Part shown: positions 1 to 64,000 of the stretch, piece after piece
Numbering within the stretch: the stretch's first letter is position 1
Layout: each line of letters starts with the position of its first letter
IMG/VR virus record: IMGVR_UViG_3300046616_000314
Coordinates: 62,001-126,000 of that record
Strand: one strand, 5' to 3'
Length of the DNA: 64,000 nt
The notes under the pieces: generated by a model
Database searches by the model: none
Told to the model about the DNA's origin: nothing
The model's input: the letters and a program-made list of their open reading frames with translations, nothing else
Translations under genes and position numbers: made by a program

Positions 1-2
1 AA

Positions 3-2219
3 GCCCGTATTCAATTCTACGACGGCATGGCTACCGAGACTATCGACAAGCTATTGCTACGCGCCATGATCGATCTAATCGACGTGTCGGATGACCCGGA
101 AACTGGTCACACCAACTACCAATACGTTGCCGGTCGCCAACGTCTGTCCATGCTCCGCAAGGAAGTCTACGGACAATACGAGCCGCCGCGCCTTTATGAT
201 ATCGTCAAGAAGAACGTCAAGGCGAAGCTGTACACCAAGGAACTACTGAACTGGTACAGTGAAGCCGAGTGGGATCAGATCGATTCGTTCATCGATCACA
301 AGAAAGACCTGAAGTATTCGTACGCTGCTATTGAACAATTGGCAGAAAAGTATCTGGTCAAGAACCGCGCCACTAAGGAAATCTACGAAACTCCGCAAGT
401 TCGTTACGCGATTGCTGCTGCAACAGCCTTCCATAACGAACCCAAAGAGAGCCGTATGGGCTATGTTAAGGATTACTATGCCTACGGCTCAAACGGCGCC
501 TTCACCCTGGCTACACCCGTCCTGGCGGGCTTGGGAACCCCCACAAAGCAGTTTTCTTCGTGCGTTCTAATCCGTAGCGATGACGATCTCGATTCCATCT
601 TCGCTACTGGCGAAATGATGGCGAAGTATGCTGCGAAGCGTGCGGGCATCGGTCTCGAAATTGGTCGCTTGCGTGGTCTAGGTGCGCCTATCCGCTTCGG
701 CGAGATCATGCACACCGGCTTGGTTCCCTTCCTGAAGAAATGGTTCGGCGATCTGCGTAGCTGTTCGCAAGGCGGCATCCGCAATGCTTCGGCAACGGTT
801 CACCTTCCGATCTGGCACTACCAGTTTGATGACTATATCGTCCTGAAGAACAATCAGGGCACGGAAGAAAACCGCGTTCGTCACATGGACTATTCGGTTG
901 TCTTGAGCGCGTTCTTCTGGAACCGTTTCAAGCAAGGCGGCATGATTACGTTCTTCGATCCGAATGACGTGCCCGATTTGTACGAAGCGTTCTATTCGGA
1001 CGTGGAAAAGTTCAACGAACTGTACGTCAAGTACGAAAACTCTCCGTTGCTGCGTAAGAAGCAAGTTCCGGCTGAAACCGTCTTTAAGGATTGGTTGCTC
1101 AAGGAACGTTCGGACACCGGTCGTATCTACATGGTGTTTATCGACAACGTTATTCGTCACTCGCCGTTCGACAGCAAGACGCACCCGATCTATCAATCCA
1201 ACCTCTGCCAAGAAATTCTTCTACCTACGAAGTCTTTCAAGCGCATTGATGACGTTGAAGGTCGTATCGCACTCTGCACCTTGGGTTCGATGAACTGGGG
1301 TAAGTTCAAAGAGCCTGCCGACATGGAACGTGCGGCAAAGGTTCTGGTCCGCGCTCTGTCGAACGTCCTAGGCTATCAGGACTTCTTGAGCGTCCAATCG
1401 AAGCTGGCAAACGATGAGTTTGAACCTCTGGGCGTCGGCATCACCAACCTTGCTTACTGGCACGCTAAGCGTGGCTACAAGTACGGCACGGAAGAGTCGC
1501 TGAAGGAAGTTCGTCGTTGGATGGAACACCAAGCGTTCTATCTGACTGAAGCCACGGTTCAACTGGCTGAAGAACGCGGCGCCTGTAAGCTGTCGCATAC
1601 CACGTCGTACGGTCAGGGCGTCTTCCCTTGGGAAAATCGCGCCAAGGGCGTCAACGAACTGACGGACTTCACGCCTAGCCTGGATTGGGAACCGCTGCGC
1701 ACCCGTATGATCAAGTACGGTGTCCGCAACGCTACCCTGATGGCGATTGCCCCGGTGGAATCATCGTCGGTGGTGGTTGACTCGACCAACGGCATTGAAA
1801 TGCCGATGGATTTGATCTCGACCAAGGAATCCAAGGCTGGTTCGTTTATTCAAGTTGTTCCTGAGTATCTGAAGCTCAAGAACAAGTATCAGCTTATGTG
1901 GGATCAAACAGACTGCATCGAATACTTGAAGGTTGCGGCTGTTCTGTCTGCATTCTGTGATCAGTCTATCTCTACCAACACCTTCTATTCTCCGAAGCAC
2001 TTCGCTGATGGTAAGGTTCCGATTACGTTGGTGGCGAAGAACCTGATGCTTGCACATAAATGGGGCATCAAGACATTTTATTATAGCCTCATGGACAAGC
2101 AAGGTGCTAAAAATCAAACGTCGGTTGCGATGGAAAGCGAAGCCCTAACTGCGGTTACGGCTACGTTCAGTGCCTTCGATGAAAGCTTTGAAGACGATTG
2201 TGAAGCCTGCAAACTTTAA
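3..2219 (+). CDS. nrdA: Ribonucleoside-diphosphate reductase class Ia alpha subunit (5' end lies upstream of the window)
   Basis: FSSCVL, QSNLCQEI, CTLG, GIKTFYY and C-terminal CEAC motifs; frame is open from base 3 (ARIQFYDGM), matching the ATP-cone, so the ATG at 27 is internal. Confidence 0.97.
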   Translation, partial: ARIQFYDGMATETIDKLLLRAMIDLIDVSDDPETGHTNYQYVAGRQRLSMLRKEVYGQYEPPRLYDIVKKNVKAKLYTKELLNWYSEAEWDQIDSFIDHKKDLKYSYAAIEQLAEKYLVKNRATKEIYETPQVRYAIAAATAFHNEPKESRMGYVKDYYAYGSNGAFTLATPVLAGLGTPTKQFSSCVLIRSDDDLDSIFATGEMMAKYAAKRAGIGLEIGRLRGLGAPIRFGEIMHTGLVPFLKKWFGDLRSCSQGGIRNASATVHLPIWHYQFDDYIVLKNNQGTEENRVRHMDYSVVLSAFFWNRFKQGGMITFFDPNDVPDLYEAFYSDVEKFNELYVKYENSPLLRKKQVPAETVFKDWLLKERSDTGRIYMVFIDNVIRHSPFDSKTHPIYQSNLCQEILLPTKSFKRIDDVEGRIALCTLGSMNWGKFKEPADMERAAKVLVRALSNVLGYQDFLSVQSKLANDEFEPLGVGITNLAYWHAKRGYKYGTEESLKEVRRWMEHQAFYLTEATVQLAEERGACKLSHTTSYGQGVFPWENRAKGVNELTDFTPSLDWEPLRTRMIKYGVRNATLMAIAPVESSSVVVDSTNGIEMPMDLISTKESKAGSFIQVVPEYLKLKNKYQLMWDQTDCIEYLKVAAVLSAFCDQSISTNTFYSPKHFADGKVPITLVAKNLMLAHKWGIKTFYYSLMDKQGAKNQTSVAMESEALTAVTATFSAFDESFEDDCEACKL

Positions 2220-2461
2220 TGAATTTTCGCCTGAAACTTGCCCCGGATTTGATTGATAGAGTTTATGGATGGGCGGCTGATAACCACTCATTCATAACTC
2301 TCCGGGTGAGTATGGCGTATAAGAAATACACGGTTAGTCCTGAAGCGATCAGAATAATTGTTGTCGGTCTTAAGAATGACGAAGAACAGATTTCACATTT
2401 TAAGCTGAAATTTTCAGACTATATTTTAAACGATGAATTAAATTATATAGGTAATAGATGA
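2219..2461 (+). CDS. FKLK-motif family small protein between nrdA and nrdB
   Basis: LKNDEEQISHFKLKFSD; overlaps both neighbours. Confidence 0.7.
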   Translation: MNFRLKLAPDLIDRVYGWAADNHSFITLRVSMAYKKYTVSPEAIRIIVVGLKNDEEQISHFKLKFSDYILNDELNYIGNR

Positions 2462-3558
2462 GCCAATACGACTTTAGTAAAGTACCCAATTACTTAAACC
2501 GACAAATGTTCCTTGATCCGGCTGGTGGTGTAACCGTCCAACGCTTTGAAGATTTCGCCTATCCCAAGGTTGCCAAGTTCGAAGAATTGGGTCGTAGCTT
2601 CTTCTGGAACCCCGAAGAAATCTCGCTGACCCAAGACAAGTCTGACCATAAGAACGTTTCCGAAGCGACTAAGTTCGTCTTCACGCAAAACCTTCTGCGT
2701 CAAACTGCCCTGGACAGCATTCAAGGTCGCGCTCCTGCGCAAATCTTTGGTCCGGTTGCATCTGTTCCTGAATTGGAAGCGATGGTTATGGCTTGGAGTT
2801 TCTTTGAAGGAAACATCCACTCGCGTAGCTACAGCCACATTATCCAGAACGTCTACAACGTCCCCAAGGATCAATTCAATACGATCCATGACACGTCGGC
2901 TATCATTGATATGGCTGCGTCCATCGGTCGTTATTACGAGCATCTTCACATTCTGAATTGCCGCAAGGAAGTCGGCATGACGGTGACTGAAGAGGAACAT
3001 ATTCGGGCTATTTGGATGGCTATGAACGCCTCTTACGCCCTGGAAGCTCTGCGCTTCATGGTGTCGTTTGCAACCTCATTGGCGATGGTTGAAAACCGCA
3101 TTTACATCGGCAACGGCAACATCATCAGCCTGATTCTTCAGGACGAATTGTTGCACACCGAATGGACTGCCTATCTGATCAATCAGGTAGTCAAAGACGA
3201 TCCTCGCTTTGCTAAGGCGAAGGCTGAAATGGCTGGCGAAGTTTACGCCATGTACCAAGAAGTCATCGGCGAAGAAAAAGCGTGGGCTGACCACTTGTTC
3301 CAAAAGGGCGTCGTGGTTGGTCTGAACCCAGAGATCATGAAGACTTTCGTGGATTACATTGCGACTTTGCGACTGAAAGAAATCGGTCTGAAGTACGTTG
3401 AACATCCGACGAAGGTCAACCCGATCCCTTGGTTCAACAAGCACATGAACACGTCGAAGAAGCAAACGGCTCTCCAAGAATCGGAAAGCACGAGCTACGT
3501 CATCGGCATCATGAGCACGAATATTAATTACGAAGAATTACCCGATCTGGATATGTAA
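2458..3558 (+). CDS. nrdB: Ribonucleoside-diphosphate reductase class Ia beta subunit
   Basis: Di-iron/tyrosyl motifs LDSIQGR, EGNIHSRSY, LEALRF, DELLH and C-terminal ESTSY. Confidence 0.97.
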   Translation: MSQYDFSKVPNYLNRQMFLDPAGGVTVQRFEDFAYPKVAKFEELGRSFFWNPEEISLTQDKSDHKNVSEATKFVFTQNLLRQTALDSIQGRAPAQIFGPVASVPELEAMVMAWSFFEGNIHSRSYSHIIQNVYNVPKDQFNTIHDTSAIIDMAASIGRYYEHLHILNCRKEVGMTVTEEEHIRAIWMAMNASYALEALRFMVSFATSLAMVENRIYIGNGNIISLILQDELLHTEWTAYLINQVVKDDPRFAKAKAEMAGEVYAMYQEVIGEEKAWADHLFQKGVVVGLNPEIMKTFVDYIATLRLKEIGLKYVEHPTKVNPIPWFNKHMNTSKKQTALQESESTSYVIGIMSTNINYEELPDLDM

Positions 3559-3568
3559 GGAAAAAATT

Positions 3569-3811
3569 ATGAAAGCAGAAGTATACTCAAAGCCCAATTG
3601 CACCTATTGCACCGCTGCCGAAGAACTGTTGAAGCGTCGTGGCATCGATTACGTTAAGACCGATCTGACCGAAGGCGACAACCTTTCTAAGCTGATGGAG
3701 CGTTTCGACTCTTCCGGTCTGCAACGTCCGCAAAAGGTACCGCAAATCTTCTTGGATGGAGAATACGTTGGTGGATTCGACAAGCTCAACGCCCTTCTCG
3801 CTGCCAAGTAA
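3569..3811 (+). CDS. Glutaredoxin (RNR reductant)
   Basis: CTYC active site, VPQIF..GEYVGGFD; follows nrdB; SD AAGGA. Confidence 0.92.
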   Translation: MKAEVYSKPNCTYCTAAEELLKRRGIDYVKTDLTEGDNLSKLMERFDSSGLQRPQKVPQIFLDGEYVGGFDKLNALLAAK

Positions 3812-3963
3812 TTTCACAGAAATTACCAATCTGCATGAGTATGCTTATTTGTGTAACGAGAACGATGAAGAAATTCCTCCGAAACATACACCGGAGTTTG
3901 ATCGTTGGATGTACATAGATAAGCTACTATGCGATTACGAGAATTATAATACACGTGGATAAG

Positions 3964-3993
3964 AAAAGGGCTGTGATATTTCGCAGCCCTTTT
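3964..3993. terminator. Intrinsic, potentially bidirectional terminator
   Basis: AAAAGGGCTG-N10-CAGCCCTTTT inverted repeat after the nrd operon. Confidence 0.85.
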
Positions 3994-3996
3994 TCG

Positions 3997-4025
3997 TTGA
4001 CCTGACGATAATTTTCCCGTAGGTT
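3997..4025 (+). promoter_or_regulatory. sigma70-like promoter for ileS
   Basis: TTGACC-N17-TAGGTT about 25 nt upstream of the ATG. Confidence 0.55.
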
Positions 4026-4050
4026 AGAACTTTCCGTTTAAGGCGTAGCT

Positions 4051-6837
4051 ATGACCATCGACTACAAAGATACCATCTTCCTCCCGAAGACAGATTTCCC
4101 CATGAATCGCGTCGCGGATGAAGCTGCTATTTTGGGTGGCATGGCTAACCATTACGCTTTCATGAGCGCGAACAATACCGGGACGCCGAAGTTCGTACTG
4201 CATGATGGACCGCCCTACGCCAACGGCAACCTTCATATGGGTCACGCCCTGAACAAGATCATCAAGGATATGGTGGTCCGTTCCAAGTATGGTCTAGGTT
4301 TTTCTGTCGATTATACGCCCGGCTGGGACTGCCACGGTCTTCCTATCGAGTGGAAGGTTGAACGCGAGCTTATGGAAGCTGGCGACAGCAAGTCCAATTA
4401 CACCGTCATGCAATTCCGTGAAATGTGTCGTGCGGAAGCCCTGAAGTGGGTTGATATCCAGCGCGAGCAATTCAAGAAGCTTGGTGTGCAAGCCAACTGG
4501 GATAATCCCTATCTGTCCACCAATACCGAAGCGGTCATCGCTGACGAACTGCTGAAGATCGCAGAGAGCGGTAAGCTGTATCGCGATCTCAAGCCCGTTC
4601 TGTGGAGCCCGATTGAAAAGACGGCTCTGGCTGAAGCCGAAGTTGACCACAAGGAACTGAACACCAAGCAAATCTGGGTGGGCTTCCCGGTCAAGAGCGG
4701 TTACGTGAACCTCCCCACGGATATGCGCCCCAATTCGGTGTCGGTCTTGATCTGGACGACGACGCCTTGGACCATTCCGTCTAACAAGGCGGTCGCGTTC
4801 AACCCAAAGATCGAATACGGACTGTATAAGCGTCCCGACCATACCGGCGGGGTGATCGTTGCTAAGTTCTATGCCCCTGATAGCTGGACGCTGTTGGGTG
4901 ACGTGAATCCTGCCCAACTGGAACTGTATCATCCGTTGCGCGGGCAAGCGGAACGCTATGACATCACCGTTCCCGTTCTAGAAGCCGATTTCGTGGAAGA
5001 AGGCGTGGGTACGGGGCTGGTGCATATCGCCCCGGAACATGGACCCGACGATTTCGCTGTTTGGAAAAAATATTTCCCACATGATCGCCTGGGCATGACG
5101 GTCGGGTCGGAAGGCGAATGGCAGTTCGACCTTGGATTCCCCTTCGGTGGCGTGAAGGTCGTTGAGGAATACGTCAAGGAAAAGAAAGGCAAGAAAGAAT
5201 ACACTTATTCTTTCAACGCAGCCAATCAGGTTGTGATCGATGTCTTGCGCGGTAATGGTCGCCTGTTCGGTGTAGAACCGATCAAGCTTTCGTATCCGCA
5301 TTCCTGGCGTTCAGGTTCGCCTCTGATCTATCGTGCGACGAAGCAATGGTTCATGAAACTTGATGGTGTTCGCCAGCAAGCCTTGGATTCACTCAAGAAA
5401 GTGACCTTTGTTCCCGATCAACGGCAAGCAAGACTTGAGAATGCCGTTTCAGGGCGTCCAGATTGGCTCCTAAGCCGTCAACGGGTCTGGGGCACGCCTA
5501 TGTGCCTTTTCACCAATAAAGGCTCTGGTGAGCTTCTAATCAACTCTGTGGTCAACGACAACATTCGCCGAGTGTTGGCGCAAGACCCTGATGCTTGGTG
5601 GACAACGCTGATCCCAGAATTCTTTGAAGGTTCTGGGCTGAATCATTACGACTACGAAAAGTGCAACGATGTCCTTGACGTTTGGTTTGACAGTGCTTGT
5701 AGCCTGAACCAAGCGGGTCTAGACGCGCCTGCTGATCTTTATATTGAAGGGTCGGACCAACATCGCGGTTGGTTCGGATCATCCTTGCTGAAGACCATCG
5801 CATCGGATGGTGTGGCGCCGTTTGAAACGTTGATCACGCATGGCTTCGTCCTTGATGGCAAGGGTGAGAAGATGTCCAAGTCCAAGGGCAACGTGATCGA
5901 TCCGCAAACGATCATCGATCAGTATGGTACCGACACGCTGCGTCTCTGGGTCGCCATGAGCGATTGGACGCAGGATGTCCGCGCGAGCGATGAGTCGTTC
6001 AAGACGGCGCATGACGCCTATCGCAAGCTGCGCAACACGCTGAAATATCTGATCGGGGCTACGAAGGATTTCAATCCGTTCGCCATTTCGGGTGGTCCGC
6101 TTGGAAACCATTCGGTCCTGCACGATTTGATGTATAAAGAAATGCAGATGGTGCAGCACAAAGCTCAACACGCCTACGACGAATATCGTTTCAAGGACGT
6201 TGTTAAGTTGATCATGGATTTCTGCACCAACGATCTGTCTTCGTTCTATTTCGATGTTTTCAAAGACACGCTGTATTGTGATCCTTTGGAATCAGCGGAG
6301 CGTCGTCACTATCTTTCTACTCTGTCAGCAATCTATATGATGCTGTCAAATATGTTGATGCCTATCATCCCCTTCACGTGCGAAGAGGGTGCTGATCATT
6401 CACAGAAGGGTCGTTGGATCACGACAAGCCGTTGGTATGTTAGTGAAAACTACGGCTGGGATCGTCGTCGCCTGGACGCCATCAAGGATGTTGTTCGTCG
6501 CGTCAATCTCGCATTGGAAGAAGCGCGCAACAACAAACTGATCGGCTCATCGGCGGAAGCCCACGTAATCGTTCAAGTCACGCCGTACGAAGAAGAATTG
6601 CTGAATGATGAAAGACCATCAGCGGCGATGATCTTCCGTACAAGCCAAGCCACGCTTGAAGTCGTGTACACAAGCCCGTCTGTATTGCAGGTCACAGTTG
6701 AAAAAGCCAAAGGTAAAAAATGCGCCCGAAGCTGGCTTTATAATGAAGGGGTGGGGAACGATAGTGAATACCCGGACATTTCCGAGCGGGATGCTGTCGC
6801 TGTACGCGAGTGGGTCAAGCGAAATGTTTCCGCTTGA
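4051..6837 (+). CDS. ileS: Isoleucyl-tRNA synthetase (bacterial type 1)
   Basis: LHDGPPYANGNLHMGH (HIGH), GWDCHGLPIE, WTTTPWT and GTGLVHIAPEHGPDD (editing domain), EGSDQHRGWF, KMSKS, C-terminal KCARSW. Confidence 0.97.
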   Translation: MTIDYKDTIFLPKTDFPMNRVADEAAILGGMANHYAFMSANNTGTPKFVLHDGPPYANGNLHMGHALNKIIKDMVVRSKYGLGFSVDYTPGWDCHGLPIEWKVERELMEAGDSKSNYTVMQFREMCRAEALKWVDIQREQFKKLGVQANWDNPYLSTNTEAVIADELLKIAESGKLYRDLKPVLWSPIEKTALAEAEVDHKELNTKQIWVGFPVKSGYVNLPTDMRPNSVSVLIWTTTPWTIPSNKAVAFNPKIEYGLYKRPDHTGGVIVAKFYAPDSWTLLGDVNPAQLELYHPLRGQAERYDITVPVLEADFVEEGVGTGLVHIAPEHGPDDFAVWKKYFPHDRLGMTVGSEGEWQFDLGFPFGGVKVVEEYVKEKKGKKEYTYSFNAANQVVIDVLRGNGRLFGVEPIKLSYPHSWRSGSPLIYRATKQWFMKLDGVRQQALDSLKKVTFVPDQRQARLENAVSGRPDWLLSRQRVWGTPMCLFTNKGSGELLINSVVNDNIRRVLAQDPDAWWTTLIPEFFEGSGLNHYDYEKCNDVLDVWFDSACSLNQAGLDAPADLYIEGSDQHRGWFGSSLLKTIASDGVAPFETLITHGFVLDGKGEKMSKSKGNVIDPQTIIDQYGTDTLRLWVAMSDWTQDVRASDESFKTAHDAYRKLRNTLKYLIGATKDFNPFAISGGPLGNHSVLHDLMYKEMQMVQHKAQHAYDEYRFKDVVKLIMDFCTNDLSSFYFDVFKDTLYCDPLESAERRHYLSTLSAIYMMLSNMLMPIIPFTCEEGADHSQKGRWITTSRWYVSENYGWDRRRLDAIKDVVRRVNLALEEARNNKLIGSSAEAHVIVQVTPYEEELLNDERPSAAMIFRTSQATLEVVYTSPSVLQVTVEKAKGKKCARSWLYNEGVGNDSEYPDISERDAVAVREWVKRNVSA

Positions 6838-7291
6838 TATCGTCTCCAAACACGTATTGAGCCGAACCCGTAAGTACGGTGCGGGTCATCCTGACCTGAA
6901 GCTAAACGTTCGCAAGTACCTTGATGCCCATTTTGGGCAATGGTCTTGGCAAGTTCGTACCGATGTTGTCGATTCGGACATGAAGCCTATTAAGCTGGTC
7001 CGCTTCAATTTGAATGGCGGACCCGGTATTGACGTGCGAAAAGAGGTACTTCTTTTCTACGTCAAGTTCACTAAGATGTACCAATTCGATTGGTTGAGTC
7101 TTTCGAGAGATCAAATGCATGTTGTTCGCATAACAAAGCCCGATTTCTATATCTCGACAGAAGTCAACGCATGGTTGGATGAACTGTGTACCGATCAAGG
7201 ATGGGTGTGCCTGGACGAAGGTCGGGATGGCGTCACTGTGTTCTTCTCCAATGAGGATAACGCGGCAACCTTCAAGTTGAAGTACGGATGA
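6824..7291 (+). CDS. FKLK-motif family protein
   Basis: FFSNEDNAATFKLKYG*; start moved to ATG 6824, overlapping the ileS end. Confidence 0.75.
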   Translation: MFPLDIVSKHVLSRTRKYGAGHPDLKLNVRKYLDAHFGQWSWQVRTDVVDSDMKPIKLVRFNLNGGPGIDVRKEVLLFYVKFTKMYQFDWLSLSRDQMHVVRITKPDFYISTEVNAWLDELCTDQGWVCLDEGRDGVTVFFSNEDNAATFKLKYG

Positions 7292-7527
7292 GACCAATCC
7301 CGCGCCATATTCTGTACGTGGATCGGGACAAATCAATTGATCCCGCGACCGGGGTGTTTTTGCCTGAATTCTATAAGTTCATGACGGACCAATATGGAAC
7401 AGCGAGTGGGGCATGGGCACGAGATTATATGTATTATTCTCGCACCGGGGATAACAATAAAATTGTGATCTTCATCTTTAAGGAAGACCCGGAATTCGCA
7501 ATGATGTTTAAGTTGAAATACGGATGA
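7288..7527 (+). CDS. FKLK-motif family protein
   Basis: FKEDPEFAMMFKLKYG*; ATGA overlap. Confidence 0.8.
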   Translation: MRPIPRHILYVDRDKSIDPATGVFLPEFYKFMTDQYGTASGAWARDYMYYSRTGDNNKIVIFIFKEDPEFAMMFKLKYG

Positions 7528-7901
7528 AAAGTCTCTTCGAAGCTATGCGCGAACGCGGATATGAGCCAACCGAAGCTTGTTGTGGTCCTATCCCGCGCGA
7601 CGCGCATGACGCATTTCTATATGAGCGAGTGTATGTCAAAGAAGCTGGTGGACCCCGATCCGTTACGGGTGATCGTGTCTCCCGTTCCAGTGAAGATATT
7701 TTCGATAATCATTGGCTGATAGTTGCATTTGACCAACCAGTCGCCATGAAAAGCGAACGATGGATTCAATGGATTGATTTGATCCAACAAGAGAAATATC
7801 AACCCTTTTTCTTTGATATGCGCAATCAGGCGAAGACAGTCCTCGCCTTTGGCTTTGCTGACGAAGAAGATGCAGTTCTAATGCGGTTGAAAATGCTATG
7901 A
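7524..7901 (+). CDS. FKLK-motif family protein
   Basis: FADEEDAVLMRLKML*; ATGA overlap. Confidence 0.8.
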   Translation: MKSLFEAMRERGYEPTEACCGPIPRDAHDAFLYERVYVKEAGGPRSVTGDRVSRSSEDIFDNHWLIVAFDQPVAMKSERWIQWIDLIQQEKYQPFFFDMRNQAKTVLAFGFADEEDAVLMRLKML

Positions 7902-8206
7902 AGGGTCATCGTATCTATTTCCCAATGAATGCCGGTGGATGCTGGCAGTATTTGGACCCTAGCCTTAGAAATCTAGAATTCACGTCGCCGGGAGCCGATA
8001 CTATTCCCGAGAACGCCGCCATCCTAACCTTTTCTAATTTCGGTACGCAACCGGATGACAGTAAAGAGAATATACGATGGAACGAATTCATGCGATTACA
8101 GGCATCGGGGCATAACGCATGGTTCATTTCGTTTGACACGCCGACGTTTGCTCTAGAGTTTGAAACCGAAGAAGAAGCTTTCAAGTTCAAGTTGAAATTC
8201 GGATGA
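7898..8206 (+). CDS. FKLK-motif family protein
   Basis: FETEEEAFKFKLKFG*; ATGA overlap. Confidence 0.8.
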   Translation: MKGHRIYFPMNAGGCWQYLDPSLRNLEFTSPGADTIPENAAILTFSNFGTQPDDSKENIRWNEFMRLQASGHNAWFISFDTPTFALEFETEEEAFKFKLKFG

Positions 8207-8616
8207 GCCTGCAACATTTTCGGTCTGACGTTAACAAAGAGGTTTTCTTTCTGGAAACCAAGTGGGTAGGGCAAACTGCCACTACCTACGTTATTTCTAT
8301 GGATGACCATGGGAACCGGAGATATTACGCGGTTGTTCCGTTAGAAGATGTAAAAGCACTTGCTAAAACCGATCTGCATTACCACGTTCGGAAAGATTTC
8401 GCAGTCAACGTCAAGATTCCTGTTCCCGAACATAGGGAGACAGGGGTGACGACTTATAGCTTGCTCGCGCCCCATATGTCATGGATCGCCCATAACGTGA
8501 AAACAAAATGGTCGATGACCACTCCGTTTGCCAATAAAAACGTCATGGCTATCAACATGACCTTTTACTTTGGTGACGAAATCGAGGCGGCTGCGTTCAA
8601 GCTGAAATTCGTATGA
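8203..8616 (+). CDS. FKLK-motif family protein
   Basis: FGDEIEAAAFKLKFV*; ATGA overlap. Confidence 0.8.
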   Translation: MSLQHFRSDVNKEVFFLETKWVGQTATTYVISMDDHGNRRYYAVVPLEDVKALAKTDLHYHVRKDFAVNVKIPVPEHRETGVTTYSLLAPHMSWIAHNVKTKWSMTTPFANKNVMAINMTFYFGDEIEAAAFKLKFV

Positions 8617-8945
8617 TTTTGATGGATGTATTAGAAGGCGTTTCGCGCGGAGAAATTCGCGCCCTTGGTCTCATTGAAGAGGATGATGGGCAAGTTCGGT
8701 GTGATTTTTTGAATTACACTCAAAAACTTGACCCATTGCATATAACGACCGATGGTTTCTTCTTAGTGTTAAGCAACGGCGATGATGGATTGTGTACGGG
8801 CACACGTTGGAGTAACATCATTGCGTTTTGTCATTCGTTCAGAGGCAAGATGTATCAATCTAATGACCGAAGAGACCAAGTGTATATAATCTTCGACATG
8901 CCTTCAGAAGAAGAAGCTATGCTATTGAAGTTGAGACTCGGATGA
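8613..8945 (+). CDS. FKLK-motif family protein
   Basis: MPSEEEAMLLKLRLG*; ATGA overlap. Confidence 0.8.
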   Translation: MILMDVLEGVSRGEIRALGLIEEDDGQVRCDFLNYTQKLDPLHITTDGFFLVLSNGDDGLCTGTRWSNIIAFCHSFRGKMYQSNDRRDQVYIIFDMPSEEEAMLLKLRLG

Positions 8946-9292
8946 AACTCGTTGACGCAGTTCCGCATATGTCGCGATACCGGCACGTATTTCCTATGGG
9001 GCGAACACCGGGTAAATTTTTTCTCCTCCATAAGGACAAAGAAGAAAAAATCTCCAATACAATTCACTGGGACAAGGTACGTAAAATCACGGGCAAGCGT
9101 TGGGTGATTTTCGAGTTTGAAAACCGAAACAATTACTTAAAAAATCATTGGTCAGAATTCTCCCGGTATTGTAAGAGCCGGGCTCAGGCTGGTTACATGA
9201 TTGTGGATCGCTATGGAAATAATGTAACGATTGCATTGAATTTCCGCGCGGACGAAGATGCGTCCTATTGCAGATTGAGATTCAGCAAATGA
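8942..9292 (+). CDS. FKLK-motif family protein
   Basis: FRADEDASYCRLRFSK*; ATGA overlap. Confidence 0.75.
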   Translation: MKLVDAVPHMSRYRHVFPMGRTPGKFFLLHKDKEEKISNTIHWDKVRKITGKRWVIFEFENRNNYLKNHWSEFSRYCKSRAQAGYMIVDRYGNNVTIALNFRADEDASYCRLRFSK

Positions 9293-9618
9293 TCCAGCTA
9301 CGCCCCAACGAATTAATTACCGGGTTGATCATCGAAATCGCGTATTACTCGCGGGCAGATGGTACAAAGTACATTCGATATTCGAGTGTGCTAAATTCTA
9401 GAGGCGGACACGATAGACAAGAACTTACTCTATGTAGTCCGTTTGTTGTAAGCATAAAAAATAACAGACACATTGTTGATGATCCGCGTTTTATTGACTT
9501 TGTTGACAAGTTCACCGGAACTGTTGTATATAAGGACTCGACAGATGAAATCTTCATGGATTTTGCAAGTGAAGAAGACATCGTAATGTTCAAGTTTAAA
9601 ATGACAGGGCAATGCTAG
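9289..9618 (+). CDS. FKLK-motif family protein
   Basis: FASEEDIVMFKFKM; start moved to the ATGA overlap at 9289. Confidence 0.75.
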   Translation: MIQLRPNELITGLIIEIAYYSRADGTKYIRYSSVLNSRGGHDRQELTLCSPFVVSIKNNRHIVDDPRFIDFVDKFTGTVVYKDSTDEIFMDFASEEDIVMFKFKMTGQC

Positions 9619-9977
9619 AAGCGCAGCGCATAACAGTACCGACGACAATCCTAGCATATCGTCTATCACCTTGGACGACAGGGTTTTCGCTCACCTATGC
9701 TCAGCGCGATTCTAACCGCAATGGTGTACCCTGCGAAGTCATGGGCGCACACCTAGTCATTTTCCCGATGAAGATACTTTCGGAGATCAAACCGGAGTAT
9801 GAAAAATTTGTCGAGTTTTCGAAAACGTTTCCCGGTGAGATTTATTCGATCAAGCGGTTCTTCACACATGACCTTTCGCCTGGACGTGGCGAGCATATGC
9901 ATTTCTTGCTTTCATTCCCGACCGCTGAAGATGCCGTAATCTTCAAGATGCGTATGAAAGTGGATTACAACCTATGA
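9612..9977 (+). CDS. FKLK-motif family protein
   Basis: FPTAEDAVIFKMRM. Confidence 0.75.
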   Translation: MLEAQRITVPTTILAYRLSPWTTGFSLTYAQRDSNRNGVPCEVMGAHLVIFPMKILSEIKPEYEKFVEFSKTFPGEIYSIKRFFTHDLSPGRGEHMHFLLSFPTAEDAVIFKMRMKVDYNL

Positions 9978-10264
9978 ACGGCGCGGATGAAGTATACGCG
10001 GGTTATGTGGTCGAAATCTCAGATGACGAAATCAGCTATAAACTTAATGCACGCGGAAAGCAAATGCATGTGAGTTATCCATGCAATGAATGCGCCGTTC
10101 TGCGTCTTGATAAATCAACCGCATTGGGAGATTTGGACGTTACAGATTTCAGAAAAACTATGCAAACAATCTCAAGGAAAGCTACGGTATTCTTTGGCGG
10201 ATCATATGTTTTTCATTTCAAGAACCCAGATGATCTTATCCTGCATTGTCTGAAATACTCATGA
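9974..10264 (+). CDS. FKLK-motif family protein (divergent)
   Basis: FKNPDDLILHCLKYS*; ATGA overlap. Confidence 0.7.
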   Translation: MNGADEVYAGYVVEISDDEISYKLNARGKQMHVSYPCNECAVLRLDKSTALGDLDVTDFRKTMQTISRKATVFFGGSYVFHFKNPDDLILHCLKYS

Positions 10265-10641
10265 AACAAGTTACAGCTAAAATCATGAAACTTAGCGAAT
10301 TTGTTGCTCTACACAATCCGCGAGTTTGCGACGGCACGGTGGATTGCTATATCGATGAAGCAACGACTTGTGAGGACGAAGACCCGCGCAACTATTCCTG
10401 TGAACCCATTGCCGATGACGATCTTGAACTAATTGAATATCCTTGTTACACCGCGCATCATTTCACGCATTCTGAAATCTATAGCGACCGCTGGAACAGT
10501 GTGTTCAAAGCCGTCAAGGTGCATAAACTTCCGGCGTATTTTGTGGATTACCATCTAGGCGGTGTTCCCATAGAATCGTGCATTATCTTGGCGCACAAAA
10601 GCGACGAAGATGGCATGTTGTTTAAATTGAAACTCACATGA
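10261..10641 (+). CDS. FKLK-motif family protein
   Basis: HKSDEDGMLFKLKLT*; start moved to the ATGA overlap. Confidence 0.75.
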   Translation: MKQVTAKIMKLSEFVALHNPRVCDGTVDCYIDEATTCEDEDPRNYSCEPIADDDLELIEYPCYTAHHFTHSEIYSDRWNSVFKAVKVHKLPAYFVDYHLGGVPIESCIILAHKSDEDGMLFKLKLT

Positions 10642-10946
10642 CTGTTCACAAAGGCTGGAAAGTCACCATTGAACCGACCGATGTCGCCGGGATCGAATGG
10701 GAAGCGCATCGTTATGGTGGTCCGCAAATAATCACGGGTGATTGCTTGTATACACCCATTTTTGACGTGAGAGATATAACGCGATGGAATGCATTTTTGA
10801 ATTTTGCTCATACCTATGAGAGAACAATTTGGCAAATTGCGCGGGATCATGGTGAAGCCCCCGATACCTATTATGCTCCTGTTGGCTATGTGATCGATTT
10901 CGCTTCTGAAGAAGAAGCGTTGTTGTATAAGTTGAAACACGAATGA
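10638..10946 (+). CDS. FKLK-motif family protein
   Basis: FASEEEALLYKLKHE*. Confidence 0.8.
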   Translation: MTVHKGWKVTIEPTDVAGIEWEAHRYGGPQIITGDCLYTPIFDVRDITRWNAFLNFAHTYERTIWQIARDHGEAPDTYYAPVGYVIDFASEEEALLYKLKHE

Positions 10947-11425
10947 TCCCTGTATTTGACAACGACAGTCTCAAGCCAGATATCACGCGCTTCGTAATAG
11001 AGAAGACGAACCTTCCTGCACGTCATAACAGTGCAGTCGTATATGTCTTAAATCAAGTGGACTATTCCCCTGGCATATATTCTTTAGATCAGCAAACGTC
11101 TAAGATTGAATTCTTTCGCGTTGGCGTAATCAAACACACGAATATGAAGAAATTCCAATCAATGGAATTCGATACGGATGTTGCTGGACAACATGAAGTA
11201 GAACTATTCAACAAAGAATTAACAGCACTCGACGCAAGCTATCATCACCCCGTGAATATTGGAATAATGACCAATTGGCGATCTGAAGTCATAAACTGGA
11301 TCATCGAAAACATTGACGGTGCTTGGACGCTTATGTCACTTCTGCATGAGAATCGGAAATGGGGTTGCACTTTTTATTTTGCATCTGACGAAGATGCGGC
11401 TACAATAAAATTTAAGTTTGGTTAA
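10943..11425 (+). CDS. FKLK-motif family protein
   Basis: FYFASDEDAATIKFKFG*. Confidence 0.8.
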   Translation: MIPVFDNDSLKPDITRFVIEKTNLPARHNSAVVYVLNQVDYSPGIYSLDQQTSKIEFFRVGVIKHTNMKKFQSMEFDTDVAGQHEVELFNKELTALDASYHHPVNIGIMTNWRSEVINWIIENIDGAWTLMSLLHENRKWGCTFYFASDEDAATIKFKFG

Positions 11426-11888
11426 AGCGTATTTTTACGAGATTTTTATGAAGCCCAGTCATGCTCTCATTGGTGGTGAATTAATTCCAATTCAATTTTA
11501 TGAACTGGAAAGCCCCAATCAATTCGGAACCTATCTTGTCCCATTCGCCAAAGCGTTGTTGGTCGAACAGACCCCGTGTCTGAACGTGTACGACATCAAG
11601 GGCACGAAGTTCCTTGTGCTTGCTGGATCGGCGCCAGAGACCCCGTTCAACGTCATCGTAGCCGAATTCAACGAGCGTGGTTTCGATCTGGGTTTGGAAA
11701 TCCCTAGCGTTGAAACGCGCAACATTCTGTCGATGTTCACACTGTTGGAAGTCGATGACGCTTTTGAAGTAGAATTCTACGAAGAAGAGGTTATCCTGTC
11801 GAGCATGGGCGATATCGTCATGGAAGATGTCAGAATCGCCATTGAATGTGATTCCGATCCATACTTCACGGATGAGCCGCCATTTTGA
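11418..11888 (+). CDS. Hypothetical acidic protein
   Basis: ORF fills the gap in a coupled operon; no FKLK motif; start uncertain. Confidence 0.65.
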   Translation: MVKAYFYEIFMKPSHALIGGELIPIQFYELESPNQFGTYLVPFAKALLVEQTPCLNVYDIKGTKFLVLAGSAPETPFNVIVAEFNERGFDLGLEIPSVETRNILSMFTLLEVDDAFEVEFYEEEVILSSMGDIVMEDVRIAIECDSDPYFTDEPPF

Positions 11889-12253
11889 TCCTCGCTGATT
11901 ATATCAAAAAGCATTTCGCGGATGGATATAATAGTCTCAAGGTAGGGACTACGACTGATCCTGCGTTGATTATTGAACACGGAAATAAATGGTGTTACAA
12001 CGTCGATAACGACGCAGATGCGGATTTTCAGAAAGCCGCTTACTATTCGCATTACTGCTTTCCAAGCGGGACAGTTTTCAATGATCAATGGAAGCGATTG
12101 TATGAATACATCGTTGCCCGAGACATTGAAATATTTTTCATTAGAGTCCACGATTACTACGCTACAATTAATAACCCTCGACAAATATCAGTAGTTGTCA
12201 TTCCGCACGATACAGAAGAAGAGGCGGTATTTGCTAAGGTAAAGGTCGGATGA
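11885..12253 (+). CDS. FKLK-motif family protein (PHDTEEEA subfamily)
   Basis: PHDTEEEAVFAKVKVG*; close paralog of the next gene. Confidence 0.75.
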   Translation: MILADYIKKHFADGYNSLKVGTTTDPALIIEHGNKWCYNVDNDADADFQKAAYYSHYCFPSGTVFNDQWKRLYEYIVARDIEIFFIRVHDYYATINNPRQISVVVIPHDTEEEAVFAKVKVG

Positions 12254-12615
12254 TCCTTACTGAATACATCGATACCATCATGTACGATTACAACAGCATC
12301 AGGGAAGGGAGACCGGACGACCCGTTTTCAATGCCATCGGTGTCAAATATAATTTACCGCTATACCAAAACACATATTAATCCCGACACCGTAGATCATG
12401 CCTGTTATTCCCATTATGTTTTCCAGTCTGGAACGCTAAGAGGCTCCCGATGGGAACGACTACATTCGTATGTTTTAGGAAGAAAATCTAAAATATATTT
12501 TATTACTCGCTATGCTTCCGACGTTAATTTCATACACTATCAACAAGAAGCCGTTATCATCGTTCCACACGATACGGAAGAAGAAGCATTCTTCGCTAGA
12601 GTTAAAAACGGATGA
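12250..12615 (+). CDS. FKLK-motif family protein (PHDTEEEA subfamily)
   Basis: PHDTEEEAFFARVKNG*. Confidence 0.75.
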   Translation: MILTEYIDTIMYDYNSIREGRPDDPFSMPSVSNIIYRYTKTHINPDTVDHACYSHYVFQSGTLRGSRWERLHSYVLGRKSKIYFITRYASDVNFIHYQQEAVIIVPHDTEEEAFFARVKNG

Positions 12616-13313
12616 TCTACCATCTTGAACCCATCGGTGATTGGTCTACGGTAGCTGATGAAGATCGCTTTAGCGGTTTTCTAGACGGCGACCGCCGAGC
12701 ACTACATAATCCAAAGTGGCGCGGAAACGTGCGCGATGCTTTCCGTAATACATCGCACCAATACAATTTCTTTTTCCTTCAAGACGTAAAAGATCGTCGT
12801 TCAACGTACACGGCTAAATCTCTATTTGAAGTGAGTGATTACCTTCTTGACTATACATTCGATATGTCAGTACCAGACTCAATCAACGTGGTGTTCACGA
12901 ACAATTTCGGTACTGATCGCGTCGCAATGACACCCTGGATCATTGCTCATAGAACGTCGCACACAATCCACGAACACTTGGATGATGGCAAGGGTGTAGA
13001 ATACGTTCAAATATTACACGATATGTGTATTCATATCAAAAATATCAATAATTGCCATCATCGATTGAATAAAGACTTGCGCCAAGTCTTGAAATTCCGC
13101 AGCGCAAAGAAACAGCTTACGCGATATGGCGAATTGTTTCATGAAATATTCGCTCAATACTTGATACAAGGAAGCGTGACATTCATCAAACTCCCAAACA
13201 CCGTTCCTGATGCGGATGTAATCAATTCGATTACTAGAAAATATGCACCGAAGATCAATGCCTCTATCAAGAGACTATTAGATCAATCTGTTGGTAACAT
13301 TTATATTCTTTAG
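12612..13313 (+). CDS. Hypothetical protein with atypical zincin-like motif
   Basis: MTPWIIAHRTSH and ELFHEIFAQYL. Confidence 0.6.
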   Translation: MIYHLEPIGDWSTVADEDRFSGFLDGDRRALHNPKWRGNVRDAFRNTSHQYNFFFLQDVKDRRSTYTAKSLFEVSDYLLDYTFDMSVPDSINVVFTNNFGTDRVAMTPWIIAHRTSHTIHEHLDDGKGVEYVQILHDMCIHIKNINNCHHRLNKDLRQVLKFRSAKKQLTRYGELFHEIFAQYLIQGSVTFIKLPNTVPDADVINSITRKYAPKINASIKRLLDQSVGNIYIL

Positions 13314-14200
13314 TAATAGCCGTCGTCTTCGCGAGGATCGAAGACGCCTGGAACATAGATGTCATCCAATGCCAGACGCTTGACCATTTTGACATTGTGC
13401 AGCAACGGTTCGCCATCGGCTCCATCGTCTTCTAGCTCTGTTCCCTGGACAAGGAAGATATCGCGCTTACCCTTAGCGGTAGCCGAGAACAAACCGTCCA
13501 TCGTTCCATTGAGCGTGTTTTCATTGATGCCGTCCCCGATTGCCCAACGTTGTTCTTCCATTTCCCAATCGGCATGATAGGCGGATACGCCCTTTTCCCA
13601 CACCGGATGACCTTCTTCGCGAGAGGCTAGGAAATTCTGTGAACGTTCATCATCGCGCCATAGACCGAAACGAACATAATATCTGCCTAGCATGTAGGCT
13701 TTGTTTTCAGGCGTGAACATTTGTTTGACATATCGTCTTGCCAAATCAAGTGCGCCAGGAAGCGGAATAGAGATCAGTTCGCCACGATATGTGCCGCCCG
13801 TGTCTACGATATTGCCATCTAGATCGAAGACAACGCGCAGATGATCAGGTTCAGCTTTTGAACCACGATTGGGGTGATATGAGATAGCCGGGACGTTGTA
13901 GATAGCAAAAGTGTTCTTGTGCTTGTCTAGGTATTTTTGGACGGTTACTTGCGTCCAGCTACGCCAGCCAAAATAAGCATAGAATGCAAGCCACTCAGGG
14001 TTTTGCATTACCTTGCCTTCAATGCGCTTTAAGTCTGCCCCAGAGGGTGGCCACGTCTCAGGGGTGAAATCGGGCTTGCCTTCGGCATCCATTTGCGAGG
14101 ATGTCTTGTAGTGGGGAGCTAAGTCCTGCCAATAAGAACGCCCAACGTCTGTCGGATGCTCGCGATAATACTTTTCTTCAAACAGTTCTGACAGGCGCAT
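13310..14200 (-). CDS. Putative R-S-E type ADP-ribosyltransferase-fold protein with capsid-targeting-like N-terminus
   Basis: MRLSELFE; YVRFG..RS.N, EKGVSAY and GADGEPLL spacing suggests an R-S-E triad. Confidence 0.5.
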   Translation of the reverse strand: MRLSELFEEKYYREHPTDVGRSYWQDLAPHYKTSSQMDAEGKPDFTPETWPPSGADLKRIEGKVMQNPEWLAFYAYFGWRSWTQVTVQKYLDKHKNTFAIYNVPAISYHPNRGSKAEPDHLRVVFDLDGNIVDTGGTYRGELISIPLPGALDLARRYVKQMFTPENKAYMLGRYYVRFGLWRDDERSQNFLASREEGHPVWEKGVSAYHADWEMEEQRWAIGDGINENTLNGTMDGLFSATAKGKRDIFLVQGTELEDDGADGEPLLHNVKMVKRLALDDIYVPGVFDPREDDGYY

Positions 14201-14203
14201 CCA

Positions 14204-14497
14204 TTATTTATTATGGGCGTGGAAGCATCCGTTTGCGATGTTGAACATGACACATCCACCGATGAAACATAGGACACTGATGCCGATGAAAGAATCAACT
14301 CCCGTTGCATCATACAGAGTGAAACCAGCGACCAGAAGGAACGGTGACGTGATGAAAAGAATGGCGCCTGCGATCAGGGCGACGTAACCCGTGATGGCTT
14401 CGGATCGTGCGCGCTCGCGGATCATGATCAAGGATCGGTTAGCCAATCCATGCAACATTTTATTGAGAACATTGATGTTGTGGGAAACCATTTTCAT
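14204..14497 (-). CDS. Small membrane protein
   Basis: Two hydrophobic segments; coupled operon. Confidence 0.65.
   Translation of the reverse strand: MKMVSHNINVLNKMLHGLANRSLIMIRERARSEAITGYVALIAGAILFITSPFLLVAGFTLYDATGVDSFIGISVLCFIGGCVMFNIANGCFHAHNK
14205..14210 (-). promoter_or_regulatory. T4-late-like promoter element TAAATA
   Basis: TAAATA-ATGG-ATG (gene start 14200). Confidence 0.7.
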
Positions 14498-14745
14498 ATT
14501 CTTTCCTCAACATGAACGAAGAAAATTGTTGCAACGGCGATCACCAGGGCGACCACTGCTAAGAACACGTTATGATGCGCTGCACTCATGCCAAACATCA
14601 TGCCAAGCATGATGATAAACACGTGTTTCACTGCGAGCAATATGTGAGTGTATCTCGCAGTTTTGGTGGCGTTTTCGCGTTGACGCAAACGATCTTTGTT
14701 GCGTTGCTCATTGATGAGCCTAACGAATTCGTCTTTTACAAACAT
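14494..14745 (-). CDS. Small membrane protein
   Basis: Two C-terminal hydrophobic segments. Confidence 0.65.
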   Translation of the reverse strand: MFVKDEFVRLINEQRNKDRLRQRENATKTARYTHILLAVKHVFIIMLGMMFGMSAAHHNVFLAVVALVIAVATIFFVHVEERI

Positions 14746-15053
14746 TATTTCATACCGAAGAAGTGTGCCCGATGCACGGTCTTATAGGAATCCATTGCGT
14801 ATGCGGGTAAATGCGAAACCCCAACGATATCGAACATCGCTTTCGATCCCGCGCCGAAGAACAGCAAATGGATTAAGAGCAAGCCCAATCCGACACCTGT
14901 GACGATGGGCGATTGGATATGGATACCGAAGGCGAGGATCAGACTCAACACGATAGTACCATGCACTAACACCAACACTGTGCCTATCGCAACACGGAAT
15001 TGGTTTTCGGCTTCTTTGCGTATCGATTTATATTCGTAGCGAACTTCGTTCAT
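14745..15053 (-). CDS. Small membrane protein
   Basis: Two hydrophobic segments. Confidence 0.65.
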   Translation of the reverse strand: MNEVRYEYKSIRKEAENQFRVAIGTVLVLVHGTIVLSLILAFGIHIQSPIVTGVGLGLLLIHLLFFGAGSKAMFDIVGVSHLPAYAMDSYKTVHRAHFFGMK

Positions 15054-15316
15054 CGGTATTCACAACCTTTGAACCAATGCGTTTGCCCAACTCTTTTAAG
15101 ATCGACTTTGAAAAGAGCAATGAACACACCGGTTGCAGGAACAGTGAGCGCAATTATTGCCAATGCCACCATATAGTCTTTATTGAAAATACAAGTTACG
15201 ATCAATCCAATCATAACCGAGAGCATGGTAGCATGAAATGAAGTATTCATATACAAATCGCGCAGAGCATCTTCCGCACAAGTACGAACATCTTCGATTT
15301 CATACGGTTTAGGCAT
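15050..15316 (-). CDS. Small membrane protein
   Basis: Two hydrophobic segments. Confidence 0.65.
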   Translation of the reverse strand: MPKPYEIEDVRTCAEDALRDLYMNTSFHATMLSVMIGLIVTCIFNKDYMVALAIIALTVPATGVFIALFKVDLKRVGQTHWFKGCEYR

Positions 15317-15548
15317 TGCTCATCCATTTCAACTTGAACAAGATCATGTCTTCTGCGTTCGCAAACTCGATGAAATCGTGAAAGTATCCTTCAGTATACC
15401 AATACCAACCCTTAGTCAAGTTAGTACGACACCAATCCTCAACGTCTTCATTGAGATACGTTTTTTCTATAAGTCTACCGTGACCTTTTGCAGCCGTTTG
15501 AACAAACATTGCATAGGTCAAATAAGAGGGAAGGTTGATCCTAAACAT
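15309..15548 (-). CDS. FKLK-motif family protein
   Basis: EDWCRTN..KGW; FANAEDMILFKLKW. Confidence 0.8.
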   Translation of the reverse strand: MFRINLPSYLTYAMFVQTAAKGHGRLIEKTYLNEDVEDWCRTNLTKGWYWYTEGYFHDFIEFANAEDMILFKLKWMSNA

Positions 15549-15798
15549 GATTCAATTCGTCAGGAATGTCGCGCGTGAGTGCAGAGACACAATAACTTAA
15601 ACCGGCTGCTACGGCGAAAAAACAGGTCACGATTAAAAGAATGGCGGTGTGCATCAAAGCCCAAATACCAATCGGAACAAATATAACCAAAAGAATGAAG
15701 CCGACACAATACTCACGAAGTTGTGTGCTGGCGGTAACTTCGGCTGTACGTCTTTTGTATTTAAGAGTTGCGTGTCTTAATTCTTGCATCGAAGCCAT
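15541..15798 (-). CDS. Small membrane protein
   Basis: Two hydrophobic segments. Confidence 0.6.
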   Translation of the reverse strand: MASMQELRHATLKYKRRTAEVTASTQLREYCVGFILLVIFVPIGIWALMHTAILLIVTCFFAVAAGLSYCVSALTRDIPDELNHV

Positions 15799-15799
15799 A

Positions 15800-16000
15800 T
15801 CAACACCACTTCAATTTGAAAGTGATCATTTCTTCGTCGCTATGGAAATTGAGAACTAAGTTTCCATTCACGTCTTCGAACGGAGGATCAATTTTGATAT
15901 CATTGTCGATAAGCCATGCAACAACGTCTGGGTTGATAGCCATAGTTGTTTTGTAATTCCAGATATGATGTTCTGGAACGATGACTTGTTTGTTGCTCAT
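15800..16000 (-). CDS. FKLK-motif family protein (minimal, 66 aa)
   Basis: FHSDEEMITFKLKWC*. Confidence 0.8.
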   Translation of the reverse strand: MSNKQVIVPEHHIWNYKTTMAINPDVVAWLIDNDIKIDPPFEDVNGNLVLNFHSDEEMITFKLKWC

Positions 16001-16344
16001 AAGTATTTCAACTTGAAAGCGGTATACGCTTCATCATTCGGAAAGATGAATTCGTTGTTGCCCGTCTTTTCGATTGTAGTTTTGACATCATGGGCTTTCA
16101 ACCACTGACGAAACTCATTAGTCAATTTCGGCGGATCAACCCAACGATGCTCAGGCGCGCTCATACGTGGGTCAGCCCATATATAAATGAGACCCAATGC
16201 CATATGAATTTTGTCTTCCCAACGCCAATAATCGGGAGGCGGAATACCCGTCATGTCCAATGTCCCATCGGTATTGGTTGAACTTTTCAAAAAATGTTTC
16301 CATTCGGTTTCGGAATACAGCCGAGGATAGGGATTCGTTTTCAT
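15997..16344 (-). CDS. FKLK-motif family protein
   Basis: FPNDEAYTAFKLKYL*. Confidence 0.8.
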   Translation of the reverse strand: MKTNPYPRLYSETEWKHFLKSSTNTDGTLDMTGIPPPDYWRWEDKIHMALGLIYIWADPRMSAPEHRWVDPPKLTNEFRQWLKAHDVKTTIEKTGNNEFIFPNDEAYTAFKLKYL

Positions 16345-16598
16345 GAGCCGAAACGCATCTTGAAGGCTACGGCATTTTCGAGCGTGGTGAAAGTAAGAAT
16401 GTATCGCCCACGTGCCGTTTCGGGTGCGCGATCAAAGAAATAAAAGAATTGGATTTCGCAGGCTTGCATCCACGCTGCCATGTCATCGGTAACAGGACCG
16501 CGCACGGCATTGCGAGGAATTTCCATACCAAATGGGAAAACATGCCCGTGGTGAGAGAATGCGGTGATCTCGAATAATGCAGGTTCAGTCATTGCCAT
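16341..16598 (-). CDS. FKLK-motif family protein
   Basis: FTTLENAVAFKMRFGS*. Confidence 0.75.
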   Translation of the reverse strand: MAMTEPALFEITAFSHHGHVFPFGMEIPRNAVRGPVTDDMAAWMQACEIQFFYFFDRAPETARGRYILTFTTLENAVAFKMRFGS

Positions 16599-16861
16599 TT
16601 CAACTTGAACATCACACGGTCTTCATCCGACGTGAAAGAAATCGAGGGATAATTCGACCAGCCGTTGTCATACGTCAGCCAAAACGTGGAATAACGAATT
16701 TCATTGTCTAGAAGATAGTCCAGCACTTTCGCCGAAAGCAACGGACGCATTAAGCCCGCGCCTCCGCGTTGTGTTACAAGTCGGAAAGCAATAGTCATGG
16801 CAAACGGATACCCGGTCTTGAATTCCGGTATATCCATGAACGCTTCAATCTTATCGGTCAC
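16589..16861 (-). CDS. FKLK-motif family protein
   Basis: FTSDEDRVMFKLKWQ*. Confidence 0.8.
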   Translation of the reverse strand: MTDKIEAFMDIPEFKTGYPFAMTIAFRLVTQRGGAGLMRPLLSAKVLDYLLDNEIRYSTFWLTYDNGWSNYPSISFTSDEDRVMFKLKWQ

Positions 16862-17490
16862 AGTGTCTTCCGCTCATAGTAGCGTAGAAGCGTTCTAATC
16901 GCTTCCTTGCCCTCTGTAGACAGGTCACGGCTACCGATGCCCGTCCACACGCCATGGGGCTCTGGTGGGCTTTCTAGAGCGTTCCAGCGCACACGACTGT
17001 TCAGACCATTCCAGACGTACCATTGTTCGGTTAGTTGATCGAAGACGTAGCATTCGCACGCTGCACCATTGACGCGATCAATGAACATTTGAACAGCCCA
17101 AGCCGTTCCGCCTGATACCATACCATCTTCAATATCAGCCACGGCGTATACTCGTTCGGTATCTTTGACTTGATAGTAATTACGGCGCAACAGATTACGA
17201 ACGTAAAGATATTTGTCAGGAATGTTGGCGGGCGTATTGAGTTGAAAACTCTTTCGAGTCTTCACACCAGCGGCTTTGTATCGCGCATTCATGTTCTTCG
17301 CAGCGGTATGACACGCCTTGTTCGCCGCTTCTAATTGCTCATCGGTCAGCCGGGCAACTTCGGCTTCGGGAACATAGACCTTTGCATCAGCGAAAGACCA
17401 ATGGACGACTTCATGTCCAGCCGTACCGGCACACATGCCCCATTGGGCATCGGCGCCTTTAGCTCCACCACTGAGACAGATCGGTTTCAT
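16858..17490 (-). CDS. SLOG-superfamily (DprA/YpsA/MoCo-carrier-like) nucleotide-binding protein
   Basis: LSGGAKGADAQW, LLRRNYYQV, SGGTAWAV, TGIGSR motifs. Confidence 0.65.
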   Translation of the reverse strand: MKPICLSGGAKGADAQWGMCAGTAGHEVVHWSFADAKVYVPEAEVARLTDEQLEAANKACHTAAKNMNARYKAAGVKTRKSFQLNTPANIPDKYLYVRNLLRRNYYQVKDTERVYAVADIEDGMVSGGTAWAVQMFIDRVNGAACECYVFDQLTEQWYVWNGLNSRVRWNALESPPEPHGVWTGIGSRDLSTEGKEAIRTLLRYYERKTL

Positions 17491-17921
17491 TTGCTTTTAG
17501 TGATTCCGAGGACGGGAAGATCATTCCAATTTTTCAACATGCAGCTTTCCGTATCGAAATAGACAATCGGCTTATTCGAGGCGGTGAAACGATTCTTGAG
17601 CATGGTGATCATCATGTTGGTTTTACCCATCCCACGACCAGCCATCATGGCAAAACCAGTTTTCCACCGAGTGGCATACATCGTGCTCAGCCGCGCGGAA
17701 TATTTCAGCTTGAAGGTAGCTGCATCTTCGCTGTTCTTGATTTTGACCTGAACAACGTTGGTATAATAAAACTCATCAAGGCGAGTATTCTTCTCCCATG
17801 ATCCCCGAGTCTTGACGCGACCTTGCGTGCAGTTTTCAGCCAACCACGTTCGCAATTCTGCCGTGGCAGATGTTGGGGATGAATCTTTTAGATCATAGGT
17901 GAAAGTATGCCACTTACTCAT
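17487..17921 (-). CDS. FKLK-motif domain fused to a P-loop-like fragment
   Basis: IKNSEDAATFKLKYS, then AGRGMGKT and IVYFDTE. Confidence 0.65.
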   Translation of the reverse strand: MSKWHTFTYDLKDSSPTSATAELRTWLAENCTQGRVKTRGSWEKNTRLDEFYYTNVVQVKIKNSEDAATFKLKYSARLSTMYATRWKTGFAMMAGRGMGKTNMMITMLKNRFTASNKPIVYFDTESCMLKNWNDLPVLGITKSK

Positions 17922-18198
17922 TGATGATCTTCACTTTGATAGCGGTTGCTCTGAAGGAGTAAAACTTGCTGTATTCGAATTGATTGAGTTTCAAACGCAA
18001 AATGAACAAATCTTCTTCCGAACCTTCAACACGAACTTCGGGATTTATGTAGGACGCTCTCTCGTTGGCATCTATGTTAAAATCACCGATGTTTGCGCAA
18101 AATGCTACCAACGACTCTCGCCAGCACCAGAAAATATTATTCCTGGCGGCTTCTCGTCCACAGATGACCAGACACGATTGCATAAACCAATTTACCAA
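17914..18198 (-). CDS. FKLK-motif family protein (divergent)
   Basis: EGSEEDLFILRLKL. Confidence 0.6.
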   Translation of the reverse strand: MVNWFMQSCLVICGREAARNNIFWCWRESLVAFCANIGDFNIDANERASYINPEVRVEGSEEDLFILRLKLNQFEYSKFYSFRATAIKVKIINE

Positions 18199-18213
18199 AA
18201 ATTTACGACAAAA

Positions 18214-18444
18214 TCAACGTCCAAAAATGCTGATCGCGTGGGACCAACGTAGCATGACCAGGGCTCGTTGCTCGTCGGTTAAATCCTTGGCTAGGATGAC
18301 ACCATATACCGATTTGTCATATACCTTCACTGTAGGAAGATTTTCGGCAAACCAAGCTAAGATGGGAGCCGCGATACCATTCCATGCCTCAATGCTACGG
18401 ATTAACGGTCCCGGTGTGAGTTTGAGATCATAGAGTTTTTGCAT
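18214..18444 (-). CDS. FKLK-motif family protein (divergent)
   Basis: LAWFAEN; LTDEQRALVMLRWS. Confidence 0.55.
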   Translation of the reverse strand: MQKLYDLKLTPGPLIRSIEAWNGIAAPILAWFAENLPTVKVYDKSVYGVILAKDLTDEQRALVMLRWSHAISIFGR

Positions 18445-18763
18445 TGATTTCCGTCAGGGGAAACGAATAGAACTTCCCGTTGGTATGTTGGAAAGAGAAT
18501 TTCTCATATTTGATTTTGAACATAACTGCATCTTCGGGAGCCTTGAACTTGATCCGAATGCAATGCTCTGTACGAGAGGCACCATCACCAAATCGTGCAA
18601 GTTGCTTATGCATATTGATATTGATGCGTCCCTGCGTTTCAGCACCCAAAAACTCGCGCAGCATCGTAACAACAAGGCGATATTTCGCAATGTCTCGTGG
18701 ATAATACGATTGTTCGTTCAGGACATAAACATCAAGCGCAACAATGGAACCCCAATTAGACAT
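18428..18763 (-). CDS. FKLK-motif family protein
   Basis: FKAPEDAVMFKIKYE. Confidence 0.75.
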   Translation of the reverse strand: MSNWGSIVALDVYVLNEQSYYPRDIAKYRLVVTMLREFLGAETQGRININMHKQLARFGDGASRTEHCIRIKFKAPEDAVMFKIKYEKFSFQHTNGKFYSFPLTEINAKTL

Positions 18764-19082
18764 TTAGCGTCCCCATGAATTTATTGATGCCAGTAGGGTC
18801 CGTGACATCGAACATGATTGTACAAGTGACATCATCGGAATTGCTGTAAACAAAATACACTCGTGGATCATTAACGATTCGATCACTGAACTTCATCTTG
18901 AACAAGATCATATTCTCTTCTGTATCGAAATACAGAGCCATCAAGCGCGTATATTCTTGCGTGATTTCGCGCCCGAAACCCGAAACGCCAGGGTTAGCAG
19001 CACGCCACGCCGTAACGTCGTCCAGATTTTCATCGGTAGACAACACGTTGACTTCGTATTCAGTACGAATGAGTTTATTCAT
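18756..19082 (-). CDS. FKLK-motif family protein
   Basis: FDTEENMILFKMKFS. Confidence 0.75.
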   Translation of the reverse strand: MNKLIRTEYEVNVLSTDENLDDVTAWRAANPGVSGFGREITQEYTRLMALYFDTEENMILFKMKFSDRIVNDPRVYFVYSNSDDVTCTIMFDVTDPTGINKFMGTLNV

Positions 19083-19297
19083 CGAACCATCTTATAGAAA
19101 ACGCTTCCGGGCATTTGAAACAGGCTTGTGTAGTCAGCCGTAACCAAATGGCTAAACTTCAGCAAGAAAACCGTTGCGCTTTCATCGTCATAGAATATCA
19201 CGTGATTGCTACCAAGAGTATTGAACGGAGTCATGGTTTCTTTCAACCACGCATCAATCGTGCTTTGGTGTTTTTCAAGGAAAGCGTAGATTTTCAT
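19079..19297 (-). CDS. FKLK-motif family protein
   Basis: FYDDESATVFLLKFS. Confidence 0.75.
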   Translation of the reverse strand: MKIYAFLEKHQSTIDAWLKETMTPFNTLGSNHVIFYDDESATVFLLKFSHLVTADYTSLFQMPGSVFYKMVR

Positions 19298-19512
19298 TCC
19301 ATTTCCTTAACACGAAAATGGCGAATGATCGACGCAAATTTTAGACGAAACAAAGCAGCCTCACCCTCATCAGCAAACTTGATATGCTGATAGACAGTGC
19401 TGATATGGCGACCCGTTTGGATATCGTTTTGCACCATCCATTCATCAACGCGCGGCTTATGTTGATGCGGGTAGCTGAACCGATACGGATAAAACGTGGG
19501 AGCATCAGACAT
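19294..19512 (-). CDS. FKLK-motif family protein
   Basis: FADEGEAALFRLKFA. Confidence 0.75.
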   Translation of the reverse strand: MSDAPTFYPYRFSYPHQHKPRVDEWMVQNDIQTGRHISTVYQHIKFADEGEAALFRLKFASIIRHFRVKEME

Positions 19513-19846
19513 CGTTCACCGCTCGATATTCTCGCGCAGGAGTGTTAACACCGAACGTGTATTCACCCACGATGCCGTCACCAAACTTCAGCTTGAACAG
19601 CATCGCCGTTTCGGTGTCATACAATTGCACCCGCAGCAGATAATGCTTGTTCGACTTGCTATGGAACTTGCGCATCAAGTGCGCCGGAAGATCGCGGGCT
19701 TGCTTTTGCGGAACGTTGAACAAAGGCGTCCAGCCCTCCGGTGAGGGGTTGGCTTCCAACCAATCCTTGACGCGATTGATCTCGTCAATGCACTCGCCAC
19801 AAGTGGTCGCTTGGGGAAACGCATACCTGAAATTATAGGTGATCAT
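19505..19846 (-). CDS. FKLK-motif family protein
   Basis: LYDTETAMLFKLKFG. Confidence 0.75.
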   Translation of the reverse strand: MITYNFRYAFPQATTCGECIDEINRVKDWLEANPSPEGWTPLFNVPQKQARDLPAHLMRKFHSKSNKHYLLRVQLYDTETAMLFKLKFGDGIVGEYTFGVNTPAREYRAVNDV

Positions 19847-20190
19847 TCGGGCGCCCGCTTCTCATAGAACTGGGTCGTTTTATCGGCGAACTTCAGCATG
19901 AACGCAGCCATGTCCGAACCGATCATCATATCCAGTTGAGCGTAAACGTGCGTCATCCCCTTGGGCTCCGGTAGCGTAACCCAGAACCAAGCATTCGAGT
20001 TGGAACCGTTTTGGATATAATAGCCGCCCATGTCGTGAAACAGGGGAGAGGATAGCCTGAACTTGGCGCGGGCGTTTTCGTTCAACCAAGCCTTATACAT
20101 ATGGAGGCGTGCAACAACCATGTCGAAAGTTTGAAACTCGACACCGGGGTCTTTCCAATCCATATAATAAGTGAGTTTGAAAGCTGCCAT
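19843..20190 (-). CDS. FKLK-motif family protein
   Basis: IGSDMAAFMLKFA; SD-like AGAGGA upstream. Confidence 0.7.
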   Translation of the reverse strand: MAAFKLTYYMDWKDPGVEFQTFDMVVARLHMYKAWLNENARAKFRLSSPLFHDMGGYYIQNGSNSNAWFWVTLPEPKGMTHVYAQLDMMIGSDMAAFMLKFADKTTQFYEKRAPE

Positions 20191-20213
20191 AAAATCCTCT
20201 AATGTAATACCTT

Positions 20214-20241
20214 ACTGTACTACACTTTGGGATTATGTCAA
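20214..20241 (-). promoter_or_regulatory. sigma70-like promoter
   Basis: TTGACA-N16-TACAGT. Confidence 0.65.
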
Positions 20242-20756
20242 CGACTTAGTACATATTGGATTTTGTAGGGGTTTAGATATCTATCCTTACCACTGTCGGC
20301 TATAGTCCAACGTACTGCATCGATTTCTGCATTGAAAAATCTATCCGAAAATGCATTCGCATGAGCTTTGGATTTGAATTTAATTTCCGTCCAACGATGG
20401 CGAAGCAATATGCGATGAACCTTCGGAGACTCGTCCGTAACTGTCGCAATAGGATATGGAATATTGTTACGCAACCATTCATCTATTTCATCGGGAAACG
20501 ATGCATAACGATCAGCCCACAAATCCATATCGTATTCGCCCATCAGGCGTTCGCCATAATAGCGCACCCATTCACTAGGAACGTAAAGGCTATACATATA
20601 GGGAACTAATCGATACAGTGGATTAGAAACTCTATGCTTTACAATAGCTTCGGGAGGCTTTGCATAGTAAGTAATACTTTCAAAGGGGCAGAGACGTTGC
20701 CAGCCTTTAGTGAAAGTCTTCGTTCTAGTAAAAGTTTGTTTGGTTGTAATGTACAT
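20238..20756 (-). CDS. Hypothetical protein, possible divergent FKLK-family member
   Basis: IDEWLRNN; IKFKSKAHANAFSDRF. Confidence 0.55.
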   Translation of the reverse strand: MYITTKQTFTRTKTFTKGWQRLCPFESITYYAKPPEAIVKHRVSNPLYRLVPYMYSLYVPSEWVRYYGERLMGEYDMDLWADRYASFPDEIDEWLRNNIPYPIATVTDESPKVHRILLRHRWTEIKFKSKAHANAFSDRFFNAEIDAVRWTIADSGKDRYLNPYKIQYVLSR

Positions 20757-21390
20757 TTTGAATCAAAAGGTTTTCTACCCGAGCATGTAGAGTTTCGAGA
20801 GTATCATCGTTTTCGATAACGTGGTCAAATTTATTTTGGTAGCTCAACCATGCCCACTCTGATTCGTGAATTTCGTATTTGTCAGCCATCATCACGATAG
20901 CCGGTTCATATCCGCGTGCAGCAGCTTCAGCCGTTGCGAACCATTCGGGTTCATTACCGCGCTTCACTCTGGCGACCTTGCCTTGGAATTGATGGACCAA
21001 TTCTAATTCGTTCGGGAAGCGTCCATCAGTGATTACGACATCGGCATTCGCAGGCATGTTCAACAGCTTGCGTTCGATATTCATGATCCAGATATCGGGG
21101 TTGAAATGTTTCCGAAACAGATTGGTCCCCACCAACTGCATAGCCTTGCGAGGCGTGAATTCGGGAATGTCTAATTTATTAGACCACCAGGGATCGACAG
21201 TTTCACGCCACTCGCGGCTTTCTTTGGTGAGACCTTCTAGAAGCTCACGATCCCAAATGAAGATGGTAGCCAGGGTGTCTTTTAGACTATCGGCGAAACT
21301 GAACGCGGTGTAACCGTGCTGTTCAACTAGATATGTACCGGCGGTGTCTTTACCGCTGCCTTGAAACCCAACCAACCCAATGAGACGCAT
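20725..21390 (-). CDS. Deoxynucleoside monophosphate kinase (T4 gp1-like)
   Basis: GFQGSGKDT P-loop, FADSLKD, SREWRE, TPRKAMQLVGT, ITDGRFPNE. Confidence 0.9.
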   Translation of the reverse strand: MRLIGLVGFQGSGKDTAGTYLVEQHGYTAFSFADSLKDTLATIFIWDRELLEGLTKESREWRETVDPWWSNKLDIPEFTPRKAMQLVGTNLFRKHFNPDIWIMNIERKLLNMPANADVVITDGRFPNELELVHQFQGKVARVKRGNEPEWFATAEAAARGYEPAIVMMADKYEIHESEWAWLSYQNKFDHVIENDDTLETLHARVENLLIQNVHYNQTNFY

Positions 21391-21451
21391 TTAACTATCC
21401 AAGAAAGAATAGTTAACAATACCTCACTGGGTTGACATTTGCATTATTTAA

Positions 21452-21658
21452 TTACTGCCCGAACAGAATTGCGAACGCCAGGGCGACCGCAGACAGGACA
21501 GCGATCACGGCGCAAACAAAGGCGATTAGAATGCCCAGGAAGCCCGCGCTTGGACCCTTGCCGTTGAAGATGAATCCTTGGACGAAGATGCCCAGGATTG
21601 CCACGATGAGGACGCATGAAAGGGTATGAGTAACTGACATATTAATTCTCCGGTGCAA
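21452..21658 (-). CDS. Small membrane protein
   Basis: Two hydrophobic helices; start uncertain. Confidence 0.55.
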   Translation of the reverse strand: MHRRINMSVTHTLSCVLIVAILGIFVQGFIFNGKGPSAGFLGILIAFVCAVIAVLSAVALAFAILFGQ

Positions 21659-22247
21659 ATTGTTTTAGAAGATACGGGACGTAATCAATCGGCGTGGTAT
21701 AGCCTTGGTTTTCGGCGTACTCCAACGTCGGCTCAATAGTGTCCGTATCCTTGTTGGGCATCAAGGTCATGGCGATCTTGTCGCGCTTACCCCACCATTG
21801 ATCAATGTGTTTTTGGAAATTGGGGAAGCGCAGTTTCGCGGTGACGATCAGATCGCCCATCAGTCCGCGCAAGACACGATGATGTTCCATCGTGATAATC
21901 GCCGCCATGACATCACGGGGAACGATCACGCCGTAATGCACGGCACTATTCTTGTTGAGCTTGCTCACGTCCGTCTGATCTTCGAAGATCAAGACTCGTG
22001 GCGCGGGACCGATGGACAAAATGTCACGTTCGCATTTGCGTAACAGTGCCAGATTGTAATTGAATTCGTCGCTAAACTTCGACGCAGCGAGAACGAATTC
22101 TTCAATTTGCTGACGATGTTGCGGATGGTCGAACCGATGAATGATCGCGGACAGCACTTCGGGGTCCTTGGCGACCAGCCAAGGGAATTGGCTATAGCAC
22201 CTAGCACCGGTTTCGCGAAGCGATACTGTTCCGAGAAGCATATTCAT
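21642..22247 (-). CDS. Hypothetical protein
   Basis: 201-aa ORF with phage-like codon use and an upstream SD. Confidence 0.7.
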   Translation of the reverse strand: MNMLLGTVSLRETGARCYSQFPWLVAKDPEVLSAIIHRFDHPQHRQQIEEFVLAASKFSDEFNYNLALLRKCERDILSIGPAPRVLIFEDQTDVSKLNKNSAVHYGVIVPRDVMAAIITMEHHRVLRGLMGDLIVTAKLRFPNFQKHIDQWWGKRDKIAMTLMPNKDTDTIEPTLEYAENQGYTTPIDYVPYLLKQFAPEN

Positions 22248-22292
22248 ATGGCTATCCTATAAACAATACTTATAGAATAACACAGAAATGAA

Positions 22293-22631
22293 TTATTGCA
22301 ATACCTTAAACATGGCTAAGTCTTCTGCATCCTTGAAGAAGAAACCATAGCCGCTTACACCAAAGAAAAATGTCCATTCATCTTTAAATGGAGATTCGTG
22401 CTTCACGATACGCTGTAAAATTGGAACGATTTCTTTGAACACTGATGCCGATGGAATCTTAACTAGCGCATAATGCGGTAAGGTAAGTTCGACAGACCAT
22501 TCATGAGCATGGGCTTCATCGTCGTAAAAGCCATCGCGAGTTACTGATAGAAATGTCGTGTTTTCGAGTGCCTTGCGGCAATCTAGAATCGCATTAAATA
22601 TTTCCATCGGACTATTCGGTGCGCCAAGCAT
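22293..22631 (-). CDS. FKLK-motif family protein
   Basis: FFFKDAEDLAMFKVLQ*. Confidence 0.7.
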   Translation of the reverse strand: MLGAPNSPMEIFNAILDCRKALENTTFLSVTRDGFYDDEAHAHEWSVELTLPHYALVKIPSASVFKEIVPILQRIVKHESPFKDEWTFFFGVSGYGFFFKDAEDLAMFKVLQ

Positions 22632-23028
22632 TTCTTAAATCTTTAAGCGTGTACAGGGCAAGATCATTCTCGGATTGGAATCCGATGATCAATCCTTCAT
22701 GTGGCGGGGTCGTAGCAACTTTAGACCAACCCGTATAGCACAAGAATGTCCATGGTGCTTCGAATTGGCTGCTATTGTCGATGACAGCCTTGATATTGCA
22801 CCAAAGAATATTCGCCATACTATGCTTTGCAAGCGGCGCCAATCCAAATTCTCTTGTCGAAACGTTTGATTGGCTGCTATGCATGTAGCCATGGTAATCG
22901 AGATAATCGATTGCAACTACTTCGGTATGTCGAAACATTTCCGTAAAACTTTTATAGTTCGCCCCCGGAACGTGTTTCATTCCATGGGCGGGACCGGCAT
23001 CGATCAAATCAAGTAAGGATTCGCTCAT
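22612..23028 (-). CDS. FKLK-motif family protein
   Basis: FQSENDLALYTLKDL; shares FEAPWTF/FKDEWTF with its neighbour; start moved to the ATGA overlap. Confidence 0.65.
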   Translation of the reverse strand: MSESLLDLIDAGPAHGMKHVPGANYKSFTEMFRHTEVVAIDYLDYHGYMHSSQSNVSTREFGLAPLAKHSMANILWCNIKAVIDNSSQFEAPWTFLCYTGWSKVATTPPHEGLIIGFQSENDLALYTLKDLRNAWRTE

Positions 23029-23363
23029 TTTTTGAATCCGCGCGGCTTTGGCGTTGTCCAATCATGGAAACGCACCGCTTCATGCTTGAACCCACACCAT
23101 GCCAGGATTTGAACGACAGGATGTCCAACGAGGTTATGGAACGCCCAGGCGCCTTGCTTCCACTTCAGGCGACGCCCCTCAAGCGCAGAAGGCTTGCCGA
23201 AGACCCAGATAGCCTCGATAGCGTCGAAGCCATGGGCTTCATACACCGTACCGTCATAGAGTGTGATCTTCACGACTTCCTGTTCGATATCCGTGATATC
23301 GATGTCGTGAACCTCATCCACCAACACTAATTTGTTGCCAGCCTTGATGGATAGGGGAATCAT
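23025..23363 (-). CDS. Hypothetical phage protein
   Basis: HNLVGHP..Q..HD.T.P motif; coupled ORF. Confidence 0.7.
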   Translation of the reverse strand: MIPLSIKAGNKLVLVDEVHDIDITDIEQEVVKITLYDGTVYEAHGFDAIEAIWVFGKPSALEGRRLKWKQGAWAFHNLVGHPVVQILAWCGFKHEAVRFHDWTTPKPRGFKK

Positions 23364-23566
23364 TTAATACCAAACTTCATGTAGAGCATCAGGGCATCGT
23401 CTTCGGAACACCCTGACGCCGTTTCGATCTTATAGGGGCGACCGCCGATTGTAATCATGAAATGGGGACAGACGTTCTCGTGATAGTCAATCATTTCATC
23501 GACGCGGGTTTCATCCACGTCGAATATCCACACCGGTCCATACCCATATTCACGTTGCTGCATCAT
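23360..23566 (-). CDS. FKLK-motif family protein (divergent)
   Basis: CSEDDALMLYMKFG. Confidence 0.6.
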   Translation of the reverse strand: MMQQREYGYGPVWIFDVDETRVDEMIDYHENVCPHFMITIGGRPYKIETASGCSEDDALMLYMKFGIK

Positions 23567-24189
23567 TGGATGATGTTGTAACCGCCCATGAGGTTAGCCC
23601 ACGGGCAGAACCCTTCGGCGCCATCACCGATCCGACGAAGCTTGATCAGTTGCGTTCCGCTCTTGGGAGCGTTCAGCTTCTCGACAGCCGTCAAACATTC
23701 GAATTCTTGACCGACATCCATGGGGATCGCGGTTTCGTTGTCATAGTCGATTTCGGTGGTGGAATACAGCGCGGCGTAGTTCGTGCCGTCAGTCGGCTTC
23801 ATCTTGATCTTCACGCCCGGTTGCAGCAAATCCTTCGCCTTGGGCTTAGCACCCACCAGGGCAGGCGGGACAACAGCCGTGGCACCGATATGGTCGCAGT
23901 TGGCGCGCAGTTCGCACCAGTAGACGTGACCTTGAACGCCCGTGGCGACTTCCTTCACGATGGCGGTGTTGATGCCTTGGGTCTTCTTGGGAGCCCGAAC
24001 CACTTCTAGTTCAGTGCCGCCGTGGATGGCGCGCGTGCCGTCGAACAAACCACCGGCTTCAGCCGTCATGGACATATGCGGAATGGTTTGGTCTTGACCG
24101 AAGGCGAAAGCACCCGTGACGCCACTCTTCAGAACACCAAGGCGAACCTTCATGCGGTTGCCAGGAACCATCAATTCTTTCTTCAGCAT
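23563..24189 (-). CDS. Hypothetical protein with two similar beta-rich (SH3-like) repeats
   Basis: GNRMKVR..GTELEVV..GHVYWCEL versus GVKIKMK..GQEFECL..GFCPWANL. Confidence 0.7.
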   Translation of the reverse strand: MLKKELMVPGNRMKVRLGVLKSGVTGAFAFGQDQTIPHMSMTAEAGGLFDGTRAIHGGTELEVVRAPKKTQGINTAIVKEVATGVQGHVYWCELRANCDHIGATAVVPPALVGAKPKAKDLLQPGVKIKMKPTDGTNYAALYSTTEIDYDNETAIPMDVGQEFECLTAVEKLNAPKSGTQLIKLRRIGDGAEGFCPWANLMGGYNIIQ

Positions 24190-24192
24190 CGG

Positions 24193-24939
24193 TTAGTCCT
24201 TTCGAGCCAGACGCATCATGACCGCGATCTCTTCGATACTGTCGGGCATACGCATAATTTTACGGGTAGCATTGTTTTCAAGCGGAATGCGGTCCACTTC
24301 GCCGCTCTCGACGCTTTCGATGACCACACGGGTTTCGTCCGAGAAACCTTTGACCAAACAAAGGTCAAGACCGGCACCATAGTTGTAGGCGACGACGACG
24401 AGATCACCGATGTTGACTTCTTGTCCCAGGCGATCTTCAAACGTCAGCGGACGCTTCTTTTCGTCCATGCAGAACACGGGATCGCCTTCGTAGTCGAGAA
24501 GCAGACTACAATTTCTGAGGACTTCTTGCGCGCAGAACGTCGGATAGATGGTATGGTTTTGGACCTTGATAGGTTGATCGCCCCAACCGATATGCATGGA
24601 AAAATGATTAGTGAAGATCGGAGCTTGATCCTTGAGCTTCGGTTCGCCACGCTCTGCCGAATACGTCGGTGATTTCCAAACTGCTTCCGGGTAAATGTGA
24701 ACGCTAACCGATTCGCGGCGACGCGAATTGGAATGTGGGTTTGCGCGGAAGATCGTACCCTTGAAAATCCCGTTGTTGATCTTCAGCCAGTGGCTAGAAG
24801 CCCCGACTTCGATGGCGAGACGATCAATGATCGCTTGACGCTCAGCAAGCTTCTTCTTGTCGTTGGCGGTCAAATTCTGACTGGGAATAATCCGCGACAG
24901 AGGCGACGACCAAGTTGACGAGTGTTTGACTTCGATCAT
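24193..24939 (-). CDS. Hypothetical protein
   Basis: 248-aa ORF in operon; C-terminal DRLGQEVNIGDLVV beta-rich module. Confidence 0.7.
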   Translation of the reverse strand: MIEVKHSSTWSSPLSRIIPSQNLTANDKKKLAERQAIIDRLAIEVGASSHWLKINNGIFKGTIFRANPHSNSRRRESVSVHIYPEAVWKSPTYSAERGEPKLKDQAPIFTNHFSMHIGWGDQPIKVQNHTIYPTFCAQEVLRNCSLLLDYEGDPVFCMDEKKRPLTFEDRLGQEVNIGDLVVVAYNYGAGLDLCLVKGFSDETRVVIESVESGEVDRIPLENNATRKIMRMPDSIEEIAVMMRLARKD

Positions 24940-25160
24940 TTGTACGACTTCTGATTAGAGCGTTCAGCGATGAGATCATAGCCGCGAACGATGAACGTGA
25001 GAACGAGCATGGCGACCAGCAGAGGCGAGGCAATAACGAATACCGCAGCTTCGTTTGCGTTACGGACAAATGCATTGTCCATCTTGCGCGTGGCGAACCA
25101 GATGATAGCCGTGATGCTCAGCAGCACCGCCATAAACCAAGGAAGATCGGGACCGTACAT
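24936..25160 (-). CDS. Small membrane protein
   Basis: Two hydrophobic segments. Confidence 0.6.
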   Translation of the reverse strand: MYGPDLPWFMAVLLSITAIIWFATRKMDNAFVRNANEAAVFVIASPLLVAMLVLTFIVRGYDLIAERSNQKSYK

Positions 25161-25393
25161 CAGATGTACTCCACAAACTTCGACTGCCAGCCGTAGTTGC
25201 CGGTCGCACCGCCTGCGATCAGAGCGTGAAGAGGAACTTCTTCTTCATCGATCACGCGCTTGAACCTCATGCCCAGGACGTGAGTCGTTTCGATCAGATA
25301 TTGCTTGTGAACTTCATCGGTACCGATGTAGCCACGCGGAGCGGGGACGTTGAACTTGCGATGGACAACGGAGCGGGTGCGCTTGAAATTCAT
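25160..25393 (-). CDS. Hypothetical protein
   Basis: Start moved to the TAATG overlap at 25393. Confidence 0.6.
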   Translation of the reverse strand: MNFKRTRSVVHRKFNVPAPRGYIGTDEVHKQYLIETTHVLGMRFKRVIDEEEVPLHALIAGGATGNYGWQSKFVEYI

Positions 25394-25596
25394 TAGTCGA
25401 TCTCCCACCGATGGTTGACGACCCAGCCATCCGGTTGATCGTATTGGTTGCGATAGAGCACCAGTTGTTCGCCGCACGGGATACCTTCGAAGGTATGTTC
25501 CGTGCGAATCACGCGCCAGCCCTCGCGGGTATAGTCGGCGGTGATTTGCGCGGCTTCCGCTTCGTTCAGCGTGGGTTGATTGAAGAGATTGCTCAT
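25393..25596 (-). CDS. Hypothetical protein
   Basis: Coupled ORF. Confidence 0.6.
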   Translation of the reverse strand: MSNLFNQPTLNEAEAAQITADYTREGWRVIRTEHTFEGIPCGEQLVLYRNQYDQPDGWVVNHRWEID

Positions 25597-25597
25597 T

Positions 25598-25972
25598 CTA
25601 GACTTCCACGATCACGGGCAGTTCAGTGATGTCGAACGGATCGATGGAGCCACCACCGCCCCACGAATACCAACCCTTTTGCACTACCGCCCACCGGATC
25701 GCGGCTTCCAGCGTGCCATGCACATAGCCCAGGATGCGCCCAGCGCGGTCTTCGCCTTCGCCTTGAGCGCGCCAGTAGCCGACCGTTTCGAGCGTGATGC
25801 CCTTCTTGGTCATGTAGCTCATCGAATAGCTGTTCAGGAATTGCTCGAAACTCTTTTGTTCCGGGGTCTTCAGCAGTTCAACATCCCACGCATCGGCTTC
25901 AGCTTCGGTGTCGAACACCTTGCCGTCGGCAGCAGAAAACTTCGTGATGATTTCGACAATGGGCTTAGCCAT
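25598..25972 (-). CDS. Hypothetical protein
   Basis: Directly downstream of the promoter at 26005-26032. Confidence 0.65.
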   Translation of the reverse strand: MAKPIVEIITKFSAADGKVFDTEAEADAWDVELLKTPEQKSFEQFLNSYSMSYMTKKGITLETVGYWRAQGEGEDRAGRILGYVHGTLEAAIRWAVVQKGWYSWGGGGSIDPFDITELPVIVEV

Positions 25973-26004
25973 GCAAAAATGTCCCAAACAATGATCGTTA
26001 GACT

Positions 26005-26032
26005 ATAGTACCACCATATTAAAAGCTGTCAA
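26005..26032 (-). promoter_or_regulatory. sigma70-like promoter
   Basis: TTGACA-N16-TACTAT with TGG before the -10 box. Confidence 0.7.
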
Positions 26033-26072
26033 CTTCGAATATTGGAACAGTTAATGTCCGTTAGTGCTAAAG

Positions 26073-26100
26073 AAAAAGCCTCTGAGATCAGAGGCTTTTT
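26073..26100. terminator. Intrinsic terminator
   Basis: AAAAAGCCTCTG-AGAT-CAGAGGCTTTTT. Confidence 0.85.
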
Positions 26101-26456
26101 TGTATCTTCAAATTGGACATCTTCAGTTTGAACATCATTCCCACGTCCGCATCCCCGAAGAATAGGTAGTAGCTACTACCATGATAAATGCGATGTCTGT
26201 CAGTGTCTTTGTATTGAGCCGAAGTCCACCGTTCGGGACGAAAATTCGTAAAGCTCAATTCATGAATCAAGTAATCCAAATTTTCATGAAGTTCGGTTTC
26301 ATATTCCGAATGCCCGAAAATGGCATAATATGGCATACGAATACGTTTCGCGAACTTGGATAGCCCCATGTTTCCGGGGCGCGTGAAATCTACGTGCCCC
26401 GTGTGTGCCGGAAAAGAAAGCCAGGGCATAAACATTAGTGATTCGCCGCGAACCAC
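26088..26456 (-). CDS. FKLK-motif family protein
   Basis: FFGDADVGMMFKLKMS. Confidence 0.7.
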   Translation of the reverse strand: MVRGESLMFMPWLSFPAHTGHVDFTRPGNMGLSKFAKRIRMPYYAIFGHSEYETELHENLDYLIHELSFTNFRPERWTSAQYKDTDRHRIYHGSSYYLFFGDADVGMMFKLKMSNLKIQKSL

Positions 26457-26576
26457 GCCAGGAGACTAATGATCTTCCCCACGGTCAGGACAATACCAAC
26501 GCCCGTGGCAAGCCCCGCGCCAATCGTTGCAGACATAATGAACAGGATGCCGAGGGTCTTACCGAATGGCACGTCT

Positions 26577-27032
26577 TTAGTTTCCGACTGTTCCAAAATA
26601 AGTCCCTCCGAATTTCAATTTAAACAATGTTAGATCATTTTCGTTAGAAAAGAAAATGAAATTGTCGCGGACCATCCACGAACCGGATAGACTATTATAC
26701 ACCCATTCGGCTATCTCGTGGTCCAAGCCGACATAGTTGTCACACCCACTTACCGAACACGTGTATACGCTCGTCATTTTCGACGTATCGGTCAGTACAA
26801 AAATTCTATCAATCGAAGTCGAACGATCTTTGGTGAACCAATGATACCGATCATGGCGCGAGAAAATGATATCTCTTACCAACGGTGGAGGCAAAGCATT
26901 ATCAAACTCAACTGCCCTACGGAATGCTGACAATTTTTCTAATGCCAAACTATTACGATTTTGTAATAACTGAATATCGCCTATCGTTAGCGAATAGAAA
27001 TCAGCGAAAGCTATTAGCGAAATGTCGCGCAT
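26577..27032 (-). CDS. FKLK-motif family protein
   Basis: IAEWVYNSLSGSW..FFSNENDLTLFKLKFG. Confidence 0.8.
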   Translation of the reverse strand: MRDISLIAFADFYSLTIGDIQLLQNRNSLALEKLSAFRRAVEFDNALPPPLVRDIIFSRHDRYHWFTKDRSTSIDRIFVLTDTSKMTSVYTCSVSGCDNYVGLDHEIAEWVYNSLSGSWMVRDNFIFFSNENDLTLFKLKFGGTYFGTVGN

Positions 27033-27152
27033 TAGAAATCTGGAAAATAATGTTCAGAACGATTGTTCTTGTTCTCGTATTCATAGTGATTGCGCATCCA
27101 ACCAACAAAGATTGCGATCACAAGAACAGCAATGATAGCAATCGGGATGATA

Positions 27153-27323
27153 CTATTCATCTGATTCGCCATGGAAGGCGGCTGCATCAGCTTTAGCACG
27201 GTCGTACTTGCGTTTGGCGCGGTGAGCTTGATAGCAGAAGAATGCAGCCACCAATCCCATCATCAACAGAACGCAGAGCATGATGGTGTTCATTTGGTCG
27301 ATAGGGTCGTGACTAGTAGTCAT
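27153..27323 (-). CDS. Small membrane protein
   Basis: One hydrophobic helix; start adjusted. Confidence 0.5.
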   Translation of the reverse strand: MTTSHDPIDQMNTIMLCVLLMMGLVAAFFCYQAHRAKRKYDRAKADAAAFHGESDE

Positions 27324-27528
27324 CGGGGTTCTCCACGATGCCGTAATTAGTGAAACCTTCGCCGCCGTTGGCGGCATCGTTCAGGTACTCCAAAAGGTCT
27401 TCCAATTTTTCATCTTCCAAATCGCGCACGATCTCGCGAATCGAACCTTCTTGACCACGGGTCAAGAGATCAACGAACAAATCTTCAGCACGTTCGCGCG
27501 TGATAAGCATGGTGGACTTAACGCCCAT
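27313..27528 (-). CDS. Hypothetical acidic protein
   Basis: Coupled ORF; start adjusted. Confidence 0.55.
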   Translation of the reverse strand: MGVKSTMLITRERAEDLFVDLLTRGQEGSIREIVRDLEDEKLEDLLEYLNDAANGGEGFTNYGIVENPDDY

Positions 27529-27783
27529 TGGATAACCCTTTGAAATAACGACGAATAGCCCAGGCACCAACACCGCCTAAGCTAAGAACAAACACGACAT
27601 AGCCAACGGCTATCCAGTCACCCAAGGTCATCGGTAGACTCCGGTTTGTTGATCACCGTGGCATCTGGGAAATGATTTTCCATCATATCTTCGCCAGGAG
27701 GAAATCTGACAAAGAAATCATCGCACATTTTGCAACCTTCGCGAGGACGGCTCCAAAAATTGCACCAGATATGATGGTCGCCT

Positions 27784-28005
27784 CTAGCCATTCGGAATGT
27801 GTGTTCCGAAGATGTTCACAGTTTCGGCTTTGAACACAGACATAGGAACGCCGCTGAAAGCCGATTCGTCCAGCCGGTGTTCAATATTCATCTTGTGATT
27901 TTCGGCGCGATCTTGTTTGCTGTCGGCAATATCCCGATCAGCGCGGGCGAACATCCGAATGCGCAGCATTTCGTCGTTAGTTGTTTTCTTCATATCAGTT
28001 TCCAA
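27784..28005 (-). CDS. Hypothetical protein
   Basis: Coupled ORF. Confidence 0.55.
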   Translation of the reverse strand: METDMKKTTNDEMLRIRMFARADRDIADSKQDRAENHKMNIEHRLDESAFSGVPMSVFKAETVNIFGTHIPNG

Positions 28006-28417
28006 TCACAACGATGTCGGGTTGATCGACTCGACCACTGAAATGCCAATGATCGTCCGTCACACCTTCATCAAGACTTTTCTGCATGTAGTCCGCGACT
28101 TCAAGCAGATGCTTTCCAATGACGCGAAGGTCTTTGGGACCAGTCTTGATGACAATACTTTTCAGAGGAATATTGTGCTCGCCCTCTTCGTCATCCTTGT
28201 GAATGCCCGTCAGTTCCATTTCAACGAGGTTTTCGTCACGTTCCACGCGATAGTAGACGATGTTGTCACCTTCAGCAGGTTCTTCATCGTCGTACAGCGA
28301 GCCGTCAACGATCATACGACCATCACCGTAACACGTGGTACAGGTCTTGAAGCCCATGCCCTTGCACGTCGGACACAGGACAATAGTTTCATCTGCGTCT
28401 AACGTTGCAGTTCTCAT
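27995..28417 (-). CDS. Hypothetical protein with DnaJ-type CxxCxGxG zinc-finger motifs
   Basis: CPTCKGMG and CTTCYGDG. Confidence 0.65.
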   Translation of the reverse strand: MRTATLDADETIVLCPTCKGMGFKTCTTCYGDGRMIVDGSLYDDEEPAEGDNIVYYRVERDENLVEMELTGIHKDDEEGEHNIPLKSIVIKTGPKDLRVIGKHLLEVADYMQKSLDEGVTDDHWHFSGRVDQPDIVVIGN

Positions 28418-29673
28418 GCGACCAGCCCACCCGTCTTAGCCGACAGATCGAAGTTAGCTTCGATGAAGTCGATGATGCGTTCCGGCGGGGTATCCCGCGA
28501 GAACACGATGTTCGGACCATGCTTGTCCAGCATGACAGCCTTCAGCCCGTCGAAATCCTTCAGACCGCGCGAAGTCGCTTCGCCGCATTGGTGCGAGCCG
28601 CATTCGTTAGGAGCTTGGTCCACCAGGGGCAGAAGGTCGCGAGCATCAGCGCGCAAGGGAACGTGCGCGTGAACGATGCAATCCAAGCCAGGGTGTTCTT
28701 CGAAGATCACCCGTTGAGATTGACCGCCCACGGAAGGTTTCGCACCGTGTGCGATCACCTTGTCATAGCCTTCGTAATCCACGGCGACCAAGCCGATGTC
28801 CGACAGGAAATTGTAGTTGGTCTTGCGCTTGGACGTGAGGATGCGATTGTCATCCACGCGGACGGCGAAATGACCGGCTGTCACACCACGGAACGGCTTG
28901 TAGGCACCGCGATTGATGCAGTGATTGACAACCGTTCGCAGGTTTTCGGGAACGTCTTGCGAATTCCAATCGATACTGTCGCCAGGGACAACAGTCGAAC
29001 GGGTGAAGGTGTTGCTGGATCGCGACAGAACCATTTCGACCAGCTTGGACAGAACTTGGTTGCGATCAGTCGTTTCGCTGTAGCGGGTTTCTTCCGGGGC
29101 GACGATCATATTGTTGCGAGTGACGGTATCATTCGCCAGCATGAGATTGATCGAACCCGCCTTCAGCGAATTCAGAGCCGTAACATATTGTTCTTGGCTC
29201 GTTGCGTTCGTCGTGGTCTTGAAACCAACGACGAAGATGTCTTTGCGCGTCTTGCGGATTTCGCCGATCAGCTTCGCAGCGGGCGTCAGCTTCAGGGCTT
29301 GTTCGCCTTCCGCAGTCTTCAGGCGTTGAGCGTGTGAGCCCGAGGCGACATCACCGACTTGACCATCATAGTCACAGAGCGCGGCATTCATGATGATGAC
29401 CCGAGTGTCGGGGTCAGCCTTCAGGGTTTCCAGCAGTTCAGCAACGTCGTCATTGGTAACGAGGTAGCGCGTCTCGGATTCGACACTGGCGCCGCCCGTA
29501 GCCATCTTGGTCAGATGTAGATGGACGGACAGTTCGTCATTGTAAAAAGTTTTCTTGCTCAGTTCCTTATAGAGGAAGCGAGCGGTATTACCGAACGCAA
29601 TAGCCGACAGAGCCATGTGATTGCGGATCGGGCTGAACGTGCCGCCGCCGATAACGTGAATCTTTTTGGTCAT
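28414..29673 (-). CDS. CoaB/DFP-like nucleotidyl-ligase domain fused to a class II aldolase/adducin-like domain
   Basis: GGGTFSPI, AFGNTA, MNAALCDY, VVGFKTT, LMLAND (CoaB-like); AGHFAVR, KPSVG, CIVHAH (aldolase II-like). Confidence 0.65.
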   Translation of the reverse strand: MTKKIHVIGGGTFSPIRNHMALSAIAFGNTARFLYKELSKKTFYNDELSVHLHLTKMATGGASVESETRYLVTNDDVAELLETLKADPDTRVIIMNAALCDYDGQVGDVASGSHAQRLKTAEGEQALKLTPAAKLIGEIRKTRKDIFVVGFKTTTNATSQEQYVTALNSLKAGSINLMLANDTVTRNNMIVAPEETRYSETTDRNQVLSKLVEMVLSRSSNTFTRSTVVPGDSIDWNSQDVPENLRTVVNHCINRGAYKPFRGVTAGHFAVRVDDNRILTSKRKTNYNFLSDIGLVAVDYEGYDKVIAHGAKPSVGGQSQRVIFEEHPGLDCIVHAHVPLRADARDLLPLVDQAPNECGSHQCGEATSRGLKDFDGLKAVMLDKHGPNIVFSRDTPPERIIDFIEANFDLSAKTGGLVA

Positions 29674-29765
29674 GACAGTTGCCCAGTGATAAAGCCTGCG
29701 ACGCCACCAATGGCGAGGAAGACAACAAATACGATAGCATACTTGAGGTACTTGTTCATTTTATT

Positions 29766-30137
29766 TCAGCCTCGCTTGATGATCGAGGCGGTTGCATCAC
29801 CACCAATGTCATCACAATTGATAGAGCCACCAGCCTTGGCATTCCCGGCGATGTCATCGCAGTTGACCGATCCACCAGCCGTGACGTTTCCGCCTACGTT
29901 GTCGCAGTTGATCGATCCACCAGCGGTCACGTTGCCCTTAACGGACAAGGCAGTCACCGATTTATCGCTTGTCAGGTGGTTTAGAACACCTTCCAAGATA
30001 CGAACTTCAACGCCGCCTTTGAGTCCGGTGAGGGTTTCATGGACCTTGCCATTGATGATGACATTGCCACCAGCGATGTTCACGCTGGCGTTGTCATCAA
30101 CCTCGATGGTGACACCGTTGATTGTGACTGTAGTCAT
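29766..30137 (-). CDS. Small beta-helix/bactofilin-like repeat protein
   Basis: Tandem G(N/D)V.AGGS(I/V)NCD(N/D) repeats. Confidence 0.7.
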   Translation of the reverse strand: MTTVTINGVTIEVDDNASVNIAGGNVIINGKVHETLTGLKGGVEVRILEGVLNHLTSDKSVTALSVKGNVTAGGSINCDNVGGNVTAGGSVNCDDIAGNAKAGGSINCDDIGGDATASIIKRG

Positions 30138-30568
30138 CGCGCTAGAATCCAATCAGAATATTTGTCAAAAAATCTATTGATAGCCGGGCTCCTAGAAGGT
30201 TGGAAGACTAGGTTCCCCGAACTAAGCAACATTCTGAGTATAGCATATGGAAAGACACTATTCGGAATAGTATCGAAAAATTCTGGCGGCTGTAGCCCCG
30301 ATACATTGGGTACTTTAGACCAATCGTCGCGGGTAACTTCTTCGGGAAAACTATCCATGAGATTGTCAATCCAAGAATTGACAAGCGCATTATGCTCAAG
30401 AACTACGGCATCGTCAAAATCGATTGTGCTGATCGCTTTGGGAGTATTGATGGGTCGTGTTTCTTCAGGCACAATTTCATCAGGAAATTTTACCATTACA
30501 CCAGCCCATGATCCAACTAGGCGTGTGGCGGTATCAAAGAAATATTGACGATCCATCTTTACCACCAT
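30134..30568 (-). CDS. Hypothetical protein
   Basis: Coupled ORF; start adjusted. Confidence 0.55.
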   Translation of the reverse strand: MVVKMDRQYFFDTATRLVGSWAGVMVKFPDEIVPEETRPINTPKAISTIDFDDAVVLEHNALVNSWIDNLMDSFPEEVTRDDWSKVPNVSGLQPPEFFDTIPNSVFPYAILRMLLSSGNLVFQPSRSPAINRFFDKYSDWILAR

Positions 30569-30741
30569 TTGAACACCATGAGGACAACGCCGCCGATGAC
30601 TGCCATGATTCCGATCACACCTTGCCAAGCGGAATGATCAACTTCGCCGTATTCACCCGATGGCGTACCATTCCAGGCGAGATATGACAGGAAGGCGCCG
30701 ATCAACAGAACAACGATCCCGAGACCCATTTGATTGATCAT
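30559..30741 (-). CDS. Small membrane protein
   Basis: Two hydrophobic helices. Confidence 0.6.
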   Translation of the reverse strand: MINQMGLGIVVLLIGAFLSYLAWNGTPSGEYGEVDHSAWQGVIGIMAVIGGVVLMVFKWW

Positions 30742-30974
30742 CAGGAAACAACCACGTCATACCAATCTTGCGATTGGAAATTTTGATCAAAGTCTCGCAT
30801 GGAAATGATCGCTCCCACCTTGGGCGGACTAACGTAGCTCACACCGCTGGCAAAATCAGCTTCCAGACCTTCGCGGAAATCCTTGGCGGCTTCTTCCGGG
30901 GTACCCGTGCCATCAGCGGCGAAGATTTCACCGTAATGGATTTCACGGGCACGAGGATTAGCGATCCGAGTCAT
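30741..30974 (-). CDS. Hypothetical protein
   Basis: SD GAGGT upstream; coupled ORF. Confidence 0.6.
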   Translation of the reverse strand: MTRIANPRAREIHYGEIFAADGTGTPEEAAKDFREGLEADFASGVSYVSPPKVGAIISMRDFDQNFQSQDWYDVVVS

Positions 30975-30983
30975 GACTACCTC

Positions 30984-31712
30984 TTACGGGTGCATCAGCA
31001 GAGCGGACAGGGCGTCAACCGAGTCCTTCTTGCGACAGAACACATAGCCGCCCAGGTCCAGCGGAATGTAGTGAACATATTCGCCATCGACCAGCGGATA
31101 GGTCGGGTCATGCATGATGCCCGCGTGCAGCTTGTCCATGTTGGCGCGCTTGATGGCGCCGTACAGGTCATTCGGCTTCGGAGCCGCCAGGGTGATGCAG
31201 GTACCAAAGCCCAAGGCTTCGTTCTGCCACACGTCCAGCAGACCCTTCAGGGCTTCATCACCCTTGGCGATTTTGGCTTGGGCTTGATAGACCATCTGGT
31301 TCGCGACGTGACCGGCTTGAGCATAGCCCTTACCGACGTTCAGCGACGCCAGATCGGTACGCATAATCATGTAGAAATACGGCACGTAGGGAGCCAGCTT
31401 GCCGCTCAGAGCGAACATGATCTTGCGAATCATGTCTTGAGCCGTCTTATCGCCCGTGTCGGGACCGTTGGTTTGCGTGGCGTGATGCAGAATCGCCAGC
31501 GGAGCCGACAGTTCTTTGATCGCGGCGTTGATGTCAGCCAGAATGGCGCCATCTTCATCTTGATCGTCTTCGGGGGAAGTCAGCAGAGAGATAACCGTCG
31601 TCAGGTCCGCGAAATCCTCGTGGAATTTCTGCGTAACCTTATTACCCCACTTGGAGTAATTTTGCTTCCACCGCAGGGCGGTATTAATGACGGCGTTGCC
31701 TTGAATGCTCAT
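30984..31712 (-). CDS. PTH2-type peptidyl-tRNA hydrolase domain with an N-terminal extension
   Basis: YMIMRTDL..VGKGYAQAGHVA..W..GFGTCITL..AGIMHDPTY. Confidence 0.75.
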   Translation of the reverse strand: MSIQGNAVINTALRWKQNYSKWGNKVTQKFHEDFADLTTVISLLTSPEDDQDEDGAILADINAAIKELSAPLAILHHATQTNGPDTGDKTAQDMIRKIMFALSGKLAPYVPYFYMIMRTDLASLNVGKGYAQAGHVANQMVYQAQAKIAKGDEALKGLLDVWQNEALGFGTCITLAAPKPNDLYGAIKRANMDKLHAGIMHDPTYPLVDGEYVHYIPLDLGGYVFCRKKDSVDALSALLMHP

Positions 31713-31739
31713 AAATTAGTCCTCGAATTTCGAGTGACC

Positions 31740-31768
31740 AATCTACCGCATTTATTTTCGTTTGTCAA
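31740..31768 (-). promoter_or_regulatory. sigma70-like promoter
   Basis: TTGACA-N17-TAGATT. Confidence 0.65.
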
Positions 31769-32432
31769 ACAATTAGATGCCGACAACCCGGTCTGTTAAA
31801 GGCATCAATGCCTTGCGCAGAACCTTTTCAAGGTCTTCTGGCGTTTCGCCGTCTTTGGCGCGCAGGACATATTCAACACCATTGGTATCAACGGTGTATC
31901 CCGCAAACAAACTTGCAATGGCACCGTCTGGAAAAGGAATGTCCAGGGCAACATCGTGCTTCTCATCCCGCCGGATGTACCGAACCATGAATTGAAGGTC
32001 GTTGGTAACAGCCGTGATCTTATAGCGCGGCGACATGATCCGCAGATTATCGGTGTAATCCCAGTTCATAGCTTTCTTGAAGAACTTCATCGGAGGCAGA
32101 GCCATCGCCTTGTCGAGAGCCTTCTGATAACGGCTCTCATCGGTATTGGCGTCGCCCGCATCATTGATGACTTCACTGAACCATTCATCATGGATCAGAC
32201 CGGACGAGCACAAAGCATCGCCCAGCAGTTCATTGGTCAGATTTTTGTCAGGAGCTTCCCCACCCAGGCTCCGCAGCAGCTTGATAGCTTGCGAGCGCGT
32301 GAAGATGGTTTTGAAGTCAGGCGTCTTGCCGTATTCGGAAGCCGGATATTCGCTTGCGTATTGATCGCTCATAAATGGCTCCCTTCAAAGAAGGATACCA
32401 ATACAACATTTATTTTCGTCTGTCAAACAATT
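31749..32432. repeat. 26-bp direct repeat, two copies (31749-31774 and 32407-32432)
   Basis: CATTTATTTTCGT(T/C)TGTCAAACAATT, one mismatch; contains a minus-strand TTGACA. Confidence 0.85.
31773..32372 (-). CDS. Hypothetical protein
   Basis: 199-aa ORF; SD GGGAG. Confidence 0.7.
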   Translation of the reverse strand: MSDQYASEYPASEYGKTPDFKTIFTRSQAIKLLRSLGGEAPDKNLTNELLGDALCSSGLIHDEWFSEVINDAGDANTDESRYQKALDKAMALPPMKFFKKAMNWDYTDNLRIMSPRYKITAVTNDLQFMVRYIRRDEKHDVALDIPFPDGAIASLFAGYTVDTNGVEYVLRAKDGETPEDLEKVLRKALMPLTDRVVGI

Positions 32433-32543
32433 CCCGAAATTCTCGGATGCATTGTTTGGGATTGGTGAGCGGCATAAAGAACCGCTTCACCGCTGAAATG
32501 GCGGTTTCTTTGAACCATTTCCCGTTTAGGACAACATACTTAG

Positions 32544-32789
32544 TCATTTGCCGAAACGCTTTCCAAATTTCCAATCTTCGAAAGTCGGAACTTCCTCGCC
32601 CATATCTTGGAGAGCCTTGACGAACGGAGAGTCAGGAGCAAGAGCCGCCTTCAGAAATTCATTCTGTTTATCGACTTGCTCTTGAAAAAACTGTTCAGTC
32701 AATCGAGCAGCTTCATCCGGCGGGGTATCGGGACCAACGCCAGGAGTGATGTAGAGATCAAAGCTTTGGTTGTCTGTATTCTTGGTCAT
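32544..32789 (-). CDS. Hypothetical protein
   Basis: Coupled ORF. Confidence 0.6.
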   Translation of the reverse strand: MTKNTDNQSFDLYITPGVGPDTPPDEAARLTEQFFQEQVDKQNEFLKAALAPDSPFVKALQDMGEEVPTFEDWKFGKRFGK

Positions 32790-33010
32790 AGCGAAATCTC
32801 TTCGTCTTTGATATCGAACATGGCGGCGCGAATAGAATCGATTGCCGCGAGCCGATATTGTTTCTTGTTATAGACTGACGCATCGCGCCACGAACAAATG
32901 TGTCGTGATCGATTGTATTCGATGCTGGCTTGCGCTTGGCTCTCATACAGAGCAATCGCCACTAACTCGATTTCGGCAATCGAAATCTCACCAATACCGT
33001 CAATGATCAT
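32786..33010 (-). CDS. Hypothetical protein
   Basis: Coupled ORF. Confidence 0.55.
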   Translation of the reverse strand: MIIDGIGEISIAEIELVAIALYESQAQASIEYNRSRHICSWRDASVYNKKQYRLAAIDSIRAAMFDIKDEEISL

Positions 33011-33198
33011 TGTGCCACCGGGTGAATGACGCCCATCAGAACGAGCGAGACGTAGATGAAACGTAGGGCGATGAACGCAACGCCGCTGAAGGCGATGATC
33101 TTCAGATAGAAAACACCGGTTTCAAGCACGCCTTTCCCAAATTCCTTGAGATAGCCTTTGGGAGGCGTGGGTTGCTTGTATTCAGGACCATCGATCAT
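33007..33198 (-). CDS. Small membrane protein
   Basis: C-terminal hydrophobic helix; ATGA overlap. Confidence 0.55.
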   Translation of the reverse strand: MIDGPEYKQPTPPKGYLKEFGKGVLETGVFYLKIIAFSGVAFIALRFIYVSLVLMGVIHPVAQ

Positions 33199-33737
33199 GC
33201 GTATTCGTCCTTCTTGTGATGATCCACGTTCTTCCACGGGGGAAGAGTTGCCATGCGTTCTAGAATTTGCTCAAGCGTTATAGGCTCGAAATTCCAGCAG
33301 TCAACGCCCACGTCTAGACTTTGGTCATTGCCCTCCATAGAGCCATGTGAATGACCGTAGAGCATCAGAGAACCATAGTGAGATTTGTTCCAAACCCGCA
33401 TTGAGTAATGGCATAGAACGATGAGCTTATCCGCTTCCTTGATCTCTAGTGCGTACTGTGACGATGCCCAGAGATCAAGCTTGCGGGTTTGATTGCTGTC
33501 GTGATTTCCCCAAATTAGATGCTTAGTGCCATTGAGGCGCCGCAGAATATTGGGGGCAGCATTCTTGCCCATGGCAAAGTCACCCAAATGGTAAACTGTG
33601 TCATTGGGCTTAACGATGGCATTCCATCGTTCGATCATCGCTTCATCCATTTCATCCGCGTTGGCGAATGGGCGGTTGCAGTAGCGAATCACGTTCTCAT
33701 GTCCGAAATGAGAATCTGAGGTAAAATAATTAGTCAT
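33195..33737 (-). CDS. Calcineurin-like metallophosphoesterase
   Basis: SDSHFGH, HLGDF, GNHD, LCHY, YGHSH motifs. Confidence 0.9.
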   Translation of the reverse strand: MTNYFTSDSHFGHENVIRYCNRPFANADEMDEAMIERWNAIVKPNDTVYHLGDFAMGKNAAPNILRRLNGTKHLIWGNHDSNQTRKLDLWASSQYALEIKEADKLIVLCHYSMRVWNKSHYGSLMLYGHSHGSMEGNDQSLDVGVDCWNFEPITLEQILERMATLPPWKNVDHHKKDEYA

Positions 33738-33772
33738 GCTCGCATTATAACATGAAATGTGGCATGACGAAA

Positions 33773-34108
33773 CTAAAGTTGGTGTCGTAGCACTTTGTCG
33801 ATAAAATCATGAGCGTAATTGGTCGGCACCAAAACGAAGTCTGATGTCTTAAGCTTAAACATCACAAAATCTTCGTCATGAACAATTTCTGCATACCAAA
33901 AATCAATTCCATAAGCGCGTTGTGTAAACACTTCATGCGAAATGTTATGCAGATAGTCACGAAGTTGACTTACGCGCGCTAGACGTTCATCGTATAGTCT
34001 AACCAGTAACATTTCCAGCGTCGTTCGATATGCAGGATAAATTGTGAACATCTGGCTAGCATGTAGCCCGACTCTATCGATGTTATAATGAAGTAGAATG
34101 CGGGTCAT
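33773..34108 (-). CDS. FKLK-motif family protein
   Basis: VHDEDFVMFKLKTS; start moved to the ATGA overlap. Confidence 0.7.
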   Translation of the reverse strand: MTRILLHYNIDRVGLHASQMFTIYPAYRTTLEMLLVRLYDERLARVSQLRDYLHNISHEVFTQRAYGIDFWYAEIVHDEDFVMFKLKTSDFVLVPTNYAHDFIDKVLRHQL

Positions 34109-34461
34109 GCTTCTGGGATATTTTCGATGTAGTCGTGAACACAGTCCGCGATATTTTCGGGGATGATAGAAATGTAGGGGCATTTCAACTTGAAGATCAT
34201 CGCGTCGTCTTCGGACGAAATTTCGATACTATACAGTTCGACATTCTGATAGAGATTGTATGCCACCGAATACTTGATGCCGCTGTTTTCCAGGGCATTT
34301 TTCATATCATCCATTTCGGCTTTGATGTCCGCATACCAGACATTTGCTTTCACCGAATCAATGGTGTGGTAGATGGTCGCCGTCATGTCGGAGCCGCCAC
34401 GCTCTCTGGCGCGCAAAGCCAGACTACTCGTTGTCTTGAAGTACAACAGGAAACGGATCAT
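34105..34461 (-). CDS. FKLK-motif family protein
   Basis: ISSEDDAMIFKLKCP. Confidence 0.7.
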   Translation of the reverse strand: MIRFLLYFKTTSSLALRARERGGSDMTATIYHTIDSVKANVWYADIKAEMDDMKNALENSGIKYSVAYNLYQNVELYSIEISSEDDAMIFKLKCPYISIIPENIADCVHDYIENIPEA

Positions 34462-34823
34462 AGCAGCGGGAACTTCATCTTGAGTGTGACAGCGTGTTCA
34501 TCGTCATAAATGAGGATGCCCCAATTGAGATATTTTTCTAGAAAATATTTTTCGTTGGGCGTCCTAGCTGACCGCTGCACCGAATAAAATCGAACGACGT
34601 TGTATTGGATTTCAGCACGGTTTTTTGACAGATAGTCCTCAAGCTCAAACAACATCCGTTTGTTTGGTTCAGGTAAAGTGTTTCCATAGAGAATGTCTGG
34701 AAACACTTGTGGAATGTGATTGTTGATAGGATCGGCATACAGTTTTTCGTGATCCTCAACCTCTTCAAGGTCATTGAATTCAATCAAATCCGCGAAATGC
34801 TCAATGACAACGAACAAATGCAT
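34458..34823 (-). CDS. FKLK-motif family protein
   Basis: IYDDEHAVTLKMKFP. Confidence 0.7.
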   Translation of the reverse strand: MHLFVVIEHFADLIEFNDLEEVEDHEKLYADPINNHIPQVFPDILYGNTLPEPNKRMLFELEDYLSKNRAEIQYNVVRFYSVQRSARTPNEKYFLEKYLNWGILIYDDEHAVTLKMKFPLL

Positions 34824-35350
34824 TACGGAATACGATTTGACAGACGAATAATAGCTCCTAAAACATTGCTGATCCAGCTACGTCCCGGCGCGGGGTGCGC
34901 CTTGAGCATGGCTTGAGTCATTGCCAAATGCTCTTGGGCTGCTTCACGCTGAAACGCCTCGCGGTCGGCAACTTCGCCTTCAGTCAAATCAAAATCGGTG
35001 TAGACGAGATCATATCGGCTAGTGAACATGCGTTCATTTTCGTCATAGTAATAGCCGAATTGTTCAAACACTTCATCTTCATCACCTTCACAGGTCATGA
35101 CGATATCGTAATCACCCGCCCAGGCGAATAGACGATCAGCCAGAATCCCGGCGTCAATCGTGTTCATGTCGCTAGTGAACGGGCTGACGCACGTCACCTT
35201 ACGAATGTAACGAACTAGGTCTTCGCGAGACCATTCCGACATCTTGAAGACGCGATAGTTTTCCGATTGGCAAATCTTGAACCAGTCGCCCTTATCAAGG
35301 TCGAAGCTTTCGTGCGTGTCGAGTTGATGGAGCGAAAACGTATTACTCAT
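34823..35350 (-). CDS. Hypothetical acidic protein
   Basis: 175-aa coupled ORF. Confidence 0.65.
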   Translation of the reverse strand: MSNTFSLHQLDTHESFDLDKGDWFKICQSENYRVFKMSEWSREDLVRYIRKVTCVSPFTSDMNTIDAGILADRLFAWAGDYDIVMTCEGDEDEVFEQFGYYYDENERMFTSRYDLVYTDFDLTEGEVADREAFQREAAQEHLAMTQAMLKAHPAPGRSWISNVLGAIIRLSNRIP

Positions 35351-35561
35351 CGAAAACCTTATCTGCGATAGTGGATGGCTTGGGAGTCATCATGTAATGA
35401 ATGCGCGAAAATGCGATGGCGATTATGATCATGACAGCGACCATAAAGGCATAGACCCACCCGAAGTTGAACAACAACCCCGGCAAAGGTGCAAGGACGA
35501 TCACCAAGAGAAACTTGACAGTAGCGTGTTGGTCAAGCCACTTATGGATTTTGTAGTTCAT
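35343..35561 (-). CDS. Small membrane protein
   Basis: Two hydrophobic helices. Confidence 0.6.
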   Translation of the reverse strand: MNYKIHKWLDQHATVKFLLVIVLAPLPGLLFNFGWVYAFMVAVMIIIAIAFSRIHYMMTPKPSTIADKVFDE

Positions 35562-36547
35562 CAGTACAAATCCTTTAGGGTTTCAGCAGTGATTTCGCCG
35601 TTGACGATGCGGGCGCCGTGCTTCTTCAGCAGTCGCTTCAGCATAACGATTTCTTCCGCCCGATCCCGGTGTTCGGCTTCCGCGTTGATCTTATCATATG
35701 CGTCCTTGACACGCGCATTGTCGTCTTCAAACCACTTCAGGAAGGCGCGTGTCTTGCGATACTCGTCGGACTTCAAGAAATTATCCGTGAAGGTTTCCGA
35801 TTCGGTGATGACGCTATCGGGAATGAAAATGCCATCCATTCCACCTTCACCCGGTTCGAAGTATGCGAAATGGAATCCATTGACTTCGCCGACGCTCTTG
35901 ATGCTCATACCTTCCACCGGAATCGAGGAAACGGCACGAGTCTTCCACACCAGTAACTCAACGCCATCGTTGAGAATGTTCATGTGGATCGGAGAGCGAA
36001 CCGGGTTCACCCCAAACGTCAGGTGGTCGCCCAGTGCTTTTTGCTTACGGATACGCGGGTGTCCGTACAGCGGATGGTCAGGACCGATGTCCTTGACGTT
36101 CTCAACCATCTGGATCGTTTTGTCAGAGGTTTCATAGCCGTTGCGGTCGAAACGATAAGTAGACTCGCCCATGAACCTACACGCGAACTGGTAGTCCGCC
36201 TTGTAACCGCTGCTATGATGAATGTTGGGCGCACCCATGGCGTTGAACGAACGGATGCCGGGGTTGTGTAGTAGAACGTTCATCGCTTTGCGACGACGAT
36301 CCATCCGGCGTTTGTTTTCCGCAATGTCCAGCGGATTTCCATAAGTGGACGTGGAGGAATAATAGTCGCCCGAACGGTTTCTGTCGTACTGTTCTTTTTC
36401 AAATGTACGGCGATGTTCTGCTATAGTCAGCAGACGTTGTTGATCACTGGCGTCCATTTGCAAGAAGCCGTGGGACGCCAAAAACCGAAGGTCGTCATCC
36501 TTGGTGACGGTCAGCAAAGCGGTGTTCATGCGATCAACTAGCGACAT
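35561..36547 (-). CDS. Hypothetical protein
   Basis: 328-aa ORF with strong codon bias; SD AGGA. Confidence 0.75.
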   Translation of the reverse strand: MSLVDRMNTALLTVTKDDDLRFLASHGFLQMDASDQQRLLTIAEHRRTFEKEQYDRNRSGDYYSSTSTYGNPLDIAENKRRMDRRRKAMNVLLHNPGIRSFNAMGAPNIHHSSGYKADYQFACRFMGESTYRFDRNGYETSDKTIQMVENVKDIGPDHPLYGHPRIRKQKALGDHLTFGVNPVRSPIHMNILNDGVELLVWKTRAVSSIPVEGMSIKSVGEVNGFHFAYFEPGEGGMDGIFIPDSVITESETFTDNFLKSDEYRKTRAFLKWFEDDNARVKDAYDKINAEAEHRDRAEEIVMLKRLLKKHGARIVNGEITAETLKDLY

Positions 36548-36595
36548 AAAATTATCCTATCAGTTCGACAGGAATTTATATCAAATATTTTTGTA

Positions 36596-36994
36596 CTAGG
36601 CAACAAGCCAGGATGAATTAGTCGAGAGATCGAATTTCAATCGCACAAGGGTAGCGACTTCATCATCTTCGATCATCAAATCAAAGCCCGTACCATTCAC
36701 CGAAAAGGACGACACGTTCAATGTATCGAGCGGCATTTCACGGACATGCCATCCGTTGTACCGGATGATAGAATATTCTATCGAATTCTCTTCAAGAAAT
36801 TCGATAATGGGTTCAATGTACGCTTTAGAATGGGATGATCCCATTTCATCAAAAGATGAATAGCACCAGGGGCGTTCTTCAAAATCTTCATGTAGCGCAT
36901 GGGCAACATACTCTGCATCACGCTCTTGTTGCGTCAGAGTTTTCGAATAGCTGTTGAGACCATAGGCTCTAAAGAAAATTTTGAACCGATTCAT
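36596..36994 (-). CDS. FKLK-motif family protein
   Basis: IEDDEVATLVRLKFD. Confidence 0.7.
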   Translation of the reverse strand: MNRFKIFFRAYGLNSYSKTLTQQERDAEYVAHALHEDFEERPWCYSSFDEMGSSHSKAYIEPIIEFLEENSIEYSIIRYNGWHVREMPLDTLNVSSFSVNGTGFDLMIEDDEVATLVRLKFDLSTNSSWLVA

Positions 36995-37257
36995 TCACCC
37001 GCCAGCTTATTAAGCCACGCTACCAAGTCTGCATCAAATTTCTTACCCTTGGCTGTTTTCATAAACAATCCCCAAAGGTTACTAATCGTGAGCAACAGCA
37101 CCGAAACCGAGACCAGCCATAACATCATCACCGGAATGATCATTCGCGGAGCATGGGCTTCGGTATACGCCAATGTTGCTGCACCCAGGAAGCCAAGGAA
37201 GTATAACGGTGACATGAACACCATCAATCCCACGAAACCTACGACAAATTTTCTCAT
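36991..37257 (-). CDS. Small membrane protein
   Basis: Two hydrophobic helices; resembles the next ORF. Confidence 0.65.
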   Translation of the reverse strand: MRKFVVGFVGLMVFMSPLYFLGFLGAATLAYTEAHAPRMIIPVMMLWLVSVSVLLLTISNLWGLFMKTAKGKKFDADLVAWLNKLAGE

Positions 37258-37517
37258 TTGCCAGCCGCTTGCTTGATAGCCTTCTCGACTTTATCGCTGA
37301 AGGCTTTACCCATAGGAGTTTCGAGAATCCGGTCGATGAGCTTGGAACCAAATGCCAGAAGCAATAAACAACTCAGAGACGACACGAAACCCACTAGGAA
37401 CATATCGTAGTGACGAGCGCGAGCAAGTTCCATAATCCAGACGTTAAGAATTGCCACGGCAAGGACCGGAGACAATGCTATTGCAAAAATGAATCCCAGA
37501 ACAATGTACTTTCTCAA
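37254..37517 (-). CDS. Small membrane protein
   Basis: Two hydrophobic helices. Confidence 0.65.
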   Translation of the reverse strand: MRKYIVLGFIFAIALSPVLAVAILNVWIMELARARHYDMFLVGFVSSLSCLLLLAFGSKLIDRILETPMGKAFSDKVEKAIKQAAGK

Positions 37518-37732
37518 TCGCTTGCTCCAAACACTGAATCTAAGAAATCATCGAGTTTATCATCGGGGAGGAATTTTCCCTCTCGAATCTGTTGGCGCCC
37601 TCGTTCCATACGGATTTCATCGCTGATTGCTTCGCGCTCTTGGAAGCAAGAGGCGCACAAATCATAGCCTACTAACGACGGCTCAGCGCATTCATGGCAC
37701 AACCAGATTTTTTCGCGCATTTTCAAAACCAT
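37514..37732 (-). CDS. Small zinc-finger protein
   Basis: CHEC..CASC. Confidence 0.6.
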   Translation of the reverse strand: MVLKMREKIWLCHECAEPSLVGYDLCASCFQEREAISDEIRMERGRQQIREGKFLPDDKLDDFLDSVFGASD

Positions 37733-38172
37733 TTCAGTTTGAAAAGCATCATATCTTCTTCGACGGTAAACAACAATTTATATTCCAATTTTCTGGAATA
37801 TTTGTCGATAATTTCGTCAGTGGCGCAGGCTCGAAAATCAATTTCACCCTTCAACGAGTCGGCTTCTAGCCAATCGCTAATATAGGGGTGAAAATCGATA
37901 GGTGTTCCCCACCATTTTGTAAAATCACGATGTTCTTCGAACAGTTTCATAGAGGTTGTCGCATAGCCGCTCAGCGATAACCGATAAGCTGTTGACTGAT
38001 CAATGATGACTTCATGCTTGAACTTCATCATTTTGGCAGCATAGACTTGCCCTCTAGTCGGAGCGACTAAGAACTTAATATAGGTTCTCAACCACCGCAC
38101 GGGATGGTAGGCAACACAGAACGCAAGCCCGAGTAGGAACGTGCCTGTGATGATTTCCATCGCTAGGTTCAC
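37723..38172 (-). CDS. FKLK-motif protein with N-terminal membrane anchor
   Basis: IITGTFLLGLAFCVAY; FTVEEDMMLFKLKWF*. Confidence 0.75.
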   Translation of the reverse strand: MNLAMEIITGTFLLGLAFCVAYHPVRWLRTYIKFLVAPTRGQVYAAKMMKFKHEVIIDQSTAYRLSLSGYATTSMKLFEEHRDFTKWWGTPIDFHPYISDWLEADSLKGEIDFRACATDEIIDKYSRKLEYKLLFTVEEDMMLFKLKWF

Positions 38173-38633
38173 TCACCCATCCACTTCAGCTTGAACATCA
38201 CCATGTCTTCTTTTTTCTTGAAGTGCAGTTCGTAATGTCGTTCGTAATAAACGTCAGTGACTTTATGGTACTCTCGATAGGGGCGTTGATCGTCTCGTAC
38301 GACCAATTTAAATTTTGCGGGAATCCGAACGATGACCGCATACAATTTGGGTTCCGCTATCGAATGGGTTTCGCACCATGCGCGCACTTCATCCCGAACG
38401 TGAATTTTATAGTAGGCTCGATCTTTGTGAGGATTTTCGTAAAATTGCGTGATGTCTTGTGCCGCCCAAAGGCGATCAGCAATCTTTGTCGAACTGAACG
38501 CAATCTTGTTGCGATTCCAACGCCCAGGCTTTTTGAAATAACCATGAATGATCGGTGCGAACAGAAACAGTCCCGCGAACAGAAACCAACCAATCACTAA
38601 TGCAGTGGGTTTATCGCTCACTTCGACATCCAT
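38169..38633 (-). CDS. FKLK-motif protein with N-terminal membrane anchor
   Basis: LVIGWFLFAGLFLFAPII; FKKKEDMVMFKLKWM. Confidence 0.75.
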   Translation of the reverse strand: MDVEVSDKPTALVIGWFLFAGLFLFAPIIHGYFKKPGRWNRNKIAFSSTKIADRLWAAQDITQFYENPHKDRAYYKIHVRDEVRAWCETHSIAEPKLYAVIVRIPAKFKLVVRDDQRPYREYHKVTDVYYERHYELHFKKKEDMVMFKLKWMGE

Positions 38634-39046
38634 TTAAGCTTGAACATAACTATATCATCGGCGTTGCCGCATGTCACCCGATAATGATATCCCCACAGAT
38701 TCCGATGGAAGCTCAAGATTACTTTCTTCTTCAAATGGGTTTTATTCCATTCGTAGACGTGATCGTGAAATGGGATGGTGTGGAACTTTGACGTGCCGTG
38801 TTGGAGGCGCGACCACCATCTATGGTCACATAGATGGTCAATAACAGAGTCGTTAGGCTCACCAAGATAATCGGGCGTTTGGGGATCGATAATCAAGAAA
38901 TGCTTGGCGTGCTTGACTTTTAATTCAGGATTCCCAATTCGTTCGATAAGGGCGGCGAGACCATAGCCGACAGCCAAAGGCGAAATGGCAACCAAGAGGA
39001 AGCCACACGCCTTCAGCCCGATATCGAAGAACTGTTCAGGACTCAT
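38618..39046 (-). CDS. FKLK-motif protein with N-terminal membrane anchor
   Basis: GFLLVAISPLAVGYGLAALI; CGNADDIVMFKLKWM; start moved to the ATGA overlap. Confidence 0.75.
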   Translation of the reverse strand: MSPEQFFDIGLKACGFLLVAISPLAVGYGLAALIERIGNPELKVKHAKHFLIIDPQTPDYLGEPNDSVIDHLCDHRWWSRLQHGTSKFHTIPFHDHVYEWNKTHLKKKVILSFHRNLWGYHYRVTCGNADDIVMFKLKWMSK

Positions 39047-39435
39047 TTCACGGACAACGCTTGAAGTTCGGTTTCTTCCATATACGAACGGCGATAGACC
39101 GTGCGGAAGCGAATCTTGGAGCCGACACACAGTTCGCCCATGTACTGACCAGATTGGAAAGCATAACCACGTTCATCACCGGGACAACCGTTGATGCGTT
39201 GAGCGGTGACATCCGTGAGGGGTCCGCCTTTGAAATTGTAACCCTTGGCGTCCAGATCGGCGAAGTACGATTGGACCTGATTGGCGTCACGTTCCTCTTG
39301 CGACACCTTCGGAGTCGTCAGCGTTTCGCCGCGTTTGAAGGACGCGCCGATGCCCATACCGACCACCAAAACGATGAAAACAGCAATGATTCCGGCGGCG
39401 ACACGAGTGGGGATATTACCAAATCTACTAGACAT
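39043..39435 (-). CDS. Membrane-anchored hypothetical protein
   Basis: N-terminal hydrophobic helix; SD AGGAG. Confidence 0.65.
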   Translation of the reverse strand: MSSRFGNIPTRVAAGIIAVFIVLVVGMGIGASFKRGETLTTPKVSQEERDANQVQSYFADLDAKGYNFKGGPLTDVTAQRINGCPGDERGYAFQSGQYMGELCVGSKIRFRTVYRRSYMEETELQALSVK

Positions 39436-39444
39436 GCAGTTCTC

Positions 39445-40146
39445 CTATGATCCAGCTTTAAACTTAAACATGATTGCGTCTTCTTCGGTATCGAAGCTGA
39501 ACTTGAACAAAATGGCAGGAAGCTTCGTAACATCAGCTTCAAACGACCACTTACAGTTCAGGCTCGCCACCGTATTGAGGCAATGTTGCATCACGTCACA
39601 GTCGATTTCATCCATGCCACCCTTGGCGTGAACAATTACGGTATGCTTACGAGGATATTGGACGAAATTTTTGAAACGTCCACTCTTAAGATTCAACTCT
39701 TCTTTCGTGATTTCAACGTCGTACTCAAGATCAGCCCCGGTATTGGGGCAAATAGCCGTGGTGACGAACACATGATCAGCGGGCGCCATAGTAACGCCAT
39801 TGGAATTGGTGACAGATTGCGTATAGTATTCAACACCGTCATACCGATCATGACGACGGCTATGATACCTGACGCCATAGTGAAAGTCTTGACGAATGAA
39901 TTCACGAGTATACGCCCGGCGGAAGAGATACCGTCCAGGCATATGCATTAGATGATTAACCCGTCGCCGCAGTTCGCGCTTGTTCTTATCGATACCATCC
40001 GTGGCAAGACGAATATCACCACTGTTGATCGACACCATCAGCAGATCGGTGTCGTACATGGAATAGCAAGCCGCGAAGTATGCCGACGAGGCGTCAACGA
40101 ACCGCATTTCCATGTGAACGGGGTTGATGACGAGATACTTAGTCAT
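39445..40146 (-). CDS. FKLK-motif protein with long N-terminal region
   Basis: FSFDTEEDAIMFKFKAGS*. Confidence 0.75.
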   Translation of the reverse strand: MTKYLVINPVHMEMRFVDASSAYFAACYSMYDTDLLMVSINSGDIRLATDGIDKNKRELRRRVNHLMHMPGRYLFRRAYTREFIRQDFHYGVRYHSRRHDRYDGVEYYTQSVTNSNGVTMAPADHVFVTTAICPNTGADLEYDVEITKEELNLKSGRFKNFVQYPRKHTVIVHAKGGMDEIDCDVMQHCLNTVASLNCKWSFEADVTKLPAILFKFSFDTEEDAIMFKFKAGS

Positions 40147-40838
40147 TGCGCCGCCTTGAGCTTGAACATCACCGCATCATCTTCATTTTCAAAATGAAAA
40201 ATCATTTGCGGGTCAGCCATCAAATCGTAAGTCGCAGACAAAGACCATTTGTGAGTCACGGCACGGATTGCCGCGAGACGCATTTCGGGCGTTGCGAAAT
40301 CTGCACACGTGACCGGGTTCCGACGTTCATTTGGATCGAAATTCACAAAGCCCGTGGCGAATTCTTCCGGCGTCACCTTGCATGAGATCGAGGCGCCGTA
40401 ATGATCGTCTTCAAACGAACTTTGCGCGATGAAGAAATACAAATCTACGTCGCCATGGGCATGATGGTGCGTCACATGGCGATAATGATAATTCATTTTA
40501 TCGCCGTCGCATTCGCCTTTATATTCAATCGTGAAGCCCGGTTTCACCACTTGCATAGCCGTATTGAATCGAACGCGACCTTCACCACCCGCAAGAGCTT
40601 CGAAATAGCGTTTGCGATACTTGTTCTCAGCATAGCGTTGGAGATCAAGGGGGTTATCCGAGATCAGCCAGGACCAATCACCAATGATCTTGTGTTTGCC
40701 TTTGCCAATGATGACACCGTTTGCCTTTTTATAGTCGCGGGCGTGCTTCTTCATTGCGTGCTCATGCGACCGCGCCCGCACGATTTCATAACCGAGGCGG
40801 TTCGTTTTCATTACGATGAGGAAGTCACGCAAGCTCAT
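40143..40838 (-). CDS. FKLK-motif protein with long N-terminal region
   Basis: FHFENEDDAVMFKLKAAQ*. Confidence 0.75.
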   Translation of the reverse strand: MSLRDFLIVMKTNRLGYEIVRARSHEHAMKKHARDYKKANGVIIGKGKHKIIGDWSWLISDNPLDLQRYAENKYRKRYFEALAGGEGRVRFNTAMQVVKPGFTIEYKGECDGDKMNYHYRHVTHHHAHGDVDLYFFIAQSSFEDDHYGASISCKVTPEEFATGFVNFDPNERRNPVTCADFATPEMRLAAIRAVTHKWSLSATYDLMADPQMIFHFENEDDAVMFKLKAAQ

Positions 40839-41191
40839 TAGATTTCGACCCCTTCGGCACCGTCCAGGCGATCAAGGAAATCCCGCAGGGCTTCATAGTT
40901 CTTGTCACGGTCGAACGTGAATTCACCCATGGACGTACGGAACACGATCTTGTTGGCGATCACCACCTTGCTCCACTTCAGTAGGAAGTGAGCGGCGAAA
41001 TCCTTGCTATGCAGAAACACGTCGGGTTGCTTCGACTGATATTCCTGCACACGGGAGCGAACGTCTTGATCGCGATGTTGGTAGAGCCACGCGCGCACGG
41101 GATCATCATCACCACGCGGAACTTCATTCCGATAGGTGAACCGATAGACATGGTTCCGGTATTGGAAGCGGAGCTTCTTCGTCTCAGACAT
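40838..41191 (-). CDS. FKLK-motif family protein
   Basis: VRAWLYQ..LHSKDFAAHFLLKWS; start moved to MSETKK. Confidence 0.65.
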   Translation of the reverse strand: MSETKKLRFQYRNHVYRFTYRNEVPRGDDDPVRAWLYQHRDQDVRSRVQEYQSKQPDVFLHSKDFAAHFLLKWSKVVIANKIVFRTSMGEFTFDRDKNYEALRDFLDRLDGAEGVEI

Positions 41192-41426
41192 CTTTTTCAG
41201 TCTTTTCCACGGCGACCAAGCTCGAATTGCCATCCCGCGACGTGGCGATGACGGACGGGACCGGCGACAGACCCGAAAGTTCCATCGCCTTGAACAGGGC
41301 GTCATTGTCCAACGACACCTTGACGCCGCCAATCCACAGGTCGGAGACCCGCGAGCCGGGATAGCCGATGGTCACGTTCAGTTGGACGGTCTTGCCCAGC
41401 AATTCGGGGTTCATCTTCATCAACAA
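41184..41426 (-). CDS. Hypothetical protein
   Basis: SD AGGAG; coupled ORF. Confidence 0.6.
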   Translation of the reverse strand: MLMKMNPELLGKTVQLNVTIGYPGSRVSDLWIGGVKVSLDNDALFKAMELSGLSPVPSVIATSRDGNSSLVAVEKTEKDV

Positions 41427-41431
41427 ATCTC

Positions 41432-41803
41432 CTACAAAAATTTCAGCTTGAACAGAGCGGCATCTTCAGCTTCCACAAACCCAATTTGAATTCTATGGAA
41501 ACAATAATCAGACTCGACTATATTCGATTCACCTTTCGAAATCATATACGGAAGATCAATTTCTATATACGATTTTTCGTTTATGTCAAGATCGGGAATT
41601 TTCGTGTAATGAACCGGGCGGTCGAAAACACAATAATCTCCGATGAAATGCTCATCCATCCAATATTCTATGTCTTCAAAAAACCGGTTCGCCCGGCGCG
41701 CTTCGCGGTTTGGGTTGATAATCTTTTTGAATTGCTCATCCGTTAGTGTCACCCAATACGGGAGAACTTGGAGCACACGATAGGTCAGGCGCGTAACATC
41801 CAT
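41432..41803 (-). CDS. FKLK-motif family protein
   Basis: IEYWMDEHFIGDY; FVEAEDAALFKLKFL*. Confidence 0.8.
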   Translation of the reverse strand: MDVTRLTYRVLQVLPYWVTLTDEQFKKIINPNREARRANRFFEDIEYWMDEHFIGDYCVFDRPVHYTKIPDLDINEKSYIEIDLPYMISKGESNIVESDYCFHRIQIGFVEAEDAALFKLKFL

Positions 41804-42105
41804 CAGTACGGATGCGAGAAAGCCTCGCCCTTCCGGTCCAGATAGTCGCGCAGCTTGATATCAGCCAGTGGCGTGCCAGCCAGTTCTTCGACGGTCACGT
41901 GACCTTCTTGGAATTGCCAGTAGAGATCGTTCAGGATTTCGCCATAGGCAAACTTGGTACGAAATTCTTTTTCAGCGGCATGGGGGCAGCACGCTTGGAT
42001 CAGTTCAGCCGAAACGTATTGATTCGGCTTGCCACGATAGGCGATGTAGCGAACCTTGATCGAACGTTCGTTGTGAACCGCATCAATGTTGCACATATCG
42101 CACAT
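41803..42105 (-). CDS. Hypothetical protein
   Basis: SD GGAG; behind the promoter at 42134-42161. Confidence 0.6.
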   Translation of the reverse strand: MCDMCNIDAVHNERSIKVRYIAYRGKPNQYVSAELIQACCPHAAEKEFRTKFAYGEILNDLYWQFQEGHVTVEELAGTPLADIKLRDYLDRKGEAFSHPY

Positions 42106-42133
42106 AAAAGAATCTCCGAATGATTATCTTCGT

Positions 42134-42161
42134 AAGATACCAAAATTATTTCGATTGTCAA
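42134..42161 (-). promoter_or_regulatory. sigma70-like promoter
   Basis: TTGACA-N16-TATCTT. Confidence 0.7.
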
Positions 42162-42172
42162 GCAAAGACTAG

Positions 42173-42544
42173 TTACAAGAACTTGATCCGAAACATCGCA
42201 GCATCATCCACACTTTCAAAATAGAGAATGTCGCGATAGTACATCGCTTGCGGCGAGACAAGTCGTTGTTCGTCTAGTGTCGGGTTGTCTATTTCGGCGA
42301 GCGTCAATAACTCGCGACGAACTACCCAACGACCTTCGGTGGAACTAAGCCATTCACCGGAGGGTTGGTTGGGTATGAGGTAGAACGCGCCACCACCTGA
42401 ATACCTATAGAAAAATTCAAATGATTTTCGTGCGCTCATTTGGATTGAAGCCGCCGGTTCGAAACCGAACTTGGCTTCGTTATCGGTAGTCGGTTCAATC
42501 ATATACATTAATAATTTTTTGATGCGTGCAAGGGTCGTAGCCAT
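42173..42544 (-). CDS. FKLK-motif family protein
   Basis: YFESVDDAAMFRIKFL*. Confidence 0.75.
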   Translation of the reverse strand: MATTLARIKKLLMYMIEPTTDNEAKFGFEPAASIQMSARKSFEFFYRYSGGGAFYLIPNQPSGEWLSSTEGRWVVRRELLTLAEIDNPTLDEQRLVSPQAMYYRDILYFESVDDAAMFRIKFL

Positions 42545-42581
42545 GCGACGAATTTATAATTTTTAAATTGCGTTGGCAAGG

Positions 42582-42587
42582 TAAATA
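42582..42587 (+). promoter_or_regulatory. TAAATA late-type promoter element upstream of the release factor gene
   Basis: TAAATA 36 nt upstream of the ATG, then a GGATA/TATCC hairpin and SD AAGGAG. Confidence 0.55.
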
Positions 42588-42623
42588 GGCGTAGGATACA
42601 TTTCTATCCAAAGGAGAAAGACG

Positions 42624-43325
42624 ATGAAAAATATCATCGAAATTCGCTCCGCTGAAGGCGGGGCTGATTCAGCACTGTTCACAAAAGACCTTCTCAACGC
42701 ATATGTGCGTCTGTTCAACCGCAAGGGTTGAAAGTACCGCATCGTTCGTGAGAGACCGAGTGATGCAGGTTATAGCGAAATCGCCATCGAAGTTTCTGGC
42801 GATGATCTCACACCACTAAAAAATGAAGCCGGTGGACACCGAGTCCAGCGCGTGCCCGAAACGGAAGCCCGTGGGCGTGTTCACACGTCTACGGTAACTT
42901 GTGCCGTCTTAGATGTAGAAACTACAACGGACACCGATTCGATCTACTCGAAACGTAATCCCGATGATTTTGCCTATCGTTGGTATTCTGGCACAGGTAA
43001 AGGCGGACAAAAAAGAAACAAATCGCAATCGTGCTTAGAGCTAACTCATATTCCAAGTGGGTTATCTCAACAATCGCACGGTCGGTCACGGGAAGTGAAT
43101 TCTACACAAGCCATGACTGCCCTGATCGCAGATTTGGATTCCATGGCAAAAAACGCCAAAGCATCAATTGTTGCGGAAGATCGCAAAGGTCAAATCGGAT
43201 CGGGTATGCGCGGTGATAAACGCCGCACGTATCGTTTCCAAGATGGAACAATTACCGATCACGTCACCGGGCGTACTATTACAACGAAGGCATTTTCTAA
43301 GGGTAACTTAGACCTTCTTTGGTAA
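42624..43325 (+). CDS. prfA: Class I peptide chain release factor (RF1-like, no N-terminal domain 1) with in-frame UGA at codon 36 (42729-42731)
   Basis: ATG 42624 with SD; IEIRSAEGGADSALF..NRKG*KYRIV..NEAGGHRVQRVPETEARGRVHTS (PxT motif)..GTGKGGQ..RRTYRF..ITDH, all in one frame. Confidence 0.85.
42736..42770 (+). promoter_or_regulatory. Hairpin immediately 3' of the in-frame UGA (candidate readthrough stimulator)
   Basis: ACC-GCATC-GTTCG..CGAGT-GATGC-A-GGT: 13 pairs including two G-U, with one bulge. Confidence 0.5.
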
Positions 43326-43991
43326 TCGTCCCATGATCCATCCACTAGCGAGATAACTTTCCAACTCGCTAGTGGATACCATCATCGATTTCGTTTGGTT
43401 GTTTATCCATTTGCGTCCTGCATTGAAGGCGGGTTTTCCAAAATTAAAATGGGATGAACCAGATAGTTTTCGACTATGCGTGGCTCGCCATTCTGGTGGA
43501 TGAATTTTTCCGAACATCGGATTTTTATCACCCGTAAACCTGCCCTTTTTGCTTTGGGACATTTTATCACGAGATTCAGTAGAATGTGACTTTCCATACA
43601 TATGATGGTGGGTTCCACTGATTTTGCTTAAGCTATCAGAAGAATGTTTCTTACCGTAAAAGGGATTGTTTTTACCCATTGTAGATTTTTTTGCGGTATT
43701 GATAAATCTATCATATGCTCTAGCAGTAGGAGCATTTTCTTTCATACGACATAGCGCGTAGAACATTTTCGAACGAGCTTGTGGATTTTTTAATTTAGTC
43801 AGCAATACGTGTGCAATATAATGCTCTCTGGTCGTAAGATACACTAAGTTGTCTTTAGTATTAGGACCACCAAGGCTTTTTGGAATTATGTGATGGCGTT
43901 CTAAACCAGGAGCTTTAACCCGGTCCAATCGAATTGCATTATCTATAATTTTAGTATAGAGTTTTTTATACTTTATTTTTAGCCAAATCAT
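43308..43991 (-). CDS. HNH homing endonuclease with NUMOD3 DNA-binding repeats
   Basis: ERHHIIPKSLGG..DNLV.LT.REHYIAH; NPFYGKKHS, HMYGKSHS, NPMFGKIH repeats. Confidence 0.9.
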   Translation of the reverse strand: MIWLKIKYKKLYTKIIDNAIRLDRVKAPGLERHHIIPKSLGGPNTKDNLVYLTTREHYIAHVLLTKLKNPQARSKMFYALCRMKENAPTARAYDRFINTAKKSTMGKNNPFYGKKHSSDSLSKISGTHHHMYGKSHSTESRDKMSQSKKGRFTGDKNPMFGKIHPPEWRATHSRKLSGSSHFNFGKPAFNAGRKWINNQTKSMMVSTSELESYLASGWIMGRLPKKV

Positions 43992-44006
43992 AACGTATAA
44001 GTATGA

Positions 44007-44270
44007 TTACTTCATGTCCATGAAGGTGTTGGCGAATTTCCACATGCGCGCGGTCGCAGTCAGGATGATAGGTTCACCAGCGTTCGCCGATGCCATGCCG
44101 CCGATCACATTGAAATTGTCGCCTTGCATCAGTTCCCGAACAGCGGCGTCGAAATACTTGTTGTCGGGGGTGATGGTTACGCGCCCATCTTCTGATTCGA
44201 GGAAGCCCTTGGCAATACGTGCCAGCAGGGCGATGCGATAGATATCGTAGTCAGATTGTGGGGGAGACAT
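44007..44270 (-). CDS. Hypothetical protein
   Basis: Behind the promoter at 44304-44333. Confidence 0.6.
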   Translation of the reverse strand: MSPPQSDYDIYRIALLARIAKGFLESEDGRVTITPDNKYFDAAVRELMQGDNFNVIGGMASANAGEPIILTATARMWKFANTFMDMK

Positions 44271-44303
44271 AAACGAAAAATCTCAAAGATGGTTAATATC
44301 CTC

Positions 44304-44333
44304 AAGATACCAAACATTAACCGTCTTTGTCAA
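44304..44333 (-). promoter_or_regulatory. sigma70-like promoter
   Basis: TTGACA-N18-TATCTT. Confidence 0.55.
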
Positions 44334-44334
44334 C

Positions 44335-44595
44335 TTATAATCGGTAGAAAATTATCGGGTGGCTACAGCCTTGATCCCACAAGATGCCAATCCAGTAATA
44401 GACACCTTCAATACACACGACATCATTCCGATCCACTTTCATGTGATCAGTGGTTTTCTTGATACCCGAAGCAATGTTGGTAATCGGAGAGCCATTTTCA
44501 TACTTGGTGATACGATACGCTTTCTTAAGTTCGGTCGAGCGAACGTATTGGTCAAAGACCAAATTAGTTGCGTTTCGTTTGCGGCTCTTAGACAT
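44335..44595 (-). CDS. Hypothetical protein
   Basis: ORF divergent from the gene at 44644. Confidence 0.5.
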   Translation of the reverse strand: MSKSRKRNATNLVFDQYVRSTELKKAYRITKYENGSPITNIASGIKKTTDHMKVDRNDVVCIEGVYYWIGILWDQGCSHPIIFYRL

Positions 44596-44633
44596 AGAGA
44601 ATATCTAGCACAAAATTCGTTTTAGTCTAGTCA

Positions 44634-44639
44634 TAAATA
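44634..44639 (+). promoter_or_regulatory. T4-late-like promoter element TAAATA
   Basis: TAAATA-ATCG-ATG (gene start 44644). Confidence 0.7.
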
Positions 44640-44643
44640 ATCG

Positions 44644-46230
44644 ATGCGCTATCGTGACCTTCTCAAAGAATCTCCCCAGACTGGTTTTAAGCCCGGCTTT
44701 GAGCAATGGTTCGCGGGTTCTAAAGTCGTAGACAAATCCGGTCAGCCTTTGGTTTGCTATCACGGTACGTTCAGAGATTTTGCGGAATTCCAATATAACG
44801 ACAACGGTTGGGCGGGCTCTGGCTTCAATCGTCTAGGGTTCTGGTTCGATACCGATCCCAAGACCCCAGGCTGGCTTGCGGGCGACGAAGAGGGCTATGG
44901 CATCGGAGACGGTGGAAACATCAAGCCTTGCTATCTGTCGATCAAAAAACCTCTCGTCATGTCGGGTGACATGATCTGGAACGAGGACTTGGACGAGCTT
45001 CGTCAGCTTCGTAAAAATGTTTCAGCAACGTATGCGGCGCGGCGCGCAGCCAAGAACGGTGATTGGAACTTCGGACAATTAGACCTAACCTATCGCGATG
45101 CGTCGAGAGCATTTGACGCGGCTATGGAAAAGATGATGCAGAATGACGGTTGGACCCGGATCATGCGTCTTCTTCCGAACGGCATTAAGTCAACTACTGA
45201 GGAAGTCGCTGCGTTCCAGGCTGAATGCATCGCCGAAGGTTACGACGGTATTCATTTCGTGGATACGATGGCTGACTCAGGAACCCGTGACTATGCGCCT
45301 ACTGATTGGTGGTTGGCATTCCATCCAAATCAAATCAAGTCAGTCTTCGCTTCACAATTCAATCCACAGTCCACCAACATGAGCGAAGCTCAAGAGTTGG
45401 ATGAAATCATGGAAATCCCTGATTTTGACGATGACATCAACAATCAACGTCGTTCGCTGAATTGGGGAGAAAAAATTAAAGATTCCAAGAAAGTTGGAAA
45501 GATCGGACCCTATAATTTGGTCGTTCATCGCAGTGCTTGGGGTGATGAATATCTTTTGCTAGATAATCAGAAACACCCAATGGGCAAGGCGACTGTCTCA
45601 AAATATTCAGGTGGCTTCTATCGCGTCGGACACATTTGGTTTGATCCGACCGTCCGAGGCAAGGGCTACGGCTATTTGTTCTATCGTTTTCTGATCGACA
45701 AAGGCATGAAAGTCATCACTGACACCGATCAAACACGGTTCAGCCGAGGCGTGTGGTCTAAGCTGGCGCGCGAAGGTTTCGTGTATGAATATTTTGAAGA
45801 TGATACGCTAGGGTCCAAGGTTACGGACACCCAGGATTTCTACGGCAATCGTCTATCTAGATTGGCGGCTGTTAAGCCCGGCACGGTCAAAGAGAGTGCG
45901 CTTGTTGAGAAGACGATCTTCATTCCAGACTCATCGGGTATGAATTTCGTGGTAATGAAAAATCCGTCGAAGGCACAATATTTTAAATTGCTGCATCCCG
46001 ACTCAGACCTGAAGGGTTTGATTTCGGGCAAGGATTTCTATGTGTGGGCAGCATATCACGCTCACCATGGGCAGATTGCGCACGGGTTGGGTCTAGGCGA
46101 GGATGCGTATCGTATCTTTGTTCGATACAACGCGATCCTCGCTCATCCATCGTTGTTCCCGGCTATTCGAGATAATCCGCAGATGAAATATCTATATGGT
46201 CCGTCTGGACCGAATCTAGAAAGCGAGTAA
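44644..46230 (+). CDS. Polyvalent protein: ART-PolyVal-like ADP-ribosyltransferase + GNAT acetyltransferase + unknown domain
   Basis: WFAGSKVVDKSGQPLVCYHGT..GFWF..CYLSIKKP..GYDGI..AFHPNQIKS; GHIWFDPTVRGKGYG..TDTDQT..GVWSKL. Confidence 0.75.
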   Translation: MRYRDLLKESPQTGFKPGFEQWFAGSKVVDKSGQPLVCYHGTFRDFAEFQYNDNGWAGSGFNRLGFWFDTDPKTPGWLAGDEEGYGIGDGGNIKPCYLSIKKPLVMSGDMIWNEDLDELRQLRKNVSATYAARRAAKNGDWNFGQLDLTYRDASRAFDAAMEKMMQNDGWTRIMRLLPNGIKSTTEEVAAFQAECIAEGYDGIHFVDTMADSGTRDYAPTDWWLAFHPNQIKSVFASQFNPQSTNMSEAQELDEIMEIPDFDDDINNQRRSLNWGEKIKDSKKVGKIGPYNLVVHRSAWGDEYLLLDNQKHPMGKATVSKYSGGFYRVGHIWFDPTVRGKGYGYLFYRFLIDKGMKVITDTDQTRFSRGVWSKLAREGFVYEYFEDDTLGSKVTDTQDFYGNRLSRLAAVKPGTVKESALVEKTIFIPDSSGMNFVVMKNPSKAQYFKLLHPDSDLKGLISGKDFYVWAAYHAHHGQIAHGLGLGEDAYRIFVRYNAILAHPSLFPAIRDNPQMKYLYGPSGPNLESE

Positions 46231-46354
46231 CCGCTTCCTTTTCTTTGCGTTCCTTGATGCGTTCCTGAACGATGCGTAAGAAGCCCAGGTAGGCAAGAAA
46301 AATAAAGAAAGCAGCGAGCAAGATGAGATCAACGGTTTGCGTAGAGATTTGCAT
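46163..46354 (-). CDS. Small membrane protein
   Basis: One hydrophobic helix. Confidence 0.5.
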   Translation of the reverse strand: MQISTQTVDLILLAAFFIFLAYLGFLRIVQERIKERKEKEAVTRFLDSVQTDHIDISSADYLE

Positions 46355-46484
46355 TATCGTTTCACAAGCTTCCGCAGAGCTTTAAACAAGGCAGCAGCCT
46401 CGCCCTTTTCTCCATTGATTAGATAATCAATGGAATATGCCGTAGCAGTCATTACAACTGCTAAGAGAAGAATGGCAAGGAAAA

Positions 46485-47174
46485 TCATTCACGAACATCC
46501 AAGGGACGCTTTACATCCCATCGTTGCGGCAAGAACTTCGGTTGCATCGTCTTTACGAAATGCTCGCGCCAGCGCACGGTGAACGGGTAGTAATCTTCGT
46601 TCAGCATTTGAACCACGCGCTCAGCCCAATCGAATTTCATATCAGGGTTGAATGGTAGCGCGGCGATAGCTTCGATTCGAGCACGACGCTCGTCATCCAT
46701 GTAATGACTGTAGTTCGCAAGCGTACGCTTAGCACGTTCGATTTCGCGGTTTTGGTTCGCGGCGCGTTGCAAATCGTGGAATGCTACACCCAAATATTCC
46801 AGACATACTTCTTGGCGCAAGTCATCGCCCATGCGCTCGTAGGTATGATGGCAGTCATCGCACACCACCAGCAAATCATGATGCGAGTGTGACTTATATT
46901 TTTCAGGGAAGAACCGGCGGAAGCAATACGGGATCACGTGATGCCGGGTTAGGTTTTCTTCCGAGCCACAGACTACGCATTGGTTCTTGAAATTCTGCAT
47001 GTAATAGGGATCGTCTTGAGCCCCTACCCCGCCGGGTTCAAACAGCAGCTTGAAAATTTTATCGGTTTCCCAGGTAGCCAGACCCTTGCGGGTGTACCAA
47101 TCGGCACGCGCGCTATCTACGTTGCAAAGATGCGACCCATCTGGCGCCAGCATTTTATATGATTCGTAAATCAC
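46485..47174 (-). CDS. HNH-like protein resembling the C-terminal domain of eukaryotic EXD2
   Basis: MLAPDGSHLC..ADWY..KGL..LLFEP..YY..NQCVVCG..RHHVIPYC.R..FP..KSH.HHD..CDDCH; start moved to the GTGA overlap. Confidence 0.7.
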   Translation of the reverse strand: MIYESYKMLAPDGSHLCNVDSARADWYTRKGLATWETDKIFKLLFEPGGVGAQDDPYYMQNFKNQCVVCGSEENLTRHHVIPYCFRRFFPEKYKSHSHHDLLVVCDDCHHTYERMGDDLRQEVCLEYLGVAFHDLQRAANQNREIERAKRTLANYSHYMDDERRARIEAIAALPFNPDMKFDWAERVVQMLNEDYYPFTVRWREHFVKTMQPKFLPQRWDVKRPLDVRE

Positions 47175-47389
47175 AGGAACAAAACCTTCAGACCATACAC
47201 CACCCATATCACATAGGCGGCGGTGACGAAAATCCAACTTCCGATAATTAATCGGGCTTGGCTGTAAAATTCATCGTTGTGAGGCTTTGGGAAGCCCTTC
47301 AGGAGGGTTCGGAGGCGGAATGAACCCACGAGTAGCCCAAGACCTAAAAGGGTCGTAGCGAGGATTAGAAAGCCTTGTAGGAGGATCAT
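47171..47389 (-). CDS. Small membrane protein
   Basis: Two hydrophobic helices. Confidence 0.6.
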   Translation of the reverse strand: MILLQGFLILATTLLGLGLLVGSFRLRTLLKGFPKPHNDEFYSQARLIIGSWIFVTAAYVIWVVYGLKVLFL

Positions 47390-47619
47390 GAGAACAGCGT
47401 CGCGATTCGATAGACCACTACGGCAACATAGACGAAATATATGAGCCATAGAGCAATGATCACACCGCCTATTAGGTGATCAAATGCTTTGTCATCCGCA
47501 CTTTTTTCCGCGCGAGGTTCACCATAGATGACACTCACCGCGAAACCGGTTAGTCGCGGCAACATGCTACCGATGCCTACCGCGATGACTGTAAGAACGA
47601 ATGCGAAAAAAACGTTCAT
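47386..47619 (-). CDS. Small membrane protein
   Basis: Two hydrophobic helices. Confidence 0.6.
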   Translation of the reverse strand: MNVFFAFVLTVIAVGIGSMLPRLTGFAVSVIYGEPRAEKSADDKAFDHLIGGVIIALWLIYFVYVAVVVYRIATLFS

Positions 47620-47620
47620 G

Positions 47621-47830
47621 TTAAATCCAAAAAGGCACGGATAGACAGACCCACCAACCGTACATGCCAATGACCATTGCCGTCAGGACAGCCGACGTGA
47701 TACGGAATTCCAGCTTGATCGGCTTCATGCGCCAAATCCGCACGGTTTGCGCGATGATGGCGACGACCGTCAGTCCAACCGCGATGGTGAACATAATCAT
47801 CCCAAGGACGAACCAAGGATCGTTCGGCAT
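47621..47830 (-). CDS. Small membrane protein
   Basis: Two hydrophobic helices. Confidence 0.6.
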   Translation of the reverse strand: MPNDPWFVLGMIMFTIAVGLTVVAIIAQTVRIWRMKPIKLEFRITSAVLTAMVIGMYGWWVCLSVPFWI

Positions 47831-47831
47831 T

Positions 47832-48518
47832 TTAAGTCCCCTCATGAATCATTTTGAGGAAAACGTCAGCGGTGTATCGCGAATCGTTTCCCGCACAATG
47901 GAAATGGGTTGCGCCCACGTGATAGTAATGCGCCAAATCAACAAGCTTCAGCTTACGCCCAAAGCGAGCCTTACACAACTGCGCGGTGTCATAATAATAT
48001 GGGCGCGGCAAATCGTAGCCCGAGTCTCGTAAGGCATCCAAGTCAAAGTGGACGCTATGACCAACGAGGAAATCGGCGGTGTTGAAATGCGACAGCACCA
48101 GACGCTTCATTTGTGCTTCGGTGGCAACCACAATAGTCTCACCAAATTCAAAGGGGATGGTGCGCTTCTTGGTTTCGAGAGCGTAGTTGTACGTCTCAAT
48201 CGAATTGCCACGGAAGACAGTCACGCCGATTTCTTCGATCACGCCTTCAAGGGTGCGTTCCAGATCGAGTGACAGGAACCTCTTACCTTTGCGGAACTTG
48301 TCGAGCGCGATCCGGGTTGACCGCTCCCAAAATTCATCCTGGCGAGCGAAATACCTGCGATCCGAAATCTTTTTGATCTTGTCCTTGATGCGAGCGATCT
48401 TGGGCATTTCGCGATCATACCGAACGCTGGCTCGCATGTAGCCATACGGACCCTCGCGCAAAGCAATCAGCTTGCGCTCATGATCTTCAATGCGTTCGCG
48501 TAAAAGATTCAGGTCCAT
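47832..48518 (-). CDS. DEDDh 3'-5' exonuclease
   Basis: LSLDLE, LVGHSVHFD, YDTAQL, HCAGNDSRYT. Confidence 0.85.
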   Translation of the reverse strand: MDLNLLRERIEDHERKLIALREGPYGYMRASVRYDREMPKIARIKDKIKKISDRRYFARQDEFWERSTRIALDKFRKGKRFLSLDLERTLEGVIEEIGVTVFRGNSIETYNYALETKKRTIPFEFGETIVVATEAQMKRLVLSHFNTADFLVGHSVHFDLDALRDSGYDLPRPYYYDTAQLCKARFGRKLKLVDLAHYYHVGATHFHCAGNDSRYTADVFLKMIHEGT

Positions 48519-49105
48519 TATTCAGCAATACCACGAAGACGTAGTTTGTCAAGAGAAACAGTATGAGTAATCTTGTTGCCCGACAATAGAGCTATGGCGA
48601 TTTCATCGTGTGTCTTGAAGAACAACCACTGACCAAAATTGTGAGCATCGGGGAATTTGGCGAAGAATTTTTTATCATCCGTGCTTCGCAGCATGTACTT
48701 GAATTCGGCATGGTCATCGCGGCTCTGCGTCAAATTGACATACGCAATACCCGCGAGCGCACCATAATTCATGGTGATTTTTTTATAGCGCGGAAGATTT
48801 TTTGTGCGACAGCCGGGGTGCGGATAGTAATGATAGAAGTCCCACTCAGAATTCTTTGCGTTCTGTTTGCTATCGCGCGCCAGGAGCATAGAGAACGCTG
48901 CATCGCGTGAATGGAAATTCGAAATGGGCTGATAGCCATTAGGCAAAATCACGCGCCATTTTTCATAATCAGGAAAGGTGTTATCGGCAAATACGATGCC
49001 GATGTATTCACCAGACCGGCGATACGTCAGATAGCGTGACCCGCCCAAATTTCTGAAACGAGGGTGATCTTTTTCGAATTTATATGGAGGAAATTCGATC
49101 CCCAT
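48518..49105 (-). CDS. Hypothetical protein, divergent FKLK-like C-terminus
   Basis: LFFKTHDEIAIALLSG; start moved to the TAATG overlap. Confidence 0.6.
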   Translation of the reverse strand: MGIEFPPYKFEKDHPRFRNLGGSRYLTYRRSGEYIGIVFADNTFPDYEKWRVILPNGYQPISNFHSRDAAFSMLLARDSKQNAKNSEWDFYHYYPHPGCRTKNLPRYKKITMNYGALAGIAYVNLTQSRDDHAEFKYMLRSTDDKKFFAKFPDAHNFGQWLFFKTHDEIAIALLSGNKITHTVSLDKLRLRGIAE

Positions 49106-49530
49106 TAGTATCGGATCACCGTGCCGAAGGGAGGAACCACGTCCGCAGGCACGTCCATCAGAACAAACGTCGTCGGGCAATAATGCGGATCGGCGCCTTT
49201 GAAATCATAGGTATCGGTGAAGAACGTCAGTTGGTCGGGTTTGACTTCCACGTTCTTCAGGAAAGCCCACAGGCGACCTAGGCTCGTCCCGCCGCCACCG
49301 TGGCTCAAATCGTAAGACGTGATGCCTTCCACCGCCTGATGATGATCAAAGGTCTGGTAGTTGTGAACCACAGTGTCGAGCGAAAAAACGTGCAGCATGA
49401 ACGGCTCGCCTTGGGCGGTATATCGTTGGGCGACGCCCGTGGCGTGAGCCCTGAAAGCTTCCATGGTGTAAGGACCGACGCTACCCGAAGCGTCAAAGAC
49501 GATGGCGTAATGCTTCATGACAAATCCCAC
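49105..49530 (-). CDS. VWA-like domain protein (DUF2201 C-terminal type)
   Basis: IVFDASGSV (MIDAS), GGGGT, FFTD. Confidence 0.75.
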   Translation of the reverse strand: MGFVMKHYAIVFDASGSVGPYTMEAFRAHATGVAQRYTAQGEPFMLHVFSLDTVVHNYQTFDHHQAVEGITSYDLSHGGGGTSLGRLWAFLKNVEVKPDQLTFFTDTYDFKGADPHYCPTTFVLMDVPADVVPPFGTVIRY

Positions 49531-49580
49531 ATATATTAATCAATGTAGGCAGTATCGCTCATAATACTATTTTGTCAAGC

Positions 49581-49892
49581 TTAGACTCGGAGTTTAAATT
49601 CGACCATGCTTTCATCGTCGGGAAACACCACGATTATATGAGATTGTGTCTTCTCAAAATCATAATGATGCCATAGTTCGAATAGATCAGCGGTATTAAG
49701 CTTGTTGTAGACATCAATCATTTTGGATTGTTGTTCAGCGCATTCAGTCGTGCCCTTGTGGACAAACTTGAAAATTCGAGAAGGAAATTCGAATATTCGG
49801 CAGCGTTGGGCGGGCTCGATATACCGGAGCCCCCAATGCATAGCGCCCATGGCAGGCTTAGCCTTTGTGAAATCCATCGGGGGAAATATCAT
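49581..49892 (-). CDS. FKLK-motif family protein
   Basis: VFPDDESMVEFKLRV*. Confidence 0.75.
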   Translation of the reverse strand: MIFPPMDFTKAKPAMGAMHWGLRYIEPAQRCRIFEFPSRIFKFVHKGTTECAEQQSKMIDVYNKLNTADLFELWHHYDFEKTQSHIIVVFPDDESMVEFKLRV

Positions 49893-50425
49893 TCGATTCC
49901 CCGAAGATCGCGAAATTCAATTAGTTTTTCGCCCAGGATCAATCGGGCGATCACCACGTCATCTTCGGTCTTCAACAGACTGATGTTGTCACGGGTGAAA
50001 ATGTTTTCGATCTTTGCCAGCTTAGAGCGGACGGTGATCGGATGGCGAATCAGAAAATGAAATTCTCTCCAATCCTTTCGAGAACGGGTCAGAGACCGAA
50101 ACGTGGAGACCGAACTGTGTCCAGATTTGGTGGCGAGATATTCGATTATCGGTCCCGTGCCAGGAGTATCATTATCCGAAACGTGGTGCCGGATCATAAT
50201 CCCAGGATGGATGGCGGCATTTGTGACCTGAATAGCCGCATCAAACTGTCGAGACTCACACCAATTGGCGACAGTGCCATCAAGTGACACCATTCGCCAA
50301 TTGTACGGTGCGGCTCTGGTAGTGTCTTTGTAGACCCATCCAACGACGGCGTAGCCCTCACACGTGGTCCAATTATGGACTTCATATTTCTTGGGGTTGG
50401 ACCCTTTGACGGGAACAATCATCAT
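49889..50425 (-). CDS. Hypothetical protein, divergent FKLK-like C-terminus
   Basis: LLKTEDDVVIARLILG; similar layout to 48518-49105. Confidence 0.6.
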   Translation of the reverse strand: MMIVPVKGSNPKKYEVHNWTTCEGYAVVGWVYKDTTRAAPYNWRMVSLDGTVANWCESRQFDAAIQVTNAAIHPGIMIRHHVSDNDTPGTGPIIEYLATKSGHSSVSTFRSLTRSRKDWREFHFLIRHPITVRSKLAKIENIFTRDNISLLKTEDDVVIARLILGEKLIEFRDLRGIE

Positions 50426-50793
50426 TAGGAATACATCGGACGCAGATCGATGATGCGCCGAATGCCGACATCGCCGCACTTCAGCTTGATCATCATCAGA
50501 GCATCATCATCGTCCTTGACGAACGTGAAGTTGCTGAACGAGATAGTGTTTTCGACCTTCTCGACCTTCTTCTTGGTGCCGTTCTTACGTTGTACCATAT
50601 AGGCGTAATCCTTGAAGTCGTTGGGACGCATTTCAAAGAACTGCGCGAAAGCGATGCCGCAGTAATCATCAATCGCGTCCAGGGAATCCAAGATATGTTG
50701 GACAGGATCGAAATATCCATTGATCACGTCCAGGCGACGTTGCGTTTCATCGAGCGGAATATTCAAGATGATTTTGATATACGACATGAACAA
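50425..50793 (-). CDS. FKLK-motif family protein
   Basis: FVKDDDDALMMIKLKCG. Confidence 0.7.
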   Translation of the reverse strand: MFMSYIKIILNIPLDETQRRLDVINGYFDPVQHILDSLDAIDDYCGIAFAQFFEMRPNDFKDYAYMVQRKNGTKKKVEKVENTISFSNFTFVKDDDDALMMIKLKCGDVGIRRIIDLRPMYS

Positions 50794-50816
50794 CCCTATG
50801 CATTAATCGATAGGGT

Positions 50817-50844
50817 AATGTACCACGGTCTTAGGCGTTGTCAA
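50817..50844 (-). promoter_or_regulatory. sigma70-like promoter
   Basis: TTGACA-N16-TACATT with TGG before the -10 box. Confidence 0.7.
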
Positions 50845-52529
50845 TAGTCCAAGAAATCATCAAGCGTCTTCGTATATACGGTTGGACCAAATGCACTAAC
50901 CTTGTCGAGTATTGGAACAAGACCCGCAAAGTCGGCTCTCTTATAATTGCCAGCTTCCAAGCATGATCTGATCAACAAATCAAATTTGTCTCTTGAGAAA
51001 CCTTGCTTAGCACCCTCAATAATCAATGCATAAAGGAATTGCAACGATCTATCGCCAAAGAATCGACGCGCATGACTATGTGCTTGTGACCAAAAGCCAA
51101 TTAACTCTTTGGGATCGGTACAAGCCGTCATGACGGTAGATTGGTGATTATATAGCAGATACTTGAAATATTCGGGATTTTCGCGCACATACTTCACAGG
51201 ATCGATTGTTCTATTCCACCAAATACTTAACAGGTGTGCTCGTTGACCGGGCTCAAGGAAATCGGCAGCCAATATCTTAGCCATCAATTCTTGAGTCATA
51301 TGGAAATCTCGTTTACCGAGTTGGTACACGGTGTCATCGGCATTGTCCTTCAACTGTTGAAGATATTCTTCATCAGTGAACGGAATCAAATTGTACGGAT
51401 AAGCCCAGGCGAAATATTTTTCCTTGATTTCGTCCTGAATAGATACGGGAAGAATACCCCAACCGAGTGTTGTAAAAATGCTCACGTGAGAGCCTTCTAG
51501 AACATCGCGGACCAACTTAAGTTCTTCTGGTGTAAATTTACCGCCTTGTTGATATCGCTTGGTAAGAAATTTCTTTAGGGCAAGCGGATTGTCAATATAC
51601 ATATCAACAGGTGTCGGAGTACGATCAACAAGGCGCCGATTACGGATGACATCTACCTCGCGCAAGCCTTTCTTAGAGAAAAACAGTGCTTGAACAGGTT
51701 CATTGGTGTGGATGATACCTTCACCCTCGACATCAACGCAACCATCGTAGCCTAACTGCATGAACAGTTTCGACCAACGAGTTGTCAGCTTGATACCATA
51801 TTCGCGGCGTTGAGCACGAATCGCATCAACAACATTTTCTTTACCGAAACTCAGCAATTCTTTCCAGATCGGTGAGTCCATTGTAGTTTTGTGGACCGCG
51901 TTGTAAGTTGCAATTTTATCGTCAAGGTCTTCTAGACTCTTGACTTGATTGAAATTCAACGGATACCAATATTTGTTAACATACATTTGAATTGGCGTAG
52001 CGTGTGCCATTTGAAAATCATCCGTGTCACTTGCTAGTTCACGTGTGATATTCCAAATCATACCACCAGCCGATTTATTAGTCGCTGAATTTTTCGCTTT
52101 TTCTACGATATGCTTGAATCGAAATTCATAATTTTCATTCTTGACGATAATATCGTGTAGCTTACGAACGTCTTCGTCCATTTGTCTCTCTGTATAAAGA
52201 GAGAAATCAATCATGTTCCCGGTTGCCTGAACAACGTACATATAGGCACGATCTTTGGCGAACGGAACATTGCCTTGTGCCATAAGAACGTAATCAACGG
52301 GATAGACATAGATACCCAGAGGCGTACCGTAGCTATAAGTCGGATTGATACCGATCTTTGTGCCTTTTGTATGGGGAGATTTGTTTCTCACCATCCCTTG
52401 ATCCATGCTGTCAACGAACGAGACAAACATAGTCGGATCATTCGCATATTGCTTCAGTTCTTCAAGGCTATCGATTTTTTTGTTGATATGGGCGTTACGA
52501 CGCTTTTCAAACAATTCAAAAGCGCGCAT
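50841..52529 (-). CDS. RRNP-family protein 1 (putative packaged ART-fold effector)
   Basis: MRAFELFE; FVSF, KIGINP..TPLGIYVYP, LGYDG.VD..GIIH.NEP.QA.FF. Confidence 0.7.
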   Translation of the reverse strand: MRAFELFEKRRNAHINKKIDSLEELKQYANDPTMFVSFVDSMDQGMVRNKSPHTKGTKIGINPTYSYGTPLGIYVYPVDYVLMAQGNVPFAKDRAYMYVVQATGNMIDFSLYTERQMDEDVRKLHDIIVKNENYEFRFKHIVEKAKNSATNKSAGGMIWNITRELASDTDDFQMAHATPIQMYVNKYWYPLNFNQVKSLEDLDDKIATYNAVHKTTMDSPIWKELLSFGKENVVDAIRAQRREYGIKLTTRWSKLFMQLGYDGCVDVEGEGIIHTNEPVQALFFSKKGLREVDVIRNRRLVDRTPTPVDMYIDNPLALKKFLTKRYQQGGKFTPEELKLVRDVLEGSHVSIFTTLGWGILPVSIQDEIKEKYFAWAYPYNLIPFTDEEYLQQLKDNADDTVYQLGKRDFHMTQELMAKILAADFLEPGQRAHLLSIWWNRTIDPVKYVRENPEYFKYLLYNHQSTVMTACTDPKELIGFWSQAHSHARRFFGDRSLQFLYALIIEGAKQGFSRDKFDLLIRSCLEAGNYKRADFAGLVPILDKVSAFGPTVYTKTLDDFLDY

Positions 52530-54418
52530 TAGAATACTCCCTCATCATCGTCGGCTTCAGCCCGATCAGTTTCAAACTTGAGCATTTCCATCACGTTGTT
52601 GAGACCAAGCTTTTCAGCACGATCATAGACGGTTGCCCAATACTTGTTCAGACCTTCCATGCGGTCGGACTGACGAATTTCAGGATGAGTGCGAGCCATT
52701 TCTTCATTGATCAAATGAATCAAGTTTGAAATCTGACCCTGTTGGCAATCATTTGCGTATAACAACAGAGAACCCATCCAAGCGGGAGTACGATCAGCCA
52801 AGCTAACAATGTCGTATACATTGCGTTTGACGAATTGGTAATACTTCATGAAGTCTTGAGGCGTGCGGCGTTGACGCAGGAATGCCATAAGAATCGGTTG
52901 GCTAATCTTATAAATGTTGCCATTGAACAGCCCCGGTTTGCTTCCAATGAAATCAAAGATCATCTTCTGGTGATTGACGATGCCCTGATTGACAATCCCG
53001 GCGATAAGATCAGCCGAGGCGCGGGCATCGTTCACGACTGCCTCAAAGACATGCGGGCGACGTAGAATAGCTCTATAAAAACCCTTGGCGTGTCCACTGA
53101 AGTAATGTGGATCGAAGTTTTGCTGATAGTTCAAAACCTGATTGACCATTTGTTTATCTGTGAAGTCAATCGCATCCAACGGGAAACCAATTCGTTCCCA
53201 GTGTTCGCGAACATAGGACTTCACTTCAGCAGGGAACATCGGATAGATGTCGGCAAATACTTCATTGTCATGATTATAGCCGATGACTTCGGTCATCATC
53301 TTGATTTCGTCGGGAGTATACTCGCCCTTGTGCTTATGAATCCATGCCTTGAACAGCTTAGGCTTTTCAATGAAAATCGTAGTCTGACCTTTTGGCTTCT
53401 CGTGCTGGACGTTGTTGAGGACTTCCAATTCTTGGATACCAGCCTTGGAGAAGAACACGGCTTGAGTGGGTTCATTCTCGTGAATAATTCCCTTACCTTG
53501 TAGGTCAGATGCTCCCGAATAGCCAAGGTCACGGAATAGTTTAGACCAATTGGCGATGCCCTTGGTGGATTGGATGCGCCGGAATTCTTCGACCGCAGCC
53601 AATACTTGTTCCGGTGTAGCCTTATTCAGAGCGTCTACAGCACCTTTGAAGTTTACTTCAAGCAACTCACGAATGGTCATCGGCGTTTTTTCAGTCGCCA
53701 CGGATGATTGTCGGTTGAATGCTGCTTTATATTTTTCAACGTCTTCGGCTGTCTTGAGCGTAGAAGAATGAGGAATTAGCTTACGATCATTCGGCGGAAT
53801 ACCGGTTTCAAAATCAGCACTCTTCCATGTCGCCGAAATCAGCATATTCATAGGCGAACGCTGATTGTACATGCCATGGCGCCGCCCTGACAACAGGCGA
53901 GTCAAATTCCAAATCTTCCCACCAGGGGTTCTAGATGTTGAAGTAGAATCAGCAAGTAATTGCATTTCTTGAAATTGCGTATCGCTCATGAGGTTCATGG
54001 CTCGCAACTTTGCGGCATCCTTGTCGTAGTCTTCTTGCGAATACGTGTGTAAGTCCAACACATTACCGCGCGCCTTGACGACATACAGGTATGGGCGTTT
54101 CGCAGCGAAAGGAACGTCGTTGACAAATTTCTTCAAAACGTAATCGACCGGATAGCAGTAGATACCCACCGGGGTATTGTAATTGGTCTTCGGGTTGATG
54201 CCGATCTTAGAGCCGCGTTGGTTCGCCAGTGTTCCCTTGGAACGAATACCGCCAAACGTTTCGTCACCGATGCTGCGAAGAGAGTGCGCGCCGACATCAT
54301 GCGTGAACGAAACGTACACGTCGGGATGACCTTCATATTTTCGCAAGGCATCGATAGCGGAAACCTTGGGATTCAGGTCTGGATTTCGACGTTTCTCGAA
54401 TAGTTCAAATGCGCGCAT
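52529..54418 (-). CDS. RRNP-family protein 2 (putative packaged ART-fold effector)
   Basis: MRAFELFEKRRNP; same conserved motifs. Confidence 0.7.
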   Translation of the reverse strand: MRAFELFEKRRNPDLNPKVSAIDALRKYEGHPDVYVSFTHDVGAHSLRSIGDETFGGIRSKGTLANQRGSKIGINPKTNYNTPVGIYCYPVDYVLKKFVNDVPFAAKRPYLYVVKARGNVLDLHTYSQEDYDKDAAKLRAMNLMSDTQFQEMQLLADSTSTSRTPGGKIWNLTRLLSGRRHGMYNQRSPMNMLISATWKSADFETGIPPNDRKLIPHSSTLKTAEDVEKYKAAFNRQSSVATEKTPMTIRELLEVNFKGAVDALNKATPEQVLAAVEEFRRIQSTKGIANWSKLFRDLGYSGASDLQGKGIIHENEPTQAVFFSKAGIQELEVLNNVQHEKPKGQTTIFIEKPKLFKAWIHKHKGEYTPDEIKMMTEVIGYNHDNEVFADIYPMFPAEVKSYVREHWERIGFPLDAIDFTDKQMVNQVLNYQQNFDPHYFSGHAKGFYRAILRRPHVFEAVVNDARASADLIAGIVNQGIVNHQKMIFDFIGSKPGLFNGNIYKISQPILMAFLRQRRTPQDFMKYYQFVKRNVYDIVSLADRTPAWMGSLLLYANDCQQGQISNLIHLINEEMARTHPEIRQSDRMEGLNKYWATVYDRAEKLGLNNVMEMLKFETDRAEADDDEGVF

Positions 54419-54422
54419 GACT

Positions 54423-54428
54423 TATTTA
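54423..54428 (-). promoter_or_regulatory. T4-late-like promoter element TAAATA
   Basis: TAAATA-AGTC-ATG (gene start 54418). Confidence 0.7.
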
Positions 54429-56219
54429 TTAGTCCATTTTATGCGCGTCACCGTAAACTTGCGTCACCGGATTTGCTTGATGAATTGCTCGCTTGATCTC
54501 ATCTACATACTTGGGAGCATGAGCCGTAGTCCATGCAAGCAAATTGTTCCACCATGCGCCTTCGTCAGTCGGATGATATGAGAATGCGGGTTCCGAACTG
54601 CGAAGCATATTGGTAACGAGTTGGTCATAGCCTTTGCTCATAGCATATTGAAGACAGCCCATAAGGAAAGTTGGTCCCTTGGCAGATATACCGCTGGAAA
54701 CTAGGGCTCGTTCGACCATTTTACCGATTTCGACAAAGGTTTCCGGGTCTTCAATTCGGCGCATTCCCACTGTTTGAGCAAATGGTGACATTTTGGAGAA
54801 TTCTTCTTTATTATTCTTTATGAACTGATTGACGGCTTCGGTATTTTTAACAATTGACGCCAGTTCGTAGAATACTAAGCTCTTATTACCAGCCGACATA
54901 TAATTTTTGTTCTTTGATTGCATCAAATACAAGAACGTTTCAGGCGTAATGACAAACTTGTCAATTTTGTTGAGAAGGCTTGGGTTACGCATGACCTGAT
55001 AAGCAATCTCGTGTTGCGTCAAGCCAGGAACACATTTGGGATCGAACACACCCTCATACCAGCGAACACGAATATCCTTGCGAATTGATTCGGGAAGCAG
55101 GTTCCAATTGATTACGCGAATAGCTTCTGGGTTCTCCCAAATGAAACTATTAATCAGGTTAACTTCTTCTTCGTTGAATGGCTTGCGGCTATGCTTCTCT
55201 AGATATTTGGCGAACTTCAAATAATCGTAGTACCATTCGGTATCAACGCGATACGGCTTGTGCGAATAGGTGATGTTGTGGATAGTCTCGACTTCACTGA
55301 AGCTTTTCTTATTGAAGAACAACGCTTGTGTGGGTTCGTTCTGGTGAATGATACCATCACCATTATCGATCAGACCATCATAGCCTAGACCTTGGAAAAC
55401 TTTGGACCATCGGGTTGTTGGTTTAGAACCCGAAATGGCACGGAACTTATTCGCGATCTCCGCAAACTCTTCTGGTGACGTGTTTTCGAATTGATCGTAC
55501 ATGCCATTTTGACGAAGGCTGTCACGGAAATTTGTGAGCAACGCTTTCTTCAACGCAACGCCAGTACGATCAGCGATTACTTCCTTATAAGACCACGGTG
55601 AATTCAAATAAATCTTGGCGATGAATTCGTGTAGGCCATCGGTGTATCGCAAATGTTGTGCTTCGAAGGTAGGAAACTCGCGGCAGATGTTGAAGAAATA
55701 TCCGCCAGGAGATTGCACTTTGGCTTCGTAACTGGCTCGATTTACAAACTCTTTCCAGTCATCGTCATCAACGTCTGGAACGTCGGCTTGCAATGCGGCG
55801 CAATCGTTCTCTAAATCATCTTGAGAATACTTTTGTAGATCAAGCATGTTGCCCGTAGAGCGAATGACCTGAATGTATGGACGGTCGGCAGCATAGGGAA
55901 CATCCGGTTCACCGCTGCTTCGATCAAGTACGTAAGAAATTGGGTAGGCGTAGATACCTAGAGGCGTGCCGTGGTCATATTTCGGATTGATGCCGATCTT
56001 GGAGCCGCGCGAGTTATGGCTTTTGCCTTTGGCGTTGATGCCCGTTCCGGTGTTGTACGGTTCAGCGGCAACGTCAGGATTGGATTTCGTACCAACATCA
56101 TCGGTGAAACTGACGTAAACGTCATCGCGACCCTTGTACTTCTTTAAGGAGTCCAGGGCAGAAACCTTGGGGTTCTGTTCGGGATTACGTCGGGCTTCAA
56201 GGATTTCGTATGCGCGCAT
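54429..56219 (-). CDS. RRNP-family protein 3 (putative packaged ART-fold effector)
   Basis: MRAYEILEARRNP; same conserved motifs. Confidence 0.7.
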   Translation of the reverse strand: MRAYEILEARRNPEQNPKVSALDSLKKYKGRDDVYVSFTDDVGTKSNPDVAAEPYNTGTGINAKGKSHNSRGSKIGINPKYDHGTPLGIYAYPISYVLDRSSGEPDVPYAADRPYIQVIRSTGNMLDLQKYSQDDLENDCAALQADVPDVDDDDWKEFVNRASYEAKVQSPGGYFFNICREFPTFEAQHLRYTDGLHEFIAKIYLNSPWSYKEVIADRTGVALKKALLTNFRDSLRQNGMYDQFENTSPEEFAEIANKFRAISGSKPTTRWSKVFQGLGYDGLIDNGDGIIHQNEPTQALFFNKKSFSEVETIHNITYSHKPYRVDTEWYYDYLKFAKYLEKHSRKPFNEEEVNLINSFIWENPEAIRVINWNLLPESIRKDIRVRWYEGVFDPKCVPGLTQHEIAYQVMRNPSLLNKIDKFVITPETFLYLMQSKNKNYMSAGNKSLVFYELASIVKNTEAVNQFIKNNKEEFSKMSPFAQTVGMRRIEDPETFVEIGKMVERALVSSGISAKGPTFLMGCLQYAMSKGYDQLVTNMLRSSEPAFSYHPTDEGAWWNNLLAWTTAHAPKYVDEIKRAIHQANPVTQVYGDAHKMD

Positions 56220-56223
56220 CCTT

Positions 56224-56229
56224 TATTTA
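56224..56229 (-). promoter_or_regulatory. T4-late-like promoter element TAAATA
   Basis: TAAATA-AAGG-ATG (gene start 56219). Confidence 0.7.
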
Positions 56230-56238
56230 TTTGAGGAT

Positions 56239-56451
56239 TTATCTGAACTTCAACTTGAATAGCAATGCATCTTCTTCTGTACGAAACCATATTGTTTTCC
56301 GTACACACTCGTCATCAATCAAGTCGGTTTGTTCCTTATATTCCATTGTGGGATTCTTCTTAAAATATGCGCGAAGTCTCTGGCGCAACACTACGGATGC
56401 AGCCAGCGAATAATCTACTTCAATGGTTACGGAATGTTGATAGTCCTTCAT
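56239..56451 (-). CDS. FKLK-motif family protein
   Basis: WFRTEEDALLFKLKFR*. Confidence 0.8.
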   Translation of the reverse strand: MKDYQHSVTIEVDYSLAASVVLRQRLRAYFKKNPTMEYKEQTDLIDDECVRKTIWFRTEEDALLFKLKFR

Positions 56452-56714
56452 CCGAACTTCAGCTTGAAAATCATGGCGATCTCTTCGTCATCGAAATAGA
56501 ACGCTTGGGTTCGAATTCCGGTTGTATACATATTATTGTCGCGATGGTCGTATTCCCACATAACGTCTTCGGACAACGCACGGAACCATTCGGTGATAGG
56601 GTCATAGTCGTCGGGGTGATTGAGCGTGACCACGACTTTGCAAAGCCATGGATCATTTTTCTGGATCGCACTGAAACTACGGTCGGCTACGCCGTCTATG
56701 ACCAATTCTTTCAT
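56448..56714 (-). CDS. FKLK-motif family protein
   Basis: ITEWF; FYFDDEEIAMIFKLKFG*; start moved to the ATGA overlap. Confidence 0.8.
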   Translation of the reverse strand: MKELVIDGVADRSFSAIQKNDPWLCKVVVTLNHPDDYDPITEWFRALSEDVMWEYDHRDNNMYTTGIRTQAFYFDDEEIAMIFKLKFG

Positions 56715-57055
56715 TGGAATTTCAACTTGAACATCAGAAAGTCGTCTTCGCTTTCGAACACGAATTTCTTTTTGCAGCATTTTTCCAGTTTGCGGAGTGC
56801 GTAACCAACAGTTGTCGGCATAGCAGACCAATTGCCTACCGTTCCTGCCAGATGGTCGGTGAGACGCTGATAGAAGGCGCGGGTTTCCTCATCACATTGC
56901 GAATAGTTGTCGCTATGGTTGTTGAGTCCGAGTTTGTGGAACGGAAGATCGATTTCGATGATGTTGGGGTTTCCGCGCATACGAAGATGCAATCCGTTCA
57001 CCTTGCCACAGGCAACGGGATAGACCACACCAGCAGTACGCGGAACAAATGTCAT
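56711..57055 (-). CDS. FKLK-motif family protein
   Basis: GNW; FVFESEDDFLMFKLKFQ*. Confidence 0.8.
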   Translation of the reverse strand: MTFVPRTAGVVYPVACGKVNGLHLRMRGNPNIIEIDLPFHKLGLNNHSDNYSQCDEETRAFYQRLTDHLAGTVGNWSAMPTTVGYALRKLEKCCKKKFVFESEDDFLMFKLKFQ

Positions 57056-57369
57056 TTGCGATACTCGAATTTAATTTTGAACAACGCGCATTCATCAACA
57101 TTCTCAAACGCAAACGTCTTGAGAATGATATCATTTCGCCCCGGTCCCCGTCGTGCGCGTAGAGCCGAAACTTCTGTGCCATGATTGCGATAGGCGATCC
57201 AGGCGCCCTTCACGTGCTCCATATGAGCGGACAGCTTGCCGTAAATCTCTTCATCGGGTACGCCCCACGGAATCAAGACATCGACGGTGAGCGCATTCAC
57301 AAAGACGTACTCAGCCGCACGCTCGCATGACATGATCCAGCCACCGTGGATCAGCATGGGGCAGACCAT
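57052..57369 (-). CDS. FKLK-motif family protein
   Basis: KGAW; FAFENVDECALFKIKFE. Confidence 0.8.
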   Translation of the reverse strand: MVCPMLIHGGWIMSCERAAEYVFVNALTVDVLIPWGVPDEEIYGKLSAHMEHVKGAWIAYRNHGTEVSALRARRGPGRNDIILKTFAFENVDECALFKIKFEYRK

Positions 57370-57758
57370 TTCATACGGAAAAGCATACGATCCTCTTCGC
57401 TGAAGAAAATCAGACTATACACGGAATAGCGATTAAAACGCTCGCAAAGTTCTCTTCCATCCCGAAAATGGTCAAGATAAGTTTCGCTGAAGACCGGAGT
57501 ATAGCCAAGGGTTGTTTCACACCATTCCCTGATGTTGTCGTGCAGATTCGTGCGCTGTTCACCCGTTGGTTTGCCATCGGCGGCGAGCACGACCTTGGGA
57601 CCGAACATCGAGCGATTCACCGCATGATCGCGATTATGGTATTCCCAACGAATCAAGTACAATTGAGCTTGGAAGTGGGCTGTCCAGCCTGAACGAATGG
57701 AGCCTGTCTGCACGTTTCCCGTGCGTCCATCGACAAAATGTAAAGGCAGCATGGACAT
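57351..57758 (-). CDS. FKLK-motif family protein
   Basis: IREWCETTLG; FFSEEDRMLFRMKWS. Confidence 0.8.
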   Translation of the reverse strand: MSMLPLHFVDGRTGNVQTGSIRSGWTAHFQAQLYLIRWEYHNRDHAVNRSMFGPKVVLAADGKPTGEQRTNLHDNIREWCETTLGYTPVFSETYLDHFRDGRELCERFNRYSVYSLIFFSEEDRMLFRMKWSAPC

Positions 57759-57781
57759 AAAAATTTGGTCTCCAAATATAA

Positions 57782-57811
57782 ATTATGGGGATGGTCGCCC
57801 ACCCCCATAAT
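57782..57811 (-). terminator. Intrinsic terminator-like hairpin closing the intergenic transcript
   Basis: ATTATGGGG..CCCCATAAT stem followed by a T-rich tract on the minus strand. Confidence 0.65.
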
Positions 57812-57990
57812 CTCCTGTCGTAGTCCGCACTTTACTTCAAGACACTTCTATATGTCGCAGCGTACCGCAACATCAACCAACACTTCTATATGCCAGTCTA
57901 TCATAGCTTCTTAGCTTGCGCTCCACTAAGACCACCCCACGGGCTTCAATTACATCGGGATCGGGGCGTCGGGTCTGTTCCCCACCGAGA
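57782..57990 (-). ncRNA. Candidate ~200-nt non-coding RNA
   Basis: No substantial ORF; own promoter and terminator; AGC-GCAA-GCT tetraloop hairpin; 13-nt direct repeat at 38-nt spacing. Confidence 0.4.
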
Positions 57991-57995
57991 ATTAC

Positions 57996-58023
57996 ACTCT
58001 ACTATACTCTAAAATTCTGTCAA
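57996..58023 (-). promoter_or_regulatory. sigma70-like promoter
   Basis: TTGACA-N16-TAGAGT. Confidence 0.6.
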
Positions 58024-58027
58024 GCAC

Positions 58028-58270
58028 TTATTTGTACCAACCTGATCGCACCGCGTTTTCGATACGAAAGGTTTCGAAATTCCGTATCATAACCAATCGG
58101 ATAGCAGCCATGTATGCCAGCCAATTCAAAACTGGGACAAGGGCGACTAAGATCATGACCACCATAAGCTCATCGTCATGGTATGCCTTGTGATTATCCA
58201 AAACATAGACTGTTGAGCACGCGGCGGCGCCTGTGATGTATATGACGAAGAATATAAGTGCGCTAATCAT
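58028..58270 (-). CDS. Small membrane protein
   Basis: Two hydrophobic helices, VPVLN motif. Confidence 0.6.
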   Translation of the reverse strand: MISALIFFVIYITGAAACSTVYVLDNHKAYHDDELMVVMILVALVPVLNWLAYMAAIRLVMIRNFETFRIENAVRSGWYK

Positions 58271-58514
58271 AGGCGGCAACCGACTGCACACGACGGTCAG
58301 GGATCGACCGCCAGAACAGGTAAGCTTTGTACAATGACGCCACAGCCAGATTCACAAACGGAATGACGGACGCGATAAGAAGGACTACCCCAAACAGGGC
58401 AGAATCGCGGAAAGCCTCGCCTTCAACGTTATCATCTTCGATCCACAGGAACGCACACCACAGACCACCTATGGCATATTGCAAAATAAGGAAGCTTTGT
58501 ACGAACGAGGGCAT
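58263..58514 (-). CDS. Small membrane protein (probable paralog of its neighbour)
   Basis: Two hydrophobic helices, IPFVN motif. Confidence 0.6.
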   Translation of the reverse strand: MPSFVQSFLILQYAIGGLWCAFLWIEDDNVEGEAFRDSALFGVVLLIASVIPFVNLAVASLYKAYLFWRSIPDRRVQSVAAYD

Positions 58515-58545
58515 CCCAAACGCATACTAAAATGCGCGGAAGGTG

Positions 58546-59925
58546 TCAATATTTTCGTTTTTGGAGCAACGCCGAATAATTGACCGGATGGCGCACTAGT
58601 TCTTTTTCCAATTCGCTAACGAATTTTTTGATCGCCAGCTTCCAACGCTTCGGGGCATTGTCTTTCAGCGCACTAAAGAAACTACTAGTGAAACCAACGT
58701 GACCCTTCTCGGCTTCCGTCAATCCAACGAACACATTGATAGCATCCCGCAAGGTCGGAGGGGCAGGAAGATAAACGCTGTATTTTTTAATCATTTCCAA
58801 CAGATCATAGAAGTCAGCGATTGCCGAAATAATTTGCGGATCGAATTCAACCGGAGAGGTCAAATAAGGTTCCGCAACACTTCCGTCCGTAGGATGTTTC
58901 TTCTTTTGATCGGGATGGCGCAACACGTTGTATTGGATCATGTGTTGCATTTCATGATGCAAGGTTTTCTTGATACGATCCAATGCAATTTCCAACTCAC
59001 CTAACTTCGCTCCGTTAGGATAATTCTTTAGCGCACCGTTGGTTGGCTGAATGACAATAGAATTCATATCAGGATAATATGCAGCCATGGTCGTTTCGTT
59101 TTCGGGTTTCCACTGCATACCGATGAAGAAATAGCCTTTCCGCACTGGGGCTAGTTTCTGATAGCTTAGAGGTAAGTCTGTAATATCAAATGTGAATGTT
59201 TTGAGATCAAATTTCTCTGGATAATCTTCTTTCGGAATTCTGACGCCATGTTTCTTACATACGTCTTGGAATTCCTGCCACAGAGCCGCATTCTCTTTGG
59301 TCTGGAACATCGGTGTCAGGTCGCGCCATTGATCCCGAGCGTGCCACAAAATCTGTGTGACGACCCAATGATAAGCGAGGACCATAGCAAGAGGCGGGAC
59401 AGCGATCACGCCTTCCATTAGCACGTTGGTATGGGCTTCCAAAGCTTCGGTGAACGTCGCAGCATTTTTAAATTTTTCAAAATGGGGATCGTAGGTAACG
59501 GTTGCCTCGATTTCGTGGCGCCCTGCCAGGATTTGAAGACAGATGCGGTGATGCCCTTCCATGACCCAGTACATACCGTTGGGTAGGGCGACCAATTCAG
59601 GAAGCGGAGCGGTATCCCAATGACTTAGAACTTTTTGGAGATTTTTCAGCCCAACACCGTTTTGATCTTGCGTAACGAGCTTTTCAACCGGAATGAGTTG
59701 GGTCTTGTGGGTTTGGGTTACGATTTCCTCATAGGGAGCCTTACCCATGAGCACCTTCAAATACTCTGGGTTCATGTCTTTCTCGTCGTGGTTCAAACCG
59801 AATGAAGAGAAAGGAATGTCAATATCTTCCCAATTTTTGGTTTCGCGATTGGAATGTGTTTGTGCAAAGAAACGCAGTAACTTAAGCAGGTTCTTTTGTT
59901 CGTCTGAAGTGAAAGGCTTAAGCAT
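58546..59925 (-). CDS. Two-domain protein: ParB/Srx-like domain + zincin (HExxH) domain
   Basis: IPVEKL..WVMEGHHRI..EIEATV; TLHHEMQHMIQ..YLTSPVEFD. Confidence 0.7.
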   Translation of the reverse strand: MLKPFTSDEQKNLLKLLRFFAQTHSNRETKNWEDIDIPFSSFGLNHDEKDMNPEYLKVLMGKAPYEEIVTQTHKTQLIPVEKLVTQDQNGVGLKNLQKVLSHWDTAPLPELVALPNGMYWVMEGHHRICLQILAGRHEIEATVTYDPHFEKFKNAATFTEALEAHTNVLMEGVIAVPPLAMVLAYHWVVTQILWHARDQWRDLTPMFQTKENAALWQEFQDVCKKHGVRIPKEDYPEKFDLKTFTFDITDLPLSYQKLAPVRKGYFFIGMQWKPENETTMAAYYPDMNSIVIQPTNGALKNYPNGAKLGELEIALDRIKKTLHHEMQHMIQYNVLRHPDQKKKHPTDGSVAEPYLTSPVEFDPQIISAIADFYDLLEMIKKYSVYLPAPPTLRDAINVFVGLTEAEKGHVGFTSSFFSALKDNAPKRWKLAIKKFVSELEKELVRHPVNYSALLQKRKY

Positions 59926-61510
59926 CTTCGGTACCTGTCAATCCATAACGAGAAAGTTGTAATATCTGTTCGGCACGTTCGTCTTTGCCATAGGTGAGAC
60001 GGAGGACACCTAAAACTTTAGAGCGAATTTGCGCACTACGAGAACTAATATGAGCGTATTCAGTGAGAATATCATTGAAATACGCCAGAGTAATGTAATC
60101 ATGCTTATCGATGATCACTGAAGCAACTGACCGGAGCCAACTATACTCATCGTCTCGCAATAGTAATTCGCGAGCAAATAGTTCTGGAATAGTATTGCTA
60201 TGAATAAAACTATGAAGCATTTGCGCATACTCGCGCGGATTCGTGATATTCGAGATAGCACGGGTTTTGACAACATTCGGGAAGAATCGAATGAATGTCG
60301 AATGATCCTTCAGAAATTTTAACGAATCAAATTCGAAATCGGCTCCACATTCAACCGCGAGTGTTTTAAATCTGCCCGTCTTCTGACTATTGTCCAGCAC
60401 TTCTTTTGCAAATGTATCGAGTAATTGCACGTATTGTTGGCGTGTAATAAGCGGTTTCATGAAACGGGTCATGATCCAAGGTTCTTCAGCCACGGCGGCG
60501 AAGATTTCTTCTGGTGATACGTTAGGTAGGTAATACGGATAGATGACGTTGACTGCCCACGAATCTTTCAACCACTGTTGAATAATGGTCGGCACGTTTT
60601 TCCAATTGAATTGGAGGTTGTCTAGGAATGTATCATCGGAACGGAAATCACCAATGTAATCCATGATCTGAGTGTTCTCAGTCTCATTGGTATTACCTTT
60701 ACGATTATTAAGAAACTTGAAGAATGAATTTTGGTTCTTCAACCAGATGTCATATAGCGATGGGGTTCTTTTGGGAGCGGGTGTGTTGTGAATGACTTCG
60801 ACAACCCGGAAGGATTTTTTACTAAAGAACAACGCTTGGTTGGGCTCGTTTTTGTGAATGATCCCATAGCCAGGATCAACCAGACCGGCGTATCCAAGTT
60901 GACTGAAGATACGTGACCACCGAGTTGTCATCTTGGCTTGTACGGCAGATTTTTCCGCTGTTTTCTTATCGAGTGCAAACATGCGAGTGATGTTGAACAT
61001 CTTACCCGCCCACGTGTCTGTAGAAGCGTTATATTCGCCATCATCGATAATGTGTTCATCGTCATAACCGAGAGCCTTCAGCTTCTCGATATCTTCGTTC
61101 ATGTCGCGTTCTGTATACAGTTCAAAATCCAGCATCTTGCCGGTTGGTTCCAGAACGTAAATGTATGGACGCTCGCCAGCGAAAGGAACTTTCACTTCTA
61201 CAGCAGAAGAATTTTTCAAGACATAATTGACGGGGTAGGCGTAGATACCCAAAGGCGTACCATAACCGTATGTAGGGTTGATCCCAATCTTAGGTCCGCG
61301 AGCATTGTGGACATGACCTTTGGCTCTTACGCCATCTTCGGTCTTTTTAACTTTTTGATTGCCTGCATTGTTGGCAGATAGAACGCCGACATCGGCAGTG
61401 AACGATAGAAACACGTCTTTGTCTGTGTACTTGCGCAGTTGTTTCATAACCGGAGCCTTCTGATTTTGTTCAGGATTCCGGCGGGCTTCGATCAGTTCAT
61501 GAAAACGCAT
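59918..61510 (-). CDS. RRNP-family protein 4 (putative packaged ART-fold effector)
   Basis: MRFHELIEARRNP; start moved to the TAATG overlap at 61510. Confidence 0.7.
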   Translation of the reverse strand: MRFHELIEARRNPEQNQKAPVMKQLRKYTDKDVFLSFTADVGVLSANNAGNQKVKKTEDGVRAKGHVHNARGPKIGINPTYGYGTPLGIYAYPVNYVLKNSSAVEVKVPFAGERPYIYVLEPTGKMLDFELYTERDMNEDIEKLKALGYDDEHIIDDGEYNASTDTWAGKMFNITRMFALDKKTAEKSAVQAKMTTRWSRIFSQLGYAGLVDPGYGIIHKNEPNQALFFSKKSFRVVEVIHNTPAPKRTPSLYDIWLKNQNSFFKFLNNRKGNTNETENTQIMDYIGDFRSDDTFLDNLQFNWKNVPTIIQQWLKDSWAVNVIYPYYLPNVSPEEIFAAVAEEPWIMTRFMKPLITRQQYVQLLDTFAKEVLDNSQKTGRFKTLAVECGADFEFDSLKFLKDHSTFIRFFPNVVKTRAISNITNPREYAQMLHSFIHSNTIPELFARELLLRDDEYSWLRSVASVIIDKHDYITLAYFNDILTEYAHISSRSAQIRSKVLGVLRLTYGKDERAEQILQLSRYGLTGTEDA

Positions 61511-62247
61511 TAAATTTTCTCCGCAACGGAGAAGAAATTGCTTCCATCTTTTTTGAGTAATTTCAGATCGGTCTTGAGCATACGCCAGCATTCGGAAGGA
61601 TGGATCGTCCCCGCATGGGCGACGTGCATACCACGGTTGATCGCTTCGATCTTCAAATGATCGGGCATCTTCTTCAGCACACGTTTGCCGCCTTGAGCGA
61701 AGTAAGCGTACTCGCCATCAAGAACACGTTTGCGTTGATTTTCGGTCATGCTCCAACCGATGTAATCGTACAGTTGTCTACCGGCATAATCTGATTGCGG
61801 CAGAGAACATTTATAACCAACGGTGACGGGATGCCCATAGCGACCCATTTGTGTGATGGGCTCAGAATTGTGGCTATAAAATTCACCGATGGAATCTTCG
61901 TCAGGCTGCACGTCTACGAGATCGGCGCCTTTGATAACGAACACATATCCATAAGGATCGGTTCGCATATCGTCTTTGAAATCGCCAGCGGCTTCTTGCA
62001 TGGCATGAGTAAAATTGCCACCAAGGGCATACATGATGGCGTATGCGATATCGGATGTAATATAGACGCGCCCGGCAACAGGAGCAAGCATACCCTTGCC
62101 TTGGGTCTCGCGACCTTTCAGACCTTCGGTAGCAACGACATTGGCTGCACGAGTCGATGACGTGCCGTGATAGTACGTTTTTGCACGAACGTTATCGTCC
62201 GGTGCAGCCTCGTCAATTTCGGTACCAAATAATTCGTGAAAACGCAT
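61510..62247 (-). CDS. H-Y-type ADP-ribosyltransferase-fold protein with capsid-targeting-like N-terminus
   Basis: MRFHELF..IDE; YYHGTS..EGL..VYITSDIAYAIMYA..YVFVI..PDED. Confidence 0.65.
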   Translation of the reverse strand: MRFHELFGTEIDEAAPDDNVRAKTYYHGTSSTRAANVVATEGLKGRETQGKGMLAPVAGRVYITSDIAYAIMYALGGNFTHAMQEAAGDFKDDMRTDPYGYVFVIKGADLVDVQPDEDSIGEFYSHNSEPITQMGRYGHPVTVGYKCSLPQSDYAGRQLYDYIGWSMTENQRKRVLDGEYAYFAQGGKRVLKKMPDHLKIEAINRGMHVAHAGTIHPSECWRMLKTDLKLLKKDGSNFFSVAEKI

Positions 62248-62250
62248 CCA

Positions 62251-62496
62251 TTATTTATAGTGGAGTGCGAACGCCTCGTTAGCTAATCGTTTGGCTTCGA
62301 CCATAGCATCTTCTTTGAGCAAGAACGTTTCGCCTACTGCATGTCTAGTCTCAGGCGAATGGATAACGTACGTGCGATTGCTCAGTTCAAGGACATCGAA
62401 ACGAATACGAACATCGTCGTATTGTTCATCATTCTCGCGGTCGATTTCATCGGGGAAGACGTGCCAGTGATCGGCAATGGTATTGGGCGGAATCAT
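62251..62496 (-). CDS. Hypothetical protein
   Basis: SD GGAG; stop codon overlaps the late promoter. Confidence 0.55.
   Translation of the reverse strand: MIPPNTIADHWHVFPDEIDRENDEQYDDVRIRFDVLELSNRTYVIHSPETRHAVGETFLLKEDAMVEAKRLANEAFALHYK
62252..62259 (-). promoter_or_regulatory. T4-late-like promoter TATAAATA
   Basis: TATAAATA-ATGG-ATG (gene start 62247). Confidence 0.75.
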
Positions 62497-62846
62497 TCTG
62501 GTGGAATCTCCTTGCATAACTCACTCAATTCATCAACGCTTTGAGATAAAACGTTAAACAGTTGATCTAAGCCCTTTTGATTTACATTATTCTTGAGAGC
62601 TTCATTATATGCTTTTTGTGCAGCATCAACGGCGGCACTAGCATCAGATAATTTCAAAATAAAATTTGACATATATTAATCATATCGAAAAATTACCAAA
62701 AATTCAATTTATTTCGCAACCTTTCATCCCGATCACGCACCAAAATTGTATGGACGCGGGGGATTCAGCCCGAATTGTCCATCATAATAGGTGAGCCTGT
62801 CACAAACACCCTGGCTCGTCTCCTAATAGATGAAAGGAACCCAAAC

Positions 62847-63059
62847 ATGCAAATCCTAGAGCTTGATCCCGTGTGGACCCTGAACCTCAACACCAATGAC
62901 CTTCGGCTCGTTTTAAAGGCTCTAGGAGGGCGTTTACGAGAGGATGACACCAAGGATGCATTCGACCTTGGAGAACGGCTCACAGAGGCTCGTATCAGCG
63001 TCACACGGTCGCGGCTGAAGGCTATCGACAAGCTAGAGGAAAACTTTCGTAAGCCTTGA
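62847..63059 (+). CDS. Hypothetical protein
   Basis: SD AAGGA; start moved to MQILEL. Confidence 0.6.
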   Translation: MQILELDPVWTLNLNTNDLRLVLKALGGRLREDDTKDAFDLGERLTEARISVTRSRLKAIDKLEENFRKP

Positions 63060-63083
63060 CAATTTACGGAATTTTGGTAGTCT
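63056..63083 (+). promoter_or_regulatory. sigma70-like promoter
   Basis: TTGACA-N16-TAGTCT, six nt before the ATG at 63090. Confidence 0.65.
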
Positions 63084-63089
63084 GTTCGA

Positions 63090-63416
63090 ATGAACAAGGT
63101 GGAACTTCATCTTCTCGAAAAAAGCCGCTATGTGGCGCGACCAGGGAAACTCCTAAAGGACTTCCCTGATTGTGCCATTGTGGTGTTGGAGTATCGCATA
63201 TCGTTCTATCAAAATTTCGATATCGAGTCTGTTCACAACGAGATTACTAATCTGGTGATTGGTAAACTTGAAGGTAAATGGTCTCGGCGTAATCCTCATG
63301 GTTGGCAAGAACAACGTGAAATGGGTTACAATATCAGACAAACGTTCCTTTTCGAACGCGAAGAGGACGCGATGATGTTCAAAATTCTAACGAGTGTGCT
63401 CCCCTATGTTCAATAA
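63090..63416 (+). CDS. FKLK-motif family protein
   Basis: LEGKW; FLFEREEDAMMFKILT. Confidence 0.75.
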   Translation: MNKVELHLLEKSRYVARPGKLLKDFPDCAIVVLEYRISFYQNFDIESVHNEITNLVIGKLEGKWSRRNPHGWQEQREMGYNIRQTFLFEREEDAMMFKILTSVLPYVQ

Positions 63417-63867
63417 GCTGGTTGACATCGCGAAAGACGCTTGGAAAACGTTTCGGGAAGACGAGACGATTGCTCGTGTCAACGTGCGTGTGCCTGAGAA
63501 AATGGTCAGCACGGATCAAGATGTTCTCCAACTTCTGGCGCAACTTCGCACCACATGGCGTGCAAATATGGCGACTGGGGCTATTTCTCCTAACACACCG
63601 ATGCCAGTTCCACCGATTCCCGGTATCCACCGGAAGTCTTTCAACATCCAAGCGGGAAGCCAGCAGTCCAATCGCTATGGGCGCCCTGGCAATGCCTATG
63701 ATTGGGCTGAACCAGAAATTCTCGAATGGTTGCAAAAGACCTATCGCTATCCTGTCGTGTTGACCCGCTATTTCGACTACGGGACTCAGCAGCAAGAATA
63801 TCGCGTGACGTTCAAAACGGACGAACATGCGTCGCTGTTCATCCTGCGCTGGGTTGGCAATAAATGA
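63406..63867 (+). CDS. FKLK-motif family protein
   Basis: ILEWLQ; TFKTDEHASLFILRWVG. Confidence 0.7.
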   Translation: MFNKLVDIAKDAWKTFREDETIARVNVRVPEKMVSTDQDVLQLLAQLRTTWRANMATGAISPNTPMPVPPIPGIHRKSFNIQAGSQQSNRYGRPGNAYDWAEPEILEWLQKTYRYPVVLTRYFDYGTQQQEYRVTFKTDEHASLFILRWVGNK

Positions 63868-64000
63868 GCCATGAAATGCTCATAAAACACGCTCTGTTCG
63901 GTAAGGTGTGGTACCCGGTGATCTCTATGGAAGAGGACGTGGGCATACAACCGTCTATCAGCTTTCAAAATTGGGCGAAAAAACATATCGCGGGTTTCGA

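Follow-up and report, generated by a model that had tools for sequence, protein, structure and literature searches.

The window analysed here, a stretch of 64,000 nucleotides, belongs to the 561-kb genome of a T4-like phage, the DNA of which was probably sequenced as part of a rhizosphere metagenome. Four large open reading frames on its minus strand encode proteins that share an N-terminal domain, referred to below as the ART-like domain, followed by a helical C-terminal half. These genes and the features considered with them are as follows:

44644–46230, plus strand: P0145, 528 aa, canonical ART-PolyVal protein with HGT, GFWF and GYDG motifs and the leader MRYRDLLKE; TAAATA box at 44634–44639
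50841–52529, minus strand: paralogue 1 (P0001), 562 aa; ART-like domain aa 1–325 (51555–52529), helical C-terminal half 50841–51554
52529–54418, minus strand: paralogue 2 (P0002), 629 aa; ART-like domain aa 1–371 (53306–54418) with a long helical insert, C-terminal half 52529–53305
54423–54428, minus strand: TAAATA box between paralogues 2 and 3 (gap of 10 nt), lying 10 nt ahead of the start codon of paralogue 2
54429–56219, minus strand: paralogue 3 (P0003), 596 aa; ART-like domain aa 1–351 (55167–56219), HEAT/DUF4116-like helical solenoid 54429–55166
56224–56229, minus strand: TAAATA box, T4-type late-promoter-like, 10 nt ahead of the start codon of paralogue 3
58546–59925, minus strand: P0005, 459 aa, overlapping the end of paralogue 4; ParB/sulfiredoxin-like N-terminal domain (GHHR) and HExxH region
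59918–61510, minus strand: paralogue 4 (residues 28–557 of P0004), 530 aa; ART-like domain 60668–61510, helical C-terminal half 59918–60667
61510–62247, minus strand: 245-aa open reading frame of unassigned function with the leader MRFHELF...; TAAATA at -10 (62252–62257)

The reading frame of paralogue 4 stays open to 61591. We took the Met at 61510 as its start, since it fits the N-terminus of the family and overlaps the stop codon of the gene upstream. Because of the same overlap, the 245-aa open reading frame probably heads the operon of paralogue 4. Similarly, paralogues 1 and 2 are probably co-transcribed, as the start of the former overlaps the stop of the latter.

The relationship of the four proteins, proposed in the first-pass annotation of this DNA, was confirmed both by the reading frames themselves and by their similarity. 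Their overall identity in the alignment is 28–34%, and in-genome tblastn comparisons gave E values of 1e-43 to 3e-55, far beyond chance. All of the shared motifs that had been listed were found in the alignment: RRNP, (Y/F)(V/L)SF(T/V), KIGINP..TP.GIY.YP, VP(F/Y)A, G...N..R and W...F..LGY.G..D...GIIH.NEP.QA.FF. The count of four holds for the window only, the genome as a whole containing nine paralogues. In DNA sequence, the window paralogues are just 60–72% identical within the conserved blocks, which points to old duplications and rules out recent gene conversion between them.

The shared domain is 280–370 aa long and is carried by about 3,900 protein clusters (at 50% identity), concentrated in large T4-like phages. 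Searches of Pfam (E<=1), PHROGs and NCBIfam with the four window proteins gave no match, and 84 family members compared with Pfam at E<=10 produced scattered weak matches only, none of them to an ART family. Profiles of the domain and of ART-PolyVal both returned noise only from the PDB sequences. Among 50,697 phage records, no match to the window genes was revealed by megablast or tblastn, and a more typical family member matched only two records, both from a single uncultured 735-kb phage. In homologues the domain is fused with DUF4116 repeats, with an NMNAT-like nucleotidyltransferase or with a canonical ART-PolyVal domain, and in P0209, a polyvalent protein of 2,058 aa, it is combined with PBECR5, SLT and NUDIX domains. 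The tandem fusion with canonical ART-PolyVal is found in P0007; the Pfam ART-PolyVal flag of this protein was rejected as proof of membership, because the match sits in the separate N-terminal domain of the fusion.

To get insight into the fold, a structure was modelled with AlphaFold2 for the ART-like domain of paralogue 4, the most compact of the four (pLDDT 83.8, pTM 0.78). When 48,161 PDB chains were scanned exhaustively for structural similarity, the top match was an ejection protein chain of cyanophage A4 (9k3a_B; Z 7.0, 161 residues), and the next ranks were occupied by ART folds, namely MbcT, AcrIF11, NatT, diphtheria-toxin homologues, ParT, PARP1/2/4/10 and RES. The ART chains span model residues ~29–246, with Z scores against classical ARTs of only 4–5, a range where common arrangements also occur. 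Foldseek retrieved ART-PolyVal-like viral models (E 7e-5 to 1e-3, probability 1.0) and, in the AFDB, clusters of DUF3990, ART-PolyVal, RES and PARP; features and shapes in the ESM Atlas are likewise consistent with an ART fold. Given these Z scores no single value is decisive, and the assignment rests on the consistency of the matches. ART chains dominate the top of the PDB scan and the closest named family is ART-PolyVal, so that the ART-like fold predicted from the motifs stood up to the structural comparison.

ART-PolyVal (Pfam PF18760) comprises the H-Y-D ADP-ribosyltransferases of polyvalent proteins (Iyer et al. 2017, PMC5512222). The model of a canonical member has the same order of elements as the domain studied here (strand 1, strand 2, two strands, an insert of 4–5 helices, three strands) and matches the same set of PDB chains. 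When the AlphaFold2 secondary-structure maps of both domains were compared, the strand-by-strand mapping put forward earlier held: SFT corresponds to HGT (strand 1), GIYxY to GFWF, LGY(D/S/A)G to GYDG and NQALF to TDWWIA. Both families have an aromatic residue in strand 2 and G-Y-x-G before the next strand, both occur in phages and polyvalent proteins, and both have A4 gp27 as their best solved match. They also occur together, ART-PolyVal being encoded beside the family in the window (P0145) and fused to it in tandem in P0007.

At the sequence level the two families are far apart. None of the sequence methods (Pfam, hhalign, PDB sequence search) ties the domain to any ART family. With hhalign the probability was 3.5–3.7% (E 0.012) and only LGYxG...QALFF was aligned with GYDG...DWWIAF; at a probability of 3.7%, homology to ART-PolyVal is not provable by sequence. 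No PF18760 match above 31.2 bits was present in the four proteins (E<=1) or in the 84 members (E<=10), while the positive controls P0145 and P0007 scored 69–71 bits. Unlike ART-PolyVal, the family has Ser in place of the strand-1 His, retains the Asp in just 73% of copies and shows new invariant residues (D212, H219, E222, Q225). It also adds an N-terminal segment, RRNPxxNPK, and a loop, K-x-G-I-N-P, and helical repeats invariably follow its domain. Taken together, the models support the view that the shared domain forms a very large family of its own in the ART fold that has so far gone unannotated, with ART-PolyVal as its nearest relative.

Another of the nearest named relatives in structure is AcrIF11 (PF26151; PDB 6KYF, 8DWQ), an anti-CRISPR ADP-ribosyltransferase, which is a small diphtheria-toxin-like phage ART with a non-canonical H-F-H-D set (PMC12421852). 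It resembles the domain in structure (Foldseek E 0.24, Z 4.4) and in ESM Atlas features, but lacks sequence similarity to it, keeps the His, consists of a single domain of 130–160 aa and has a known target, Csy1. Signatures of the R-S-E clade of T4 Alt, ModA and ModB (strand-1 Arg, S-T-S in strand 2, E-x-E before strand 5) were absent at the mapped strands, and no toxins of the C3/VIP2 type were found among the top 50 structural matches.

The best solved match deserves separate consideration. It covers residues ~1419–1608 of A4 gp27 (PDB 9k3a chain B; Foldseek E 2.7e-4, with the Z score given above), a component of the pre-ejectosome that is located inside the capsid and is ejected; the matching domain was not described as an ART by its authors (PMC12002296). 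A4 gp27 differs from the family in being a 1,700-aa podovirus ejection protein with an identity of only 11–12%. Its rank could mean that the window proteins are structural internal-head or ejection proteins that serve in core assembly, DNA organisation or as a channel, as in A4, and modify nothing in the host; the several copies per genome and the late-promoter-like boxes of the genes would fit this as well. We regard this explanation as very unlikely. The canonical ART-PolyVal model fits the A4 gp27 domain equally well (Z 7.6), from which it follows that this domain is probably itself an ART cargo of a polyvalent-type ejection protein rather than a structural part. In addition, residue conservation in the family has the pattern of a pocket and not of an interface, and myoviruses do without a podovirus-type ejectosome (PMC12002296).

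Conservation was counted over about 230 copies of the domain, including the positions that correspond to the ART triad [H/R]–[Y/S]–[E/D/Q] of strands 1, 2 and 5. At the position of the strand-1 His, Ser was found in 210 of 222 copies (95%) and His in two of 222, in agreement with the substitution noticed at first, and the strand-2 Tyr is present in 228 of 230. The correspondence to GYDG failed at the level of residues: the Asp, present in 31/31 sequences of the canonical ART-PolyVal alignment, occupies the strand-5 position in only 168 of 229 copies of the family (73%), and the genes at 50841, 52529, 54429 and 59918 have D, S, D and A there, respectively. Close to this position lie E222 and Q225, which are invariant together with P79 and G88 (230/230 each); K74 (228/229), D212 (229/230), H219 (226/230) and R10 (215/215) are invariant or nearly so. 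In total, about 20 residues are nearly invariant across the 230 copies; many of these lie in loops and have charged or polar side chains. The almost invariant polar set comprises R10, N12, N16, K18, K74, N78, D212, H219, E222 and Q225.

Loss of the catalytic His usually accompanies loss of NAD+ binding in PARPs. The family might consist of pseudo-enzymes in which the ART fold serves as a binding scaffold, whether as a non-catalytic decoy, as a sponge for immune signals (NAD+-derived or other nucleotides) or as an inhibitor that occupies an ART, sirtuin or TIR target of the host, with the repeats adding avidity. The substitutions at the His and Asp positions, including the Ser and Ala of two window genes, speak for this possibility, as do the inactive PARP-like domains RCD1, PARP13 and TASOR among the PDB matches and the canonical ART-PolyVal genes of the genome, by which catalytic ARTs are already supplied. 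Nevertheless, a mere scaffold rarely retains about 20 nearly invariant and often polar or charged loop residues, let alone two that are conserved without exception, as E222 and Q225 are. Signal sponges described so far are small oligomeric proteins and not two-domain proteins of 530–630 aa. We therefore consider pseudo-enzymes, and with them the catalytically altered decoys suggested initially, unlikely. The near-invariant polar residues make the domain look like a working ligand-binding or catalytic pocket with chemistry altered relative to canonical ARTs, and not like a decayed decoy; the ligand of this putative pocket may be NAD+.

The C-terminal halves (234–258 aa) are near random to each other by BLAST, and in the initial description they were called helical and unrelated. 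Their helical nature was confirmed, as they consist of helical repeats (the C-terminal part of P0003 is solenoid-like). The second part of that description needs correction: an iterative profile search joined the halves of 59918, 54429 and 50841 over about 130–140 residues, so that three of the four are distantly homologous and the halves are better described as highly diverged. Outside this link remained only the C-terminal half of 52529 and, in the other three, the last ~90 residues. The same search connected the three halves to DUF4116-type repeats of homologues. The DUF4116 repeat of Pfam (PF13475) itself was not matched in the window proteins; it is present in homologues P0006 and P0012–P0019 and was reached iteratively from the C-terminal half of P0004. 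Most likely, the C-terminal solenoid selects the target.

Each ART-like domain of the window begins with a leader of 8–12 residues, M-[RK]-x-x-E-[IL]-x-E, which resembles the capsid-targeting sequence (CTS) of T4 and ends in (L/I)xE. The T4 CTS and the gp21 cleavage sites ITE-6, LIE-9 and LTE-619 are documented (PMC9026906, PMC5694885). The corresponding motifs at Glu8 in the genes at 50841, 52529, 54429 and 59918 are LFE-8, LFE-8, ILE-8 and LIE-8, and of 190 family copies, 172 have a leader that fits [LIVMFY]xE ahead of RRNP, which is a match of sequence pattern only. Besides the T4 portal protein and gp23, the genome encodes a prohead protease of the gp21 type (S77; PF03420, 92.8 bits) at genome position 337919–338380. 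The leader was found on 18 proteins of the genome (2.0 expected), including all three ART-PolyVal-like proteins and a homologue of the anti-CBASS protein Acb1.

The sequence TAAATA occurs within 40 nt upstream of 89 genes; its reverse complement, taken as control, gave 14. Among the 89 are the genes for the portal, the baseplate hub, the tail lysin and the tail fibre, as well as 17 of the 18 genes for leader proteins. Judging from these boxes, the window paralogues are probably transcribed from T4-type late promoters, although an A/T-rich signal for translation is another possible role of TAAATA at -10.

In several respects these proteins are similar to Alt and the internal proteins (IPI–III) of T4, packaged proteins with an N-terminal propeptide of ~6–20 residues. 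They have a short leader like MKTYQEFIAE with (L/I)xE at its end, their genome encodes a gp21-type protease, late-promoter-like boxes precede their genes, and the diverse cargo has only the leader in common; Alt, moreover, is itself an ART. In contrast to Alt, which belongs to the R-S-E clade, the family has no R-S-E signature, and its packaging and cleavage are predicted from sequence. A further difference is that the family leader abuts invariant residues of the domain and also occurs internally in fusions.

This last feature is central to another explanation, according to which the proteins are late cytoplasmic enzymes that are never packaged and act within the infected cell at a late stage, as ModA and ModB of T4 do once injection is over. 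The leader could then be an integral part of the domain, since it is modelled as a helix (residues 3–11) running directly into the invariant residues and is retained at internal domain junctions of fusion proteins. The immediate neighbours of the paralogues, which are nucleases and other non-structural genes rather than head genes, are also in line with this. One of them, P0005, combines two domain types, ParB/sulfiredoxin-like and HExxH-motif, that are both hubs of polyvalent proteins (PMC5512222). However, the leader is shared with unrelated proteins of the genome (the Acb1 homologue, ART-PolyVal and others) far above the expected number and terminates in a gp21-type cleavage motif. Moreover, a homologous domain is part of a polyvalent protein with a lytic transglycosylase, and the closest solved structure belongs to a virion ejection protein. 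Purely cytoplasmic action thus appears quite unlikely. As to injection, which had been assumed from the outset, the CTS-like leader, the gp21-type protease, the TAAATA boxes and the homologues inside polyvalent proteins make it plausible, while delivery itself stays inferred.

Thus, it can be hypothesized, with about an even chance of being right, that the window proteins are two-part effectors of the ART fold that are made late, packaged, trimmed and injected, and carry a target-selecting tail. The N-terminal domain would have exchanged the strand-1 His for Ser, made the strand-5 Asp dispensable and acquired a new polar pocket, and the C-terminal ~250 residues would form a rapidly diverging DUF4116/HEAT-like solenoid that picks the target. 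After late synthesis the leader would load the protein into the prohead core, where the gp21-type prohead protease would trim it after Glu8; the T4-CTS-like leader ending in a gp21-type cleavage site makes such a route of packaging, trimming and ejection likely. The protein would then be ejected into the host alongside the DNA, as T4 Alt and the internal proteins are, and each paralogue would modify or bind different putative host or defence targets.

A variant of this scheme is possible, though somewhat doubtful. The domain may not be an NAD+-dependent ADP-ribosyltransferase at all, the ART fold having been rebuilt around K74, N78, D212, H219, E222, Q225 and the N-terminal R/N/K segment so as to catalyse a different reaction, its substrate being a nucleotide signal, a nucleic acid or a protein of the host. 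In that case it would be a single class of cargo within a much larger CTS-tagged arsenal, which would number at least 18 proteins and include the Acb1 homologue and the three ART-PolyVal-like proteins. All of these would be expressed from near-leaderless late transcripts, loaded into the head and injected ready-made, and counter-defence would start before phage gene expression. The presence of the same leader on the anti-CBASS Acb1 homologue suggests that counter-defence enzymes may be delivered in this ready-made form.

If these conclusions are true, the family would be among the largest branches of the ART fold that are still unannotated; neither Pfam nor PHROGs has a model for its roughly 3,900 clusters. 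It would illustrate the re-tooling of a catalytic fold that gave up its His and Asp, took on a new set of invariant residues and was then multiplied with swappable tails for target recognition. The leader would offer a simple sequence rule for predicting the capsid-preloaded proteins of giant T4-like phages, which is otherwise hard in uncultured phages, and would make the question of what megaphages inject a testable one.

The first-pass annotation placed four paralogous genes in the window. Its ORF coordinates are right, including position 61510 as the start of the last gene (P0004), because the Met there shares one base with the stop codon of the preceding gene and yields the family N-terminus. 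All the motifs it listed were found in the alignment of the four products, whose overall identity is 28-34%.

Paralogues in the window and the gene between them
50841-52529, minus, ORF, paralogue P0001
52529-54418, minus, ORF, paralogue P0002
54429-56219, minus, ORF, paralogue P0003
58546-59925, minus, P0005 (459 aa), between paralogues, with a ParB-like domain and a HExxH region
59918-61510, minus, paralogue P0004, ORF open to 61591, Met at 61510 taken as start

The genes of P0001-P0003 abut or overlap in an operon-like block, which is separated from P0004 by the 459-aa gene and five small genes. The duplications are old, since even the conserved blocks share just 60-72% DNA identity. The window covers bases 62001-126000 of a 561,116-bp IMG/VR virus record (completeness estimate 97%), probably from a rhizosphere metagenome. 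Among the genes of the record are those for a T4-type portal, a capsid protein of gp23 type and a prohead protease of gp21 type (S77). When all its ORFs were searched iteratively, nine paralogues emerged; besides the four of the window, one lies shortly upstream of the window and four are elsewhere. Two canonical ART-PolyVal genes and a weak third are also present; one of these lies in the window (44644-46230) and another 4 kb from the second paralogue pair.

Several neighboring genes deserve description. The five tandem small genes (70-135 aa; 56239-57758, minus), with overlapping stops and starts, form a further paralogue family located between the candidate effector genes; in all the products an acidic run precedes a C-terminal F-K-L-K-F or a similar sequence (FKIKF, FRMKW). 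Next to each other at 58028-58291 and 58263-58514 (minus), two short ORFs of 87 and 83 aa are highly hydrophobic, have a common short DNA repeat and may encode paired membrane proteins. P0005 has no Pfam match and belongs to PHROG 38692 (function unassigned); its N-terminal ParB/sulfiredoxin-like domain contains a GHHR motif and resembles small ParB-like proteins in ESM Atlas shape (TM 0.66-0.69), and its C-terminal region contains HHEMQH (HExxH). The canonical ART-PolyVal protein of the window (P0145; 44644-46230, plus) has about 280 additional residues with an R-G-K-G-Y-G stretch reminiscent of the GNAT acetyl-CoA motif; a GNAT domain was not confirmed by Pfam. The pairing of ART with GNAT is described for polyvalent proteins. 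Just downstream of the paralogue block are a DEDDh exonuclease-like ORF (47832-48518, minus) and a VWA-like DUF2201 ORF (49105-49530, minus; it matches a PHROG with the annotation HNH endonuclease). Since these two adjoin the block, the neighborhood is not a head-gene module.

The shared N-terminal domain was modeled with AlphaFold2 from its most compact copy (P0004 residues 28-310, 84-sequence alignment; pLDDT 83.8, pTM 0.78). Foldseek against the PDB gave cyanophage A4 pre-ejectosome chain 9k3a_B (E 2.7e-4), followed by AcrIF11 (6KYF; E 0.24) and, more weakly, PARPs, MbcT and a diphtheria-toxin homologue. When the model was aligned exhaustively to 48,161 PDB chains, 9k3a_B again came out at the top (Z 7.0, 161 residues); below it ART folds follow nearly without interruption at Z 3.3-4.9 (MbcT, AcrIF11, NatT, diphtheria-toxin homologues, ParT, RES toxins, PARP1, 2, 4, 10 and 13, exotoxin A and cholix toxin), and all the ART matches span model residues ~29-246. 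In predicted viral structures the matches of the domain include ART-PolyVal-like proteins (E 7e-5 to 1e-3), in AFDB clusters they include DUF3990, ART-PolyVal-like, RES and PARP, and ESM Atlas features and shapes agree. Individual scores are modest and the matches concordant; on the predicted model, the domain very probably has the ART fold.

The motifs had been mapped strand by strand onto ART-PolyVal. A canonical model (residues 30-245 of P0007, a database homologue; pLDDT 89.4) has the order strand, helix, strand, helix, two strands, four-helix block, three strands; the domain model has the same order but a five-helix block.

Corresponding motifs in the models of ART-PolyVal (P0007:30-245) and the family domain (P0004:28-310)
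Strand 1: ART-PolyVal C-Y-H-G-T (15-19); domain F-L-S-F-T (34-38)
Strand 2: ART-PolyVal G-F-W-F (42-46); domain G-I-Y-A-Y (88-92)
Before the next strand: ART-PolyVal G-Y-D-G, ahead of strand 174-180; domain L-G-Y-A-G, start of strand 207-213
Strand after: ART-PolyVal T-D-W-W-I-A (192-197); domain N-Q-A-L-F (224-228)

The motifs are in register and the canonical model matches the same PDB set (9k3a_B, Z 7.6; tankyrases, 7.3; PARP2 and MbcT, 6.8); the models therefore support the mapping. Sequence statistics do not support it: in hhalign of the family against ART-PolyVal the sole aligned block was the last region, with the final motifs of the table.

Iyer et al. (PMC5512222) define ART-PolyVal by a strand-1 His, a strand-2 Tyr and a strand-5 Asp; in the canonical alignment 30/30 sequences have the His and 31/31 the GYDG Asp. 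Among 230 copies of our domain, the His position is occupied by Ser in 210 of 222 and by His in two; the aromatic position is Tyr in 228/230, and the Asp position is Asp in just 168/229 (D, S, D and A in the window genes, from 50841 to 59918). Other positions (P0004:28-310 numbering) are fixed, namely P79, G88, E222 and Q225 (230/230) and R10 (215/215), or nearly so: D212 (229/230), K74 (228/229), H219 (226/230), N78 (224/229), and N12, N16, K18, W172, W198 and R203 (each at least 91%). All window paralogues retain the conserved residues. Catalytically altered decoys had been offered as an alternative, but this pattern is unlike that of a decaying pseudo-enzyme; judged from residue conservation, the pocket is rebuilt and still under selection, and it is probably functional.

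NAD+ is a candidate ligand of this pocket, tentatively and at slightly under even odds. Weak contextual hints are a homologue fused to an NMNAT-like nucleotidyltransferase (match under family thresholds) and the presence in the genome of NadV-like and Macro genes, which are common in jumbo phages anyway (PMC9503650). The NadV-like NAPRTase-family gene (genome 306983-307711, minus) and the Macro-domain gene (genome 312526-312897, plus) lie outside the window, within ~10 kb of the second ART-PolyVal/paralogue cluster (genome 293-302 kb); a NADAR domain was looked for and not found.

The four proteins have no match in Pfam, PHROGs or NCBIfam. A word-indexed search found 83 relatives; among 1.84 billion cluster representatives, the family profile matched 3,871 at E<=0.001 and 1,913 at the stricter E<=1e-30. 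In IMG/VR there are at least 218 domain copies, on contigs up to 578 kb, several with two or more copies. P0007 carries a Pfam ART-PolyVal flag, which we rejected as evidence of membership: the match (residues 36-241) and the family domain (residues 244-520) are separate units, so the protein is a tandem fusion. By Pfam score, His and Asp the family falls outside ART-PolyVal; we therefore class it as a new ART-fold family, akin to ART-PolyVal. Term look-up in PMC5512222, PMC9503650 and a viral NAD+ survey, short of a complete literature search, found no description of it.

The C-terminal halves had been called helical and unrelated. Helical they are: for P0003 residues 345-596 the ESM Atlas model is similar to HEAT, ARM and DUF4116 solenoids (TM 0.5-0.59). 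"Unrelated" holds only in part. BLAST among them is near noise. An iterative search from that of P0004 linked it to 58 C-termini of the family, with those of P0003 (1e-35) and P0001 (4e-29) among them over ~130-140 residues, and to a unit of ~45 residues that homologues with DUF4116 carry five times. The half of P0002 stayed unlinked, as did the final ~90 residues of the others. Thus, the C-terminal halves are fast-diverging versions of one repeat module, which fits a constant head with a putative variable binding tail.

The family N-terminus reads M-[RK]-x-x-E-[IL]-x-E-A, then R-R-N-P-E-Q-N, with [LIVMFY]-x-E-x ahead of RRNP in 172/190 copies. In T4, propeptides of 10-20 residues direct cargo to the prohead core, and gp21 cleaves Alt behind the Glu of ITE-6 and of LTE-619 and itself has a conforming site (LIE-9) near the N-terminus (PMC9026906, PMC5694885). 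Leaders of some family members come close to the T4 capsid-targeting sequence MKTYQEFIAE. The motif also stands at the domain junction in fusion proteins; a processing site would be placed like this, but the motif may also just belong to the domain. The leader starts 18 proteins of the genome (2.0 ± 1.4 in shuffled N-termini); besides the paralogues these include the three ART-PolyVal-like proteins and a homologue of Acb1 (PF23474, E 1e-37). Two proteins of unassigned function in the window, of 296 aa (13310-14200, minus) and 245 aa (61510-62247, minus), have an MR..ELF leader and a -10 TAAATA box.

TAAATA occurs <=40 nt upstream of 89/888 genes (14 for the reverse complement), in two spacing classes: -28 to -40, including portal, baseplate hub and tail fibre protein genes, and -10/-11 (37 genes, counted from the box start to the ATG). 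Seventeen of the 18 leader proteins have the box, mostly at -10/-11. P0003, P0002 and the gene heading the P0004 operon have it at -10. Some unrelated phages in IMG/VR have it at the -10/-11 spacing ahead of their family members too (~8/31).

TAAATA boxes in the window at -10/-11
14205-14210
44634-44639
54423-54428
56224-56229
62252-62257

If the -10/-11 TAAATA is a T4-type late promoter, transcripts would begin at or beside the start codon, giving leaderless late mRNAs. One homologue forms part of a typical polyvalent protein of 2,058 aa, which also bears PBECR5, SLT and NUDIX domains, and the best solved structural match, 9k3a_B, is part of an ejection protein visible inside the capsid (PMC12002296). 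The ParB-like and HExxH make-up of P0005 also bears on delivery. On this indirect evidence, packaging and injection of these proteins as candidate cargo is a reading that we favor by a little. The homologue of Acb1, an anti-CBASS phosphodiesterase (genome 155115-156191, plus, outside the window), shares its first eight residues, MRAFELFE, with two paralogues and has a TAAATA box at -10; it may therefore be a head-packaged counter-defence enzyme.
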